Shown here one piece after another: positions 1 through 64,000 of a stretch of 64,000 bases of DNA. The DNA is taken from positions 2,542,001 to 2,606,000 of the forward strand of contig JAQOWU010000008.1 of NCBI GenBank assembly GCA_030867685.1. Direction: 5' to 3'. The position numbers and the translations under genes are program-made. Within the stretch, counting starts at the first letter, position 1, and every line of letters begins with the position of its first letter. Source of the DNA: Wickerhamiella versatilis. Taxonomy: Eukaryota. A model generated the notes under the pieces. That model did no database searches. It saw only the letters and a list, made by a program, of their open reading frames with translations, and was not told the origin of the DNA.

Positions 1-777
1 CAGCAAATACAGGGCTAGGGGTGATTAACCATAGTCCTGTAGCTCTAAAAGTCTATCTTAGTGGCAAGTAAACACAAAGTCATGGCAAAATAAAATTTAT
101 TACAGTAGAAAAATCTCACGGAATTGGACAAAATTCCGAGGAGTATGCGGTATTCATACTAACTTCTTTCGTGCGCACATACATATTCTTACTTTTTGCA
201 GTGCTATGCAAAAGGGTAAGGGTTATACAGAAGAATAGTGTTCACGGATGTTTGACATCGGTTTAAGATGTCCTCGAGCTGAGGGTGAGGGTTCACAATG
301 AATCGACAAGACGTCAGGCTGCCATGTTTTATCGATGACCCCTCAACGCTAGCCTTGACGTCTGTCAAAGTGCGGCGGATCGCTGGCGGTGATGTAATCA
401 GTGCATACCTACGTAGGAGACGAGAATAGTATACAGCGGAAATCTTTTCCTGTCCGCAATATTCTGTTTTATGTAGCGATTTGAGATTCAGAGTATAGCC
501 AGCTTGACATTTTCAATTTTAAGTTCATTAGGACCCATAGTTTCTATATTATAGAGTGGGACTTGTTCCTGTTTACTCCAGGGTCTTAAGGTAGGGGTGG
601 TCAGCAGTTAAGTCCCATCATCACGTTACCTTCACTTTCAACGCACCCGAGCATCCACGCGACCTGGCTTTCATCAGTGAGGTCAAGGCATCCTAAAATT
701 AAAAAACCGAACTGTCTTCACACGTGGTTAAAATCATCGCACGTGTAAGGAGGGTGGGAAATATTCTGCCTTAGTCT

Positions 778-2154
778 ATGGGTGATCCACCACCGTTCAC
801 ATATAGTGTCTATGACGACGAGCTATACAATGTGAATCAAGTCAGTGAACGCAGGCAGGCCCAATTCCAGGGAGCTGAAGGCTCTCTTCGGCCTACCTTT
901 AGTCCTCAAGTGACCGTTGACGATAATAATAATCAGAAGAAACCTCGTCCACGCGTACCCACATATAATCAACCTGCACATAGAACATACCAGAGCCCAG
1001 TATTCATGGGCATCTCGGAGGAGCAGGCAGTCCGGCAGGTTCCGCCAATGCTTCCCCCTCAACCACAAGGCCTTCTCCAACCAGTATCTGGCGGTAGCAG
1101 CCCTTATTTTGGTACAGGCGAAGGTTGGCGCCAGCCATTCCAGACAATGTGGCAACAGAACACCGGTGAACAGCGTCGTGTTCCTCATTATCCAGTGCCA
1201 TCCATGACGGGGCCTGGAAATATTTTACCTTATACGTCTTATAGTCCAAATATGCGCTCTCCGGCTGTGGGTGAATATTGGCAAGGCCCGCCCAGTAATA
1301 TGCGATACGTTCAATATCCTTATGCACCGCCCACTGGGTCTTGGGACACGGACCCACTTGGCCCCGGGATCTCTGTGTCCAACCCTCTTCTTCCTCAGCC
1401 ACAGCTCCAGCGAGTGCCTCCAAGCAGACGACCCGGTCATGGAGCAAAAGTGGGAAAAGGGCATAGACGAGCTAAATCTTCAAGATCTGGCAGAGGGTCG
1501 TCGTCAGGTCGGAGGATGTTAGAGTCGGTTGGTGCTGCATTTAGTGCACCGACGTATGTACCAGGAGGCATCGATAATGGTCCACTCCCCTCTGCATCTG
1601 AGGGACCGTTAGGTGGATTCTACTGGGGCCTTTTTATGGACTCTGATGATCTCACTTTACCCGTGCAAATGTACGAACCCCCCTTGCATGATTGTATCCC
1701 GACATATCCGCAAGCACTAGATGCTGATCAACAGCCTAGGGCGCGCAAGAAGTCGAAGTACACACAAGAACAAGACCAGCTTATCCTGAAATTGAAAAAC
1801 CGAGGTGAAGGCTGGGCTGAAATAGCTCGAAAAGCCCGTTGCGATAATAATTTGGCAGCACGCAATCGATACCAGGTTCTCATAGGGCAACAGGGTGGTG
1901 GTGCTTTTGTATGGACTGCTGAGGATGTTCAGGGGCTTCAGACCCTATTAGATGAAGGTGAGCGTGCGAAGTGGCATTTCCTAGCTACAGAATTATCGAA
2001 AAAGCAGAACAAACTATTCAGCATGGAGATGTGCCATTACAAAATGTGCGAAATTTTCGCGGAAAACCCTGGTCGCTTTGGGGTTGTTAAATCTTTAGAC
2101 CCCAATCGGGGAGGCGCCTCCTACAAACACAAGTCCCGGCAGCAGGACTCTTAA
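778..2154 (+). CDS. Pro/Gln-rich protein with C-terminal Myb/SANT-like repeats; putative transcriptional regulator resembling Candida adherence factor Aaf1/Adf1
   Basis: 458-aa ATG ORF; low-complexity N-terminus; KKSKYTQEQDQLILKLK..GWAEIA..LAARNRYQVLIGQQGGG..WTAEDVQGLQTLLDEGERAKWHFLATELSK has Myb-type Trp/Tyr spacing. Confidence 0.65.
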   Translation: MGDPPPFTYSVYDDELYNVNQVSERRQAQFQGAEGSLRPTFSPQVTVDDNNNQKKPRPRVPTYNQPAHRTYQSPVFMGISEEQAVRQVPPMLPPQPQGLLQPVSGGSSPYFGTGEGWRQPFQTMWQQNTGEQRRVPHYPVPSMTGPGNILPYTSYSPNMRSPAVGEYWQGPPSNMRYVQYPYAPPTGSWDTDPLGPGISVSNPLLPQPQLQRVPPSRRPGHGAKVGKGHRRAKSSRSGRGSSSGRRMLESVGAAFSAPTYVPGGIDNGPLPSASEGPLGGFYWGLFMDSDDLTLPVQMYEPPLHDCIPTYPQALDADQQPRARKKSKYTQEQDQLILKLKNRGEGWAEIARKARCDNNLAARNRYQVLIGQQGGGAFVWTAEDVQGLQTLLDEGERAKWHFLATELSKKQNKLFSMEMCHYKMCEIFAENPGRFGVVKSLDPNRGGASYKHKSRQQDS

Positions 2155-2204
2155 TATAATGTGTATTTAACTAGACATTTAGACGCATTAGTTGATGTTC
2201 AACT

Positions 2205-3164
2205 TTATTTTAGTTCATAATCAAGAAGTTCACGAGCCTTATTCCGCAGGTGGTTGATACTTTTGACAAATATTTCATCCGGCTCCATCGCACCCGTACT
2301 CTCGACCGTGAATATAAAACGTGATCTATTCCGACCCAGTTTTACCTTGTCCGCAAATTCTGGGTGTCTAAGTACCTCACGAGATACAGTGTCCCTTCGT
2401 GGATCAGCAATTTCAGGTCGCCCATCTGGCCGGATGGACACTACTCCAGGTGAAAAACAATTTTGGAAGCCCACTGCATGTTCAGCTGGTATATCCCCAG
2501 TTATTTCAATTGTAGGCATCATTCTATAAGATGCAGTGCACACGGGGGACCACTTGGCATGTTCTGAGCCCACGCCAAGAACCGCCCAGCAGTACAAAGA
2601 GATCTCCTGGCCAGGTCTTAGTTTGGCGAGGAGTATATCTGGTGCAGCAACAGTGGGTGCTGGGTTCATATATTCAAGCTGAGATCCTCGAGGCTCGAAT
2701 TTTAAATCACGTGCGTATACATTTGAGTTTAAGTATAATTCCTCAGGATCTTTAGAGCCTTTTGGAGCAGCGGGATTGTGCTCACACTTAACATTAAGAG
2801 AAAATACAACGGTGTTTCTCGTGTCATGTTTTTCTTCCTCTACACTTTCATCGACCCAGTCCAACCAGTCCGGGCTCATTGCAATGGGAACTAATCCCAG
2901 TCGTTGCGATAAAACCTCATCTTGAATTACAGATGTATTCATCTCTATAAACACCTTCTCAATGGCAACAGTGGGCACCTCTGCAATCATAATTCGTCGA
3001 AAAGCATTTGCGAAACTGGTGTCGATGTTTATAAGGTCGAAATTAGCCTCGGTATCGGTAAGATAAGCCAGCTGGACGTCGAAATCTTTACGAAATTTCT
3101 CTAAGTCCCAAACTGTATCCTCCACTTGGTCTAGTCCCACGCGATCTCTTAGTATTTCCACCAT
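2205..3164 (-). CDS. RPC40: RNA polymerase I/III shared subunit AC40
   Basis: IDTSFANAFRRIMIAEVPT, NTSVIQDEVLSQRLGLVP, LLAKLRPGQEI, HAKWSPVCTASYR. Confidence 0.97.
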   Translation of the reverse strand: MVEILRDRVGLDQVEDTVWDLEKFRKDFDVQLAYLTDTEANFDLINIDTSFANAFRRIMIAEVPTVAIEKVFIEMNTSVIQDEVLSQRLGLVPIAMSPDWLDWVDESVEEEKHDTRNTVVFSLNVKCEHNPAAPKGSKDPEELYLNSNVYARDLKFEPRGSQLEYMNPAPTVAAPDILLAKLRPGQEISLYCWAVLGVGSEHAKWSPVCTASYRMMPTIEITGDIPAEHAVGFQNCFSPGVVSIRPDGRPEIADPRRDTVSREVLRHPEFADKVKLGRNRSRFIFTVESTGAMEPDEIFVKSINHLRNKARELLDYELK

Positions 3165-3725
3165 ATCAACTTCCAGCTTTCCTCTGAAAAAAGTTATTAC
3201 GTCATCAATCTAGAGCTATATACCTTAGCGTATACGGTACTGGTGTTATTGTTACAATCGTGCACGTAAAATAGATGTTCTCGAGAGAACATTTGTCTAA
3301 AAGCTGAAATTTTAGCGTGTTTTCTATACGTTGACTCAATTGGATTTATATGATAGCAAAAGGGAGAACTGAGGGAAGTTACGTGCCCAATGATCAGGAT
3401 TGAATATATGTCGATATAAGAGGCTTGAAACTTTAGACAGATAATAGAGGTCCTTTTATTTACTTATATCCTTCACTGTCAAAAGTTGTTCCTTAAATTT
3501 CGCCAAGTAAATGCTGAAATCTTTAGATCCTCTGGCTAGTGAAACTAAGTTGTTTTTGGCCTTTTTTTCTTCAAAATTAAGAGAAAAAAGAAAACAAAAA
3601 GCCTTTGCTTCGCTTTTAGAAGTGCCTTACGATTGTTCTAGTAAATTGTAGGAGTAGGGTTCCTATGAACTCCCAACCTCCGCTTAGCGAGAACTTCTCA
3701 AAATTTTTTTTGAAAAGTGAACAAC

Positions 3726-4919
3726 ATGTCAGAAGAAAATCATGCTACCGCCGTTGACGGCACCATTCAGACCAACTACGACGAGACTGTCGAGACCTTC
3801 GATGCTTTGGGATTGAATGATGACCTCCTTCGCGGTATCTTCAGTTATGGTTTCGAACACCCATCCACGATTCAGCAGCGTGCCATCCTTCCCATCATCA
3901 AGGGACACGATGTTTTGGCTCAGTCTCAGTCTGGTACCGGTAAGACTGCCACCTTCTCCATTGGTGTTCTCCAAAACATTGACACGTCGGTGCTCAAGAC
4001 ACAGGCACTCATTCTCGCCCCAACCCGTGAGCTTGCCCTGCAGATTCAGAAGGTTGTTGTTGCACTGGGTGTCTTCCTTGATGTCAAGTGCCATGCATGC
4101 ATTGGTGGTACTTCAGTTCCTGAAGATATTGCCAAGCTCAACCAAGGTGTGCACGTAGTTGTTGGTACCCCTGGTCGTGTTCAGGATATGATTGAGCGTC
4201 GCTACTTGAACACCCGTTACATCAAGATGTTCGTTCTCGACGAGGCAGATGAGATGCTTTCGCGTGGCTTCAAGACGCAGATTTACGATATTTTCCAAAT
4301 GCTTCCTTCAGAGCTTCAGATTGTGTTGCTCTCTGCTACCATGCCTGGTCCCGTTCTCGACGTCACCACCAAATTCATGAGGGACCCAGTCAAGATCCTT
4401 GTCAAGAAGGACGAGTTGACCCTCGAAGGTATTCGCCAATTCTATATCAACATCAACGAGGAAATTCACAAGATTCCCACCCTCGTCGATTTGTACGAGA
4501 CTATCACTGTCACCCAAGCTGTAATTTTCTGCAACACCCGTAAAACTGTCGAATACATTCAGCATGAGCTTGAAGCCCGGGACTTCACCGTATCAGCAAT
4601 CCATGGTGAAATGGAGCAGAAGGAGCGTGATCTGATCATGAATGAGTTCCGCACCGGTTCTTCTCGTATCCTCATTGCTACTGACCTGCTTGCCCGTGGT
4701 ATTGACGTTCAGCAGGTTTCTATTGTTATCAATTACGATTTGCCATCAAACAAGGAGTCTTATCTGCACCGTGTCGGTCGTGGTGGCCGATTCGGTCGTA
4801 AGGGTGTAGCTGTCACTCTCTGCACTGACCAAGATACACAGGCGTTGCGTGAGCTGGAACAGTACTACTCCACGGAGATTGAGGAGATGCCTGCCTCAGT
4901 TGCTGACTTGCTAGCTTAA
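3726..4919 (+). CDS. TIF1: Translation initiation factor eIF4A (DEAD-box helicase)
   Basis: [49 protein letters not shown]; first ATG at 3726. Confidence 0.97.
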
Positions 4920-5868
4920 GTCTCGTCAGGAAGTCAACGCTTCACACAACAGTATAGAACCCAATGCTTGAAAATTTGGTTTTAGAGTCATAAAAAATTG
5001 AGACATAAGCTCGTATACATTTATTTTGTAAGTGCCACAATATTCTATCAATATCTAGTTAGTTACCTTTTGGAGTCTGCCCTAATTATGGTTGACGCTT
5101 ATTGTACTTAGCAGCACAGCCCAGCAGTGCACGCTCAAACGATAAACGTAAGCAAACTAAGCTTGTTTCACTTTAAGCATTTGAAAAACTTATTCAAGAA
5201 AAAAAAATTATTATATAGGTCTCATGCACATTATGTGTGATGTGTGCACGAAAAGAAATCCGAATCGTGAGATCAACTCAATGGAAAGACAGACTTCGTG
5301 GGAGTGTGAGACAAGCATGCTTAGTTACATGTTAAACCAGATTCCTGCATAACTAGGGAGGGGGTTCTCTATTCGCCATGGTCCAGATTGCATTTGAGAG
5401 CTTCCTGACTCGTCTTTCCCTCTAAATTTTATAGTTAGAACAAGCTGACTGACTTTGTTTTTATTTTTCTCACTTAAGTATCGTATCTCTCGATCTATTA
5501 TTTTGTTTTTGAATTAAACTCTAATCTTCTCTTCCAAAACTGAAGCATAAGTATAAGACCTCAAATTCGGCTTTGTATGTCAAAAAATTATCAATCTGGT
5601 CCCGACAAGAGCACACTAGTCTATTTACTGGTTATCATGAACAACAAAGAGAGGTTTATGAGACAAAGTAACAGTAAGTAATATCCAAGCATGCTTACGA
5701 CATCTCAGGATTAACCGAACAAACGAATCTTTATTTTTCTTTCGATGCACGATCCAAACCATAACGCACCGGCCAATCCCACCTGGGTTAGGGTCTGGAT
5801 CTGGGGACAGGTATTGAATCTTTTCACCAGTACTCTGTTTGAAGCAAGCGAGAGTTGGCTTCTGTATT

Positions 5869-6813
5869 ATGAGCTGGAAGACTATCCCTGGTATAGAGGA
5901 CACAGTAGCAGATTTGTCTTACGGTCCTAATCACACGCTAGCCAGCGTTTCTTGGGATGGTCGCTTGACAACTTGGGATTGCGACACGGGCAGTGAGTTT
6001 CACGTTGTAATGGACACGCCATTGTTTGCAGTATGTTGGCAGCCAGTGAGTTTCTCACAAGTATATATTGGAGGTGCATCGCGCCGAATATCGGTAGTGG
6101 ACTTAACCTCCGGGCGTGTAAGGGATGTGGGGATTGATCACACTGCAGCTGTATCCTGTATTATTCCTGCCGCAAGCAATGCTATCTTCGCAGGCTCATA
6201 TGACCGTAGCATTGAACTGCTAGATATCAAGTCAGGAAAATCGATAACGTATGATACCCCGGACAAAATTTTGGATATGGATATGAATACAACATACCAG
6301 TTAGTGGCGGCATGTAGTGGCTGTCGTGTCAGGATTTATGATACGAGAAATATGGGACGGCCCGTGGAGACAAGGCAAATGCATGGATCGTACCCATTAA
6401 GACGAATTCGATGTATGCCCAGCGGCGAAGGGTATGCGGTCACCAATATCCAGAGCAGAGTTACTGTCGAATATTTTTGGGATTCGAAGAAAAATTTTGT
6501 TTTTCGCAGTAATCGTAATCGTATACATGATCCACCAGGGTGGGAAGCACATTCACTTAACGCATTAGCATTTTCCCCTCGAGAGCCAAGTCAACTTCTA
6601 GTAGGCGGCTCGGATAAGCAGGCTTTCCTGTGGGATTTTAAAAAGAGAAAACTAATCTCGCGATACCAGCTTCCTCAGTCAATTACCTCGCTGGCTTTTT
6701 CGAAGGATGGCAGATATCTGGCTTGTGGAGTTACAGATGACGAATGGCGACTTATGCCATCGAAAGCTGCTCAAAAATCGAATTCCCAATTACTGTGGCG
6801 CGGAGATTTATGA
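5869..6813 (+). CDS. BUB3: Spindle checkpoint WD40 protein Bub3 (Bub3/Rae1 family)
   Basis: WD repeats (SVSWDG, AGSYDR, IYDTRNM), GEGYAVTNIQSRVTVEYF, LWDFKKRKLISRY, SITSLAFSKDGRYLACG; ATG at 5869. Confidence 0.8.
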   Translation: MSWKTIPGIEDTVADLSYGPNHTLASVSWDGRLTTWDCDTGSEFHVVMDTPLFAVCWQPVSFSQVYIGGASRRISVVDLTSGRVRDVGIDHTAAVSCIIPAASNAIFAGSYDRSIELLDIKSGKSITYDTPDKILDMDMNTTYQLVAACSGCRVRIYDTRNMGRPVETRQMHGSYPLRRIRCMPSGEGYAVTNIQSRVTVEYFWDSKKNFVFRSNRNRIHDPPGWEAHSLNALAFSPREPSQLLVGGSDKQAFLWDFKKRKLISRYQLPQSITSLAFSKDGRYLACGVTDDEWRLMPSKAAQKSNSQLLWRGDL

Positions 6814-6980
6814 CTTGGCCGGCCGAGATGATTTAGATTCTAATTTTGACCTGAAGAGACGCAATATGTTATTTTGTTTATGTATCATTATAACAAGAAT
6901 TATGCACACGTTATACTAGCAACTATGCGTAACTATTATCCAAAGCAAATTTCGGTCTAGAGCAAGCAATATCTATACCA

Positions 6981-8288
6981 CTAGGCTTCAAAATCTTCAT
7001 GCTTATAGGCACGCGAGCCCCCAGAACCAAGATAGGTTGACACTACTTGCCCTTTGCCTTTGAGTACGTATTGATAGGATGTTAGTCCATCCAATCCTAC
7101 AGGGCCTCGAGCGTGTAGCTTGTTCGTGGATATACCTACTTCAGCACCGAAGCCGTAACGGAACCCATCTGCGAACCGAGTGGATGCATTCCAATACACC
7201 CCTGCTGAGTCTACAGCTTTGATAAATTTTGAAGCAGTCTTTTCATTTTCTGTGACAATGCAATCCGTATGATGTGATCCATGATCATTAATGTGGTCCA
7301 CAGCAGCCTGCCAACTTGAAACCTCTCTTATTGCTATTGTCAATGACAAAAACTCAGTATTAAAATCTTCAGGCGTCGCCTCCACAATATCCGTTTCGCC
7401 TGGTAGCTTCTCAAGTAGGAAGTTATATAGATTAGATTCCGCTTTCACCTTTACCTTTGCATCTAGCAAGGCCGATACAACATGAACCAAACATTTCTCC
7501 ACAGCAGCTGAATGTATCAACACCGTCTCAATAGCATTACAAGCGGCTGGGTAATCGGTCTTCGAGTCTACCGCTATTGGTCCCGCCATATCAGGGTTCG
7601 CCTCAGAATCAATATACATAGAGCACAAACCATCCGCATGGCCGAGGACCGGTATACTTGTAGCTCGCTTTATATTACGCACCAGCTCTTTTGAACCACG
7701 TGGAATAACCATATCAATGTATTCGTCGAGGCGAAGGAGCTCTGCAACCTGTTCACGAGAAGATATCATCTGAAGTGCGCTATGCGGGATGGCAGTACGT
7801 GCCAGTGCCTGCTGAAGCAGTTCTGTCATCACCCTAAAGGTGTTTTCACTTTCCTTACCTCCCTTTAGAATAGCTGCGTTTCCTGACTTTATGGCTAGCG
7901 CCCCAATGTTCGCGATTACTTCTGGTCGAGCCTCAAAAATCACCAAGAGAACACCAACCGGGCAAGTAACACGATAAAGGTCGAGGTCATCGTCAATATG
8001 TCGCGAGAGCGTTAGGTGCCCAACAGGATCATCTAATGCCGCAACATCAAGAACGCCTTGAAGCATTGCATCAAATTTTCCAGGACGTGTGAGGTCAAGA
8101 CGTTTGATTAAAGGAGTATTCAAATCTGCACTTTCAGCTATCTCAAGATCCAAGCGATTTGCCTCAAGGATTTTATCCTTATCGTCACGCAAGCGGTCAT
8201 GGATTGCTTTAAGAGCTGCAGTACGCTGATCATTGGTCGCCATTTTGAGCGTGTTTGCCGCCTTGCGAGCAGCCTGGGCAACCTCCAT
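6981..8288 (-). CDS. PRO2: Gamma-glutamyl phosphate reductase
   Basis: PVGVLLVIFEARP, KSGNAAILKGGKES, DYPAACNAIET, NASTRFADGFRYGFGAEVGIST; ATG at 8288 (MEVAQ). Confidence 0.97.
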   Translation of the reverse strand: MEVAQAARKAANTLKMATNDQRTAALKAIHDRLRDDKDKILEANRLDLEIAESADLNTPLIKRLDLTRPGKFDAMLQGVLDVAALDDPVGHLTLSRHIDDDLDLYRVTCPVGVLLVIFEARPEVIANIGALAIKSGNAAILKGGKESENTFRVMTELLQQALARTAIPHSALQMISSREQVAELLRLDEYIDMVIPRGSKELVRNIKRATSIPVLGHADGLCSMYIDSEANPDMAGPIAVDSKTDYPAACNAIETVLIHSAAVEKCLVHVVSALLDAKVKVKAESNLYNFLLEKLPGETDIVEATPEDFNTEFLSLTIAIREVSSWQAAVDHINDHGSHHTDCIVTENEKTASKFIKAVDSAGVYWNASTRFADGFRYGFGAEVGISTNKLHARGPVGLDGLTSYQYVLKGKGQVVSTYLGSGGSRAYKHEDFEA

Positions 8289-8333
8289 CGGGCGGGCGGG
8301 CAAAAATAACTTTGCTGGGGAGAAAGTTAGAAG

Positions 8334-8340
8334 TGAGTCA
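8334..8340. promoter_or_regulatory. Gcn4/AP-1-type site upstream of PRO2
   Basis: Perfect TGAGTCA about 45 bp upstream of an amino-acid biosynthesis gene. Confidence 0.45.
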
Positions 8341-8818
8341 GATTTTTTATGTTGGGAGAAGACACACACGATGCTTTATGATTGGCACACTGAGTGGGAT
8401 AGAGCTGCTATATAAGGTTGAAATGCTTATATTCGGAAAGTTGCATTCAATAAACACATATGGATTTGATAATTACACCGCAACAAACCCTTGTCTGAGT
8501 TGCGAACACGGTCTCACGCCGATCACACGTGACATACATAGGGGTATATCTGTCTAACTAAAAATCAACTATGATACTCATAGCTGTTAAAATTCATGAA
8601 AAATATAATTGGATTTTTATGTTGTCCAAAAAAAAATCAGTTACTTTACTTCCAGGCATGATACCAGTAATATAAGTATTAAATCCTATAAACCTTTAAG
8701 AGAGTTATCGATACAGGCAATCATACATTTACGGGCGGGGTAGCCGATCCACTAAATGGATTGTTTGCACGCAAGCGCTTATCTCTTTATCCTGGGTATG
8801 GGCATCGATGATACGGGG

Positions 8819-8826
8819 TATATAAA
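8819..8826 (+). promoter_or_regulatory. TATA box of amidase gene
   Basis: TATATAAA about 35-40 bp upstream of ATG 8860; CTTATC GATA-type site nearby at about 8778. Confidence 0.5.
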
Positions 8827-8859
8827 GCCCAGCTCATATAACCAACGTTCAGAGGTGTG

Positions 8860-10515
8860 ATGTTTTTCGGACTTTTCACTACACAGCACGAACGTAATGT
8901 TATGTTCAAGCGTGTTCAGCGTGCAGACCGCATCGCAGACCTCAATGAATATCGTGAACCTCTCACATCTAAAGAGAAGATCATTTTGGGCACGCCAGCT
9001 ATAGATGCTGTTGCGATGCTGAAAAAGGAAGAATGGACTCCCTTTGAAGTACTGAAGGCCTATGGAAAAAAAGCACTTGAATGCCAGAAGGAAACAAATG
9101 CTCTTACGGAAATCATGATTCGGGAGGCGGAAGAACGAGCTAGAAATACAGATCTCACAACTCCACTCGCAGGATTCCCCGTATCGCTTAAGGACTCGTA
9201 TGGAATAGATGGATTCGATGCTACAATGGCTTTAAGTCGACTAGCAGGTATAGGATCCAGCGACACCCCATTCACAAAGTTAATTCTTGAAGCTGGTGGA
9301 AATCCATTTGTGAAAACAAACGTTCCTTGGCAAATGTTTTCATTTGATACACATAATGATCTATGGGGTGCCACGCAGAATCCACATGTCAAAGGTTATA
9401 CGTGTGGGGGCTCTTCAGGAGGAGAGGCAGCACTCCTCGCTTGGGGTGGGTCACGCTTAGGTACAGGTTCGGATATTGCAGGCTCTGTACGCAATCCTGC
9501 GCACTGGAGTGGTTGTTTCTCGCTGCGCATGACTGCAACAAGATATCCAAAAGGTGAATGGCCAAATCCGAGCCCGGGATACGAGTCCATTGTGCCCGTC
9601 TGCAGCCCCATGTGCCGGACAATGAGTGATCTGCGTTTTTACACAGATGTTATAATGAACTCAAATCCAGCTAAATATGACAGCAATTGTATACCTTTGC
9701 CTTGGCGCGAAGTGCCGAGCAAAAAGTTGAAGGTGGCAGTAATGTGGAATGACGGAATAGTAAGGCCTGTTCCTGCTTGTAGCAGAGCACTAAAAACGTC
9801 AGTCGAAGCAATCAAAGCTTCCGGACATGAAGTTGTAGATTTCGAGTGTCCAAATATGTTGGAAATTATGCAGGCGTATTCCAATCTTTTCACGGATGCC
9901 TTTTTGAGGTGCGAAAAAAATGCAATCTTCGGCGAGTACATCGATTCCACCATTAAACGAATGTTGCAGATATGTCGATGGCCTCAATGGTTACGTTGGC
10001 CTTATATTTGGTGGGTTCGTTATGTTCGCAAAGATCCAATTTGGGCTGATCTCGTAACCGAGCTCGGTCCTCATTCTGCTTTGAGTCTTCAATATTGGAC
10101 TGACAAGCGAGATAAGGCAAGTGCTGATTTTATTGGAGCGTTCGAGAGATCGGGAGCGGATGTGTTATTATGCGTGCCCGCGCAGACTGTAGCTACTCCC
10201 ATCGGTTACAAGGACCTTGATCTTGTAACTGGACCCACATTTATGTTTAACCTCCTTAATATGCCTGCTGGTATTATTCCAGTCACACATTTGGATAAGG
10301 ATATAGATACAGTGTCGCCCGACTTCAAAGTTGCCAATGGCGTGGAGCAAGCAGCTTATGATATCTATGATCCCGTATCTATGCATGGTTTGCCTGCTGG
10401 CATCCAGATAGTAGGTAGGAGATACCAAGACGAAGAAGTATTGAAGGCCATGGAGCAAATACAAGAGGCACTTGAGAAAGCAGACAAGGCCTATCCCCTT
10501 ATGGAAGTTGAATAG
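8860..10515 (+). CDS. Amidase-signature family enzyme (acetamidase/Amd2-like)
   Basis: PVSLKD catalytic Lys, GGSSGGEAAL, GSDIAGSVRNPA Ser-cisSer-Lys triad, GLPAGIQIVG. Confidence 0.9.
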   Translation: MFFGLFTTQHERNVMFKRVQRADRIADLNEYREPLTSKEKIILGTPAIDAVAMLKKEEWTPFEVLKAYGKKALECQKETNALTEIMIREAEERARNTDLTTPLAGFPVSLKDSYGIDGFDATMALSRLAGIGSSDTPFTKLILEAGGNPFVKTNVPWQMFSFDTHNDLWGATQNPHVKGYTCGGSSGGEAALLAWGGSRLGTGSDIAGSVRNPAHWSGCFSLRMTATRYPKGEWPNPSPGYESIVPVCSPMCRTMSDLRFYTDVIMNSNPAKYDSNCIPLPWREVPSKKLKVAVMWNDGIVRPVPACSRALKTSVEAIKASGHEVVDFECPNMLEIMQAYSNLFTDAFLRCEKNAIFGEYIDSTIKRMLQICRWPQWLRWPYIWWVRYVRKDPIWADLVTELGPHSALSLQYWTDKRDKASADFIGAFERSGADVLLCVPAQTVATPIGYKDLDLVTGPTFMFNLLNMPAGIIPVTHLDKDIDTVSPDFKVANGVEQAAYDIYDPVSMHGLPAGIQIVGRRYQDEEVLKAMEQIQEALEKADKAYPLMEVE

Positions 10516-10716
10516 GATGTTCAAAGGCTTTTTAACCTAAAACGTTGAAGTTCGATTTTCCATTGATATGAGTCTGATAATATAACAGTTTTTTAAAGTT
10601 TTTTTTTAAATAGTGATTATCATCTACGCAAATTTGGTTACTTTGGCTTAGGACTTATGCATACTCAATTAAATGAGCTCCTCATACTATTTGTGAACTT
10701 AGCTGACACATGACCC

Positions 10717-11829
10717 ATGGATGATGATATTGGTCAAATGCGCTTCAACTCTTTTAAAGCCGCAGCTCAAGCTAAAGGTGACTTTCTATCCTTGAGTTCC
10801 TCGAGACAATGGCTTGCTGTGTGCACATTAAATCCACAGCAAGCTACGCTCCCCTGGATATGGGCATTGCACACACTTCTGAGAGAAATATCATCAGATT
10901 CCGGTGAGCTTTTAGAGTTCTGTGACAGACTACGCTGGTTTGGGCTTCATTTCGACTGGGATCAAGCTTTACTTATGCCTGAAGACGTAGGAGATCTGCT
11001 TCGAGGGGTGTGCAACCTTCCAGATAGTGTTCGTCCCCTGAAAAATATTATACTTGATATTATAATGACAACTTTTGATGAAAAAGTTTCAGATGGGCTA
11101 TCTTTAATCCATGTTTTGCGCCTAAAGCAGATGCCCTCCTACTTCATGAGAATCAGTGTACGTTTTCCTCCGAAACAATCTGATTTGCAACTGTATTTTT
11201 CCTCACTGACTTCCAAACTTGTAGATAAAGGTCAATTTTCTGAAGCTTCGATTTATGCGGCGATAGCTTTGTCGCTACAGTCTAGCTCAGTCCAAGCTTA
11301 TCGTATAGCTTCTCTGTCGAGTCTTGCGGCCCACGCGTCCCCAAGCATCGCCCCATTGAAAGATCGCAATGCACAATCAGGAAAAAAGTCATGTGCTCTG
11401 GTGACAAAGTTTTCTTCTTATTTCAGAGACTTAAGCATCTCGTCTCTAGCTGAAATTCACAATTTTGCGAAAAACAATGAGCAACGATTTCATGAATTAG
11501 GATTATGGAAGCTAGTAAAGGCATCAATGGTCCGAGCTCGAATCGAATACATTCACAAAGTACTACGTTATACCAAAATTGGGTGGTTTGATCTTGTTAA
11601 GACGGGACCAGAGTCGCTGGACGATCTCTTGGTCTATGGGTTACGCTGTAAAATTTATCAACGTGGGAACGAGATTATACTCAGTGAAAGCCCTTCAGAA
11701 GACCTCTTCATCCTTCTAGAAAGGGTTACAGCAGCTGCTAATGCATTAAGTGGCATGAAAAGTTTCCCACCTCAGGGTGCTAAAGATCCAGAGCCTGATG
11801 AAGATTCGGATGGCAAATGGGGCTCATGA
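10717..11829 (+). CDS. Uncharacterised helical protein, possibly divergent COP9 signalosome subunit 3 (PCI family)
   Basis: 370-aa ATG ORF; DLQLYFSS..KGQFSEASIYAAIALS..SVQAYRIASLSSL and FHELGLWKLVK..RIEYI resemble the CSN3/Rpn3 pattern; weak similarity only. Confidence 0.4.
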   Translation: MDDDIGQMRFNSFKAAAQAKGDFLSLSSSRQWLAVCTLNPQQATLPWIWALHTLLREISSDSGELLEFCDRLRWFGLHFDWDQALLMPEDVGDLLRGVCNLPDSVRPLKNIILDIIMTTFDEKVSDGLSLIHVLRLKQMPSYFMRISVRFPPKQSDLQLYFSSLTSKLVDKGQFSEASIYAAIALSLQSSSVQAYRIASLSSLAAHASPSIAPLKDRNAQSGKKSCALVTKFSSYFRDLSISSLAEIHNFAKNNEQRFHELGLWKLVKASMVRARIEYIHKVLRYTKIGWFDLVKTGPESLDDLLVYGLRCKIYQRGNEIILSESPSEDLFILLERVTAAANALSGMKSFPPQGAKDPEPDEDSDGKWGS

Positions 11830-12014
11830 TCTCAATTTTGGCACTAATATAGGTATATATAATACTGCCCAAGGTATGCGAATTGTAAAGATCTACGTAC
11901 ACTGGATCTTTATAGTATACAAACTAATGATCAGCAACGGCCAGCGTTGTATTACATATTTAATATTACACGCGATGCTTTGCACTTTTCTTTTCGCTAC
12001 GAAAGCTTCGAAAG

Positions 12015-13679
12015 CTATTCGGGAAAATCCATGAAATCATGTCGTTCACCCTTGGTATCTTCAGTGGCAGGGTTTTGTACTTGTTGCATATCTGGCGATG
12101 GTGATTCTATTGCGTCACGAATTTGCGTTTGTGATGATTGTCCCATATGAATTGGTGAAGGTGGAAACTGGAACTCCAGTGGAATAGTTTCGCGTCTTTC
12201 AGTTCTTGGGTCCGCACTTTGTGTCGAATGCAATTGATGAGGGATTTGAGTATTCGCTGCCGGTAATTGCATTGTGGTGGGGTGTTGCTGATGGCTAACC
12301 ATCTGTTGAGTTGATTGCGGTCCACGGGGAGCATGTGTTAGACTGTGCGCTCTTGTGTGCATCCGGGATTGGCCACGAGAGTGGGCTCGGGCATAAGCAG
12401 TAGGCGTGATGGTCGATCGTGAATGATGATGTGGCCGATATGTATTTTGTGCATTAGAAATATACTGTGATAATTGAGGCATCGCATAATATGGTGGTAC
12501 GACCGGTACATACTGTTGTCTTCTGTGAGGGTCTGTAGCTTGTGCTCTAGCCACACTCGATGAAGGAGCAGGACCTTCAATATTATGGGGCTGCAGTCTC
12601 GTGGGAATACCATTCATCCACTCAGCAAATCTTGGATTGCGCCTCTGAGCTGCTCTCACAACTTGCCTGGTGCGTGTTAGGTTCGATGGGTCATAAAGTA
12701 ACTTTGAGATATTGGCAACGAACAAAGGATACAGTTTATCGACCAAACCTTCTCGGCGTGCTATATTCAAAGCGCGCTCAAAAGGTATCCAAACACCTTT
12801 AAGGTGCATATTGCCTATTTTGACGACATGGCGAACCCTCTCCCCTTTTAGAATTCCATCGCGACGGCCTCGTGTCATTCCAGCTACATTGAGCAGCTTT
12901 GTACCATTTATCATATTGTTATCGCACCTTCTTGTGATACTGGATGCCTGTGTTTCTACAACAATGCAAAGTGTTGACTCCTCGTCCCAAGACATTGTTG
13001 TTGTACGTGCTGAACGGTCAGCGAGTGGTTGCTGACCAGGACCTCCTCTTGGAAGGTTGATAATACCCTGAAGTGAAGGAAATTGCTCTACTATGCGCAT
13101 TTGCTCTGAAGGAGTTTTCACGATAGGAGCTCCTGATAATGAAGAAGGAGCTTTGCTTGGTCCCGGTACTCCTTGACTTGCGCCGGAAGCATAGAACCCG
13201 GATTGCTCTAGGGGTGGACTCAAGCCGAATTCTGAGGATTGATGATACTCCTGTGAGCCTGGGAACTGGCCAATATACTGGTACTGAGGTGCTGGTGCTT
13301 GCTGATACCCTTGTTGATAGTCTCCGTAAGGCTCTTGCTGAGCTTGCTGTGGATATTCGGGGTAATAAGGTGAAACATAAGGGGCATAGTAGCCCTGTGA
13401 GTTCTGAGATGGATGTCCAGGATAGTAGTATTCTGCCTGTGGCCTATTTATGGGTTGCACAATCTGTTGTCGTTGTTGTAGAGATGGAAGCTGCGGTTGA
13501 AATCTTGGGAGCGAGAGATCATAAGCTTGTTGATATATTTGACGTGGATGTGGCCTGTTCTCTTGCTGATAGTCTTGTTCGTCCTCGGAACCACTGCTGG
13601 AAGCGTCATGGAAGCTCTGCTCTGAGCCTGAAGACCCAGCACTTGAACGAGTGTGGCTGCCTGGGGTAGACTCTTGCAT
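12015..13679 (-). CDS. APSES-domain transcription factor (Efg1/Phd1/Sok2/StuA family)
   Basis: [58 protein letters not shown]-rich flanks; first ATG at 13679. Confidence 0.92.
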
Positions 13680-14845
13680 AGGGAATGGCTGGCTTTTAGT
13701 TCCACGATCTGTCAGTAACCCCTCTTTGAGGGCATCTACGCCATACGCAGCCTGCACTCTAATAAGCCAAAAACCGCGGACTCTGTAATTAGGGTGCGAC
13801 GTCACGGGGTCGTCGCGGTTCTTTATGCTTTGGAAGCTGAAGCAATCCCTGTTCTTTAAGGTTTTAGTTGTCAACGTTTCAAATCGTCCTTCCGTAGTGT
13901 GCTAACAAGATCTTGTCAGCCTGGTGCCTTCAAAGTCAGAATATTTGTTTCTCAGCTAAACTGAACAGAAAAATTCTTGAGGCTTCGGGGAAGAGTTTAT
14001 CTTATGCCTCTTTAAGCTGGAACGCAAGAGTCGCTACTCATATCTCGAAACACCCACCAAAACCTTATTTGGCCATCTACATTACGATCTATAGTGATCT
14101 GAAGTCTGAAACTGAACCCTAGTGTGGCTTATGGTTAGCTATTCTCTGCAAACTGACAGCCGCAGGGTGTCACGCTGCATGTCTAGCTCAATCTATGAAT
14201 GACTACAATGTGTCTCGCGTGGCCAAGGCAGCGTCTCAGACTACTAATATGATCTAGGTCAGTGTTTCACCAGAGTTTCATACTTAGATCCCTGCGATCA
14301 CTCCTGATTTTGCATACCAGCGCCACGTTTGTGGTCATGCTGCCCGCATAATAAGAAACGCTCAAATATAAGTTGGTATGGTCACGTGCAGATCATCCCG
14401 CTATACATCGGGAAGTTTTACGACTCACTGCTAAGTCCTAAGTGATGTTAGTTAGGGCTGTAGTAAACTTAACCCGAGACAGTCATAAGGTTTAAGGAGT
14501 TCAACCCTAAGACCCTGCTCGCGAAACAAGCACGTCTAGAGTGCACTTGCAGAAACAAAATTGTAAGTAAAAAATGAAGAACAAATGTTCGAGAGGTGAT
14601 CGGCGGGATTATGCACCATAGCATTTAACATTTGTGTTAAGTTTAGACACAGATATGTGAATTTCTAGACATTTGATATTAGTCGGTTTCGAGACGGTCC
14701 ATCCTATATATTATGGAATTAAAGTATGATTTTTTCCCCTGATTTAAAGGCCTTACGGTTCTTTTTCATTTATACGGATTGATATCAACTATTATCACTT
14801 GTCGGTCATCGTTGACTAAGTTGTTAAAAGAGTCTTTTCTCCTAT

Positions 14846-16405
14846 ATGTCGAAGTTGGTACCCAAAGCCCTTCTTGGTGCTAATGGGTTTCCCGATTATT
14901 TAAAAATGATATTAACATCTCGTGTTTATGATGTTTGCAAGGAAACGCCTGTAACACATGCTCCCCGTATGTCTTCTCGCATGGGAGCTCAGGTTTTTCT
15001 CAAAAGAGAAGACCTCCAACCTGTCTTCAGCTTCAAACTTCGAGGAGCATACAATATGATGTCCCAACTCCCGCAATCAAAGATGGAAAAAGGGGTTGTC
15101 TCTTGTTCTGCAGGTAATCATGCACAGGGCGTCGCCTATTCGGCTAAGAAATTGGGAATACCGGCAACTATTGTAATGCCAACAGCAACTCCCTCAATAA
15201 AGTATGAAAATGTGCGAAGACTCGGTGGTCAGGTGATCCTGAGTGGTGCAGATTTTGATGAAGCCAAAAAAGAATGCGCGAAACTGGAGCATGAATATGA
15301 TCTCACATACATACCACCCTTTGATAACCCATACGTGATTGCAGGTCAAGGAACCATAGGCCTTGAATTGCTACGTCAAGTTGATGTACAGAAACTGAAG
15401 GCTGTCTTCTGTTGCATAGGTGGTGGTGGGCTTATCAGCGGTGTTGGCTCGTACATCAAGCGTATTGCTCCGCACGTCAAGGTTATTGGGGTTGAGACGT
15501 GGGACGCTGATGCGATGTATCAGTCGCTCAGTCAAAAAAAGCTTATCAAACTGGACGATGTTGGGCTGTTCGCTGATGGTGCAGCGGTCAAATTGCCTGG
15601 TACTGAATGTTTCCGACTGGTTTCTAAGTTCTGTGATGAGATCGTACGGGTGAATACAGACGAAATTTGTGCGGCCATTAATGACATTTTTGATGAAACT
15701 CGAAGTATTCCAGAGCCTGCAGGAGCATTAAGTGTAGCTGGTATGAAGAAGTGGCACGCACAACAGCCACAGACGTCAGACACAAACCAGGCCTATGCTG
15801 CAGTAGTTTCAGGTGCGAATATGAACTTTGACCGTCTCAGGTTTGTTTCAGAGCGAAGTAGGTTGGGTGCTGGCAAGGAAGTTTTCCTTGCAGTAGAGAT
15901 CCCAGAAAAGCCAGGTTCCTTCATTAACTTGACAAAAGTCTTAATGCCACATAATATTACGGAGTTTTCGTATCGACACAATTCCCGAGCCACTGCAAGA
16001 GTATATATCTCATTCTCCATTCAAGATCGAGAAATGATTCCAGAGGTGCTCAAAAAAATTGACGAGAATGATATGAAGGCTTATGATTTGAGTGGTAATG
16101 ACTTGGCAAAAACGCATGCTCGATACATGGTAGGAGGAACACCAAACCTAGTGAATGAAAGGCTTTTTAAGTTCGAGTTCCCGGAGCGTCAAGGTGCACT
16201 GGAGCGTTTCCTTTCCAATCTGCAGTCAGGTTTCGATATCACTCTCTTCCATTACCGCAATAATGGTTCCGATATAGGACGAGTACTCGCAGCCATTCAA
16301 GTTCCTGAAGGCAAGGATGAAGAACTGATTCAGTTCTTGGAAGAATTGCGCTATCCTTATAAGGAGGAAACAGAAAATATTGCGTATAAGATGTTTTTGA
16401 AGTAA
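14846..16405 (+). CDS. ILV1: Biosynthetic threonine dehydratase
   Basis: [18 protein letters not shown] (PLP Lys), [24 protein letters not shown]-terminal ACT-like [16 protein letters not shown]. Confidence 0.97.
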
Positions 16406-16586
16406 TTGCGGTTGCATCAATATTAAAAGCAATTTTATGATCACACCAAATGAATTAGTGACACTAATTTAGTTGTAAAGCATTAGGGAATTTTCAGGAA
16501 TCTGAGGTCCGCTATCGTCTGATTCTTTCTTCCTGTTGTACAAATAACACAAATCGTGAGTATTACGTAACAACTGTCCAATAAGC

Positions 16587-17021
16587 ATGTCCTCAAGTCT
16601 TGGACGAACTATTCGGAACTTTCTACGGATCGGTCCACGTGAATATCTGCGCCAGCTAAACCGCATTGATGATGCTAAGTATGGTGTGCTCCGTGGCGTG
16701 GATGCATATGGCAACAAGTACTACGAGAATGACAAGGAGGACGAAATTTTCTTGCGTACCCGGTGGGTAGATTATAAGGGCTGGTACTACGATCCAACCA
16801 AAGTAGAACCAGGATGGCGTGGATGGCTTCACTACACAGTCGATTACACTCCGAATGAGTTGCCAAAGGACGAGACTGTGATCCGGGCCACTGAACCTCC
16901 AGGAAAGACCCTTAAATATGAGAACATGACAGGGACATTGGGTGCATATGTGCCTTATAGTACGGTGAGACCAAAAATGGAGAGGTGTGCTTGGGAGCCG
17001 CAGGTTCAGGAGCGAGTATAA
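16587..17021 (+). CDS. NADH:ubiquinone oxidoreductase accessory subunit NDUFA12 (N7BM/B17.2)
   Basis: GVDAYGNKYYEN, RTRWVDY, VEPGWRGWLHY, ENMTGTLGAYVPYST. Confidence 0.9.
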   Translation: MSSSLGRTIRNFLRIGPREYLRQLNRIDDAKYGVLRGVDAYGNKYYENDKEDEIFLRTRWVDYKGWYYDPTKVEPGWRGWLHYTVDYTPNELPKDETVIRATEPPGKTLKYENMTGTLGAYVPYSTVRPKMERCAWEPQVQERV

Positions 17022-17105
17022 GGTCAATAATCTCTCACTTCGCCGATATTGGCATCTAAAGCTAAATGATATGGTAAATAATTTGATATTACAAGGAAAG
17101 CTAGC

Positions 17106-18164
17106 TCAAATAGTATCTGCTGCATTTTTGCCGTCTCCCGACGCGAAAGTTGCTGCAACCATCAAGGGGAAAACTGCAGTTACCTCACAGTAAACCTTCA
17201 CGTTTTTGGCATCAGCTTTGATTTTACCCCATGAAATGGCTTCATCGGGGCGTGCACCTGCATCACTACCGTCAAATTCCTGCGCTGTATTGATATACAC
17301 GGCGTAATCAGCACCATTGCGCATGAGACAGGCATTTGCTATGTGATGCTTCACCAAGCCACCACCCAGAATTATCATTCCTGCCTTGGTTGCCTTAATC
17401 GACATTGTGTTTATCTTACGGATATCCTCCACGAGATCAACCCTCAAATGATTCTTGAACGAATTGAAGAAGAGCATATCTCCAAGTGAGCCATCTGTGA
17501 GTGCTGGACAAAATACAGGAATATCATTCTTGTGTGCCCAATAGAGCACACTATCTTCGTTGGCAATCTCAGCACCCAGACGATCAATTATCTTAGATGG
17601 TGTCCAATTTACGCCATCTTTCTCCTGCTCCTGGAATAGTTTTTCCAGGATCGGAGTGCACCAGTCTTCAAACTTGCAGTAATTATCATTGGGTACAATC
17701 AAATTTCCAATACGATTCAGACCCTTCTCACGCAGCTGGGCTCCTGGTAAGTTGAAATCAGCCATATAAGTCGGTGCCAAACACTTTATCAAGTCCTCTT
17801 CAATTCCACCGCCTGTCGTGACAATTGCACTAACCAGACGATGTTTGACGAGGTAGCGGATCACTGATCGAAGACCACTTGAGATAAGATTTGAAGTATA
17901 ACCTATAAATACTGTAGTGCGAACGGCATTTCCATCATCATCAGTTCCTTTCCACTGGCGCATTTGGTCAAAGATATCACAGGCTTGACCAATTGCTGAT
18001 GCTTGGAATCCCATTCTCTTCATCCCATCAACGATAGATCGAGCACTTATCGGTTTCCCATCAAAATCATCGAAATTGATCCCTTCGACTTCCGGACCAT
18101 CCCAGCTTTCACTGGCCTTAAGTACTGCATCAGTCGCAAGCTGAGGACGACTATCGTCAACCAT
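17106..18164 (-). CDS. DYS1: Deoxyhypusine synthase
   Basis: [56 protein letters not shown]. Confidence 0.97.
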
Positions 18165-18634
18165 CTCGGTGAAAAATTACTTAGGGTTAGGTGAGTGTAG
18201 CTGGATATTTACTCTCGACTTTTATCACATGTTCTCATCTGGATATTTATAGTACTAATACATTAATATACTTTCCAATTTAATGCTGGGGTTATTGCCA
18301 CTGTGGCGTATGGAAGATCTACCTATGTCCCCAGTCGAATCCTCGCCTAGTATCTGACAGAAGATACTCGTACATGAGATTGTTTCGATATTTCATACCA
18401 GCCCAGGCTCGTAACAAGAAGAATATATCGAACATTCTCTGGTGAGTGTTGTTACCTGGTGTAGTCTGTATACCAGCCATACGGTACTAAACATTGCATT
18501 AAAATTTGGAAGTATTTTAAAGAAAATATATGTGCATGTGTTTGATATATTTTAGATCTTTAAGGCACGATAATGCACTACTATAGTTTTTAGAGACATT
18601 TATAGACGCGTCTGGTGGTCCCGCTGACTCAGGG

Positions 18635-21358
18635 ATGCTGGTATTGGAACTGCTGCGGTCAACGCGGTCAGGAAATGCAGATTCACGAATCTCTGCAGAG
18701 TCCAAAGTCGAATATCTCACAGAGAATAACCCAGCAGAATTTATTGATGAACTATTTCATATTGCAGAATCTCCCGAGAGTGCTACAGATGATGCTCAAT
18801 CCGCATTACTTGTCATAAAGCTTATAGTGGTGCGCCACTGGTCACCAGGGTTTGAACAATATACTGGTAAGCCATTAAGCCATGAAACTCGTGTGGCAAT
18901 TCGGAGTCGGCTCTTAGAACTTGTGGCCTATACTCCCAACAAGCTCACTCGCCAGGCAGCTGCACTTGTCGTGTCACGCATTGGTGGTCTTGAGTTCCCA
19001 GATGAGTGGCCAGATCTGTTGCAGAAAACAACAGAAATGCTCTCGGGTGATAATACTCTCTTGGGCGGCTTGGTACTGTTTAAGGAACTACTCGTAGAGA
19101 CACTTCGAGAGCGAGATTTCTTCGAGATTGGCAATTTTGTTTTATATAGATTGATGGAAGCCACCCAGATTCCTGATACCTCACTTGTAGCTGTCCAGTG
19201 TCTTCATGAGTGTATTAACTTTTTCTTGATGGGCGATGATGAAGAATTAAAATTCTTGGAATCTTTAGCTGCAGAATTTATGCCAAAATGGGTGAATCTT
19301 TGCTGCGAACTCATGGTTAAAAGACAAGATGATACTGAGCTACTTATGGAAACTGTAAGTATTTTGAGGGAAATGTATTCAGCGTTTGAAGAAATTGTGG
19401 AACCTTATCTGGGTTTGGTCTGTACCACAGTTCTAAATTGTTTGGCAAAATATGACCCTGAGGAAAGCTTAATGGATCTTGCTACAGCTCAAGTAGATTT
19501 AATTGAGCTTTGTGTCACAAATTCTGACTTAGTTCGGGTTGAGTTACAGTCGAATGAAGCATTAGAGACCCTCGTTTCTCTCTGTATTCGCTTGGCAGTC
19601 CTTCCATCTGAATATCAGGCTTTATGGAGTGAAGACTTCAACGAGTATATTACGAATGAGCAGGAAGAGGAGATAGATTCAGGACCTCGCCCGGGAGTTC
19701 GAGAAGTATTGGCTGCTCTTCGTCGAAATAATGAAGTAGCACGGCTACTAGTGACAGAAACCCTCAGTTCTACTCATTGGCCAATTTGTGAATCAGCTCT
19801 TTACTTACTTGAAGGCTTACTACGGAAAGTACCTCTCAGCATACAAGATTATTTCGATGTTACACAGTTAGTAAATTTTTTGGCACAGGTGAAAGAACCT
19901 CCTGTATTCCATGCCAGAGCCCTCAGCGTGATCGGTACGTTGGCAAAGTTTGTGCCTGATAGCTTATTTCCAAAAGATTCTAAGCTTGCCTTGCTTCAAC
20001 CCGCTTGGGGCCCGTTTGATAATGAAACCACCGCAGCTGCGGGCCTCAATACCCTTTCTTTGGCAGCATCGCTTTATCCCGATGAGTTTAGACCAAAGCA
20101 ACCCTACTTATTCCAAAAAATAGCAGATCTTGTTCCCCCTGCTTCTGATGATACACCAACTTTTCTTCTAGGCTGCATGCTAACATTTATCAGGCTTGAC
20201 TTTGAGCAAAGTGTAAAGTCTCCCGGGTTCTTTGAAATATTATTCGCACTCGCGGGAAAAGATACGGCAAATGTAGAGACAAACGCCCAGATAGTTGATT
20301 CGATAGAGGAACTCTTGGACCATGCTGATGTAGCTGAGAGACTCTTAACACCTATACTTACCGCAATTCGTGATGCAGCGCCATCGTATGAATTTTCCAA
20401 TGATTTTTATTTTGCGCTAGACATTGCAGGAGCAGTTTTTGAGAAGCACCCGCCTTCTCTTCCAGCTGTTCAACTATTGCCTACATTCCAAGAGCTGATG
20501 GAAACCACAGAGGACCCAGAGATATTGCAAGCTGCCTCCTTTGCCTACTCTTCGTTAGTGTCTCAACTGCCTAAAGGTGCAGTTACGGCAGAGATTGTAC
20601 AGAAGGTACTAAATGTAGCAGCAAGATTACTCGACCCTCAACTTGAGGATTCTGCAGCTCTTGCCACTGGAAGGCTCGTAAGAGCTATAGTCGATTCGTT
20701 TGGAGATGACCTTGGTCCAATATTAACTGAACTAATAATTGCGGCAGCTAGGAGGTTGAGCACAGCAACCAACGCGCTCTTGGTCGAGAATTTGGTTATA
20801 GTATTTTGCGAATTGCTTCGGCGCAATCCTCAGGCAGTGGTAGATCTTCTTTATGAGCATAGCCTACTTGAAGTAACGCTTCGAAAGCTCCTAGCAACTT
20901 TTCAGGTCATCTCCGGAGCAGATGAGATTTCCTTATCCATAAAGGCACTTCAAAGTGTATTTGACTTGCATGATAACCGTGTCGCACAAGTTTACGTTGA
21001 TGATGAGCCTATTATTGATCCCAATGTGATATTGACCCGATCTAAGACAAAAAATATGAAATTCAAACAGGTCTCAGTGAACCTCAAGATCGTGAAACTT
21101 CTTATAGGTGAACTATCTATACAGCTGCCATTACAAGGTAATGGAAATTCCGGTTATAAAATACCACAGAACATTGATGACGCTGAATGGGAGGACGAGT
21201 TGACTGTCACTAATGATGGAACAGTAGTTGATCGACGTAATTTTGGTATCATTATGGACTGGTTTAAAAGCCTCAGTGGCCAAGAAAGCATAGGGCTTTA
21301 TTCGGAGCTTTCGTCCAAAGAGAGACGCATTCTTCTAGAAGCCAGTAAAAAATACTAA
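18635..21358 (+). CDS. KAP114: Importin-beta family karyopherin, importin-9/Kap114
   Basis: IBN_N-like start, RHWSPGFEQY, LEFPDEWPDLL, HEAT repeats, ILTRSKTK..VNLKIVKLLIGEL importin-9 C-terminal motif. Confidence 0.8.
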   Translation: MLVLELLRSTRSGNADSRISAESKVEYLTENNPAEFIDELFHIAESPESATDDAQSALLVIKLIVVRHWSPGFEQYTGKPLSHETRVAIRSRLLELVAYTPNKLTRQAAALVVSRIGGLEFPDEWPDLLQKTTEMLSGDNTLLGGLVLFKELLVETLRERDFFEIGNFVLYRLMEATQIPDTSLVAVQCLHECINFFLMGDDEELKFLESLAAEFMPKWVNLCCELMVKRQDDTELLMETVSILREMYSAFEEIVEPYLGLVCTTVLNCLAKYDPEESLMDLATAQVDLIELCVTNSDLVRVELQSNEALETLVSLCIRLAVLPSEYQALWSEDFNEYITNEQEEEIDSGPRPGVREVLAALRRNNEVARLLVTETLSSTHWPICESALYLLEGLLRKVPLSIQDYFDVTQLVNFLAQVKEPPVFHARALSVIGTLAKFVPDSLFPKDSKLALLQPAWGPFDNETTAAAGLNTLSLAASLYPDEFRPKQPYLFQKIADLVPPASDDTPTFLLGCMLTFIRLDFEQSVKSPGFFEILFALAGKDTANVETNAQIVDSIEELLDHADVAERLLTPILTAIRDAAPSYEFSNDFYFALDIAGAVFEKHPPSLPAVQLLPTFQELMETTEDPEILQAASFAYSSLVSQLPKGAVTAEIVQKVLNVAARLLDPQLEDSAALATGRLVRAIVDSFGDDLGPILTELIIAAARRLSTATNALLVENLVIVFCELLRRNPQAVVDLLYEHSLLEVTLRKLLATFQVISGADEISLSIKALQSVFDLHDNRVAQVYVDDEPIIDPNVILTRSKTKNMKFKQVSVNLKIVKLLIGELSIQLPLQGNGNSGYKIPQNIDDAEWEDELTVTNDGTVVDRRNFGIIMDWFKSLSGQESIGLYSELSSKERRILLEASKKY

Positions 21359-21655
21359 AACATTCAATGACATTGCTAACAACCTAATGATGCAAATTCA
21401 CAAAAGCTGTGTGACTAGCGAATTATTAACCAGTAGCTTTATTGAACACTATAATTTTGCAGAAGAATGATGACCGTTACTTCCTGCTATAGCCATCTGG
21501 TACTAGCCTTAAAGGCCCCTCACTCTCTTATGTATGACATTCAAGGAAATAATTGCTGCTCATGTAAAATGTATTGAATGTTTATCTTATGTCCTTAAAA
21601 TATTTTGTTTGAAATTCCTGTGCAATAGGGGGAGATATAATCTAGCACACACGAG

Positions 21656-23269
21656 CTAGGAGGCTGCGGCAGTTGCGAAGTCTATGGCAGCACTAGCAAT
21701 TTGATTACCAGCGCCAAAGCCTTTCTCGAGCCCATCTCCAACGAGAGACACTATTTGTCCAGCCGGCGTGGGTAATGAATTTCCAACAACATCAAGAATT
21801 GAGGCGACGCCATCTCCAATTGAGGTGACACCATCTGCAATAGGATGATCGGCCCTCCTAACCAAACCATTGGACTCACTATTGCGTAAGTCGCCGAGAG
21901 CTTCAGACAGTCCAAGTGCAATATGGAAAATCTTGTCCAACCTTTTATCAGTAGAGGAGGGAACAGGTGACGAGAGATCTTGCCTCTTTTCAAGGCCAGC
22001 AAGGTCCCCTAGATTCGAGCCGATACTACTTAGGCCAGACTCTACATCACCAGCTAAGTTTCCTAGGGAGCTGCTGTCATCTCCACCGCCCGTTAGGCTT
22101 CCCAACCCATCACTCACGGCACTTTCGACACTTGAAACAGCATCGCTAGTACCACTACTATCACCGGAACTACTACCACTACCCAGTAGATCTCCTAGAC
22201 CACCACTAACAGCGCTAGCTACGCTAGCCAGAGAGCCATCTGTACTGTCAGAACTTCCGCTACCTGTTGGAGAAGGAATCAATGCGGACAAGGCACCTAG
22301 ACCAGCACTTGCAAAACCTTGAAACAATCCAGCAGCTGCTGTCGCTGCTGATGCCACATCAGCACCGCTACCCAAAGAAATTGTAGTGGCGATAATTGAG
22401 ACCTGAGGAGCGTCTGCACGCCCAGCAAGATTTGAAGCTAATGTGTCCGAGGCCTGTACAGTTTGGGATGTCTCCAGGGTTTCTACCGATGCTGTAGCAC
22501 TTAAATCGCTAGTCGGAAGTACTGCACCGGTACCAGTGCCACCCACACCAATGGATGTTGAAGAAGTCGTTGCTTGTGTACTAACAGTCAAAGACTCAAG
22601 AAGCCCCGAGGACAGTGTAGTGCCAACGATAGAGCTTGTAGCAAGTATGGTATTAGCTGGGTTGTCACTCAACTCTGCCGAACCCAAAGTTATCCTTCCA
22701 GTAGCTGATGGTGCTGCTGCAACTTGCTGTGACCCTGCAGCTAATGTAGCCTCAACTACAGATAATACACTTCCTACGGCTGGTGGAATTGATTGTATGT
22801 TTAAAGCTGCAGTTATGGCTGCAAGTTGAGACTGGATTGCTGCAAGACCCGCACTCCCTACAGCACCATTTCCATTTCTAAGTTCAGAGTATAATTCATT
22901 GATGTCTTGAGGAAGATTCGAGCCAACAGCGAATGTGCTTTGGGTCGGGGATTCAGTTATTACAGCACTATTAACAGTGGTTGTACTTGCAAGGGTAGAT
23001 TCATCGGTAACGTTAGCCTCACTTACCACCGGTTGTACGCCTTGTTCAATCGTAATATGACTGACACCATTTGAAGGAGCTGCAGTCACGACTGGCTGTG
23101 TACTTACCGCTTGCTGATTTACAGTAACTGTGACCACTTGCTGAGAGCACCCTGGTACAATACTGTAGCCGCCATCACTACCATAACCTGGGATCCATTT
23201 GTGGAGCCAAGGTGCAGGTGCAGCGATAGCGGGATCAAGCCCTAACAAATAAATCAATAGCATTGTCAT
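21656..23269 (-). CDS. Orphan secreted Ser/Thr/Ala/Gly-rich protein with dibasic (KR/RR) processing sites
   Basis: 537 aa; hydrophobic N-terminus ending A-I-A-A-P; S/T-rich body; EKR, DKR and VRR near C-terminus. Confidence 0.7.
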   Translation of the reverse strand: MTMLLIYLLGLDPAIAAPAPWLHKWIPGYGSDGGYSIVPGCSQQVVTVTVNQQAVSTQPVVTAAPSNGVSHITIEQGVQPVVSEANVTDESTLASTTTVNSAVITESPTQSTFAVGSNLPQDINELYSELRNGNGAVGSAGLAAIQSQLAAITAALNIQSIPPAVGSVLSVVEATLAAGSQQVAAAPSATGRITLGSAELSDNPANTILATSSIVGTTLSSGLLESLTVSTQATTSSTSIGVGGTGTGAVLPTSDLSATASVETLETSQTVQASDTLASNLAGRADAPQVSIIATTISLGSGADVASAATAAAGLFQGFASAGLGALSALIPSPTGSGSSDSTDGSLASVASAVSGGLGDLLGSGSSSGDSSGTSDAVSSVESAVSDGLGSLTGGGDDSSSLGNLAGDVESGLSSIGSNLGDLAGLEKRQDLSSPVPSSTDKRLDKIFHIALGLSEALGDLRNSESNGLVRRADHPIADGVTSIGDGVASILDVVGNSLPTPAGQIVSLVGDGLEKGFGAGNQIASAAIDFATAAAS

Positions 23270-23798
23270 GAATAACTGAACAAGTAGGAAATCAGCGACT
23301 TTATATCACATGATGTTGAGATGTAACATGTTGTTTGAGAAGCTGACGTGAATATCATTTGCCCCGCAGACGTATCCGTCTATTACAATTTTTTTGATGC
23401 AATATTTGGAGTTGAAAACCATATTTTACTCTCTTTTTTTTAATTGCCTAATGAAGTTTCCTATCTGTTTGTCCCTTGATACTGGATCCTGGATCACAAA
23501 AGCATGCATTTTCGTACCGACACGCTTGTATCAACCTTATTTGTTTGTTACAAACAGAGTCGAGAAATTTCGCCTATTATTGATCTTAAAGAAACTTAAA
23601 TATATTGTGAGCTTTTTTAGCCCTAGGCCTAGCCTCTAGTCCAACCAGTGTCAAGGAGGAAAATCATATATAACGCACTAGTAAATTGCGAACTACAATG
23701 CGGGAGGTGAATTTTGGCTCCTCCTAAGGCCCTGTGGCAACAGCTTTCTCCCCAAGAGAAAACAAAGGTAGGTATTCGAACGGAGAGTAATCTCTTTC

Positions 23799-24206
23799 TT
23801 AGGCCGCCGATCGTACCATAGTCTCCAGATATCTATCAAATTTTGCGCTTCTTATCGGCATATCAGGGGTGTAGAATGGATTCTTCATCACATAGTCTGA
23901 GTAAAGCTGGTAGATCTGTTGTTTGATTTCGTCGATTGCAAATTGGCGAGGATCAGTTAGAAAAAAGAATTTAACTCCTGTCAATGGCTGAAAGCAGTAT
24001 AAAGATGCATCCGGCATTTCAACAACATTAAATCCGCTGCTTTTCCCCGTAGGACTAATTTTAGATGAGAGTGCATGGACTGAATGAAGCGTGCTCGCTA
24101 AACTCAGATACCCATTGTCATCCAACTTATTCAAGCTCTCTGTGAAGTCTCGCTGGAAAATAAGACCCCCAGCTTTGTTAAGGATGTACACGCTCTTTAT
24201 TGCCAT
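23799..24206 (-). CDS. TRS23: TRAPP subunit Trs23 (sybindin family)
   Basis: YILNKAGGLIFQRDF, LASTLHSVHA, CFQPLTGVKF, YSDYVMKNPFYTPDMPIR; ATG at 24206. Confidence 0.93.
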   Translation of the reverse strand: MAIKSVYILNKAGGLIFQRDFTESLNKLDDNGYLSLASTLHSVHALSSKISPTGKSSGFNVVEMPDASLYCFQPLTGVKFFFLTDPRQFAIDEIKQQIYQLYSDYVMKNPFYTPDMPIRSAKFDRYLETMVRSAA

Positions 24207-24592
24207 CCCAAAACCTGGAGGGTCAGCTGAGTCATGTAATCGTTGGTTGTGCTCAAAGCATAGCACCTTGTGCTGCAAGAGTATATTATCTCACAAGCTG
24301 TAATTGTCATAATTGCGATATAACTACCGTTATTGTTTAAATTCTCTCTCTATTGAACGAAGAATAATTCGAATTCTCTAATTGAAGTTGTTTTCTCTTC
24401 CCTCGTGTAATTATTTCCTGGAAAATTCCTCTCTGGTTTCTCCAGTGAAGCTAAAATAAAATAAAATACCCAATAGCAGCAGAATTTTTTATTTTATCGC
24501 TACATATTCGTAAAAACTCGTGTTGTTAGTCATAAATGTCTTGCTCGGACAAATAAGGTCTCATTAATTACTAGTTGCGGTTACGTGAAACC

Positions 24593-26140
24593 ATGTATCG
24601 AAGAATTGCAGCCTCAGGTACGGCATTGGCCGCTACTATTCTTTTTAGCAGCCAAACTGTGTTGCTAGACAGTAAAAAAGAAATCCCCGTGGAAGAATTA
24701 AAGAAACACAACAAGCCAAATGATTTATGGGTGGCTGCCAATGGTCAAGTCTATGACCTGACCCATTTCAAGAAAATCCATCCAGGAGGGGCCAAGATTC
24801 TGGAGAAATATGCAGGTTCCAATGCGAGCAAAATCTTCAATAAGTATCATGCTAAAGATATTCCTCAGAAAATGCTTTCTCCTAAGGAGCAGTTAGGGAC
24901 CTTGAAAGGAAATCTTGAAGAAGCCGAAGATATTACTGAAGGTGGAGACTCTAAAAAGCGCCAAGAGTATCTTGCCAATCTTCCTAGGCTCAGTGATTTG
25001 TTCAATATCAACGATTTCGAGTATATTGCGAAGCGCATCTTGGCGCCAACGGCTTGGTATTATTATTCCTCTTGTGCTGATGATGAATACACCTATAGGA
25101 ATAACCACAATGCCTACGAACGTATCTTTTTCAAACCATATGTTTGCCGAGATATTGGAGTGGTAGACATGACCACGGAAATGCTTGGTAGCACTGTGTC
25201 GGCCCCATTCTATTGCTCTGCTTGTGCACAGGCAAAACTTGGACATCCAGATGGAGAGAAGGGCATTGCCCGGGGTTGCGGTAAGCAAGGCATTGCGCAG
25301 ATGATTTCCAATTACGCGTCTTATTCTTTGGCAGAAATTGCGGGCCAAGTCCCTGACCAGGTGCAGTGGTTCCAGCTGTATACTTCACCTGACCGTCAGG
25401 TATCATTGGACCGCATAAAAGAAGCTGAGCAGAGAGGTATGAAAGGAATTTTCGTTACTGTGGATACACCTGAACTTGGTCGCCGTGAAAAGGATATGAA
25501 GGTCCGTGCGGAGATGAATCTCGGCGGCGATGATAGCTCAGACTCGAAAGAACTGAATTCCAGCGTGGTATATGGCAGGGCATTCCCAATGACATGGGAT
25601 GATGTACAACTTTTCAAGAAATCAACGAAACTCCCCATTGTGCTTAAGGGTATTCAGCGTACTGAAGATGTTATCCGTGCCGCAGAAAGTGGTGTGAAGG
25701 GAATTGTTCTATCAAATCATGGTGGTAGGCAATTGGACTTTTCTCCAGCGCCGATAGAAGTTCTTGCTGAGGCTCGACCTGCATTGAAGAAGCGAAACTT
25801 GGACCTTGAGATCTATATTGACGGAGGTGTGCGTCGTGGATCCGACATCATCAAGGCGCTTGCTCTAGGTGCTACTGGTGTCGGTCTTGGTCGTCCTTTT
25901 ATGTATGCTAACTCTGGATATGGCGAAGCTGGAGTGAACAGAGCCTGTGAAATGCTGAAACAAGAGATCGCTATTGACATGAAAATGCTGGGCGTCAGCA
26001 AATTATCGGAGCTCACTCCAGACCTTCTAGATACTCGTGGCTTGGCTTACAGACAGCCTCCATATGATGAAGCCTTCTACCGCAACTACGAGCCTTTGGG
26101 TGTTCCGAAATTCTCCAATGAGGTTGATACTGCTGCCTAG
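24593..26140 (+). CDS. CYB2: Flavocytochrome b2 (L-lactate cytochrome c oxidoreductase)
   Basis: Targeting peptide, cytochrome b5 domain (HPGG), FMN domain QWFQLY, LSNHGGRQLD, DGGVRRGSD; ATG at 24593. Confidence 0.92.
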   Translation: MYRRIAASGTALAATILFSSQTVLLDSKKEIPVEELKKHNKPNDLWVAANGQVYDLTHFKKIHPGGAKILEKYAGSNASKIFNKYHAKDIPQKMLSPKEQLGTLKGNLEEAEDITEGGDSKKRQEYLANLPRLSDLFNINDFEYIAKRILAPTAWYYYSSCADDEYTYRNNHNAYERIFFKPYVCRDIGVVDMTTEMLGSTVSAPFYCSACAQAKLGHPDGEKGIARGCGKQGIAQMISNYASYSLAEIAGQVPDQVQWFQLYTSPDRQVSLDRIKEAEQRGMKGIFVTVDTPELGRREKDMKVRAEMNLGGDDSSDSKELNSSVVYGRAFPMTWDDVQLFKKSTKLPIVLKGIQRTEDVIRAAESGVKGIVLSNHGGRQLDFSPAPIEVLAEARPALKKRNLDLEIYIDGGVRRGSDIIKALALGATGVGLGRPFMYANSGYGEAGVNRACEMLKQEIAIDMKMLGVSKLSELTPDLLDTRGLAYRQPPYDEAFYRNYEPLGVPKFSNEVDTAA

Positions 26141-26372
26141 AATATATGGCGAGGAAGAAAATAAACGTATTCTTTGTTAAGATGTAGGCAAGCTATGTAT
26201 TTTCTGAAGAATCCCTAGTTTTTTTTTGGTAGGCGAGAGAATGCAGTTATCTGCAGGAGCGTCCGGCGACGGTCGTTGGCATGTCAGATTAGCTAGCGTA
26301 ACCTAACCCTGGATCTTACGCACACCTGTGTCGCATTTCTGTATTGTTAACTGTTAAGGACAAAGGCTGTTT

Positions 26373-27146
26373 ATGATGAGCCGTGAGAACCAACTGATCT
26401 TCGCTCGTCTGAGCGAGCAATCCCAGCGTTATGAGGAGATGGTTGAGCACATGGAAGCGCTTGTGAAGGAGGGCGAACCTCTGAATGTTGACGAACGGAA
26501 TCTGCTCTCAATCGCGTTTAAGAATGTGGTAGGCATCAGGCGTGCGTCCTGGCGTTTTGTATTGATGAGTGAACAACGTGAAGAGACACAAGGTGCCGCG
26601 CATCATGTTGAGCTAATCCGGGGATTCAGGCGAAAGATCGAGGGCGAACTGGAGCCTACCTGCCTAAAAATAATCCGTTTGGTCGATGAATATCTATTGC
26701 CAAATTCCCAAGACGCTGATGCTAAGATCGTATACCACAAAATGAAGGGAGATTACTATCGTTACCTTGCCGAATTTATTGAGGGGGATAAGAAGAAGGA
26801 AACGGCATCTGCTGCTTGTGAGTCTTATCGCGTGGCTTCAGAGTTGGCTCAGGAACTCCTGCTCCCAACACATCCGCTCCGCTTAGGACTTGCCCTCAAT
26901 TTCAGTGTGTTCCATTATGAGATTCTGAATTCGGCTGAACAAGCATGCCACCTCGCAAAAGAAGCCTTCGATGATGCAGTTCGTGCCCTGGACAGTTCTG
27001 AGCAAGACGATGGAACCATTGAAAGCAATGAGCTTTATCAGGACGCTGAACTGATCATGCAACTTCTCAGGGACAATCTTACCTTCTGGCAGAATGATCT
27101 AACTATGACCCAGCATCAGGTAAATAAAGAAGAAGATGCGTCCTAG
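26373..27146 (+). CDS. 14-3-3 protein (divergent Bmh paralogue)
   Basis: ERNLLSIAFKNVVG, RRASWR, KMKGDYYRYLAE, PTHPLRLGLALNFSVFHYEI, LIMQLLRDNLTFW. Confidence 0.93.
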   Translation: MMSRENQLIFARLSEQSQRYEEMVEHMEALVKEGEPLNVDERNLLSIAFKNVVGIRRASWRFVLMSEQREETQGAAHHVELIRGFRRKIEGELEPTCLKIIRLVDEYLLPNSQDADAKIVYHKMKGDYYRYLAEFIEGDKKKETASAACESYRVASELAQELLLPTHPLRLGLALNFSVFHYEILNSAEQACHLAKEAFDDAVRALDSSEQDDGTIESNELYQDAELIMQLLRDNLTFWQNDLTMTQHQVNKEEDAS

Positions 27147-27209
27147 GGGCTTCCCTTGATGAGTATGAACTAATTCATACATGAACACTGTTTTAAGTTA
27201 AATATAGCT

Positions 27210-29393
27210 TTAAAAAAGATATCCGCGGCATTTTTCTGAACCGCACATGCATTTTACGCGATCTTCACCCTCCTCGGCTGCGGTGAACTTATAATCAAAG
27301 GTGAGTTCTTCGCCTGGTGAAATATCACGTAGGGCGTATAAAACAATTCGCTTGGCCCCATCGACCCTGATGATTTTTGCCTCAAGGCTCGGATCGCACG
27401 AATGGTTGATAAACCGAGCTTGGTTACCACATTTTGTAGCATCAACAATATGTTCCAAGTCAATCCTGAACAGATAAGATGAATCGAGCCCCTCTGCGAG
27501 GTATTGGCGCTCTCTAGCATCACTGAACTCGTCGCGTAGCAATTCGCCAACATACTCAATCACAAATTCACGAGCTTCAATGGGCTCAGCCGCATACAAC
27601 CCCCAGTCATGAATAGCTGAGCGGGCAAGCCGGACATTCTTTGCCCGTCTATTGAGTGAACTTTCGAAGAAGAGTTCTGTGTTCATACCGTACCGCTGGC
27701 GATTATATTGCAACGCTCGAGCAACCCGCCTGCTCTCCATACGTTTCTCCCGGGAAGAATTATGTACTTCAGCCTCAAGAGGCTCAGCATTATCAACCTG
27801 TATCACATCTACAGGACCATTTCTGCGACGTGCTAAGAGATAAGAATCTTTAACATGACTTGGAATCTTGTGAAAAGGCTGGGTGCGCCAGGCAGGCGTA
27901 GGGTTACGCTTCCATTGCACGCCGTCAGTTGCAAAAGCATATACAGATTCAAGATGACGCTGCTCCTTAAGAAATTTCGTGATGTCTAAATTAGGGCGCC
28001 GTTTAACACCAGAAAACGCAGCTTTTGCAAACTCGAAATCTTCTTCATCCGAGACTAGATCTTGAAAGTTCCTCACACTAACGCCCAAGTCGCCCGCTGC
28101 TACAGCATGAGGAAGGCTGCTCCGCGATGGCAGCCATTGTGAAAATGGATCTGTACTCTCTTCGGGCACTAATGCACGGTCTGGCTCCGAATTCACGATT
28201 GAAACAGAGTCATCGCGAGCATCTGATATTTTTATGTCTTCATCTTCATCTTCCTCTTGTGGAGAACTAGTTGCTGACACTAGTTTGTCTTGTTCCGCTA
28301 ACTCAAGACGTCTACGCTTCTTGCGAAAGCTGGGCAGTATCATCGAATTATCTGTTGACGTCCCGTCAGGTTTCTGCTTTGGTATTAGACCCGCGGTCTG
28401 CCGTTCTACACAGTCATGTATATATGGAACCACAAAGAGTGTTAGTATCTCTCTAGCCACCACATCGCGGATTTCATTCGAGATACGGTCGCGTATAAGT
28501 TCCATAGATGTGTCGCCATCCTCCGAGGGCATCTGCTGGAGCTTTAGCGCTAATGGGAATCCATTAAAGCTTTTACCATCCATGGCTTTATAACAATATG
28601 CAGCTTCTTTGGCGTCTTCGAACACCACAAAGAACCCTGTAGCATTAGCGAGCACCCTGTACGCCCGAAAAGCACCAAAATGGTTGCGAATCTGGCCTTT
28701 ACTTGTTGCTCGAAAGCCAGGCCAGCCTATACGGCTAATGAAAATATATGGTAGGTTCCCGATTCTTTCGGAAACCCACTGCTCTTGTGTCAGCTTTGGT
28801 CGCTCTCCCTGGGACTCCATGGCATTAGCCTCTGAAGAGCGCTGTTTACCCTGAGCTGCTTCTAAGTTCCGCTCTTTTTCCCTCTTTGCATGCAAATTTT
28901 CGATGATTTTTCGTTCTTTTTCACCTCGCTGGTCAAATTCTGCTTGAACAAAATCTAGCCCAACCTGAATTTTTGGTGAAAGTTGTACTAACTTTTTCGC
29001 TGCTTCATGTTGATCCTCGTTATCCTTTCCAGCAAATCTAACACGGCATAAGCCAAGTGAAGCACCTGTCTGAAGGTCTTGAACAAGCTCACAAACAGCA
29101 CAATTACCAAAAGGGGCCAATGCACTTTCAACTTGCGAACGCATGGTGAGGCTTGAAAGTCCATAAATCAACACTTTCACCGGTGGAGGCCCTGCAAAAG
29201 AAGGCAGCCAACCTTCAGTCAGGGGGATCCGCCGATGAGCACCGTGGCGAGTCAATTCAGATATTAAGTGTCCACGTCGCGGATCCTCCGCTTTACCCCA
29301 TGGGCCTCCAACTTCATACCGAGGCTTACCCCTCTGGCCTATTAACTCAGGGTCAAAAACACACCGGTACTGGCGCGGAGGATCCGGGGCCAT
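27210..29393 (-). CDS. SET1: Histone H3K4 methyltransferase Set1 (compact)
   Basis: RRM1 (TGASLGLCRVRF), RRM2, n-SET RxxxRR, SET domain RSAIHDWGLYA, ARFINHSC, post-SET CMCGSEKCRGYL. Confidence 0.93.
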   Translation of the reverse strand: MAPDPPRQYRCVFDPELIGQRGKPRYEVGGPWGKAEDPRRGHLISELTRHGAHRRIPLTEGWLPSFAGPPPVKVLIYGLSSLTMRSQVESALAPFGNCAVCELVQDLQTGASLGLCRVRFAGKDNEDQHEAAKKLVQLSPKIQVGLDFVQAEFDQRGEKERKIIENLHAKREKERNLEAAQGKQRSSEANAMESQGERPKLTQEQWVSERIGNLPYIFISRIGWPGFRATSKGQIRNHFGAFRAYRVLANATGFFVVFEDAKEAAYCYKAMDGKSFNGFPLALKLQQMPSEDGDTSMELIRDRISNEIRDVVAREILTLFVVPYIHDCVERQTAGLIPKQKPDGTSTDNSMILPSFRKKRRRLELAEQDKLVSATSSPQEEDEDEDIKISDARDDSVSIVNSEPDRALVPEESTDPFSQWLPSRSSLPHAVAAGDLGVSVRNFQDLVSDEEDFEFAKAAFSGVKRRPNLDITKFLKEQRHLESVYAFATDGVQWKRNPTPAWRTQPFHKIPSHVKDSYLLARRRNGPVDVIQVDNAEPLEAEVHNSSREKRMESRRVARALQYNRQRYGMNTELFFESSLNRRAKNVRLARSAIHDWGLYAAEPIEAREFVIEYVGELLRDEFSDARERQYLAEGLDSSYLFRIDLEHIVDATKCGNQARFINHSCDPSLEAKIIRVDGAKRIVLYALRDISPGEELTFDYKFTAAEEGEDRVKCMCGSEKCRGYLF

Positions 29394-29431
29394 CCACCGT
29401 CTTAGAATTGGCTTCTATTACTAATGTGGTC

Positions 29432-29836
29432 ATGAGTGGTTCTCTTATCACTCAAGGATTGAATCACGATACTATTCTAACTGTTATAGATATATTGGAT
29501 GTTGGACATTCTCGACAGTCACAGCTCGAGAAGCATGAGAATAGTGGCCGTCAACAAGTAGATGGATCAACTGATGACGATGGTAATACTGCTCAAAAAA
29601 GCATTCTTACGACAACTTTGCGCCTGAGTGTCCAAACAAATGATGGAAAGACCTTTTTTATGTTATTTCGAAAACCACCGTTGAATATACCGAAGCTAGG
29701 CTGTACTTTTCGTCTCATAGACGGGGAATTCCACAGGGGGGTTCTACTCGTTAACTCAGAGGACCTCAGCTTAATCCAATCAGGTATGAAACTCACATCA
29801 GACGATATTAAGAAAAGGCTTGCAATTGATGGGTGA
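29432..29836 (+). CDS. RMI1: RecQ-mediated genome instability protein Rmi1 (OB-fold only)
   Basis: VIDILDVGHSRQSQLE..LRLSVQTNDG..KLGCTFRL..RGVLLV matches the Rmi1 N-terminal OB fold pattern; lies near MET12-RAD1 as in S. cerevisiae. Confidence 0.65.
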   Translation: MSGSLITQGLNHDTILTVIDILDVGHSRQSQLEKHENSGRQQVDGSTDDDGNTAQKSILTTTLRLSVQTNDGKTFFMLFRKPPLNIPKLGCTFRLIDGEFHRGVLLVNSEDLSLIQSGMKLTSDDIKKRLAIDG

Positions 29837-30021
29837 AGTTATTTTTATAAAGATTTTTTGTGACTCGAAGGATCACCGGTCCTAAAGTTTTTCGCCTAAT
29901 CAGTTTCTCCTGCTTATATTTATATTCTCACATGGTGTTCTTATAAATCAGAGCATTTCAAATAGTCTTAAAAGGTTTTTCCAACATAACTATATCTCTT
30001 ACTTACCTCTATTGAGTAGTT

Positions 30022-30978
30022 CTACTGAGTTGGTTGCCGCAGGGTGTTACGGCGGCTCAGAGAGAGCTGTTGCGCTACACCAGCTAGATTTAGAGAGGAC
30101 GCCTGACGTGAAGCTTCAAGCGATCTGGCTGGCTGATCGCTTTTTTCGGCAAAAGAGCGAGCGAGATCAGTAGACTTTTCCACGGCAGATATAACATGGG
30201 AGCGAACTGCACCCTTCTCAAGCTCAGCAAGTCCGTTGATTGTGGTACCACCCGGCGTCGAAACGGCGTTACGCAAAATTGCCGGATGGCCACCGTCAAG
30301 TACCATTTGAGAAGCACCCAGCATAACCTGGGCAGCACACTGACAAGCAGTGTCGTAAGGCAGGCCCTGCTTCAATGCCCCGTCCACGAGGCTCTCTATG
30401 AAGAGGTAACCAAACGCCGGACCGGATCCACACAAAGCCACGCATACATCCTGCTTCGACTCTTCCACAACTATGAATTTTCCTGTTTGGGTAAACAGCC
30501 ATTCCACAGCCAAGGTGATTGGACTATCAGGATGGTATTCACCCTGAAAGCTCAAGGCAGTCATACCGAGACCAATGCGTGAGGCTGTGTTGGCGGTAGC
30601 ACGAACAATGAATGCGTTGACACTGGAATATTGACGGATAGTATCAATTGTAGTGCCTGCTAGCAAGGATACCAAAATAGTGAAATGAGAGTAGTGCAGA
30701 CGTCCCAATATCTCCTTGACCATATAAGGCTTGAAAGCCAGTATTACTACGTGGGATTCATCGATAACTGTCTGATTATCTTCGACGACAGTGACCTTAC
30801 TCCCAAATTGGGCCCGGAGACGCTCACGGGAGGCTTCAGTCTTCGCGCTCACAATATACTTCTGTGGGATAGTCTCTAGATCTGCATTCTCCGCACCTTT
30901 GATTGCAGCAGTCAGGATTGCTGTACCCATTTGGCCACAGCCTATAAACCCAAGAGTATATCCAGACTCAAGCACCAT
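30022..30978 (-). CDS. PRO3: Pyrroline-5-carboxylate reductase
   Basis: LGFIGCGQMG Rossmann motif, ALCGSGPAF, VSTPGGTTINGL; ATG at 30978. Confidence 0.95.
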   Translation of the reverse strand: MVLESGYTLGFIGCGQMGTAILTAAIKGAENADLETIPQKYIVSAKTEASRERLRAQFGSKVTVVEDNQTVIDESHVVILAFKPYMVKEILGRLHYSHFTILVSLLAGTTIDTIRQYSSVNAFIVRATANTASRIGLGMTALSFQGEYHPDSPITLAVEWLFTQTGKFIVVEESKQDVCVALCGSGPAFGYLFIESLVDGALKQGLPYDTACQCAAQVMLGASQMVLDGGHPAILRNAVSTPGGTTINGLAELEKGAVRSHVISAVEKSTDLARSFAEKSDQPARSLEASRQASSLNLAGVAQQLSLSRRNTLRQPTQ

Positions 30979-31659
30979 TCTGACCAAGTCTGTTGTGTTA
31001 GTAATCAAAACGGAATCCCCCACTTTACGACAGCTTTGATCACCTTGTAGCTGAATAATGAAAAGATGATATAGCGACACATTACAAGAAAAAATACACA
31101 TCACTTGCCGACTACAACCACCAGGAATAGTGGATAATGATTTAGACAAGCATTACTGATTTCTTGGTCAATTGTAACCCACAGATATTTCTCCAATTTC
31201 TGTTTTAACCAGTGGTGACCGCTCTAGCAATATGTTATGACCTATTTTATCTGAAAACAATGAATTATGCCTGGCTATGTTTGCGCTGCATATCACTCAT
31301 ATACACATTCTTGAGGAATCTAAGAATAATACTCTATCTAATAGCTTTTTGTTACCTTGCGAACTTACAGTGTGAGACATTGACAAGATGGTTCTATTCG
31401 CCCTTCTTGCAACATATAACTCACTTACATCACATCAAAATTCTTGAGACACAGTTAGACTAGGCTAAGAACACTTAATCGGGGCCAAGAACAGATGATA
31501 CAATATGTGATTGAGTGAGGGCATATCAGGGAGACCCAAACTGAGAAAAGAATGTGACCACTTGTTACCTTCGGCCAAGAGTCAGTTCTATATTGAGCAA
31601 AGTATAGTAATAATCAATCATTCTGCAGAATTTTTGTTGAATAACAGCATTTACCAGGG

Positions 31660-33327
31660 CTATGAAACTTCAGGGAGTTCCGCCAAGAACTTCCAGAGCC
31701 CATCCTCATCTTCTGCATCTGAACTTATGAAAGTTACAAGAACTCTCTTACGTGCAGCGGCAAGAGCACGGAAAGCTGCAAGGTCCGAAGGGTACAGGTC
31801 TTGCCATGCGCGTAAGACAGAAAATGCCTCGTCTCTCCACGCAGTAAAACTGTCAGCAGAAATTATTGTGGAATGTGCTTTAGAAGAGGGCCATACACCC
31901 CAAGTTACGACATTCTTCACATTAGGCGAGTCTCCACCACTTTCTATGTCCCCCGTTTCGTATGCCGCGTACCATGTCAGGCCCTTAGTGGGTAACTTAA
32001 CTGATTTCCAAACCTCTGCATCAACAAACATCTCGACAAAGGCCCTTTGCCATACCTGGCCTCCTTGTGGACCCCATCCAAAGATGTTATCCGATGAATC
32101 CGCTTTCGAAATCGCGGGCTGTGAACTCAACGTCCAGTAACCACGTCGATTCAACTCGATCAAGTCTTCTTGTATAAGTCCCGTCTCTGCATTTAATGGC
32201 TGGTCACTAAAGGGGAATTCAGGCAGCTCGTTAGTGATATGTCCGATGAAGAAGCGCGAGATATCTTTGACACTGTTAATACTGGGCCAAGATGGGTTGG
32301 CACTTCCTTGCGCAGTTCCATGAACCACAGGACCGTATCCATCTATTTCACCAAATGCAGCGCTACTTGTATCTGTATAACGCCCATTAGGGAATTCATC
32401 AATTAGCTTCAGCGGAGCATTTGAAGAAGATGACAGACCGCAATTGACAACAACCTGAGATAAACTCTTCTCCAAGTTGAGCGTGAAGAAATGGAATCCA
32501 GAAATACCTTTCTCCTTAAGGTCAGTAATAATGGACGTGAGCAGTTCCACACCGTATGCCTTTACCGCATGATCATCTTGCTTGTCAATACTATCAAGGT
32601 CATTCAGAATATTAGAAGGAAGAGAAGCATGGCTCAATTTGCAGGATCGAAGAAGGCCCCTATAGCTATTGACCGGCATTATGCCTGGCAGTATTGGAAT
32701 ATCTCGAAGTTCGGGAAACTCATGAAGTCTTGCAGTATACTGCTCGAATTTTGATTCATTATAAAATAATTGGCTCATGATAAACTGTCCACCTGCCTTA
32801 ATTTTGTTTACCAGGTAGGGAATATCATGTTCGACACTTTGATTCATTGCCAACGAGTCCGCGAAACCCTCAGGATATCCAGCAACACCAATACAAAAGT
32901 CTTCAGGCGAGTATTTTGACCTTATATACTGTACCAGATCTTCGGCCCACGTTAATTCCGACTTCTCTGCGTAATCGCTACGGGGTCGATCTCCACGTAA
33001 TGCAAGGATGTTACGGATACCACCTTCATGGGCTCTGGTGAGAGTGTTGTCAAGGATTTCTTGCGACATGTTAGTACATGTTAAATGCAGTACCACAGGT
33101 ACCCCAAGCTCTTTCTGAAAAGACAATGCAAGCTCAAGGCTTTCATTACAAGTAGATCCACCAGCTCCCCAAGTCACACTTACGAATAGAGCACCAAGCG
33201 CTACCAGACGCTTGGCTCGATTCAAAAGATTTGCATAACCGTCAGAAGTACGTGGAGGAAAAAACTCGCAGCTAAACCACGGAGCTTCTTGCGATCGGAT
33301 GAGATCCGTCAGAAGAGGTGTAGTCAT
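31660..33327 (-). CDS. MET12: Methylenetetrahydrofolate reductase, Met12 type
   Basis: EFFPPRT, VTWGAGGST, LHLTCTN, IRNILALRGD, FHFFTLNLEK, VTWGVWP; divergent from RAD1; ATG at 33327. Confidence 0.9.
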   Translation of the reverse strand: MTTPLLTDLIRSQEAPWFSCEFFPPRTSDGYANLLNRAKRLVALGALFVSVTWGAGGSTCNESLELALSFQKELGVPVVLHLTCTNMSQEILDNTLTRAHEGGIRNILALRGDRPRSDYAEKSELTWAEDLVQYIRSKYSPEDFCIGVAGYPEGFADSLAMNQSVEHDIPYLVNKIKAGGQFIMSQLFYNESKFEQYTARLHEFPELRDIPILPGIMPVNSYRGLLRSCKLSHASLPSNILNDLDSIDKQDDHAVKAYGVELLTSIITDLKEKGISGFHFFTLNLEKSLSQVVVNCGLSSSSNAPLKLIDEFPNGRYTDTSSAAFGEIDGYGPVVHGTAQGSANPSWPSINSVKDISRFFIGHITNELPEFPFSDQPLNAETGLIQEDLIELNRRGYWTLSSQPAISKADSSDNIFGWGPQGGQVWQRAFVEMFVDAEVWKSVKLPTKGLTWYAAYETGDIESGGDSPNVKNVVTWGVWPSSKAHSTIISADSFTAWRDEAFSVLRAWQDLYPSDLAAFRALAAARKRVLVTFISSDAEDEDGLWKFLAELPEVS

Positions 33328-33682
33328 CGGGGTGATGATGACTTGCAAATCTGAGAATCGACTATAAGTAAAGATTGTGGAGATCCAAGTGAAAAAATCT
33401 CTTAGCTGTTTTCTAAAAAAAATACATTCAAATTTTAAGAGCATATGTATGAGATTCTAAAATGTTTAAGATATTTTCGTATCATGACAAGGAGAGAGAT
33501 TGACAAGACATACAGCCTTACTGCCGCTTATATGAATACCAGAATAACTTGGATTGCAATTATCCAGATCATTTCTTTTCGACTGGAATTGTACCAATCG
33601 GAGTATTAAATTCCACTTTGAATTCAAGATATTATTATCGGTGAACTTTGTGTCTGAATAAGTCCTTAACAATCTCATATGT

Positions 33683-36316
33683 ATGACGGAACGTCTGTTT
33701 GTGGATGATGAGGACAATGGTAGGAGAACTGAGCAAGCACAAGTACGCCGCGAAGGCATGGAATCCTTGAGCAAGGATATTGCACTTCCTGTGCTTCCTT
33801 ATCAGCAACAAATTCTTCAGGAGATTCTTCAGGACGATACTCTTTTAGTATTAGGCGAAGGCCTGGGTATCCACGCATTGGTTACACTCACACTGATATT
33901 GAGCGTATTAGGAGCTGAGAATGCATCAGGTGAGCCTCTTATCTTATTATTAGGTGCAAATGACCATGACCTCTTGTGTATAACTCAAGAGATTGCACGC
34001 TTTCGCCAGATTTCTAGTGACTTTCGTATTCCAAAAAGATTTTCAATCACCGATTTTGATTTCACAACACCCCCTCGACAACGGCAAGAAAGCTATGATA
34101 AAGGCGGTGTATTCAGGTTAACAAGAACGGTATTCTTAAACGATGCTCTTACCAACGCCTTGACTTGTTCTCGAGTTACTGGGATAGTTGTTTTGAACGC
34201 TGAACTTACTAGTTCTGAGTTCTGCTTAAGGCTTTTTCGTGCACGTAATCGCGTTGGCTTCATCAAGGCATTTAGCTGTCGACCACAGAGAATCTCCAGT
34301 CAATTTAATGGTCTTTCCAATCAGATGCGACTTTTGAATGTGAGTAAGTGTACTTTGTGGCCCCGCTTTCATGTTTTGGTTGATGAAAGCTTGCCTCGAC
34401 TGGAAGTGAATGAAATCATAGTGGAGCCCACAGCTTCAACACGCAAGCTTCAACAAATCATTGGAGACTTGATACAGGAGCAGATCTCAATGATACGCAG
34501 GTCTAGTGCTACAAAGGAACTGGATACCCAAAATTGGACCGCAGATGCTGCCTTTAGCTCTAACTTATATGCAAGTGTCAGCCAGGCTTTGGATCCACTA
34601 TGGGCACGTCTCAGCAAACCTGTAAGAGAAGCAGTACGAACTCTTGGTGACTTTCAGAGGTTACTCACGTCTCTGTTTGACTTAGATTGTATAGACTTTG
34701 TTCGGCGGGTTGAGTCTCTCAGAATAGACGCTGAGGCAACTTGGCTACTGAGTCCTGCAGCCGATAGCTTGATTTCTGAATCTCGTGCACGAATAGAACG
34801 ACGAGAAGTTCCGCCAAAGCTTCAGCACCTTGGAGAACTATTAGATGAGCTTAATGATGGCAATATAATGCTAATGTGCAATGATGACCAGCGGCGCCTA
34901 CTCGCAGAATATTTGAGAATGCGCGATCGTTACATTCCAGCTAGGTGTATCGAATATGAGTGGCTTGTAGCTTTCCGGCGATCTGAATTACAGAGACGTA
35001 AAGCAGAGATTGAAACTAAGTATTCAAGTCATCCTAATGACTCTAATAAGCCCAAAAGGCCTCTCACCAAACGTCGTCGTGTTCGAGGCACCTCCCAGGC
35101 AGCAGCATTTGGCGATCGGACTGAAACCCCCGCTGTTACTGAGCCCAAAGATGAAGAGCCAGATGCTGTTGTGACGTCTGTCTCTTTAGAAAAACTGGAA
35201 GAACTACCTAACTGGAGGGCTGGGGAGGGTAAGTTAGTAGAGGAGCTTTTTGATGTGCGCTGCTATGGTCATGAGAATAATGGTGACTTCCACTTAGCCG
35301 CAGGGGGTCTCGATGTCTGGATATGCTCATATGAGACGCCAGAACGATTGTATGATTTGTCTCCATCGGGCGTTGTCATGTTTGAACCAAATTTGGCATT
35401 TACAAGAGAGATAGAAAGATGGACAGCAGTTGGGGGAAATGCTGAAATCTATTTTATGTATTACCAGCAAAGTGTAGAGGAACTGAAATACCTCACCACC
35501 ATGCGATCAGAGAAAGACGCTTTCTCAGGTCTGATTCGCGAAAAGGCATCAATGCCCATGGTATTGAATGATTTACCTGAGGATGATGAAAATATACCAC
35601 TCCTGAGAACTACTAGGCAAGCAGGTGGTCAGATTCAAGTTGTTACAGAGCCTCCACAAATCATTGTGGATGCTCGTGAACTACGCAGTCAGCTTCCTTT
35701 TCTCATTTGGCAACAACGAATCAAGCTTATACCAGTAACCTTGAAGGTAGGTGATTATATCCTGACACCTGACATTGTAGTTGAGCGAAAGAGTCTTCGC
35801 GATTTGCGATCAAGCTTCCGCGATGGTAGGTTATTTCAGCAATGTAATCAGATGATTGCATTTTATCGAAGGCCGATGCTGCTCATCGAGTTTGATAGCT
35901 CTTCCAACTTCAGCCTTGAACCGTACAAAGATATCATGCGCCAGTCAAGAGCTGAAACCCGAGAAATCCAAGAAAATATTACCACCCTTATTATCACTTT
36001 CCCCACGCTGCGCCTTATCTGGTCAGCCTCGCCCCGTCATACTGCTGAAATATTTGAGGTTCTCAAACACAATAGACCTGAGCCCAATCGCGATGAAACC
36101 ACGGAGACAGGACAGGCAGTTCGCTACGATAGTGTTGCCTACGAAGTATTAACTGCAATACCAGGTGTCACAATCGCTAATGCGCAAACTTTGGCCACTA
36201 GAATCAAGTCATTGCGCGAGCTCGCGGAAAAATCTTTCGATGACTTGCGTGAGCTCGTCGGTTCTGAGGATGCTCGAAGAATTACAAATTTTCTCGATGA
36301 AACTACATTTATGTAA
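33683..36316 (+). CDS. RAD1: XPF-type DNA repair endonuclease Rad1
   Basis: LWPRFHV, EKDAFSGLIREK, VDARELRS, GDYILTPDIVVERKS nuclease motif, C-terminal HhH. Confidence 0.95.
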   Translation: MTERLFVDDEDNGRRTEQAQVRREGMESLSKDIALPVLPYQQQILQEILQDDTLLVLGEGLGIHALVTLTLILSVLGAENASGEPLILLLGANDHDLLCITQEIARFRQISSDFRIPKRFSITDFDFTTPPRQRQESYDKGGVFRLTRTVFLNDALTNALTCSRVTGIVVLNAELTSSEFCLRLFRARNRVGFIKAFSCRPQRISSQFNGLSNQMRLLNVSKCTLWPRFHVLVDESLPRLEVNEIIVEPTASTRKLQQIIGDLIQEQISMIRRSSATKELDTQNWTADAAFSSNLYASVSQALDPLWARLSKPVREAVRTLGDFQRLLTSLFDLDCIDFVRRVESLRIDAEATWLLSPAADSLISESRARIERREVPPKLQHLGELLDELNDGNIMLMCNDDQRRLLAEYLRMRDRYIPARCIEYEWLVAFRRSELQRRKAEIETKYSSHPNDSNKPKRPLTKRRRVRGTSQAAAFGDRTETPAVTEPKDEEPDAVVTSVSLEKLEELPNWRAGEGKLVEELFDVRCYGHENNGDFHLAAGGLDVWICSYETPERLYDLSPSGVVMFEPNLAFTREIERWTAVGGNAEIYFMYYQQSVEELKYLTTMRSEKDAFSGLIREKASMPMVLNDLPEDDENIPLLRTTRQAGGQIQVVTEPPQIIVDARELRSQLPFLIWQQRIKLIPVTLKVGDYILTPDIVVERKSLRDLRSSFRDGRLFQQCNQMIAFYRRPMLLIEFDSSSNFSLEPYKDIMRQSRAETREIQENITTLIITFPTLRLIWSASPRHTAEIFEVLKHNRPEPNRDETTETGQAVRYDSVAYEVLTAIPGVTIANAQTLATRIKSLRELAEKSFDDLRELVGSEDARRITNFLDETTFM

Positions 36317-36330
36317 ATTTATATATCACA

Positions 36331-39300
36331 TTAACTCATACTTGTCTCCCTATATTGATCTTGACCATCATCATAGAGTTTTACCAGATGCCGCACAACA
36401 GTTTTGTCCATATCTGCAGCCATCAAAGCTCCGAGCAAGTGTTCCATGGTTGGAAAGATACCCAGACGGGGAACCTTGGTAGATCTACGGGCTTTTTCAA
36501 GCAAGATTTGTATTACATGGACGCCACGCTCGGTCATTTTGGCAAAGGGGCGCACAGTTTCAATTCGCTGTCCTGCATGAGAGCCCTGCTGCACCTGGTG
36601 AGAATTGAACACCACCATTCCCATAAAGTTTAGAACGCGGACAAACCTTGATCCTAAGTGATCTACTGACGCCAGCCATTGTTCTGCAATATTGGAAGCT
36701 GTAGGGTTGTTGTCATCCTCAGTATCAGGAATCATCTCAGCAAGCAACTCAGCAGCTATAAAGGCTTGCAGCAAAAGGGGGCATCGAGCATCGATATCAC
36801 GTGGTGGTGGTCGAAAATGGTTGGACGGAAGAACAGAAATTACCATTGCCCAAAGGCGTGTGAGAAATTCATAGGGACGAAGTTCCGTTTGAACTGCCCT
36901 TAAATACTGTGCAAGTATTCGTTTATATCCGGGATCTTCGGATGTCCCCAAAATCACATCTCGCATGAGACGAGAATTGTTAGGTTCATGAGATATAACC
37001 TTCACTAGTATATCAATAGCATGAGGTAGATATCTATAGACCTCAACATCAACATTTGGGAAGAGAATACCATCCTCCTTGAAAGGTCCTTGCAGTGGAC
37101 TGAAGCTCAAGATAAACAATAACAGAGTGAATGCCTCTTGCTCATTTCTCAATTCGAAGTGAAGCGATACATTGGATAAAACAATCGCTATGTCCTTGCA
37201 TAAATCCAGAGTGCGCAAGTGAGAATCAAGCAAGCATTCATGCGAAGCCAACAGATCGAGCATCTCCCATAAGAGAGTGAGAAATTCAGGTTTTCGAGCA
37301 ATTAGCGGCCGGTTTTGCTCAGAAAAAGACAGATTGCGAAGAACGCATGTCGCACTGAGCAGTCTGTCGCAAGCGGCTGTGAGAAAGAACGTGTCCACTT
37401 CTTCACTTGGTTTATTCAGTTCCCTTATTTCAGTTTCAATTTTCTCATAACGCTCGGTGTAATTCAAGAATCTCACCTTTTTCTTATCCTCAGAAACTCC
37501 CTGTGATTGGTTGTCCGTTTCTCTTTTTGGACTATCGTTAACCTCGTGCTTCACTCTTACTCCATCGCCAGCAATTTTGGCTTCTGGACCTGATAACACA
37601 TCTCCCGTTCGCGAATCTACCTCTAGAACGATACCATCAGAAACCATTTGCTTTCTTTTAGCTTCAGCGACTAACTCGTCTGTCTTAGACTGTGGTTCTG
37701 AGGGAGGAACTGGCTCTGACTTACGCTTGGTCGAAATATGTTTCATATGGCCCTTCTCGCGTGCAATTACCGGTAAAACTGATCTCATCACCTGACACAA
37801 ATTAGCCAGCAGCCTTGGACAGTGTTGTAAAGACTTATGCATTCTTGGGTTTGCCGTCACAACAATGAGTTTGTCAAGACTCTGTCTGACCTCTGCTACA
37901 TCATTTGAAGCAAGACTAAGTGTGATAGCATGAAGATCCACAGTTCCTAAGTCGAGTGGGAAAGCTACATCAGGGCGCCAGTTTTCAGTTTCATTTCCAA
38001 GCATGGAGATGTATCGCACGTCTCGTCCGCCAAATGTTGTAAGATGCCGTCTTTGCAACAAATATGTTTGATTATCTGTCGCCGGTTTGAAAACATTTTC
38101 CTCCCGTTTCTCGCGAGCTTCTGTCTCACGCTGTATTGCTTGCACGCGAGCTTGTTCAAGGCGCTGAGCGGCTTCAAGTCGCGCCATTTCTTTACGCTGT
38201 TGCTCTTGTCGCTGTTGCTGTTGCTGCTGTTGTAGCCGTTGCCGTTGTAACTGTTGCACCTGAGCTTGCTGCGCTTGTTGTGCCTGCTGTGCTTGTTGTG
38301 CTTGTTGTGCTTGTTGCGCCTGCTGTGCCTGCTGTGCTTGCTGTGCCTGCTGTATCTGTGCTTGCGATGCTGCTTGAGGAGGTTGTTGCTGCGGGCGCTG
38401 TTGCTGTTGTAATTGCTGTTGTTGTTGTCGCTGCTGCTGCTGTCGCTGTTGCTGTTGCTGCATAAATTGTCGCTGCTGTCTCGGATCTAGTTTTAACCGT
38501 TTTGCTTGCTGTTGCTGCATCAGAGAAGTCACACCACCAGTCGGTGGCCGCTGCGATCCCATTTGTTGGGTACCAGCCGCGGCACCAGCTTGCTGAACCG
38601 CTATACTCCGTGGAACAAATCTCTCCAAAAGAAAATCGCTGGCATTAGACGCTTCTTCAAACAGTAACAATTGTCTAGCATACACTTGTATCAAGTCAAA
38701 TATTGAATTTTCACTTGCTCCAATTCGAAGCTGTTGAGCTATCAAGGGCCACTTTGAACCTCGGGTAGCCAAGATATATCCGCCTTGCGCCTGGACTACT
38801 ACAAAAAGGTTAAACATTGGCATGAGTGTTCCAGCGATTCGAGTTGTTGGTTGTGGCGGAGTCAGTGGTCGCTCATAGTTTCTTGCATTAGCGGTATAAA
38901 AGTCTACCAGTGCTTTAAACCACAATTCAGGGTTTACGTATGCCCAAAGGACCGTGGTCAGTCTTGGAGGTTGTTCAGGCGGGGGCCTCGAAAACAAACG
39001 CGAAATCATGGCTGCACATTCCTGCGGTGGAAGTGCGTTAGTACGCAGCATGATTTCTTCGGGTATCTCATCACCACGTTTATGTATGTGGCTATAGTAA
39101 AAAAGTGCGAAGACTGTCAGCTTGTCGGAATTCTTCACGCCCATGGAATCCGTTCGAGGATGCGGTTGCTGTTGCTGCTGATGCTGTTGCTGCTGATGAT
39201 GCTGATTTCCAGTGGAACTTACAGACGTTCGACGTGTTCCAGGCAACGGGACCTGCGACCCGCGCAGATCAGCCATGTCAAATGACGAGCCCGGAACAGG

Positions 39301-39993
39301 AGTTTGAGGCGTTGAGGGCGTATGTGGAGGAACAGAATGAAGTGGACCTGGAATTGTAGCCGATCCTGTTCTGGGAATCGGAGGTGCACCTGGCATCGCT
39401 CCACGAAACATAGCCGGCCCAGAAATGGCCGTTGGGCTTACAGCACTACCTGGCCTCCGAATACCTTTCATATCCTGCACGCCTTGAAAACCTGCTGGAT
39501 AACCACTTAGCGGCATACCTAGAGGATTTATCCCCTGCTGAGGCATTGCCTGAGAAGGAATTGAATTGCGCATCATTCCATGAGGCGGGATCCCTCGTGA
39601 CACATTTGGGAATACATTGGGGGTACTTGTGGGTCTCTCTTGTTGGACTGGAATAGCGAGAGGCGAATCCGGAGGTGGTGGTCCTGCACTGACTGGTGGG
39701 GGAATGTCTGTCGGCACAGGTGTGCCTGAAAGTTTGTGGGTGATATTCGGCGAATCACTCATAGTTGGACCTGTCTTGGGAGCGATATCTTTATCCGGGG
39801 CTTCGATATCGAGGCCCAAATCCGTAGGTGCATTCAGCCATGCGGTGGGATCTGCAAATTCATCTACAGGGTCCATTGCTAGATCACCATCCAAAAATTC
39901 TAGTCCTCCCTTATCCGCAGAATTCGAATCTACGGGAATCCTGAAATCTGCGTCAAATAATGGCTCCAGGTCGCCAGACATCGACACTTCCAT
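36331..39993 (-). CDS. SWI1: SWI/SNF subunit Swi1 (ARID1 family)
   Basis: ARID-like FNLFVVVQAQGGY..KWPLIAQQL..YARQLLLFE; polyQ; LGTVDLHAITLSLAS; VLRNLSFSEQN; synteny with RAD1. Confidence 0.85.
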   Translation of the reverse strand: MEVSMSGDLEPLFDADFRIPVDSNSADKGGLEFLDGDLAMDPVDEFADPTAWLNAPTDLGLDIEAPDKDIAPKTGPTMSDSPNITHKLSGTPVPTDIPPPVSAGPPPPDSPLAIPVQQERPTSTPNVFPNVSRGIPPHGMMRNSIPSQAMPQQGINPLGMPLSGYPAGFQGVQDMKGIRRPGSAVSPTAISGPAMFRGAMPGAPPIPRTGSATIPGPLHSVPPHTPSTPQTPVPGSSFDMADLRGSQVPLPGTRRTSVSSTGNQHHQQQQHQQQQQPHPRTDSMGVKNSDKLTVFALFYYSHIHKRGDEIPEEIMLRTNALPPQECAAMISRLFSRPPPEQPPRLTTVLWAYVNPELWFKALVDFYTANARNYERPLTPPQPTTRIAGTLMPMFNLFVVVQAQGGYILATRGSKWPLIAQQLRIGASENSIFDLIQVYARQLLLFEEASNASDFLLERFVPRSIAVQQAGAAAGTQQMGSQRPPTGGVTSLMQQQQAKRLKLDPRQQRQFMQQQQQRQQQQRQQQQQLQQQQRPQQQPPQAASQAQIQQAQQAQQAQQAQQAQQAQQAQQAQQAQQAQVQQLQRQRLQQQQQQQRQEQQRKEMARLEAAQRLEQARVQAIQRETEAREKREENVFKPATDNQTYLLQRRHLTTFGGRDVRYISMLGNETENWRPDVAFPLDLGTVDLHAITLSLASNDVAEVRQSLDKLIVVTANPRMHKSLQHCPRLLANLCQVMRSVLPVIAREKGHMKHISTKRKSEPVPPSEPQSKTDELVAEAKRKQMVSDGIVLEVDSRTGDVLSGPEAKIAGDGVRVKHEVNDSPKRETDNQSQGVSEDKKKVRFLNYTERYEKIETEIRELNKPSEEVDTFFLTAACDRLLSATCVLRNLSFSEQNRPLIARKPEFLTLLWEMLDLLASHECLLDSHLRTLDLCKDIAIVLSNVSLHFELRNEQEAFTLLLFILSFSPLQGPFKEDGILFPNVDVEVYRYLPHAIDILVKVISHEPNNSRLMRDVILGTSEDPGYKRILAQYLRAVQTELRPYEFLTRLWAMVISVLPSNHFRPPPRDIDARCPLLLQAFIAAELLAEMIPDTEDDNNPTASNIAEQWLASVDHLGSRFVRVLNFMGMVVFNSHQVQQGSHAGQRIETVRPFAKMTERGVHVIQILLEKARRSTKVPRLGIFPTMEHLLGALMAADMDKTVVRHLVKLYDDGQDQYRETSMS
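38198..38520 (-). repeat. CAG/CAA-rich polyQ and (QQA)n coding repeat in SWI1
   Basis: TGC/TGT runs on + strand encoding QQQQ and about 10 tandem QQA units. Confidence 0.9.
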
Positions 39994-40344
39994 GTGCAAC
40001 TGCTACCGTTGAGCAGTAGCTTATGTAAGACGGGCAATAGCTGGAGGATCTACCACGCTCTGCTCAAAGAGGAATATTGTCAAATATTGCGCATTAACAG
40101 TTGAAAAATTCAATGTCCTATTCAGTGCTGTGTAAAATCTTGTTATGAAACGGGCAAAAAGCACACTTCATTACCTGAGACTGGTTGGAAAAAGTCTACA
40201 GCTATACGAGCCTCGTACATATCTATTCATTCAGAGCATCAAAATATCTAAGCAAGAGCTTGCAATATAGGATATTATGAAAATTGTTGGTCTCTCCTCG
40301 GCGTCAATTAAAGAGCTAGGGCTAGGGTGCTTCTATTTGACTGA

Positions 40345-40797
40345 ATGTGGGTTTCTGCTCAAACGTTGCTGCTGAACCGAGTCGTATTGCTCTGGATATG
40401 TGCTTTTTTTCTAATATACAACCCTGAAGCCGTTTACAAAAATATTTACGTGCTGGCTATAGGTCATAGCCTGCCTCAAGTATATGTGGGCTCGGGTGAT
40501 GCATTAGCTTCCTTAGTTGCCACGCTTTTTGCAGCTGAGGGATTACAGGACTTTATTCTATTATTCGAAGATCGATATCTAGAAACTTTCCGCGTGATTC
40601 TCCCTGCAAGACTCATTGTTTATTTCGCTGTGTCTGCTCTGAGTTACATGAAGGTTGCTTCCTTTGCTGTTGGTCCATTATTTACCTACTGTTTCACAGA
40701 AATCCTTATGAACTTCTGGATATTTTCTGCGATCCGTGAGGAAATGAATGAAAAGTTGCGTGTGGCCATAAGGAGTTCAGCTGGAACTACATCATAA
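40345..40797 (+). CDS. ILM1: Ilm1-family membrane protein
   Basis: VSAQTLLLNRV, PARLIVYF, FTYCFTEILMNFWIFSAIREE. Confidence 0.8.
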   Translation: MWVSAQTLLLNRVVLLWICAFFLIYNPEAVYKNIYVLAIGHSLPQVYVGSGDALASLVATLFAAEGLQDFILLFEDRYLETFRVILPARLIVYFAVSALSYMKVASFAVGPLFTYCFTEILMNFWIFSAIREEMNEKLRVAIRSSAGTTS

Positions 40798-40826
40798 TTA
40801 TAGCATCTAAAGTTGTATGTTTCATT

Positions 40827-41786
40827 TTAGAAGAAAAATAAGCGCTTTTTGCTGTTAAGTTTGTTGGACAGGCGTTTGTATTCCTCAATTTCACCCCAAC
40901 AGTCTCTTCCGAATTGACATCCCGCCATATTGACCATGAAGTCTCGAGCGTTCTCGTTGTAGAAAAACCGAGGATCGTCTCCAGCTTCAGAACAAGCTCC
41001 TGGGGGGTAAGCGTTGATGAGTCTGAGATCGGGTAACGCAATGTGGCTTCTTATCCAGGCTTGCGTATTGTATAAATACTGCAGTGCTGCCTGTTCTCCA
41101 TGAATCCATTCCATATGCTTTTGCTCATACATAACAGGATCCCACCATATGTCTAGTAAAAGCTCTGTGAATTCTGACCTACGAATGAAGAAGGAGCCCA
41201 AACTGAACCCACTGCAATCCAGGGTAAGCAGCATATCTATGGGCTGGCTCTGGTCTACAAATGGCAGATCCATATCAAATCCCGCAGGATTGAAGTTTGA
41301 GCAATTTCGAGGAGCACTATCGAGATGTTTAAAAATATGTGACTGAAGAGATTCCTTGGGCTCCATGATAAACGTCTCCAAATCCAACCACCAAAACCAC
41401 TCTGCATCAGGAAACTGCCTCATTGTTTCTCTTATTATATCCACTCGTTGCCAACTTTCTCTCCATTCATGCGTATACTTCTTCTTCGCCATCATATCCT
41501 TCACAGCCAGATGATAGCCATGACGGCTGGCATATTCCTTTTTATTCGCAATGCTTATCTTTTCCAAATCCCATTCTTTTGCCCCCTTCCACTGAAGTAC
41601 TCCTCCTCCCTTATTCGCCCCTAGAATGATCACGAACTTGGGAGAACGTGACACGAACGTTTTCACACCTACCACCAAGCCCACTATAAGCAAAATAATT
41701 ACCACAAGGAATTTTTTGGTGCGGATTGCTCCTAGAACTGGATCCTTGCGACCAGTCCAAGAAGAACTGAGCTCCTTGAGATGCAT
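40827..41786 (-). CDS. MNN10: GT34 alpha-1,6-mannosyltransferase Mnn10
   Basis: Type II TM anchor; IILGANKGGGVLQWK, KYTHEWRESWQRVD, EWFWWLD, WWDPVMYEQKHMEW, VNMAGC. Confidence 0.9.
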   Translation of the reverse strand: MHLKELSSSWTGRKDPVLGAIRTKKFLVVIILLIVGLVVGVKTFVSRSPKFVIILGANKGGGVLQWKGAKEWDLEKISIANKKEYASRHGYHLAVKDMMAKKKYTHEWRESWQRVDIIRETMRQFPDAEWFWWLDLETFIMEPKESLQSHIFKHLDSAPRNCSNFNPAGFDMDLPFVDQSQPIDMLLTLDCSGFSLGSFFIRRSEFTELLLDIWWDPVMYEQKHMEWIHGEQAALQYLYNTQAWIRSHIALPDLRLINAYPPGACSEAGDDPRFFYNENARDFMVNMAGCQFGRDCWGEIEEYKRLSNKLNSKKRLFFF

Positions 41787-42078
41787 CCGCGTCCTTATTA
41801 GTCACCGGGCTGTACTAGGGTGAAATATAAATATAAACATGTGCAGACAGAACTAGATAAAAAGAATCTTTTTTAAAAAAAAATTGAACTATCGATGAAT
41901 TAAAAAAATTAGATGGTTCATACCGAATATGAACCCTTTTCAGCGGTCTTTAGATTTTTTTTACTTTTTGAGTCTACGTTGGCTTCAGGAGAGCGTATGC
42001 GAAGGATTTGTCGAAGGGATAGGACTAAAGCCGTCTCCCACGTAGACTAAAGCAGAAAGTTTTGCTCCAGCATTAGTT

Positions 42079-42225
42079 TTACTTTTGTCCTCGGTTTTCC
42101 TGCACAAGTTCAAGCAAGCTCGGCTCTTTATCCTTGAGCTCATACTGCTTGAACGCTACCAGTCCCAATGCTACAGCAACGGCGGGATCAGCCCATTTGG
42201 AAATCAGATGCTTGTAGGGCGCCAT
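42079..42225 (-). CDS. NCE101: Nce101-family small membrane protein (48 aa; absent from ORF track)
   Basis: My translation MAPYKHLISKWADPAVAVALGLVAFKQYELKDKEPSLLELVQENRGQK matches the Nce101 pattern (LxxKxxDP, TM, YE..L.EL). Confidence 0.8.
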   Translation of the reverse strand: MAPYKHLISKWADPAVAVALGLVAFKQYELKDKEPSLLELVQENRGQK

Positions 42226-42294
42226 TACTTTTCTGTTCTAAAAAAGATAAAAACGTTTACATAACCAACGCGTGGATTTAGTTTAAGGGAAGAT

Positions 42295-44163
42295 TTAACT
42301 ATCGCGCATCCTTGATAGCTTTAGTGCAGTCTTCGCCACCACAGGATTATAATGTTGAGAAAGTAAGCTTAGTTCCCATAGGCAAGCGACTTCTGCATTG
42401 GCATGTTCTGGCACATCCGCATCATATCTATATTGTCCGTTTGCAACACGATCACGTGTAGTCGCCAAAGCTTTTGCATATGGGTGCTGCTTCGAGATAT
42501 TTTGGATTAAGTTGAGACTGATCAATGCAGTCCGCTCTGGAAAACTCAATGCACATGTGGCAAGTCTTTTCACAAACGCCAGCGTTCGTGCTCGGCTCAC
42601 ATTTACCCGCTTCATGAATATGCCTTCCAGAGATCTCACAAGCATATCTGTTTCGCTCGAAAGCTTACCCCTGTGGGTACTAGCAAGAGACTTGTGGGAT
42701 TGTTCCACTTGGGGGTCAAGCGACATTCTCGGCAAGGTCATATACAACTTATTTACGAAGTAGCTCAAATCTAAGCCCTTGGCATCCGTGGCTTGAGCTC
42801 CGAGTAATGCAAAAGCTGTCACCACGCAAAGCAGTACTTGTCGGGAAGAGACAGGCCCGCTTTCAGCAATTTCTCGCAATACTTCCAGTAAGTCACCAAA
42901 CAGCTCCACATTGATTAGATGTGCAAATTTCGCCAGTCCTTCTAAAGCTGCACCCATAAGATTCTTAGACCTTACTTTCAAAATATTAAGATATAAGGAA
43001 AGCACCAATTTCAAGGTCTGCGCTTGTAGCTTTTCCCGCATCTCTGCATTTACAACAGTCTCTGCCTTTCGCATTTCCTCCTCTACCTCAAGAGCATCTT
43101 TACGAGCTTTACGTTCACGCCTCGTTAGATGGACTCGATCTTTTCGTCTTCCAGCCAGTTCACCCTGAGGCTTGTCCTTTACGAGTCTCTCAAGATCCGC
43201 ACGGCCCACAAGTTCTGTAAGTAAACGTAAGTGTACAAGTATCCCCAAAACCCGTGAATCCACCTTGTATCGCTTGGATTTAATCATACGGCTCAAGCTT
43301 TGAACAGTTTCCAGTGAAATGAAACCTTCTCTATCTCCATCAAATAGGATTTCGAAGCATTCCAAAATCTGCGAAAACCCATGATCGACCCTTTGGCTGC
43401 CAAGTTTATCTACTAATGCCACAATAAGCTCCAACCGAAAATTGAATTGGGGAGCACTTTCCAGCAACTCACAAGCAACTTTTATTGCAGTAGACCCTAC
43501 TGCATAACGTTTTTTTCCTGCGTCTGGAGTTTTACCCTGCTTGATCGCGCTGCATATCATTCCTACAAATGCCTTGTACTGGCTGAGCAAACGCTGTTCA
43601 AATTCACGAAGCTGTCTGACTTCTTTTGATGCCTTCTCTTTCTGTTGAGCTTCAGTCAAGGGCTTAATACGATAGCCAGGGATTAGACCCTTATAGATTT
43701 CAAGAAGAGACAAAAAGATTAACTGTCGAGTTCGAGCCTTGGTAGAATTTCGCGCAATAGTTAACAAATCACGCAGTTTTATCAAGTGTTCTTCTGGTTC
43801 TGCAGCCACGAGCTCCGCCATTGCAGCAATTTGTTCCTTCAATTCACTTTCCGAGGGCTCTTTAATCTCCTCCTCTGCCACAGAATCGCCAGTAGGCTCA
43901 TCTTGGGGTTCTACATCAGAGTTCGATTCTGATTCTTCATTAATCTCTTCCGTTTTACCTGGGGCTTTCCTTTGTCTTTGCACCTTTCCGTTGACAATTA
44001 CGGGTAATGCCTCTTCATCTTGCGTCGCACCAAAACTTCTCGGGATATTCTCAAGATCCTCTACCCCATCAAGAACACTCCAGTTCTGCTGCAGTTCCTT
44101 GTCAACATTTTGCTTCTTTCGAGACTTCTCAGCTAACGCTAGCTGTTTTCTCTTTCGAGCCAT
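42295..44163 (-). CDS. NOC3: Nucleolar complex protein Noc3
   Basis: YKGLIPGYRIKPLTE, APQFNFR, LEGLAKFAHLINVELFGDLL, LWELSLLSQHYNP. Confidence 0.95.
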   Translation of the reverse strand: MARKRKQLALAEKSRKKQNVDKELQQNWSVLDGVEDLENIPRSFGATQDEEALPVIVNGKVQRQRKAPGKTEEINEESESNSDVEPQDEPTGDSVAEEEIKEPSESELKEQIAAMAELVAAEPEEHLIKLRDLLTIARNSTKARTRQLIFLSLLEIYKGLIPGYRIKPLTEAQQKEKASKEVRQLREFEQRLLSQYKAFVGMICSAIKQGKTPDAGKKRYAVGSTAIKVACELLESAPQFNFRLELIVALVDKLGSQRVDHGFSQILECFEILFDGDREGFISLETVQSLSRMIKSKRYKVDSRVLGILVHLRLLTELVGRADLERLVKDKPQGELAGRRKDRVHLTRRERKARKDALEVEEEMRKAETVVNAEMREKLQAQTLKLVLSLYLNILKVRSKNLMGAALEGLAKFAHLINVELFGDLLEVLREIAESGPVSSRQVLLCVVTAFALLGAQATDAKGLDLSYFVNKLYMTLPRMSLDPQVEQSHKSLASTHRGKLSSETDMLVRSLEGIFMKRVNVSRARTLAFVKRLATCALSFPERTALISLNLIQNISKQHPYAKALATTRDRVANGQYRYDADVPEHANAEVACLWELSLLSQHYNPVVAKTALKLSRMRDS

Positions 44164-44227
44164 GGTTTTAAAAAATTACGTAATTTCTGGTGCACTTTAC
44201 GGTCACTTTGTGAAGGGCTGTTAAATC

Positions 44228-44827
44228 ATGGCTAAATCCAAGACTAAACAAAAAGATACTGATCATAATGATGATACACCACGTTCGTTCAAGCGTGTAA
44301 TGGACTTCCGTTCGCGCATGGCAAATCCCAGAAATCAACCAGGAAAAGAAAAGAGCCTAAAACAAGACCTTCCTAAAATCAAGCCTGGGGAGTCTCTCAA
44401 AGAATTTAGTCGCCGAATAAATGATACCATTGCAGTTCCTAAATCACGCGGTGTCTCCTCTAAGAGTGCAGAGAAGGTTGCGAAACGCCAAAGATTGAAA
44501 GCAAATAACTTGCGTGCTGAATATCAACAGAAGTGGGACGCTAAACGAAATAAATTAGAGGAGACAGAGGCTGGCACTGATATCTGGATGCCTGAGAAGG
44601 ATGATGAAGATCCATGGGCAGCGTTAAATTCAAGAAAAGAACAAGTAAAATTCGGTGATGTCGCTGATAGACCACCTGAGCTGCCCAGACTTAAAGCAAA
44701 TAAAGGTGTTCCTCGTTCTGCTGGCTCTCTAGCTCGTCGTGAGCTGCTTGAGGAAGAGCGAAGAAGAGTAATATCAAAGTATCGGGAAATGAAGGAGAAA
44801 AAAAGCAGCACAAAGAGCATCGACTAA
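44228..44827 (+). CDS. Basic K/R-rich conserved protein, CCDC137-like (probably nucleolar)
   Basis: DDTPRSFKRVM, KIKPGESLKEFSRRIN, FGDVADRPP, LEEERRRVISKYREMK. Confidence 0.6.
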   Translation: MAKSKTKQKDTDHNDDTPRSFKRVMDFRSRMANPRNQPGKEKSLKQDLPKIKPGESLKEFSRRINDTIAVPKSRGVSSKSAEKVAKRQRLKANNLRAEYQQKWDAKRNKLEETEAGTDIWMPEKDDEDPWAALNSRKEQVKFGDVADRPPELPRLKANKGVPRSAGSLARRELLEEERRRVISKYREMKEKKSSTKSID

Positions 44828-45113
44828 TGAAAAAGCCATTGGTGAGAATTTTTTTCTATCAGAAACGAAATTAAAGGCGATCAATAAATGAATGGCACGC
44901 GGGCTTCAGCGTGCATCTGTATTTAGATAGGTTTGACCTATTGCGATTCATCCAATTCTTTGAGGAAAAAAAAGCAATGAACATTTGGAATTTCTTGCAT
45001 TTATTTTAATTCAGCAGTCAGCGTGCGTTTCTATAACATATTAAAACCTAACAGTCTCTGGAAAACTTCATTCTATCATCTGTTTGTCATATCTTATATA
45101 TCAAGGCAGTCAC

Positions 45114-46205
45114 ATGCTTCGATTTGCCAGAATCCGATCGCCTGTGGTCGGTGCATGGAGGTGTTCAAGAACACCTTTACCACTTTGCTTTCGTAGATGG
45201 AATACCCAGTTGCCTGATTCAACTGATAAGTCGAAAGACCTTTTGTCAAACGAACTGCAAAACCGAATCCCGAAGTTTCCTCTGCATAAAGATTTGGCGC
45301 CTACTCTAATACCAAAGTCTGATACTCCTCGCGTTGGTCCTAACATGAGCTTCAAGCAGCTTGTCGAACGCCTAGCAAATAGCAAAACCCCGGAGCTGAT
45401 CTATATGGCAGAATCTCACCGGCTTTACTTCATTGCATGTTTTGCCCTAGCATTTATAGGTGCGTACAACTTGTTTGATATGCTTGATCAAGCAGTGCCG
45501 GTCATAATCAAGAGCTTCCAGGAAAATGATCTGGAGGGCCAGCCCATAGAGAACCTCGCTCAGCTCATTAGAAGATTTGGCATTGTAGGTTTGATGTGCA
45601 CCGCTTATCTTGTCACCGGTTTATTTTTCGCTACATTTCCATCTCGATTGGTTCGTCGTATTGAGTTTGTTCCACATGACAAGGGATCTCTTATCCGCCT
45701 TGTTACCCATCCGTGGATCCCAGGAAGACCCTCTCCGGTAATTACTGTTCCAGCTCGCGATCTTAGCATCGGTAACCGCTCCAAGGTATGGACAGGTGAG
45801 GGATTCTATGGTGCTGCCTCTAAGTCCTCTTTCTTCTTCTTCCTCTGGGAAAAGGATCGGCGCTTACCTTGGGTCGTAGATCGAAGTGGATGGTTCTGGG
45901 GAGATGCTAGAGTTTATGACGTTCTGTTTGGTAAGGAACCTGTAGCAGTCGCAGAATTGGGTCTTAGCTATGATGATATGCTTAGTCGAGAGGTATTGGC
46001 AGCAGAAAAGAAAAAAGCGGAGCTTCGTCGAGAACTCGGTCCAGCATGGAGATTCAAAGCATCCAATCAGCTCATGAAAGAGGATGTGATGAGTATAGGA
46101 AAGCGTGGCAAGGCGGCAGTCATGGCGACCCTAGGCAAAGGTGGAAATTCTAAAGAACTACCTGAAGATAAGAAATCTGTACATAAAGACGGCAACGCTA
46201 AGTAG
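45114..46205 (+). CDS. Mitochondrial inner-membrane protein with two TM helices (possibly TMEM223-like)
   Basis: Arg-rich presequence MLRFARIRSP..RRWNT; two hydrophobic segments followed by PSRLVRRIEF. Confidence 0.55.
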   Translation: MLRFARIRSPVVGAWRCSRTPLPLCFRRWNTQLPDSTDKSKDLLSNELQNRIPKFPLHKDLAPTLIPKSDTPRVGPNMSFKQLVERLANSKTPELIYMAESHRLYFIACFALAFIGAYNLFDMLDQAVPVIIKSFQENDLEGQPIENLAQLIRRFGIVGLMCTAYLVTGLFFATFPSRLVRRIEFVPHDKGSLIRLVTHPWIPGRPSPVITVPARDLSIGNRSKVWTGEGFYGAASKSSFFFFLWEKDRRLPWVVDRSGWFWGDARVYDVLFGKEPVAVAELGLSYDDMLSREVLAAEKKKAELRRELGPAWRFKASNQLMKEDVMSIGKRGKAAVMATLGKGGNSKELPEDKKSVHKDGNAK

Positions 46206-46233
46206 GTGATTAACTTTTAAATCTTTCAAAAAA

Positions 46234-47301
46234 CTAGAGATTAGTTGCTCCTTCTCCGAGATAGTAGCCAAGTTTTTCAAGGTAGAGCTTCGCCACTGGC
46301 TCGGCTGCTGAGGTTTTTAATGTCACAACCTGGTGTACTGCCACAGGCTTCGATCTTTTAACCTCAATACTAGAGTTAACATTAAACGGAACAAAGCGCG
46401 TTGGTGCACAGAGTTTGTCGAGGATAGGATCACGAAGAACAGAAGGCTTAGGAGTCTGCGCTAGCAAAGCATCTCGCGTGGCCAACCTGATGGCTTTAGC
46501 AACTGCTTGTGGAACATGTCTATCTGATATGGCATCCAGTGTAAAGCTCTCTGTGAATTTCGGAAGCTCCGGCTGTCCTTTCTCCTCAGCAGAAGTTTCC
46601 ACCTTGGGCTTTTCAGCAACCTTGATTCCCGATAAATCCAAATGCTCCAACTTGTCTAAACGGGCTTTCACCTGTGCCGGCGAATCTTTTGCAATCTTTC
46701 CAAGATATGCGAGCACATCGCCCTTCAGAATACGGCCTTTGGGTCCAGTGCCCCCAATATTTGCTGCTTCATCCTCTTTCAAGCCATTTTCATGCAAGAG
46801 TCGGATAACACTTGGCAGTAAAGTCTCAGGTTGCTTTCCGCTGGCTTTTGGAAGTGAAACCTCAGGGCCGGAAGAAGACTTGGGTTCCTGCTCTGCAGTG
46901 GAAGATGACGGCGATGCTGCTGTCGCCGATTCTTCAGGTCCCGTCGCCTCTGCAACAAGTTTGTCAACATCTACCGCACTAACATCGTCACCAGGTTCGG
47001 CGATCACTGCAATAGGTTTTCCTACCTTTATGCCGCTTTCCCCATCATTCGACAAAATTTTCACGAGTATTCCTTCGTCCTGGGCCTCTACACCAATTTG
47101 AGCTTTATCGGTCTCGACATCAAGTAGCAGATCGCCCGTGGTAAAAGACTGTCCAGGTTTCACCGCCCATTGAGCAATACCTCCTTCCTCCATGGTCGGT
47201 GACATGGCAGGCATTCGGAATACACTCGCTACACGCCTGTAAGCGGATGTGTTAAAGAAACGAAGGGCAGTAGCACAACCGTGGACCCGAACACGAAGCA
47301 T
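46234..47301 (-). CDS. PDX1: Pyruvate dehydrogenase complex protein X (E3-binding)
   Basis: Lipoyl domain MPAMSPTMEEGGI..VETDKAQI; E3-binding LLPSVIRLL..GTGPKGRILKGDVL; no E2 catalytic domain; ATG at 47301. Confidence 0.92.
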   Translation of the reverse strand: MLRVRVHGCATALRFFNTSAYRRVASVFRMPAMSPTMEEGGIAQWAVKPGQSFTTGDLLLDVETDKAQIGVEAQDEGILVKILSNDGESGIKVGKPIAVIAEPGDDVSAVDVDKLVAEATGPEESATAASPSSSTAEQEPKSSSGPEVSLPKASGKQPETLLPSVIRLLHENGLKEDEAANIGGTGPKGRILKGDVLAYLGKIAKDSPAQVKARLDKLEHLDLSGIKVAEKPKVETSAEEKGQPELPKFTESFTLDAISDRHVPQAVAKAIRLATRDALLAQTPKPSVLRDPILDKLCAPTRFVPFNVNSSIEVKRSKPVAVHQVVTLKTSAAEPVAKLYLEKLGYYLGEGATNL

Positions 47302-47539
47302 GGTCCTATCCCGGCTTGGATTACTTAACAATTCAAAGGCCTGCCTTGGGTAGTGGGGAATTGGCAGTGAGACAAGTTATGTTCTGAACAGCTCTTCTGA
47401 AATTATACTGTAGGCTAGGATGAATATTTCGTGCTTAAACGTGTCTTATACTAAGTAGATAGAACTATTGATGAGTTTTAGTGCGTCTCACATCTTTGAC
47501 CTCGACAAATTATTACTTAATATTTTAAAGAAGAAGGCT

Positions 47540-49249
47540 ATGGCCAGTCAGTTGAAAGAAATACTGGCAGACCGGCCTGGGGACCTGTTATTACCAGATG
47601 AGAAGTTAAAGGAAAGTGTCCTCAAGGAGCTGCAGCAGGTTTTGGATCCCGTGGCGAAGTCTTTTTCCCCTCTTGACGGAATCCACACAGATGGTCTTGA
47701 TATAGATCAAGTTTGGCTGCAAGTTCTTATGGTTGTTGATGGGGCAATCGGAAAAATATATAACGATATTGCGGAAATTTTGCCTGATCAGGATTCTGCA
47801 AAGGATAGCGAGTCTGAAGAAGCGTCCGGCTCTGAGGATGAATCACAGTCTGCTGCCGACTCACCACAATCATTGCCTGATTCACCACAGGCGGATGAGG
47901 GAAAAAATTGGCCGCTTGATGAAGAAGTTTCAGAACAGGACGGTTCCCACGACTCTGCTCGAGAAGAAGAAGAAGACGAAGAAGACGAAGAAGAAGAAGA
48001 CAATGCCACTTCCCCATCGGAAACGAATTCAAACATGCCAGAAGATATGAAGGCCCTTCAGTCTGATGGTTTTGACTTAGGTGAATACCAGCAGCACGTA
48101 CTCGCTCTTGAGAATAGTGATAATGAGGATGAGGATATTGATTTCTTTGCGGAGAATCCAGGTCCTGATGATGACGATGATGATGGTGCAGATCTTAAGT
48201 ACGAAGATTTTTTTGGTGCACGCCGCCCTAAGAAGCAGCAAAAAAGAGTATCAAATGATTCTGATGAGGATATTGACCAAGCTGATTATGCTGCTCGTCA
48301 GGACTTATTTGCCAGTGAATCGGAAGAGGAGGAAGAAAATAATCCACAGGAGGGTCTTAGCAAGTTTGAACGTCAGCAACAGGAGCTCGAGCGTCAGATT
48401 CGAGAACTTGAGTCTGAAAATGTCGGTGAAAAGGAATGGGGCATGCGTGGTGAGATACAAGGGACACAGCGGCCAGGGGATTCGCTAATAGATGCAGAGG
48501 TGGAGTTCGAGCGTAATGCCAAGCCGGCACCAGTCATTACTCGGGAGGTTACAGACTCTCTAGAGGAGCTCATTCGTTCTCGTGTGGCAAAAAGGGAGTT
48601 TGACGACTTGCCGAAGCGTTCAACACCCTTGGAACCTCGACAGCGTCCCGAATTGCCGGAACTTAGTGATAGAAAGGCAGAGAATTCACTGGCAGAGCAA
48701 TATGAGCAAGACCATCTCCGTTCATCGAACCCAGAGTACTTTGCAAAACAGGATCGCGATAAATTGGATGTGGCACACAAGGAAGTCGTTGATTTATTTT
48801 CGAATGTGGTAAGAAAGCTCGATGCTCTCTGCTCATGGCATTACACCCCTAAAGCACCGAAACCTTCCCTCGAAATTCGGACTGAGGCACCAGCTATTAC
48901 CATGGAGGAAGCTCAACCCGGGACATTAGCCGCGAATTCCACCATGGCTCCCCAAGAAATCTATCGTCCCGAAGCAACAAGTAAGGAAGACATTATCGGG
49001 CCTAACGGTTTACCAGTTTCTCGATCAGAGATGTCTTCGGAGGATTTACGTCGTCAGAGACGCCGAGAAAAACAGAGGAAGCGCAAATCAGACAAACCTG
49101 AGGCACCAGCTTCAGATAAAAATCAAATGTTCAATCAATTACAGCGAGGAAATGTCAAGGTGGTGGACAAGAAAGGTCGGAAGCGTGATCTGCGCGGAAA
49201 CGTTGTCAAAGACAATCAATCTCAACAAGCAGCATCTATTAAATTATAA
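47540..49249 (+). CDS. MPP10: U3 snoRNP protein Mpp10
   Basis: Acidic N-half; LESENVGEKEWGMRGE, PAPVITREVTDSLEELI, LDALCSWHYTPK, ITMEEAQP; ATG at 47540. Confidence 0.93.
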   Translation: MASQLKEILADRPGDLLLPDEKLKESVLKELQQVLDPVAKSFSPLDGIHTDGLDIDQVWLQVLMVVDGAIGKIYNDIAEILPDQDSAKDSESEEASGSEDESQSAADSPQSLPDSPQADEGKNWPLDEEVSEQDGSHDSAREEEEDEEDEEEEDNATSPSETNSNMPEDMKALQSDGFDLGEYQQHVLALENSDNEDEDIDFFAENPGPDDDDDDGADLKYEDFFGARRPKKQQKRVSNDSDEDIDQADYAARQDLFASESEEEEENNPQEGLSKFERQQQELERQIRELESENVGEKEWGMRGEIQGTQRPGDSLIDAEVEFERNAKPAPVITREVTDSLEELIRSRVAKREFDDLPKRSTPLEPRQRPELPELSDRKAENSLAEQYEQDHLRSSNPEYFAKQDRDKLDVAHKEVVDLFSNVVRKLDALCSWHYTPKAPKPSLEIRTEAPAITMEEAQPGTLAANSTMAPQEIYRPEATSKEDIIGPNGLPVSRSEMSSEDLRRQRRREKQRKRKSDKPEAPASDKNQMFNQLQRGNVKVVDKKGRKRDLRGNVVKDNQSQQAASIKL

Positions 49250-49447
49250 TATGGTTAAGTTCCACATATGGTCTACTTCGGAGCTTGCTTTGTTAAAATA
49301 CCATATAGACACTGGACTGTCTACGATGGGTTTAAAAAAATAAATGAATTAACTAGCACTATTAGTCCTTAATTTCTTGTAAAGCTAAGCTGATCCGAAG
49401 TTTTCATTTGTTTACTAAGTGTGAGAGGGTAAGAGCGGAGCAACAAA

Positions 49448-50854
49448 ATGGAAGATATGCAAATTGTAAAGCGGTTTATACCGCGCCATACGGCTCCTGT
49501 GATCTCATGTCATGTTTGTGGTAAACCTGTTGAGGCTCAAGGACTTACAATGTGTAATGACTGTATTGCTTTACAAGTTGACATCACAGCCGGGTTGCAG
49601 AAGAGTGGCGAATTCACATTCTGTAAGAATTGTGGACGTGTTCAAGTGCCACCTCATCAATGGGTTTATGCTGAGCGTGAATCCCGTGAGCTAATGGCAA
49701 TATTGCTGAAGCGACTGAAAACACAGGACCATAACACCAGGTTTGTGGATGCTCGATATCTGTGGACAGAGCCGCACTCTCGTCGTACTAAGTTGAGAAT
49801 AACGGTTCAGGGAGAAGCAGATAAGTTTGACAATGCCGTCATTCAACAAACTTATGATGTTGAATTCGTAGAACGAACTAACATGTGCCGTGATTGCGCT
49901 AAAAGTTACACTGTGAACACTTGGGTCGCTTCGATCCAGCTGCGACAACGAGTAGACCATAAAAAAACTTTTTTGTGGCTGGAACAACTCATGCTAGTCA
50001 CAAATGCGCATAAAGATACATTAAGCATCGCTGAAAGCCGTGATGGCATTGACTTCTTCTTCGGTCGTACGCAGGACTCTGAGAAGATGCTAGCCTGGCT
50101 TGCACAAAATGTACCTATCCGCTCAAAAAAAAGTGGCCAGTTGATTAGCGAAGACATTCAGAATTCCGCAAAATCTATGAAGTTCACTGTGAGTGTCGAA
50201 ATTGCCCCTATATGTCGCGAGGATCTTGTGGTCCTGCCCAAGTCGTTGGCACGCTCGCATGGTCAGATGCCATTGCTTTGTTTGTGTTATAAGATCAACA
50301 ACTCGGTGCATTTGATAGATCCTAATACTCTCAGAACGACACAGATCAACTCAGCTGAGTACTGGAAACGTCCGTTCAAGTCAGTTGCGAATTCACGGAG
50401 CTTTACTGAGTTTGTTGTGTTGGATATTGAACCGACTGGTCCAGTTAAGGACAGATTCGTACTTGCTGATGCCACGGTCTCGCCAAGTAATGACTTTGAC
50501 GTCCAATACCTCGTGCGTACACATCTAGGCGGAGTACTCCATCCTGGTGATACTGTGGTGGGATATGATCTGACGAATGCCAATTTTAATGACGAGAACT
50601 GGGATCAACTAAAAGCTGAGGAAATACCCGAGTGCATCTTAGTGAAAAAGACTTACCCGGATAAGCCACGGAAGAAGAGGCAGCTCAATCGTATGGCTAA
50701 AGAGTACATTGATGATGAGGAAACTCAAGCTGCGCGTGCAGCTGGCCAGCGGGTTCCTGGGTTCACAAACGACTACGACGAATTTTTGGAGGAGCTTAAT
50801 GAAGATCCAGAACTGATTGAAGAACTAGATAAGTTAGCTATCGAAGATAAGTAG
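49448..50854 (+). CDS. NMD3: 60S export adaptor Nmd3
   Basis: CxxC zinc pairs, WTEPHSRR, QLRQRVDHKKTF, RTHLGGVLHPGD, C-terminal NES-like LIEELDKLAI. Confidence 0.96.
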   Translation: MEDMQIVKRFIPRHTAPVISCHVCGKPVEAQGLTMCNDCIALQVDITAGLQKSGEFTFCKNCGRVQVPPHQWVYAERESRELMAILLKRLKTQDHNTRFVDARYLWTEPHSRRTKLRITVQGEADKFDNAVIQQTYDVEFVERTNMCRDCAKSYTVNTWVASIQLRQRVDHKKTFLWLEQLMLVTNAHKDTLSIAESRDGIDFFFGRTQDSEKMLAWLAQNVPIRSKKSGQLISEDIQNSAKSMKFTVSVEIAPICREDLVVLPKSLARSHGQMPLLCLCYKINNSVHLIDPNTLRTTQINSAEYWKRPFKSVANSRSFTEFVVLDIEPTGPVKDRFVLADATVSPSNDFDVQYLVRTHLGGVLHPGDTVVGYDLTNANFNDENWDQLKAEEIPECILVKKTYPDKPRKKRQLNRMAKEYIDDEETQAARAAGQRVPGFTNDYDEFLEELNEDPELIEELDKLAIEDK

Positions 50855-50942
50855 CCGCTTATCACTCAATAGTCTATAGACCGTAGCAAAGAGAAATCAA
50901 AAAATAAAAATAAATTAAAAAAAGATGAAACTCAAAAATTAA

Positions 50943-51031
50943 CGACAGCGGCAGGATTCGAACCTGCGCGGGCAAAGCCCACAAGATCTCCCGATTCGAG
51001 TCTTACACCTTAACCACTCGGTCACACTGCC
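50943..51031 (-). tRNA. tRNA-Ser(CGA) with 7-nt intron (50988-50994)
   Basis: GGCAGTG/CGCTGTC acceptor, D-arm GACCGAGTGGTTAAGGT, anticodon arm TAAGA-CT-CGA-A[intron]A-TCTTG, long variable arm GGGCTTTGCCC, T-loop TTCGAAT. Confidence 0.93.
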
Positions 51032-51411
51032 AAAGCTCTAAGATTTTTTTTCGGATCAATAGTTTTATGTAGAACCGCGAAACATGAATGGGTCATTCCG
51101 TTCCGTCCATCCTCTAAACGCATGCAAAAATAAGCTGCTTGTGACTTGTGTTATTCAGCAGCTACGAAGAAGTTACAGGTGAAACCCCTTCCCACTCATT
51201 ATTATTTTCTCTTAATCCTTGTTTTAGCAGAACCAGGCGGTCTGTATCTTGGAATGGGATGCAGCGTCACATGTTTTTTATATCTCGCCCGCGGTTTATT
51301 AGTGTGCGTTATGTAACCACCAGGATGGGATAGAATCTTGAATTTTATAATGTTAAATTTGATATCATATCTTGAGAGGTAAGAGCATAATTTGCATCAG
51401 GAAGTGTCATG

Positions 51412-51463
51412 CATATATATATAGCACACGGCATCCACATATACACACACACATATATATATA
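51412..51463. repeat. (AT)n/(AC)n microsatellite patch
   Basis: ATATATATAT..ATACACACACACATATATATAT. Confidence 0.6.
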
Positions 51464-51897
51464 TTAACACCAAAGGATTCTGCATACTGGACTTAATGGA
51501 GCAAATACGAATGTCACATTAACCCTTACTGCGGCGCCATGGAATGAATAAAGTGCAAGATTTACAGGGTGAACTGGTCACGCATCAGGTGTAAAGGATA
51601 CTTTAAATGACAAAGTAAATTAATTCTGCAACGTGCAATCAAAATCTTTTATATATGGCATCGAAAACAAGGGATATCTCAGCTCTTGTCGATCCATCTT
51701 TGAGGGGAGAGATCGCCACTCGCAAGACGCACATTACTCTCTACAATTATAAATTCGACGGTTAAGTTAGTACCAAGACAAGCGGTAAAAAACATAGAGA
51801 AAGGATGTGAGAGACTGCTACCTATGACTTGATGTAGCCTGAGTGGGCTAAAATTTACAGGTCATATAATATAGTATATCGAGCTAAACTATAACAC

Positions 51898-51969
51898 GGC
51901 CGAATGGTCTAGTAGTATGATACTCGCTTTGGGTGCGAGTGGTCCTGGGTTCAATTCCCAGTTCGGCCC
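51898..51969 (+). tRNA. tRNA-Pro(TGG), intronless
   Basis: GGCCGAA/TTCGGCC acceptor, CTCGC-TT-TGG-GT-GCGAG anticodon arm, GGTTCAATTCC; oligo-T Pol III terminator immediately downstream. Confidence 0.93.
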
Positions 51970-52139
51970 TTTTTTTGGTGGATATTTCAATGTCCATAAT
52001 TTTTTTTATTCCTGGAACTTTAACAAATAAGTCAGTATACAGACTTGGGAAGTGGTTATAGTGCAGCACGGTCTCTCAATGCGACAGACGAATGGATTAC
52101 TCTCCGCGGAGACCCGATGAATAATTACGGATGCAAGCA

Positions 52140-52367
52140 GATAAGCATAAGACAATAGGGTCTTTTAGGTTGATGGTACATCGAGGCACCTGAGAAGGGC
52201 ACTAATTCCTCACATTGGCTTTTGATAAGGATTCTGTATTTGTTGCGAGAAAAAGGTGCGAGAGTACCGTTGGAATACAATGAGTAACAGCGTAGTAACA
52301 ATCGACCGCGGAGGTCTTTGATATACTAATGAGACAGACAAGTGAAGGATGGAGTAAGTATCTTATC
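52140..52367. promoter_or_regulatory. GATA-factor (nitrogen catabolite repression) site cluster upstream of DUR3
   Basis: GATAAG at 52140 and 52224, CTTATC at 52362. Confidence 0.55.
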
Positions 52368-52522
52368 GGAAAACACTTTAATCTATATTGTAATAGTGTC
52401 TTTTTTTTTCTGCATTTTCTTTCGCCGCCTATCAAGCGCACATGAACCAACGCAGGGTTAGGGCATCGACGTAGTTTTGGCTATAACTTCGCTCAGTTGA
52501 TTAATTTTTCAAAGCAGGATTA

Positions 52523-54613
52523 ATGTCGAGCGAACCAGCGCCCCTACCACAAGGAGCAGGATATGGTGTTCTCGTTGGTGTCGGTATGGCATTTGCTGTA
52601 GGTATGATTGGAACCACTGCAGCGTTGCGGCGTTATCAGAAAGAGAAAGTCACATCGGAAGAGTTCGCAACGGCAGGCCGCAGTGTTAATTCAGGGCTAG
52701 TTGCCTCTGCAGTCGTGAGTTCCTGGACCTGGGCTGCAACGCTGCTCACCTCAACGGCTAAATGTTTTACTTATGGGGTTAGCGGACCCATCTGGTACGC
52801 ATCAGGAGCAGCCGTACAGGTTATTCTGTTCGCAACCCTGGCGATAGAACTTAAGCGAAAGGCACCTGGTGCACATACATATCTCGAGATAGTCCGAGCT
52901 CGATATGGCGTACTTGCACATTCGGTGTACATGGCTTATGCCTGGATCACAAATATTCTGGTGATGGCAATGTTGCTCGCAGGAGGGTCATCCACTGTTG
53001 AGTTCTTGACCGGCATGCATCCTGTTGCGGCAGTATTTTTATTACCATTGGGTGTTGCATTCTACACGTTATTCGGTGGACTCAAGGCTACATTCTTGAC
53101 AGACTACGTTCACACATTTATTCTCTTCGTCATTATATTTATCTTCACGTTCAAAACGTACACCACTGATGAGTACATTGGGTCTCCAGGAATGATGTGG
53201 GAAAAACTCACCGAACTGGCCAAGACTTCACCACTTGAAGGTAATGCAGAAGGCTCTTATCTTACTATGAAGTCTCATCCTGGTGGAATATTTTTAGTGA
53301 TCAACCTAATCGGAAACTTTGGCACTGTTTTCCTCGACAATGGTTATTGGAATAAGGCTATTGCCGCAAGCCCTGCAGCGGCTCTGCCGGGATATGTGAT
53401 TGGTGGTGTATCTTGGTTTGCAATTCCTTGGGTTTGTGCCACTACCCTGGGCTTGGCCGGTCTTGTTTTACAGAATACCCCAGCGTGGCCTACATCTCCA
53501 CTCACGGCTGATCAAGTGAGCTCAGGACTCGTACTTCCCGTGAGTGCAGTCGCGCTCATGGGTAAAGGAGGCGGCGCGGCAGCATTGGTACTAGTTTTTA
53601 TGGCAGTCACGTCGGCTTCGTCGGCTGAAATGGTCAGTGCTTCCTCTGTCTATACCTATGACATTTACAAGACGTATATCAACCCTCGTGCTACTGGAAG
53701 GCAGCTCATTTGGCAAACACATGCCGCGGTGTGTGTTTTCACACTTGCTATGATTGGTTTTGCCATTGGATTGTACTACGGCGGTGTTCAAATGGGATGG
53801 TTATATACATTCATGGGGATCGTCTTAGGGGCTTGCGTCCCTCCCCTAAGTTTATGCTTCTATTGGAAAGGACTAAATTGGTACTCGGCGACTTTGGCCG
53901 CACCAATATCTACCGGCTTAGGAATTATGGCCTGGCTTGTAGTTACAAAGACAATGTACGGCGATGTCAGTGTCGCTAATTCGGGGCTAGATTATCCTAT
54001 GCTGACCGGTAACTTGGTATCATTCGGGACACCGCTACCACTAATGTTCATCTTTCAACTTATATTTGGTAACGATGATTTCGACTGGGAAGAACTCAAG
54101 AACCTCCAGTCAGTTCGTGACCTGCCGGATGAGCCACCTGAAGGAGATCAAAGTGCACTGGAGAAAGGTTCTGGTCCTAATATGGAGATGGTGCTAGCCG
54201 ATGAAGCCGAATGGGAGAAAGAATACCAGGTTCTTACTCGCTATGCGAAATGGGCTCGTGGCATGTGTGTATTTGCAGCTCTCTCTTTAATCATCATCTG
54301 GCCCATGCCAATGTTTGGTACAGGATACATTTTTTCCAAACAGTTCTTCTCAGGCTGGGTTATTGTAGGTATTATTTGGCTGTTTTTCTCAACATTTGCG
54401 GTAGAGATACTGCCATTGTGGCAAGGAAGGGAACAGATCTGGCATACACTACGGGGTATCTGGTGGGACATGTCTGGAAAGTCCTACAAGGTTAGAGAGT
54501 GGCAAAAGGAACACCCAGAAGAGCTTCATCGGGTTTTGTCACCACACGTTTCAGCCTTATCTGGTGTTGATCGTCCGACTGAAGATACACCAACACTAGT
54601 TAAGCGTGATTAA
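52523..54613 (+). CDS. DUR3: Urea/polyamine active transporter (sodium:solute symporter family)
   Basis: SAVVSSWTWAATLL, ELKRKAPGAHT, GGLKATFLTDYVHT, GNFGTVFLDNGYW, TYDIYKTYINP. Confidence 0.96.
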   Translation: MSSEPAPLPQGAGYGVLVGVGMAFAVGMIGTTAALRRYQKEKVTSEEFATAGRSVNSGLVASAVVSSWTWAATLLTSTAKCFTYGVSGPIWYASGAAVQVILFATLAIELKRKAPGAHTYLEIVRARYGVLAHSVYMAYAWITNILVMAMLLAGGSSTVEFLTGMHPVAAVFLLPLGVAFYTLFGGLKATFLTDYVHTFILFVIIFIFTFKTYTTDEYIGSPGMMWEKLTELAKTSPLEGNAEGSYLTMKSHPGGIFLVINLIGNFGTVFLDNGYWNKAIAASPAAALPGYVIGGVSWFAIPWVCATTLGLAGLVLQNTPAWPTSPLTADQVSSGLVLPVSAVALMGKGGGAAALVLVFMAVTSASSAEMVSASSVYTYDIYKTYINPRATGRQLIWQTHAAVCVFTLAMIGFAIGLYYGGVQMGWLYTFMGIVLGACVPPLSLCFYWKGLNWYSATLAAPISTGLGIMAWLVVTKTMYGDVSVANSGLDYPMLTGNLVSFGTPLPLMFIFQLIFGNDDFDWEELKNLQSVRDLPDEPPEGDQSALEKGSGPNMEMVLADEAEWEKEYQVLTRYAKWARGMCVFAALSLIIIWPMPMFGTGYIFSKQFFSGWVIVGIIWLFFSTFAVEILPLWQGREQIWHTLRGIWWDMSGKSYKVREWQKEHPEELHRVLSPHVSALSGVDRPTEDTPTLVKRD

Positions 54614-54852
54614 TATAGAAATTTATATATCCAGGGATTACCTATTTCATATGAATTGTAACTAATGGCGGGGTTTAGTGAAAATGACTTGTTTCTATCA
54701 TACCCGCAGGAAGCATGAGTAAACCTATAGGTATTCTGCTTGGTAGTGTCGGTTACAATCACGCTCGTCATAGCGCTACTAGGTACGAATACATCACTAT
54801 TCAAATTTCAATAGGTAATGGGATGGGCAAACTAGACCCTACTTAAATACGC

Positions 54853-56535
54853 CTAAAAGTTGAAACCACCCTGACCTTGGCCCTGACCAAAGTTGAAACC
54901 TCCATTGAACTGTTGCTGTCCAAACTGGAATGCATCACCTTGCGTTTGCGGTGCAAGACCCGTATCACCGACCTCATCTTCGTCAGAGAAGTATTTCGTG
55001 ATGATGTTATAGGCAGCGTTGTAAATTTGTTCATTAACGTTGCTTTGTGCATCATTAATCTTGTCAAGACCGCCGGCCTCCTCAATGTAAAGAGCATATT
55101 CATTGACTCCCGTTCCATTAAGCCCCTTCTCCATTTCACCGACTCTTAATATATTTTCAAGGCCATCCAAAGCTACTTGAATGACTCGGTTGTCCACAGA
55201 GCCCAGGAGGTCACACAACGGCTTGATGCAGCCCTGGTTCACCAAATAGCGGATCTGTTCTGGGTGTGTGGATGCACGGGAAGTGGCATTGGAGATCGCC
55301 CAGCAAGCCTCGCGACGTGTCTTCGACTCACCCTGGCTCATAAGACTGATTAGCGGTGGGAAAAGGTTCGCATCGATCACAGCTTGGACCTGCTGAGGGT
55401 TGCCAGCAGTAATGTTAGACAATGTCCAGCATGCCTCTTTACGCAGACCTTCACTCGGAGAAGAAAGCAGCTGCAAGAGCTTCGAGAGCGCACCCGCATT
55501 AATGACAGTCTGAGTTTGTTCGTCATTACCTGTAACAATATTACCCAGTGACCTCAAAGCTGGTGTCTGCAACTGAGTGCTACGGTGGCCCAGAAGTTCG
55601 ACAAGTCTACGGGGCATACCGGCATCGATTACTGCCTGGATCTTCTCGCTGACTCCATCGCTCAGGTAGGAGATGGCCCAACAGGCATCAACCATAACTT
55701 CTTCATCTTGATGGTATATAAGTTTGGCCAAAGTGGGAATTGAATCTTTGATTTGATTCCAGTCCGGCTGAGGGGCACGACCTCGACAGAAGTTAGACAG
55801 CGTCCATGTAGCATTACGAACAAGTCCGATCCGCGGGGAATCAGTCAGAGCCAACACTGGTTTGAGTGTACCATTTGAGAGCACCAGATCACGGCATTGC
55901 GGACTGTCTCCGGCAATATTTCCGAGAGCCCAAACAGCTTGTTCCTGGACTTGAACATCATTCGAAAGCAAGAGCTGCGCAAACAAGGGAACTGAGCCTG
56001 CTTGAATAACGACTGCAGTCTGCTGCGCATCTCCACTTGCGATATTGGTGAGCGTCCAGGCAGCCTCGAACTGGAGGCTTGTGTTGCTGCTCTTAAGAAA
56101 CTCCACGAAACGTGGGACCACGCCACACTCGATCACCTTCTGAATAGGTGGATTGTGCTCCTTGCTCAGTAGCTTGCGGAATTTAACTGTAGCATCAAGA
56201 GCTCGCTCCAAGGAGTCGCCATTCAAATCTTCCAGCATCTGGGGCAGCTCACGGTTCAGTCCACCCTCAAGGCCCGACCTCATGGAGCCACCATATATAC
56301 GTGAGTCTTCCTCATCGCTGCTAAAACCAACACCATCGACGTCAAGATCCTCGTCCACTGGTGCGGTGGCAGCGTTGCGTCGCTTAGCGAGATTTTCATC
56401 GCGCTTTGCCTTACGGATTTCTACCTGCGCTTCTTCACGTCGACGTCTAAGTTCATCAGCACGAAATTGGCCACGGTTCTTAAAGTTCGTGCGCCGATGC
56501 TCTGGAACATAGCGCCCGAAGAGGTCTGAGCTCAT
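54853..56535 (-). CDS. SRP1: Importin alpha (karyopherin alpha)
   Basis: IBB domain [35 protein letters not shown] repeats [28 protein letters not shown] at 56535. Confidence 0.97.
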
Positions 56536-56744
56536 TGTGTTCACCTCAAGCGGCTTGTTTATTAGAAAAAAAAGATGCGTGCTATGTCAGCAAGCTTATA
56601 CTTCAAAACGGCCCGAGGGCCTGTGGCGCTACATAGGTCTCGTGACCAAGAGTTCTGTGCAATTTTCGTATTTAGTAAAATAATATAGAAGTTAAATTTG
56701 AAAAAAATTGGACAGATTGAAACATGGTACAAAAAAAAGTTGAG

Positions 56745-56817
56745 AGGTCTTGCGCGGATTCGAACCGCGGTTGTTGGAATCAGAATCCAAAGTGATAACC
56801 AACTACACTACAAGACC
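56745..56817 (-). tRNA. tRNA-Gln(CTG)
   Basis: GGTCTTG/CAAGACC acceptor, TTGGA-TT-CTG-AT-TCCAA anticodon arm, GGTTCGAATCC; T8 terminator downstream. Confidence 0.95.
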
Positions 56818-56968
56818 GCTAGCGTAAGATAATTTGCTACAATTACTATTAAGATTCCAACAGATTATATTATATTCCCTATTTTAAAAACTACTTCATT
56901 TTTTTTTGAGTATTTTGCAGAGATAAAAATACATCTTATAGGTATGCAAGCTAAAGAAACTATCCTTT

Positions 56969-58099
56969 TTAAATAAAAGTTGCACCTCGCATAATGGCCT
57001 CGTGTTCACGCTCCACCCGAGCTCTCACTGCAAGTCGCGCCTGTTGTAGAAGTTGCTTGCGTCCGTCATCAGGCATAACTGCCTTAGTACCGGCGGTGGG
57101 CTTCAAACTTGGGTTTTTATCTGCATTGAGCCGCAGGTTTGTGTTCGATGTACGCAATCGTAAGGGGCGCGTGGGACTGTGACTTGGACTGTGACTTGGA
57201 CTGTTACTTGGACTATGACTGGAGCCAAAATGAGGGCTTCGAGGTGGACTCCGAGGGGGACTGGAAGTACCCTTGGGTGATAATCTAATCCGTTGCTGAT
57301 TAGGTGGAGGCGAAGACAACCGTGGAGTAGGACCAGGGGTAGGTTGCCCAGCTCCTTGCCGGAGGCTGATGTGTTGTCGACCCCGAGTCTCCCTGGACTC
57401 TGGACTTTGACTACGAGGATGAACCTTTGTCGCAGGCATGGGGACCTTGGACAATGTAGCCTTGTAAATACGCGCTACTTGGATTTCAATACCTACTTGA
57501 TGCAAGTATCCCATAATAATCTTCGCTCGGGCGTCTTTAGTACGCTGAGGAAATCTGGAAACTAGAGCCATTGCAATATTTTGTCGTACCTCGGTGGGCA
57601 AAGGATGCTCTACAAAAATTTCCGACCGGGAGAGGGTCCGAACATATTCATCAGCACTTGCATCGGCTTCGAGAACACAGAAGTGGAATAATGGAGAGTC
57701 AAACTGAGGTAGTTCGATCATCTGCGGGTGATGTGACAATATAAGCATTGCCCGAAATCTGTTTTTGACCCAGTCCACCAAAACACGATGTGGATCGGTT
57801 GCAATGACATGCTTGAAACCGTTTAAATTATACATTTTGTCAAGCTGCTCGCGGTCCTCGGGATCCAATTCAGCCAAATCACTAGGTTTGGGATGCAAGC
57901 TGCCATGCGCGATGTCGAGCCTGCGGAACATGTAATATAGCGCTTTTACCTGGAGGTCTACATTATCCTCTGATGACCCCTGCCTATACTGAGGAATGGC
58001 AATCTGTCCTCTTGGTCTCCACAGTGACTTAAATGCCTCCATTGGAAGTGCTGGAGGAAGGTGATCTGAGCTTTTTGCTTTGTCACGGACGGAAGACAT
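56969..58099 (-). CDS. Uncharacterised protein with S/P-rich region; possible Gip4 orthologue by synteny
   Basis: 376-aa ATG ORF; helical N-half, (SPSH)n repeats, C-terminal helix; identity not recognised from sequence. Confidence 0.6.
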   Translation of the reverse strand: MSSVRDKAKSSDHLPPALPMEAFKSLWRPRGQIAIPQYRQGSSEDNVDLQVKALYYMFRRLDIAHGSLHPKPSDLAELDPEDREQLDKMYNLNGFKHVIATDPHRVLVDWVKNRFRAMLILSHHPQMIELPQFDSPLFHFCVLEADASADEYVRTLSRSEIFVEHPLPTEVRQNIAMALVSRFPQRTKDARAKIIMGYLHQVGIEIQVARIYKATLSKVPMPATKVHPRSQSPESRETRGRQHISLRQGAGQPTPGPTPRLSSPPPNQQRIRLSPKGTSSPPRSPPRSPHFGSSHSPSNSPSHSPSHSPTRPLRLRTSNTNLRLNADKNPSLKPTAGTKAVMPDDGRKQLLQQARLAVRARVEREHEAIMRGATFI

Positions 58100-58151
58100 C
58101 TCTAAATGTAAACAAATGCTGGGCAGGGGTTAAAGCGAGGCCATTCTCAAC

Positions 58152-58171
58152 AGATAGATAGATAGATAGAT
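58152..58171. repeat. (AGAT)5 microsatellite
   Basis: AGATAGATAGATAGATAGAT in the 100-bp gap downstream of SCD5. Confidence 0.85.
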
Positions 58172-58199
58172 AAAACAAATTAAATATGCTGTGAACATC

Positions 58200-60077
58200 C
58201 TACCACCGGGGGACTTGCTGTCGCATTGCCGAAAAGTCATAGAATCCCTGCGGAGCAGGATTGTACTGCGCGTTAGGCTGTTGTGGGTTATTGTATCCCG
58301 TGGGGTAGGCTGTTTGTGCAAATGCTGGGTCTGGAGATGTACCGTGAAGTTGTGAAGCAGATACCTGCTGTGGCGTATATCCCATTTGGCTTGGATAGCT
58401 TGTTGAATGTGGGGGCATAACAGATGAAGGGTTTTGTACATAGTTTTGCATGCCGTTAGGCGCGAGTTGTGTGAAGCTGTTTGCGCCATACCCCTGAGAC
58501 GGGGGTTGAAGTCCAATATTTGTTCCAGAGGATTGAGGTTGTATTCCAGGGTATTGTGATTGCATCGTGGTTCCGGAATATTGAGGCTGGATGCCAGAGT
58601 ACTGGGGCTGTATTCCTGGGGCAGGAGCAGGGGTTTGTGATCCGTAATATTGCAGCTGTATCGAGGGGTTTGGCCGCTGCACACCCGAGAATTGGGGCTG
58701 AATCTGGGGTGCTGCCACTCCGGAATATTGGGGTTGCATAGCAGGAGCCAGCGTCCCAAATGCTTGCGTGCCAACCCCCGACCCCTGGGGTGATAGCATC
58801 TGGGATCCCGTATTCTGCGATTGGAGTCCTGATCCCTGGGGTGATAGCATCTGGGATCCCATATTCTGCGATTGGAGTCCTGATCCCTGGGGTGATAGCA
58901 TCTGGGATCCCGTATTCTGCGATTGGAGTCCTGATCCCTGGGGTGATAAATTTTGAAATCCAGAGTGCTGTGGCTGAATGCCTGATATTTGAGGAGAGAG
59001 CATGGGGAATCCAGAATTTTGTAGCTGGTTTCCCGGTTTCGGGGCAGAGAAAGCTGCACGGGGTTCCATGTTCTGACTACCTGACAATTGGGGAGTAATC
59101 ACGGATCCAGAATTCTGTGGCTGGAGTCCAGAGCCTTGAGGAGACAGAATACGGCTCTCCTGTCCACGTCGTCCAGAAAGCTGGCTCGAGCCAGTCATTT
59201 GGTTTTGAACTGATGAAAGCTGAGGGCCTGTGCTCTGGGGCTGTAGACTTCCATTTGACGTTTTTTGCTGCAAATCATTTATAAAAGAATCCCCAGGTTG
59301 CATTGACATACCCATCTGCTCTGCCTGTACTGGACCCGTCATGTTGGGTTGCAATCGCGGCGGGGGAGGTGTAGGTGGCACAGAGGATACCCCATTATGC
59401 AAAACAGAGTCAATGTTAATATTCTCAAATTGGGAGTTGACTGCAGGCTCAGGCTCAGGCTCACTCTGAGGCTCTTCCTGTTGCTCTTCCAATTCCTCTT
59501 TCGGAGGCGGAATAGGATTAAATAGCTGTCGTTGCCGTAAAAGCTCTGACATACTCCGCTGCGCCGCTTCCGCTACCTGTGGGGGTCCAGAATCAAATGT
59601 AACTCTCTTTTTTCTGGATTTTCCGCCTGTATCTTGCATACCACCACCACCTGTCATTAGAGTCATAAATGAGTCCATATCACCACCACCTTGTTGAAAG
59701 GGATTACCCTGCTGACCAGATGCTGAAGCCTTACGTTTTGCCAATATCGACTTTGGCTTAGGAACAGGGGCAGCAACAAAAGCTAGTTCTCGTCGTGGTG
59801 ATTTACCTTGCAGTAGGTGTCCTGCCAATCTCAAAAATGCATAAAATTGCGGTGGATCTAGTGTCACTAATCTGGCTCCAAATAATTGAAGAATTCGCTG
59901 CTTGTCAATACCGCTAATGCCAAAGTTGCCGACAAAATTGAGTATGTCACCCGTGGCTATGCTCTCACTCCTTTTTCGTAGTAAGATGTCAGTATACCAT
60001 CGAGGATACGCCCTTTGCTCTGCCGGTGATAAGGCAAGTGCCTCCACCGTCAGGTTTCGTGGCAGGGTATCGCTCAT
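58200..60077 (-). CDS. SCD5: Scd5, PP1-targeting endocytic/actin patch protein
   Basis: N-terminal YPRWYTDILLR/QFYAFLRLAGH domain, RVxF motif KKRVTF, many LxxQxTG-like repeats. Confidence 0.8.
   Translation of the reverse strand: MSDTLPRNLTVEALALSPAEQRAYPRWYTDILLRKRSESIATGDILNFVGNFGISGIDKQRILQLFGARLVTLDPPQFYAFLRLAGHLLQGKSPRRELAFVAAPVPKPKSILAKRKASASGQQGNPFQQGGGDMDSFMTLMTGGGGMQDTGGKSRKKRVTFDSGPPQVAEAAQRSMSELLRQRQLFNPIPPPKEELEEQQEEPQSEPEPEPAVNSQFENINIDSVLHNGVSSVPPTPPPPRLQPNMTGPVQAEQMGMSMQPGDSFINDLQQKTSNGSLQPQSTGPQLSSVQNQMTGSSQLSGRRGQESRILSPQGSGLQPQNSGSVITPQLSGSQNMEPRAAFSAPKPGNQLQNSGFPMLSPQISGIQPQHSGFQNLSPQGSGLQSQNTGSQMLSPQGSGLQSQNMGSQMLSPQGSGLQSQNTGSQMLSPQGSGVGTQAFGTLAPAMQPQYSGVAAPQIQPQFSGVQRPNPSIQLQYYGSQTPAPAPGIQPQYSGIQPQYSGTTMQSQYPGIQPQSSGTNIGLQPPSQGYGANSFTQLAPNGMQNYVQNPSSVMPPHSTSYPSQMGYTPQQVSASQLHGTSPDPAFAQTAYPTGYNNPQQPNAQYNPAPQGFYDFSAMRQQVPRW
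58783..58948 (-). repeat. 51-bp tandem repeat (about 3.25 near-identical copies) in SCD5
   Basis: Unit starts at 58783, 58834, 58885, 58936; encodes LSPQGSGLQSQN(T/M)GSQM. Confidence 0.92.
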
Positions 60078-60431
60078 CTGATAGCCAGCAGTATGTCGAT
60101 GCTGAGGTAATGCGTGAGTGGCTTTCTAAATGCTAATGAAGCCGACGGTGAATTTCAGCGAAGTTCAGCAGATCGTTACTCCAAAATTTGAGTGCTATTT
60201 AACTCAGAGAATATTACAGTACGCTCAATCCATTAAAAACATTCATAGGAAAGGATCAAATGTGGTTGAAGGCTTTTAGTGACTGTAGGAATAAGATTAT
60301 CCAGTAGTAACAATAAATGCTTTATCCCCTGTTGTCACAAACAACCAGATATTATCTTTAAGCCCCTGCTATATTCCTTTAACGTCCTAACGTCCTAATG
60401 ACGAAGTCAAAACCCTACCCTAACTAGGTAA

Positions 60432-60965
60432 ATGCTTGGCTCTGCCGAGTTGTCGTGGGTGCGTCAAATTTCGGGCCAACAAGTCAATAGTGTTGATGAT
60501 CTTAAGTCAGGGGTAGTCCTTTGTGAATTGGCTAATGCAATTCGTCCGGGTTCGACACGGTTCCGCAATTCTCCCTTGCCGTTTTTCTGCCGTGAAAATA
60601 TTGTTAGCTTTTTGCATGCAGCTCATGAAATTGGGGTACCTGACCATGAACTTTTTGATACAGAGGATCTTTACGAGGGGTTGGACACAAAGATGGTCGC
60701 CACTACGCTGCGAAGTCTGTCTCGCCAAGCTCATAAATTAAACCCCGATCTTCCAGTATTGGGGCCGTCGTTAAACCAAAAGCACACCCCTCCTAAACCA
60801 GATCCACGTAAGAAACCCATAGGGTGGAATGAGCATCAATATGGCTCTCTTCGAGGATACAGTCAAGCCGGTAACACTTCTGGAACACGTGACATTGTCA
60901 TGCACCAGAGCAAGTGGATTGGAACAGATCCTGCTGATTTGGACAGCCGAGAACCATTTCATTAA
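60432..60965 (+). CDS. SCP1: Transgelin/calponin-like actin-bundling protein
   Basis: CH domain LKSGVVLCELAN, ENIVSFL, LFDTEDLYE; calponin-like repeat QYGSLRGYSQAG. Confidence 0.88.
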   Translation: MLGSAELSWVRQISGQQVNSVDDLKSGVVLCELANAIRPGSTRFRNSPLPFFCRENIVSFLHAAHEIGVPDHELFDTEDLYEGLDTKMVATTLRSLSRQAHKLNPDLPVLGPSLNQKHTPPKPDPRKKPIGWNEHQYGSLRGYSQAGNTSGTRDIVMHQSKWIGTDPADLDSREPFH

Positions 60966-61032
60966 ATAACTAATATTACTTTATTTCTCACATGTCAATA
61001 GTAAATTTGCTGAGGACCAACTCTCAGTCAGC

Positions 61033-62169
61033 ATGATTCGCCAGCTTTCAGTCCTACGGAGTTTCGCAAGGCCAAGTATCAGGCCGTGTTTCACCAAAAG
61101 GCTTTTCAGCGAGGTCAAAAGACAGGAACCTCCATTATATTGCACCATATTTGACCGAAGAGGTCAAGTTCTTAATGTGGCAGCAACGCTTGACCGAAGA
61201 CAATTTTTGAAGGAAAATGGATTGCACACAAGAGATATGCGTCACGTGGATGGCCAAAGTACAATTGTACCTGAGATTTTGGTACACAAAGGTAACATTT
61301 TGGTAGACATGTGTGACTTGCGGGTACTTATACGCAGTGACCGAGTTCTGGTTTTTCACAGTAAGGATCCTAGCATTGCTGAGCGGCTCAGCATACTTGT
61401 TTATGATTTTCAGGCAAAACTTGCAGCAGGTTATAGTCCCTACTATGCACAGAGCTATGAGCAGACGGCATTGGAAGTAGTTCTTATTCATGCCATGGCC
61501 AATCTTGAGGCGGAATTGGCACAAGTACTCACTGAGATTCGCCCTTTGCTAAAAGAGTTCGAGGAGAGGGTTGATCCACAGCTTCTGCGCGCTCTACTCG
61601 TCAGGTCGAAGGCACTTAAGAAATTTCATCGAAAGAGTCTTGCTGTTCGGAAGGCACTGGATGATGCATTGGATGAAGGCCCGGGCTTGCTTGACATGTA
61701 CTTAAGTGACATAGCACAGGGCCGTGCTCGCAGTGATTATACGGATATTGAGCTACTCTTGGAGACATACTTTAACCAAGCTGATGAAATCGTTCAAAGT
61801 GCAGGTCTCGCTGTGCGAGATTTGTCGACGACCGAAGACATCATTAATATTGTCATGGATGCGAATCACAACTCACTGCTTCTTTTCCGCTTGGAGATAT
61901 CTGTTCTCACCGTGGGATTTACGCTGTCGATGTTCTTTGCTGATCTCTATGGTATGAACCTTCACAACTTTTTGGAAGAGGCGGAGTGGGGTATGCCTAC
62001 TGCCTCATTATTTATTGCAGTGATCAGTCTACTTGGCACACTTTTTAATTTCAGGCGTTTGCAGGCGACAAGGCAGGTTTTTATGCCGGCAAAGGCGCCG
62101 CGTGACCGTCTGCCACTATGGAGCTGGCTCGCCACTGCGCAAGATGGGCCCAATCCTCGAGCTAGATAA
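61033..62169 (+). CDS. MRS2: Mitochondrial Mg2+ channel Mrs2 (CorA family)
   Basis: Presequence; LYCTIFD, RDMRHVD, ERLSILVYDFQAKL, ELLLETY, YGMNL motif with two TM helices. Confidence 0.85.
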   Translation: MIRQLSVLRSFARPSIRPCFTKRLFSEVKRQEPPLYCTIFDRRGQVLNVAATLDRRQFLKENGLHTRDMRHVDGQSTIVPEILVHKGNILVDMCDLRVLIRSDRVLVFHSKDPSIAERLSILVYDFQAKLAAGYSPYYAQSYEQTALEVVLIHAMANLEAELAQVLTEIRPLLKEFEERVDPQLLRALLVRSKALKKFHRKSLAVRKALDDALDEGPGLLDMYLSDIAQGRARSDYTDIELLLETYFNQADEIVQSAGLAVRDLSTTEDIINIVMDANHNSLLLFRLEISVLTVGFTLSMFFADLYGMNLHNFLEEAEWGMPTASLFIAVISLLGTLFNFRRLQATRQVFMPAKAPRDRLPLWSWLATAQDGPNPRAR

Positions 62170-62250
62170 AACTGTCTAGTTTTTTTTTACTTATATTGCA
62201 TTAATTAAGCGTTAATATATTATAGAAATATTAAGTGTACCACATAATGT

Positions 62251-62700
62251 TTATGCCACATCTGATTGACCAAGTATTTCCGATGTGTCCTTTACTGAAG
62301 GCACAACATAATTGAAATCAGGGATTGCAGCTTGAAGGGCAGCTGGAATTAATGCTTCTGGCGGTCTTAATTGCTTCAACACATGTACCCAGCCGTTGAC
62401 GGTTTCTGTTTGAATAACTCGCCATGCGTCATTTTGATCCACAACAGATCGCAGATCTATACCAGAAGTTGCCACTATTACAATTCCTGGGTTCTCCCTA
62501 AGTAGATTCGCGTAATTATTGCCATCGTCAACTTGGTCGACCACGACGACTGCATCGCGATGAAATCTGGACTTCTCAGGTCCACTCGATTGCCCTCTAG
62601 CGTTTTTCCAATACCAATATGACACTACTGCCGCACTAACACCTACGACAGCTCCACAGACCGCTGTTATACGTCGCGCTCGCCCAAAATTTCGAGTCAT
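62251..62700 (-). CDS. PEX22: Peroxin Pex22-like membrane anchor
   Basis: Basic N-terminus plus single TM (..VVSYWYWK); WRVIQTETVNGWVHVLKQL; synteny with RAD17/SCP1; ATG at 62700. Confidence 0.6.
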   Translation of the reverse strand: MTRNFGRARRITAVCGAVVGVSAAVVSYWYWKNARGQSSGPEKSRFHRDAVVVVDQVDDGNNYANLLRENPGIVIVATSGIDLRSVVDQNDAWRVIQTETVNGWVHVLKQLRPPEALIPAALQAAIPDFNYVVPSVKDTSEILGQSDVA

Positions 62701-62762
62701 TAACAAGGCTAGGGTTGCAGCCAGGACGCGTCTAGGAGGATAAGAAGCGGACCAGCTATGAT

Positions 62763-63581
62763 ATGTGGAAGGCAACTACTGCCTATACAGAGCAGCTATG
62801 CAAATTACTTAGGTCTTTAAAGCCCATGGGCACTGAGGTTTACCTTACTGTAGCTACTGAAGGACTCAAGGCCGAGGTACTTCACGGGTCTCGAATGTGC
62901 TGTTCCCAAGTCTTCCTTGACGCTGATCTCTTCACAAAGTATGAGGCCCAGGAGGTAGCATTACTAAATGTGCACCTTGGTGCATTAGTTTCCTGTCTTC
63001 AAACGTTCGCCGAATGGGATTCGGAGGATGCAGTAGAACCTAGCGCTTGCTTTCTGTCGTGGGATACTGTAGGGCAATTACAGATCCATTTTGCCCAAGA
63101 ACTGATGACTTCAACCTGCCAGCTTGCGAACTTTGCTACAGAGGCTTATTACGATGGCACTGTTGAATTTGACAGTGAAAGTGTACTAGTTCAGGCAATT
63201 ATACCTGCGAGTGTTTTTACTGCAACCCTCAAGGATTTGGAATCTGTTGAAACGAAATGTCTTCGGATAAATGTCACAACAGATCCCCTACAACTTGAAT
63301 TTGAGAGTGCTGGGGACCTGGCAACTTCGAAGTTCGTACTTCCAAACGACCCAGGTGTTTTAGAAGCTCTTGTGGTTTCCGATATTGAAGAGGCAGTCAC
63401 GGGGTTTGAGTATGACTTTCGTTATATAACCAAATGTAGAGAAGCACAGAGGCTGGCTCAAAGAATCAGTTTGCGTTACGATACGAACGGAGTACTTAGT
63501 TTGCAGTTTCTTTGTCAAGTGGAAGATGCGAAGAATGTATTCATCGAATTCAGATTCTTACCATTTGCGTCAAGTGAATGA
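62763..63581 (+). CDS. RAD17: 9-1-1 checkpoint clamp subunit Rad17 (Rad1/Rec1 family)
   Basis: PCNA-like pattern: EGLKAEV, QVFLDADLFTKY, LVSCLQTF, RISLRYDTNGVLSLQFL, FIEFRFLP. Confidence 0.88.
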   Translation: MWKATTAYTEQLCKLLRSLKPMGTEVYLTVATEGLKAEVLHGSRMCCSQVFLDADLFTKYEAQEVALLNVHLGALVSCLQTFAEWDSEDAVEPSACFLSWDTVGQLQIHFAQELMTSTCQLANFATEAYYDGTVEFDSESVLVQAIIPASVFTATLKDLESVETKCLRINVTTDPLQLEFESAGDLATSKFVLPNDPGVLEALVVSDIEEAVTGFEYDFRYITKCREAQRLAQRISLRYDTNGVLSLQFLCQVEDAKNVFIEFRFLPFASSE

Positions 63582-64000
63582 CTTGCTAGAGCTCCAATTT
63601 GATTGCTAATTGTCCCCAATTAGCTAGCGTAGATTGTCTCAACTGACTTAGTAAATGCGTTCGCCCTGAAAATCGAAATAAGGATGCACTATTAGAATTT
63701 AATCTTAAGTTTCTGATAATTTCCTCGAGAATAAAGAAGATATGTTCATCAAGATTCTATACATGGATAGAAAAGCGTCGCTCCTGCGCCGTATTCACTT
63801 CATTCAGGTCTCTACGTAATCAATAAACCGGGAAAGGTTTTATGAATCCAGGATGAAAATGCGGACAGAGAGACGGTGTACGACATTTTCGGTAAATCAT
63901 CACCTATCAAATATATATCAGTGGCTCAAAATACCTATTTATTCAGTGTCTACGTCGCCCATCGTGGTGAAGATATTTACGAGAAAACCCTGCAAGAAGC

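What the first reader, a model, noticed from the sequence alone, without database searches (positions are those of the whole stretch)
27297..27299. Set1 carries a natural Phe at the Phe/Tyr switch (EELTFDY instead of EELTYDY)
Seen: the minus-strand codon at 27297-27299 is TTT, giving GEELTFDYKF. Established: Set1/MLL enzymes have Tyr here (S. cerevisiae Y1052, MLL1 Y3942), and Tyr-to-Phe raises intrinsic H3K4 trimethylation and in yeast suppresses loss of Spp1/Cps40. The protein is also short (727 aa) and its n-SET WIN-like segment reads AWRTQP rather than the usual ARTEG. Inference: this lineage may run a rewired or reduced COMPASS with a constitutive trimethylase.
Basis: partly seen in the sequence, partly recalled or inferred. 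Interest (0 to 1): 0.75.

Follow-up and report, generated by a model that had tools for sequence, protein, structure and literature searches.

The report
Yeast Set1 with natural Phe switch
A food-fermentation yeast and its few closest relatives carry a working-looking histone H3K4 methyltransferase (Set1) whose active site has phenylalanine where almost all other Set1 proteins have tyrosine, a change that in baker's yeast raises trimethylation.

Summary
The minus-strand codon at 27297-27299 is TTT (Phe699, GEELTFDYKF) in an intron-less, expressed 727-aa Set1 orthologue (27210-29393). It aligns with S. cerevisiae Y1052. Two DNA assemblies and RNA reads from a second strain show the same base.

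Phe is rare. Of 237 aligned Set1 orthologues, 232 have Tyr and 5 have Phe. The five are each other's best hits and form one long-branched clade next to Wickerhamiella, Blastobotrys and Trichomonascus.

The clade also departs from the family at seven other near-invariant positions. At three active-site positions (Sc 963, 1010, 1052) it has the residues seen in 13 of 13 Phe-type AWS-SET methyltransferases.

The "reduced COMPASS" reading is not supported. RRM, SET_assoc, N-SET, SET and post-SET are all present. The RxxxRR motif and the n-SET block that carries the Spp1 site in S. cerevisiae are kept. The short length and the "AWR" segment are shared with Tyr-type relatives. The subunit complement could not be searched, because no genome is held.

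The most likely reading is a natural, selectively kept Set1 variant biased towards H3K4me3. This is inferred from engineered Y1052F and Y3942F alleles, not measured. I rate it a new variant of a known kind, of moderate interest.

The parts
27210..29393 (-). SET1 orthologue, 727 aa plus stop codon. It is intron-less and expressed.
   Evidence: ORF. Pfam RRM_1, SET_assoc, N-SET and SET. Best solved relatives are K. lactis and S. cerevisiae Set1. RNA depth runs across the whole ORF with no joints. It is collinear from Met1 with the 723-aa sister-species protein P0002.
27297..27299 (-). TTT codon, Phe699, at the Phe/Tyr switch (S. cerevisiae Y1052, MLL1 Y3942).
   Evidence: No other letter in 4 of 4 runs laid. 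Tyr in 232 of 237 orthologues and Phe in 5.
27288..27605 (-). SET domain, residues 597-702. The catalytic residues matching Sc G951, Y967, Y993, R1013, N1016, H1017, Y1054 and F1056 are kept.
   Evidence: Pfam SET at 2.5e-27. Alignments. Residue roles from PMC3585878.
27543..27566 (-). FVIEYVGE. Phe610 replaces the family's Met (Sc M963), one of the clade-specific changes.
   Evidence: Met in 94.8% of 232 Tyr-type rows, Phe in 5 of 5 clade rows and in 8 of the 232 others. Phe in 13 of 13 AWS-type SET proteins.
27396..27428 (-). GNQARFINHSC. Asn657 stands where most Set1 have Gly (Sc G1010). The NHSC cofactor/zinc motif is kept.
   Evidence: Asn in 5 of 5 clade rows and 13 of 13 AWS-type rows, Gly in 6 of 7 Tyr-type rows shown.
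27468..27491 (-). GLDSSYLF. Asp637 replaces the near-invariant Gly (Sc G990).
   Evidence: Gly in 95.3% of 232 rows, Asp or Glu in 5 of 5 clade rows.
27213..27251 (-). Post-SET CxCx4C (CMCGSEKC) and the C-terminus GYLF. The family's invariant terminal Asn (Sc N1080) is replaced by Phe.
   Evidence: Asn in 221 of 221 Tyr-type rows with a residue there, and F, F, M, M, Y in the clade.
27669..28082 (-). N-SET domain, residues 438-575.
   Evidence: Pfam N-SET at 36.9 bits against a cut-off of 28.3.
28014..28070 (-). n-SET opening block NFQDLVSDEEDFEFAKAAF. It aligns to S. cerevisiae ~763-781, the segment whose removal abolishes Spp1 interaction.
   Evidence: Alignments (window to Lachancea P0091; P0091 to 6ven_N). 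The statement on the 780-1080 truncation is in PMC7195483. Binding itself is inferred, not tested.
27873..27893 (-). WIN-like segment AWRTQPF.
   Evidence: The Arg is kept. Gly-to-Pro at Sc 859 is clade-specific.
27726..27758 (-). SSREKRMESRR, the RxxxRR (arginine-rich) motif that binds the nucleosome acidic patch and senses H2B-ubiquitin in S. cerevisiae.
   Evidence: It aligns to Sc SSRDNRASNRR. The roles of R901, R904, R908 and R909 are in PMC7039682.
29022..29171 (-). RRM_1, residues 75-124.
   Evidence: E 1.1e-07.
28551..28697 (-). SET_assoc (second RRM-like region), residues 233-281.
   Evidence: E 2.9e-11.
29343..29369 (-). N-terminal motif YRCVFDPEL, shared with clade members and with Tyr-type relatives.
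   Evidence: the N-termini of P0018, P0025, P0177, P0004, P0005, P0003 and P0135 carry the same motif type.
29416..29423 (-). Transcript 5' ends, about 23-30 nt upstream of the ATG.
   Evidence: table 7. Loose ends there read like a cDNA template-switch adapter; that identification is mine, from recall.

Best explanation
This is the genuine, expressed catalytic subunit of a COMPASS-type H3K4 methyltransferase. In the common ancestor of a small, fast-evolving yeast clade (three deep lineages, five 90%-identity clusters in the public data), the Tyr of the Phe/Tyr switch was replaced by Phe and has been kept since. Other changes at near-invariant SET positions came with it: Sc F942L, M963F, G990D/E, G1010N, I1038L, E1059A/S and loss of the terminal Asn.

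Three of these positions (963, 1010, 1052) now carry the residues of Phe-type SET enzymes. Removing the Tyr hydroxyl is expected to favour successive methyl transfers. The enzyme should therefore give more H3K4me3 and less me1, and depend less on the me3-promoting subunit Spp1.

The rest of the protein still looks built to work inside COMPASS and to sense H2B-ubiquitin: two RRMs, the n-SET domain with the Spp1-site block, RxxxRR and post-SET.

Shown here: the residue, its expression, its rarity, its clade-wide retention and the accompanying substitutions. Inferred: the shift in product distribution and the retained partner binding.
For: - Codon and alignment.
- Reads: 4 of 4 runs agree, including a strain that differs at 15 fixed sites in the ORF. 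Of those, 9 are synonymous and 6 non-synonymous, and the 3 that fall in the SET domain are all synonymous.
- Census: 232 Tyr and 5 Phe among 237 aligned orthologues. Among 356 stored proteins, 346 have Tyr and 10 have Phe, all 10 in the same five clusters.
- Reciprocal searches from P0018 and P0177 return the same five clusters first, followed by a gap: 216 then 197 bits and 183 then 154 bits.
- One clade in three trees: FastTree on 237 rows, support 100; IQ-TREE C20 on 46 rows, SH-aLRT 96; and 42 rows with the eight diagnostic columns removed by hand and four long rows left out, SH-aLRT 95.
- Of 83 columns at least 90% conserved in the Tyr-type rows, clade members depart at 12, 12, 23, 24 and 31, against a median of 1. 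All five depart at eight positions, and three of those states occur in none of the others.
- Convergence with 13 of 13 AWS-type SET proteins at Sc 963, 1010 and 1052.
- Catalytic residues, NHSC, the post-SET cysteines, RxxxRR and the n-SET block are kept.
- Engineered precedent: Y1052F gives me1 0.56, me2 0.84 and me3 1.49 of wild type, and MLL1 Y3942F gains di- and trimethylation (PMC3585878). Y1052F is hyperactive and alters respiration (PMC5126570).
Against: - No methylation data exist for this organism.
- Y1052F is phenotypically 'silent' in the silencing and ipl1-2 assays of PMC3585878, so the change could be nearly neutral.
- The other active-site substitutions could cancel its effect.
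- All clade members sit on long branches, and treekit warns of long-branch joins. A single origin is therefore well supported but not proven. The trees use one gene and a 'quick' search without bootstraps.
- In one search I could not confirm that the requested columns were actually dropped.
- N-SET is not among the precomputed Pfam hits of P0018, P0025 or P0177. Their RxxxRR and Spp1-site blocks are degenerate. Retained COMPASS wiring is therefore argued only for the window's own lineage.
Confidence: 0.6

Rival explanations
1. Near-neutral or internally compensated drift. Set1 of this clade evolves fast under relaxed constraint. Tyr-to-Phe is one tolerated change among many, and together with the other substitutions it leaves the H3K4me1/2/3 pattern about normal.
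For: Clade members depart from the family consensus at 12-31 of 83 conserved columns, against a median of 1. Branches are long. Y1052F is classed as 'silent' for rDNA silencing and ipl1-2 suppression in S. cerevisiae.
Against: Phe and Tyr are one base apart (TTT and TAT), yet Phe and the whole EELTFDY motif are invariant across three deeply diverged lineages. No Tyr-type Set1 among 232 carries Phe. The co-changes at Sc 963 and 1010 go to exactly the states of Phe-type SET enzymes, which looks directed rather than random. Between two strains the SET domain shows only synonymous differences. Y1052F does change H3K4me3 and respiration in S. cerevisiae.
Confidence: 0.25
2. Reduced or rewired COMPASS. 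The clade has lost Spp1 or another me3-promoting partner, and Phe, together with the Set2-like active-site states, compensates by making the SET domain an autonomous trimethylase.
For: Clade-wide remodelling of the SET domain towards the states of partner-independent SET enzymes. N-SET falls below Pfam detection and RxxxRR is degenerate in lineages B and C. Loss of Spp1 lowers only me3 in S. cerevisiae (PMC3909785). From recall, Takahashi 2009 reported that Y1052F offsets this; that paper was not seen.
Against: In the window's own protein, N-SET passes Pfam's cut-off. The block matching the S. cerevisiae Spp1 site and the RxxxRR motif are kept. Short length and 'AWR' are shared with Tyr-type relatives. 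No subunit gene could be searched, because no genome is held, and none lies in the window.
Confidence: 0.12
3. Division of labour between paralogues. A second, Tyr-type Set1/MLL-like gene lies elsewhere in the genome, and this Phe copy is a specialised trimethylase, as plant H3K4 methyltransferase paralogues differ at the switch.
For: Plants hold paralogues with different switch residues; ATX1, ATX2 and ATXR7 are stated to have Tyr (PMC9372134). Two unnamed long-branch Tyr-type proteins (P0135, P0171) fall in the same polytomy as the clade, and their organisms are unknown to me.
Against: From general knowledge, not tested here, ascomycete yeasts normally have a single Set1. The window protein keeps the full Set1 architecture. 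No whole genome was available to look for a second copy.
Confidence: 0.03

Closest known systems
S. cerevisiae Set1 Y1052F (engineered allele)
   Same: Same family and same position: Phe in place of the switch Tyr inside EELT-x-DY. All other catalytic residues are as in wild type.
   Different: The yeast allele is a single laboratory substitution in an otherwise canonical SET domain. Here Phe is natural and ancient, and it comes with seven further departures at near-invariant positions.
Human MLL1 Y3942F (engineered)
   Same: Equivalent switch position in a KMT2 SET domain. The mutant gains di- and trimethylation on an H3 peptide without partners, as summarised in PMC3585878.
   Different: It is an MLL-type protein of different architecture, and an engineered change rather than a natural one.
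AWS-SET methyltransferases (Set2/ASH1/NSD-like), natural Phe-type enzymes
   Same: They share the states at Sc 963 (Phe), 1010 (Asn) and 1052 (Phe) in 13 of 13 sequences compared.
   Different: They have an AWS domain, often with PHD or zf-CW, and no N-SET, RRM or SET_assoc. The window protein has no AWS hit. Its best solved relatives are Set1 at 1e-60, against ASH1L, SETD2 and NSD at 1e-28 to 1e-24. It is therefore not a member; the resemblance is convergent.
Tyr-type Set1 of Wickerhamiella sorbophila (P0004) and unnamed relatives P0003 and P0005
   Same: These are the nearest named relatives in the tree. They are also short (790-814 aa), with the same N-terminal motif type and the same 'AWR' segment.
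   Different: They have Tyr at the switch and the family consensus at all eight positions where the Phe clade departs.
Arabidopsis H3K4 methyltransferase paralogues (ATX and ATXR)
   Same: The switch residue varies naturally within H3K4 methyltransferases and is linked to product state. ATX1, ATX2 and ATXR7 have Tyr and mainly control me1 (PMC9372134, passage).
   Different: That variation lies between paralogues of one genome. Here it apparently affects the sole Set1 orthologue of a yeast clade. Which plant paralogues carry Phe is shown in a supplementary figure that I could not see.

Membership tests
Set1/KMT2 (COMPASS catalytic subunit) | SET domain with the GxG, IEY, NHSC and ELxxDY motifs and the catalytic residues | tested here: met
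   Pfam SET at 95.8 bits. The equivalents of Sc G951, Y967, Y993, R1013, N1016, H1017, Y1054 and F1056 are present (roles).
Set1/KMT2 (COMPASS catalytic subunit) | Post-SET cysteine cluster CxCx4C plus the NHSC cysteine | tested here: met
   CMCGSEKC at residues 715-722 and NHSC at 663-666. The terminal Asn of the family is replaced by Phe.
Set1/KMT2 (COMPASS catalytic subunit) | N-SET domain with the RxxxRR motif ahead of SET | tested here: met
   Pfam N-SET at 36.9 bits against a cut-off of 28.3. SSREKRMESRR aligns to Sc R901, R904, R908 and R909.
Set1/KMT2 (COMPASS catalytic subunit) | N-terminal RRM and SET_assoc region | tested here: met
   RRM_1 at 32.0 bits and SET_assoc at 43.2 bits.
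Set1/KMT2 (COMPASS catalytic subunit) | Closest relatives are Set1 orthologues | tested here: met
   Set1 chains at 1e-60 to 1e-54, MLL at 1e-40, ASH1L/SETD2/NSD at 1e-28 or weaker. The named hits are all Set1.
Set1/KMT2 (COMPASS catalytic subunit) | Tyr at the Phe/Tyr switch (a hallmark of the family rather than a requirement for membership) | tested here: not met
   Phe699. Tyr in 232 of 237 orthologues.
Set1/KMT2 (COMPASS catalytic subunit) | Assembly with Swd1, Swd3, Bre2, Sdc1, Spp1, Swd2 and Shg1 | not testable with these tools
   No genome is held. No subunit gene lies in the window. The only indirect evidence is retention of the Spp1-site block and of the N-terminal motif.
Set1/KMT2 (COMPASS catalytic subunit) | H3K4 methyltransferase activity and product distribution | not testable with these tools
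   This needs biochemistry or mass spectrometry.
AWS-SET (Set2/ASH1/NSD-like) Phe-type methyltransferases | AWS domain directly ahead of SET | tested here: not met
   No AWS hit at E up to 0.01; N-SET is there instead.
AWS-SET (Set2/ASH1/NSD-like) Phe-type methyltransferases | Phe at the switch, with Phe at Sc 963 and Asn at Sc 1010 | tested here: met
   the window protein shares these three states with 13 of 13 AWS-type sequences. This is a functional resemblance only.

The most novel reading that the evidence does not exclude
A whole yeast clade has turned its only H3K4 methyltransferase into an intrinsically trimethylating, Set2-like active site (M963F, G1010N, Y1052F and a remodelled C-terminus) on a Set1 scaffold. 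It did so because the me3-promoting arm of COMPASS (Spp1 and n-SET control) was weakened or lost. That loss would be already visible in lineages B and C, whose n-SET is degenerate, and incipient in the window's lineage. If so, this is a natural experiment in which product specificity moved from a regulatory subunit into the catalytic pocket.
Probability: 0.2. Interest if true: 0.7.

Novelty: new variant of a known kind. Interest (0 to 1): 0.45.

Why it matters
The Phe/Tyr switch is the textbook determinant of how many methyl groups a SET enzyme adds. The Set1/MLL family is the known oddity: it makes H3K4me3 despite having Tyr, and relies on partner subunits to do so. As far as my searches show, the Phe state in this family has been studied only as an engineered allele.

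A natural, long-retained Phe-type Set1, with co-changes that mimic partner-independent SET enzymes, gives three things:
- a ready-made test of whether Tyr is kept in Set1 so that COMPASS subunits, H2B-ubiquitin and transcription can tune me1/me2/me3;
- a set of candidate second-site residues (Sc 942, 963, 990, 1010, 1038, 1059, 1080) that may be coupled to the switch;
- a tractable yeast, present in food fermentations, in which altered H3K4me3 dosage may tie into physiology, given that Y1052F changes respiration in S. cerevisiae.

If the methylation pattern turns out normal, the case instead shows how far a SET active site can be rebuilt without changing its output.

Tried and rejected
- Whole-genome search for SPP1, SWD1, SWD2, SWD3, BRE2, SDC1 or a second SET1: impossible, because no genome is held.
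- COMPASS genes within the window: none. Pfam scans of 30 of the 32 ORFs of 200 aa or more listed (the Set1 ORF was scanned, and the 203-aa ORF 46490-47101 that overlaps a longer gene was left out) found no PHD, SPRY or Dpy-30 protein. The one WD40 protein (5869-6813) is Bub3/Rae1-like, not Swd3 or Swd2. A six-frame motif scan found no histone H3 N-terminus and no PHD-like pattern inside a real ORF.
- Earlier notes of this scan: nothing for this genome, this sequence or these words.
- Names for the Phe-clade clusters: none carry one, so the clade is placed only by the Set1 tree.
- Direct PDB alignment of the n-SET start (residues 430-545): 0 hits at E up to 10. I mapped it instead through Lachancea P0091.
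- Literature. Takahashi 2009 (PMC2698764) is not held. 'Starmerella' with 'H3K4' found 0 papers. 'Tyr switch', 'H3K4', 'phenylalanine' and 'naturally' together found 0 papers. 'Y1052F' with 'Spp1' found only the two papers already read. A five-term search at min_terms 2 was too loose to be informative. The library leaves out most subscription journals.
- RNA holders: no holder found through the word index is on record as RNA. The two RNA runs that I laid came from the species label.
- Sequencing error and pseudogene: rejected.
- Gene conversion from a Set2-like gene: rejected. Overall similarity is to Set1, and only three positions match the AWS-type state.
- Structure and complex prediction were not run. 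They would return no coordinates for contact analysis, and no Spp1 sequence was available from any tool.
Full report
**1. The observation**

Read on the minus strand, 27340-27281 contains ggc gaa gaa ctc acc ttt gat tat aag ttc. Positions 27297-27299 are AAA on the + strand, so TTT on the minus strand. The codon is residue 699 of the ORF at 27210..29393(-), which is 727 aa under the standard code.

HMMER alignments to solved Set1 chains put Phe699 opposite the first Tyr of EELTYDY. The chains are K. lactis 6ugm_M (1.3e-60) and 6chg_C, and S. cerevisiae 6ven_N (1.2e-58) and 6bx3_E. Chain 6ven_N ends ...CKGFLN at its residue 358. If that is N1080 (protein length recalled), chain index plus 722 gives the S. 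cerevisiae number, and window residue plus 353 gives the same. Phe699 is then Y1052. PMC3585878 names Y1052 as the Phe/Tyr switch position of Set1 and Y3942 as its MLL1 equivalent (passages).

**2. It is not an error, and the gene model holds**

I laid four runs on 27000-29600.
- Two contig runs (X6, X12) each cover the stretch in one piece with 0 other letters. They may be sources of this DNA and are not independent evidence.
- Two raw-read RNA runs filed under the same species label (X24, X21) cover every bin. They differ from the window at 15 fixed places within the ORF, so they come from another strain. They list no other letter at 27297-27299, where mean depth in bin 27261-27347 is 33.9+11.1 and 24.5+23.

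Of the 15 fixed differences, 9 are synonymous and 6 non-synonymous. The 3 that fall in the SET domain are all synonymous.

There are no joints, so there is no intron. Loose ends at 29416-29423 look like cDNA adapter sequence (my reading, from recall). They place the 5' end 23-30 nt upstream of the ATG at 29393. In-frame stops lie just upstream of that ATG.

A 723-aa protein from a sister species (P0002) aligns from Met1 to the last residue and also has Phe. It is 89% identical over the C-terminal region and 72.7% over the whole length. The 656-aa public gene call P0001 simply starts at an internal GTG.

**3. What the protein is**

Pfam finds four domains:
- RRM_1, residues 75-124
- SET_assoc, residues 233-281
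- N-SET, residues 438-575, at 36.9 bits against a cut-off of 28.3
- SET, residues 597-702, at 95.8 bits

The equivalents of Sc G951, Y967, Y993, R1013, N1016, H1017, Y1054 and F1056 are all present. PMC3585878 shows by mutation that these residues matter. The NHSC cysteine and the post-SET CxCx4C cluster are also present.

The segment SSREKRMESRR aligns to Sc SSRDNRASNRR. That is the RxxxRR motif, whose R901, R904, R908 and R909 bind the nucleosome acidic patch and underlie H2B-ubiquitin sensing (PMC7039682, passages).

This is a full-architecture Set1 orthologue.

**4. How rare Phe is**

- A word-indexed search with residues 480-727 found 1958 proteins at E up to 1e-20 among 4062 candidates, and listed the best 120. 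Of those 120, 116 read Tyr and 4 read Phe. My regular expression scored 112 Tyr and missed 4 rows that plainly read ELTYDY.
- An exhaustive HMMER search of 1.84 billion representatives with residues 431-727 found 1083 proteins at E up to 1e-30, and listed the best 150.
- I aligned the query with the 236 other stored proteins; P0001, the window's own, was left out. The result was 232 Tyr and 5 Phe: the query, P0002, P0018, P0025 and P0177.
- After adding cluster members, the 356 stored proteins gave 346 Tyr and 10 Phe, all ten in those same five clusters.
- The 69 proteins added by the last search gave 32 Tyr, 13 Phe and 24 not scorable. All 13 Phe proteins are AWS, PHD or zf-CW SET proteins with no N-SET, so they are not Set1. 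Of the 24, 23 are gene models that end just before the switch, and one (P0420) has no motif.

Only the listed best hits could be examined. Hundreds of weaker hits were not seen.

**5. One clade**

Searches started from P0018 and from P0177 return the same five clusters first, followed by a gap.
- From P0018: 628, 560, 240, 225 and 216 bits, then 197.
- From P0177: 560, 246, 240, 191 and 183 bits, then 154.

The five rows also fall on one side of a branch in three trees.
- FastTree on all 237 rows gives support 100, and 0 of 500 label shuffles score as low.
- IQ-TREE LG+C20 'quick' on 46 rows that I chose (5 Phe rows, 23 named, 18 unnamed) gives SH-aLRT 96.
- A 42-row tree gives SH-aLRT 95. For this one I removed the eight diagnostic columns by hand and left out four long rows (P0177, P0171, P0135, P0150).

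The clade sits with Wickerhamiella sorbophila (P0004), Blastobotrys (P0122) and Trichomonascus (P0076).

There are caveats. This is a single gene, with long branches and long-branch warnings from the tool, no bootstraps, and no confirmation that actually dropped the requested columns.

None of the clade's clusters carries a source name. Phe is one base from Tyr, yet it and the whole EELTFDY motif are invariant across the three deep lineages. That argues for retention by selection.

**6. The switch did not change alone**

There are 83 alignment columns at least 90% conserved among the 232 Tyr-type rows. The five clade members are the five most deviant sequences of all 237, with 31, 24, 23, 12 and 12 departures against a median of 1.

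All five depart from the consensus at eight positions (S. cerevisiae numbering):

| Position | Change in the clade |
|---|---|
| G859 | P, A or W |
| F942 | L |
| M963 | F |
| G990 | D or E |
| I1038 | L |
| Y1052 | F |
| E1059 | A or S |
| N1080 | F, M or Y |

The clade's states at 942, 1052 and 1080 occur in none of the 232 (for 1080, 221) other rows.

I also aligned the clade with 13 AWS-type SET proteins. The clade's Phe at 963, Asn at 1010 and Phe at 1052 are the states of 13 of 13 of those Phe-type enzymes. The seven Tyr-type Set1 shown have Met in 7 of 7, Gly in 6 of 7 and Tyr in 7 of 7.

Overall similarity remains clearly Set1, so this is convergence and not gene conversion. I cannot say how these positions contact one another, because no coordinates were available. 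Any coupling between 963 and 1052 is inference.

**7. Does COMPASS look reduced?**

This could not be tested directly. No genome is held, and the window contains no subunit gene. The indirect evidence, for the window's lineage, points against reduction.

- *Spp1 site.* PMC7195483 states that truncating Set1 to 780-1080 removes the Spp1 interaction site, whereas 762-1080 keeps it (passage). PMC3909785 describes n-SET as the Spp1/Cps40-interacting region (passages). In 6ven_N the segment after the tag reads MDLQNAIKDEEDMLILKQLL, about residues 762-781. Mapped through Lachancea P0091, this aligns to window residues 442-460, NFQDLVSDEEDFEFAKAAF. The Gln, the DEED and the Lys are identical.
- *Arginine-rich motif.* RxxxRR is intact.
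- *WIN-like segment.* It keeps its Arg. The Wickerhamiella relatives read AWRLRGY. S. cerevisiae and K. lactis read SFKAEGF and SFIAEGF, with no Arg at all.
- *Length.* Lengths of 724-814 aa are found among the Tyr-type neighbours. These, like the window protein, start directly with the [FY][RK]C[VIL][FY]DP motif instead of a long leader.

Lineages B (P0018, P0025) and C (P0177) are different. N-SET is missing from their precomputed Pfam lists, and their RxxxRR and Spp1-site blocks are degenerate. A weakened n-SET arm is therefore conceivable deeper in the clade.

**8. What is known**

- Y1052F, Y1052A and Y1052V raise H3K4me3 and lower me1. For Y1052F the values are me1 0.56, me2 0.84 and me3 1.49 of wild type. 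The allele behaves as wild type in the rDNA-silencing and ipl1-2 assays. MLL1 Y3942F gains di- and trimethylation on peptide (PMC3585878).
- SET1(Y1052F) is described as hyperactive and causes hyper-respiration on a non-fermentable medium (PMC5126570).
- Loss of Spp1 lowers me3 only (PMC3909785).
- That Y1052F offsets Spp1 loss is my recollection of Takahashi 2009, which is not held.
- Plant ATX1, ATX2 and ATXR7 are stated to have Tyr at the switch and to control mainly me1 (PMC9372134). The supplementary figure was not visible.
- My searches found no paper on a natural Phe in a fungal Set1, or on H3K4 methylation in Starmerella. The library omits most subscription journals.

**9. Reading**

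- *Most likely (0.6).* This is a natural Set1 variant retained by selection. Its active site has moved towards the Phe-type configuration. It probably gives a higher me3:me1 ratio and depends less on Spp1, while still working in a COMPASS-like complex.
- *Neutral or compensated drift (0.25).* The Phe is one of many tolerated changes in a fast-evolving protein, and the methylation pattern stays normal.
- *A Tyr-type paralogue elsewhere in the genome (0.03).*
- *Sequencing error or pseudogene.* Excluded.

**10. Verdict**

The mechanistic inference is plausible but unmeasured. The 'reduced COMPASS' arguments from protein length and the WIN-like segment do not hold. I rate the finding a new variant of a known kind, with interest 0.45.

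Noticed in passing
window 27171-27249: The convergent 14-3-3 gene (ORF 26373-27146, +) has poly(A) loose ends at 27249 (6 reads in X24). Its mRNA therefore overlaps about the last 13 codons of SET1, whose stop codon is at 27210-27212. The two are overlapping convergent transcripts.
   Followed up: no
window 27210-29393: The strain in the RNA runs differs from the window at 15 fixed sites in SET1: 9 synonymous and 6 non-synonymous. All 6 non-synonymous sites lie at residue 442 or before, and none is in the SET domain. The changes are N442K, G434D, E364D, S186F, Q143P and S65Y.
   Followed up: yes
window 28502: C>A in 3 of 30 reads of X24 only (2 start places). It would turn Glu298 into a stop. 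It is absent from X21 (0 of 109 reads) and is probably read error.
   Followed up: partly
window 29180 region; protein P0001: The public automatic gene call for this locus (P0001, 656 aa) starts at an internal GTG (Val72 read as Met). The RNA 5' ends and the sister-species protein support the 727-aa model.
   Followed up: yes
proteins P0387-P0415: Twenty-three public Set1 gene models of filamentous fungi end in unrelated residues just after '...RDIAQS'. They are cut before the switch motif, apparently by a missed intron. Automated censuses of this residue will silently lose them.
   Followed up: partly
window 5869-6813 (+): A 314-aa WD40 protein. Its best solved relatives are Rae1 (mRNA export factor) and Bub3 at about 1e-14. 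It is not a COMPASS WD40 subunit.
   Followed up: yes
window 778-2154, 10717-11829, 21656-23269, 45114-46205, 58200-60077: Five ORFs of 363-625 aa have no Pfam hit at E up to 1e-5.
   Followed up: no
window 24593-26140 (+); 12015-13679 (-); 36331-39993 (-): Neighbouring genes: a cytochrome b2-type protein (Cyt-b5 plus FMN_dh), a KilA-N/APSES-type protein of 554 aa, and a 1220-aa ARID protein.
   Followed up: no
(runs): Twenty listed rows in 11 studies hold the stretch or part of it. Many hold all sampled words and are labelled food or food-fermentation metagenome; some are labelled sediment metagenome. Only X12 and X6 were laid.
   Followed up: partly
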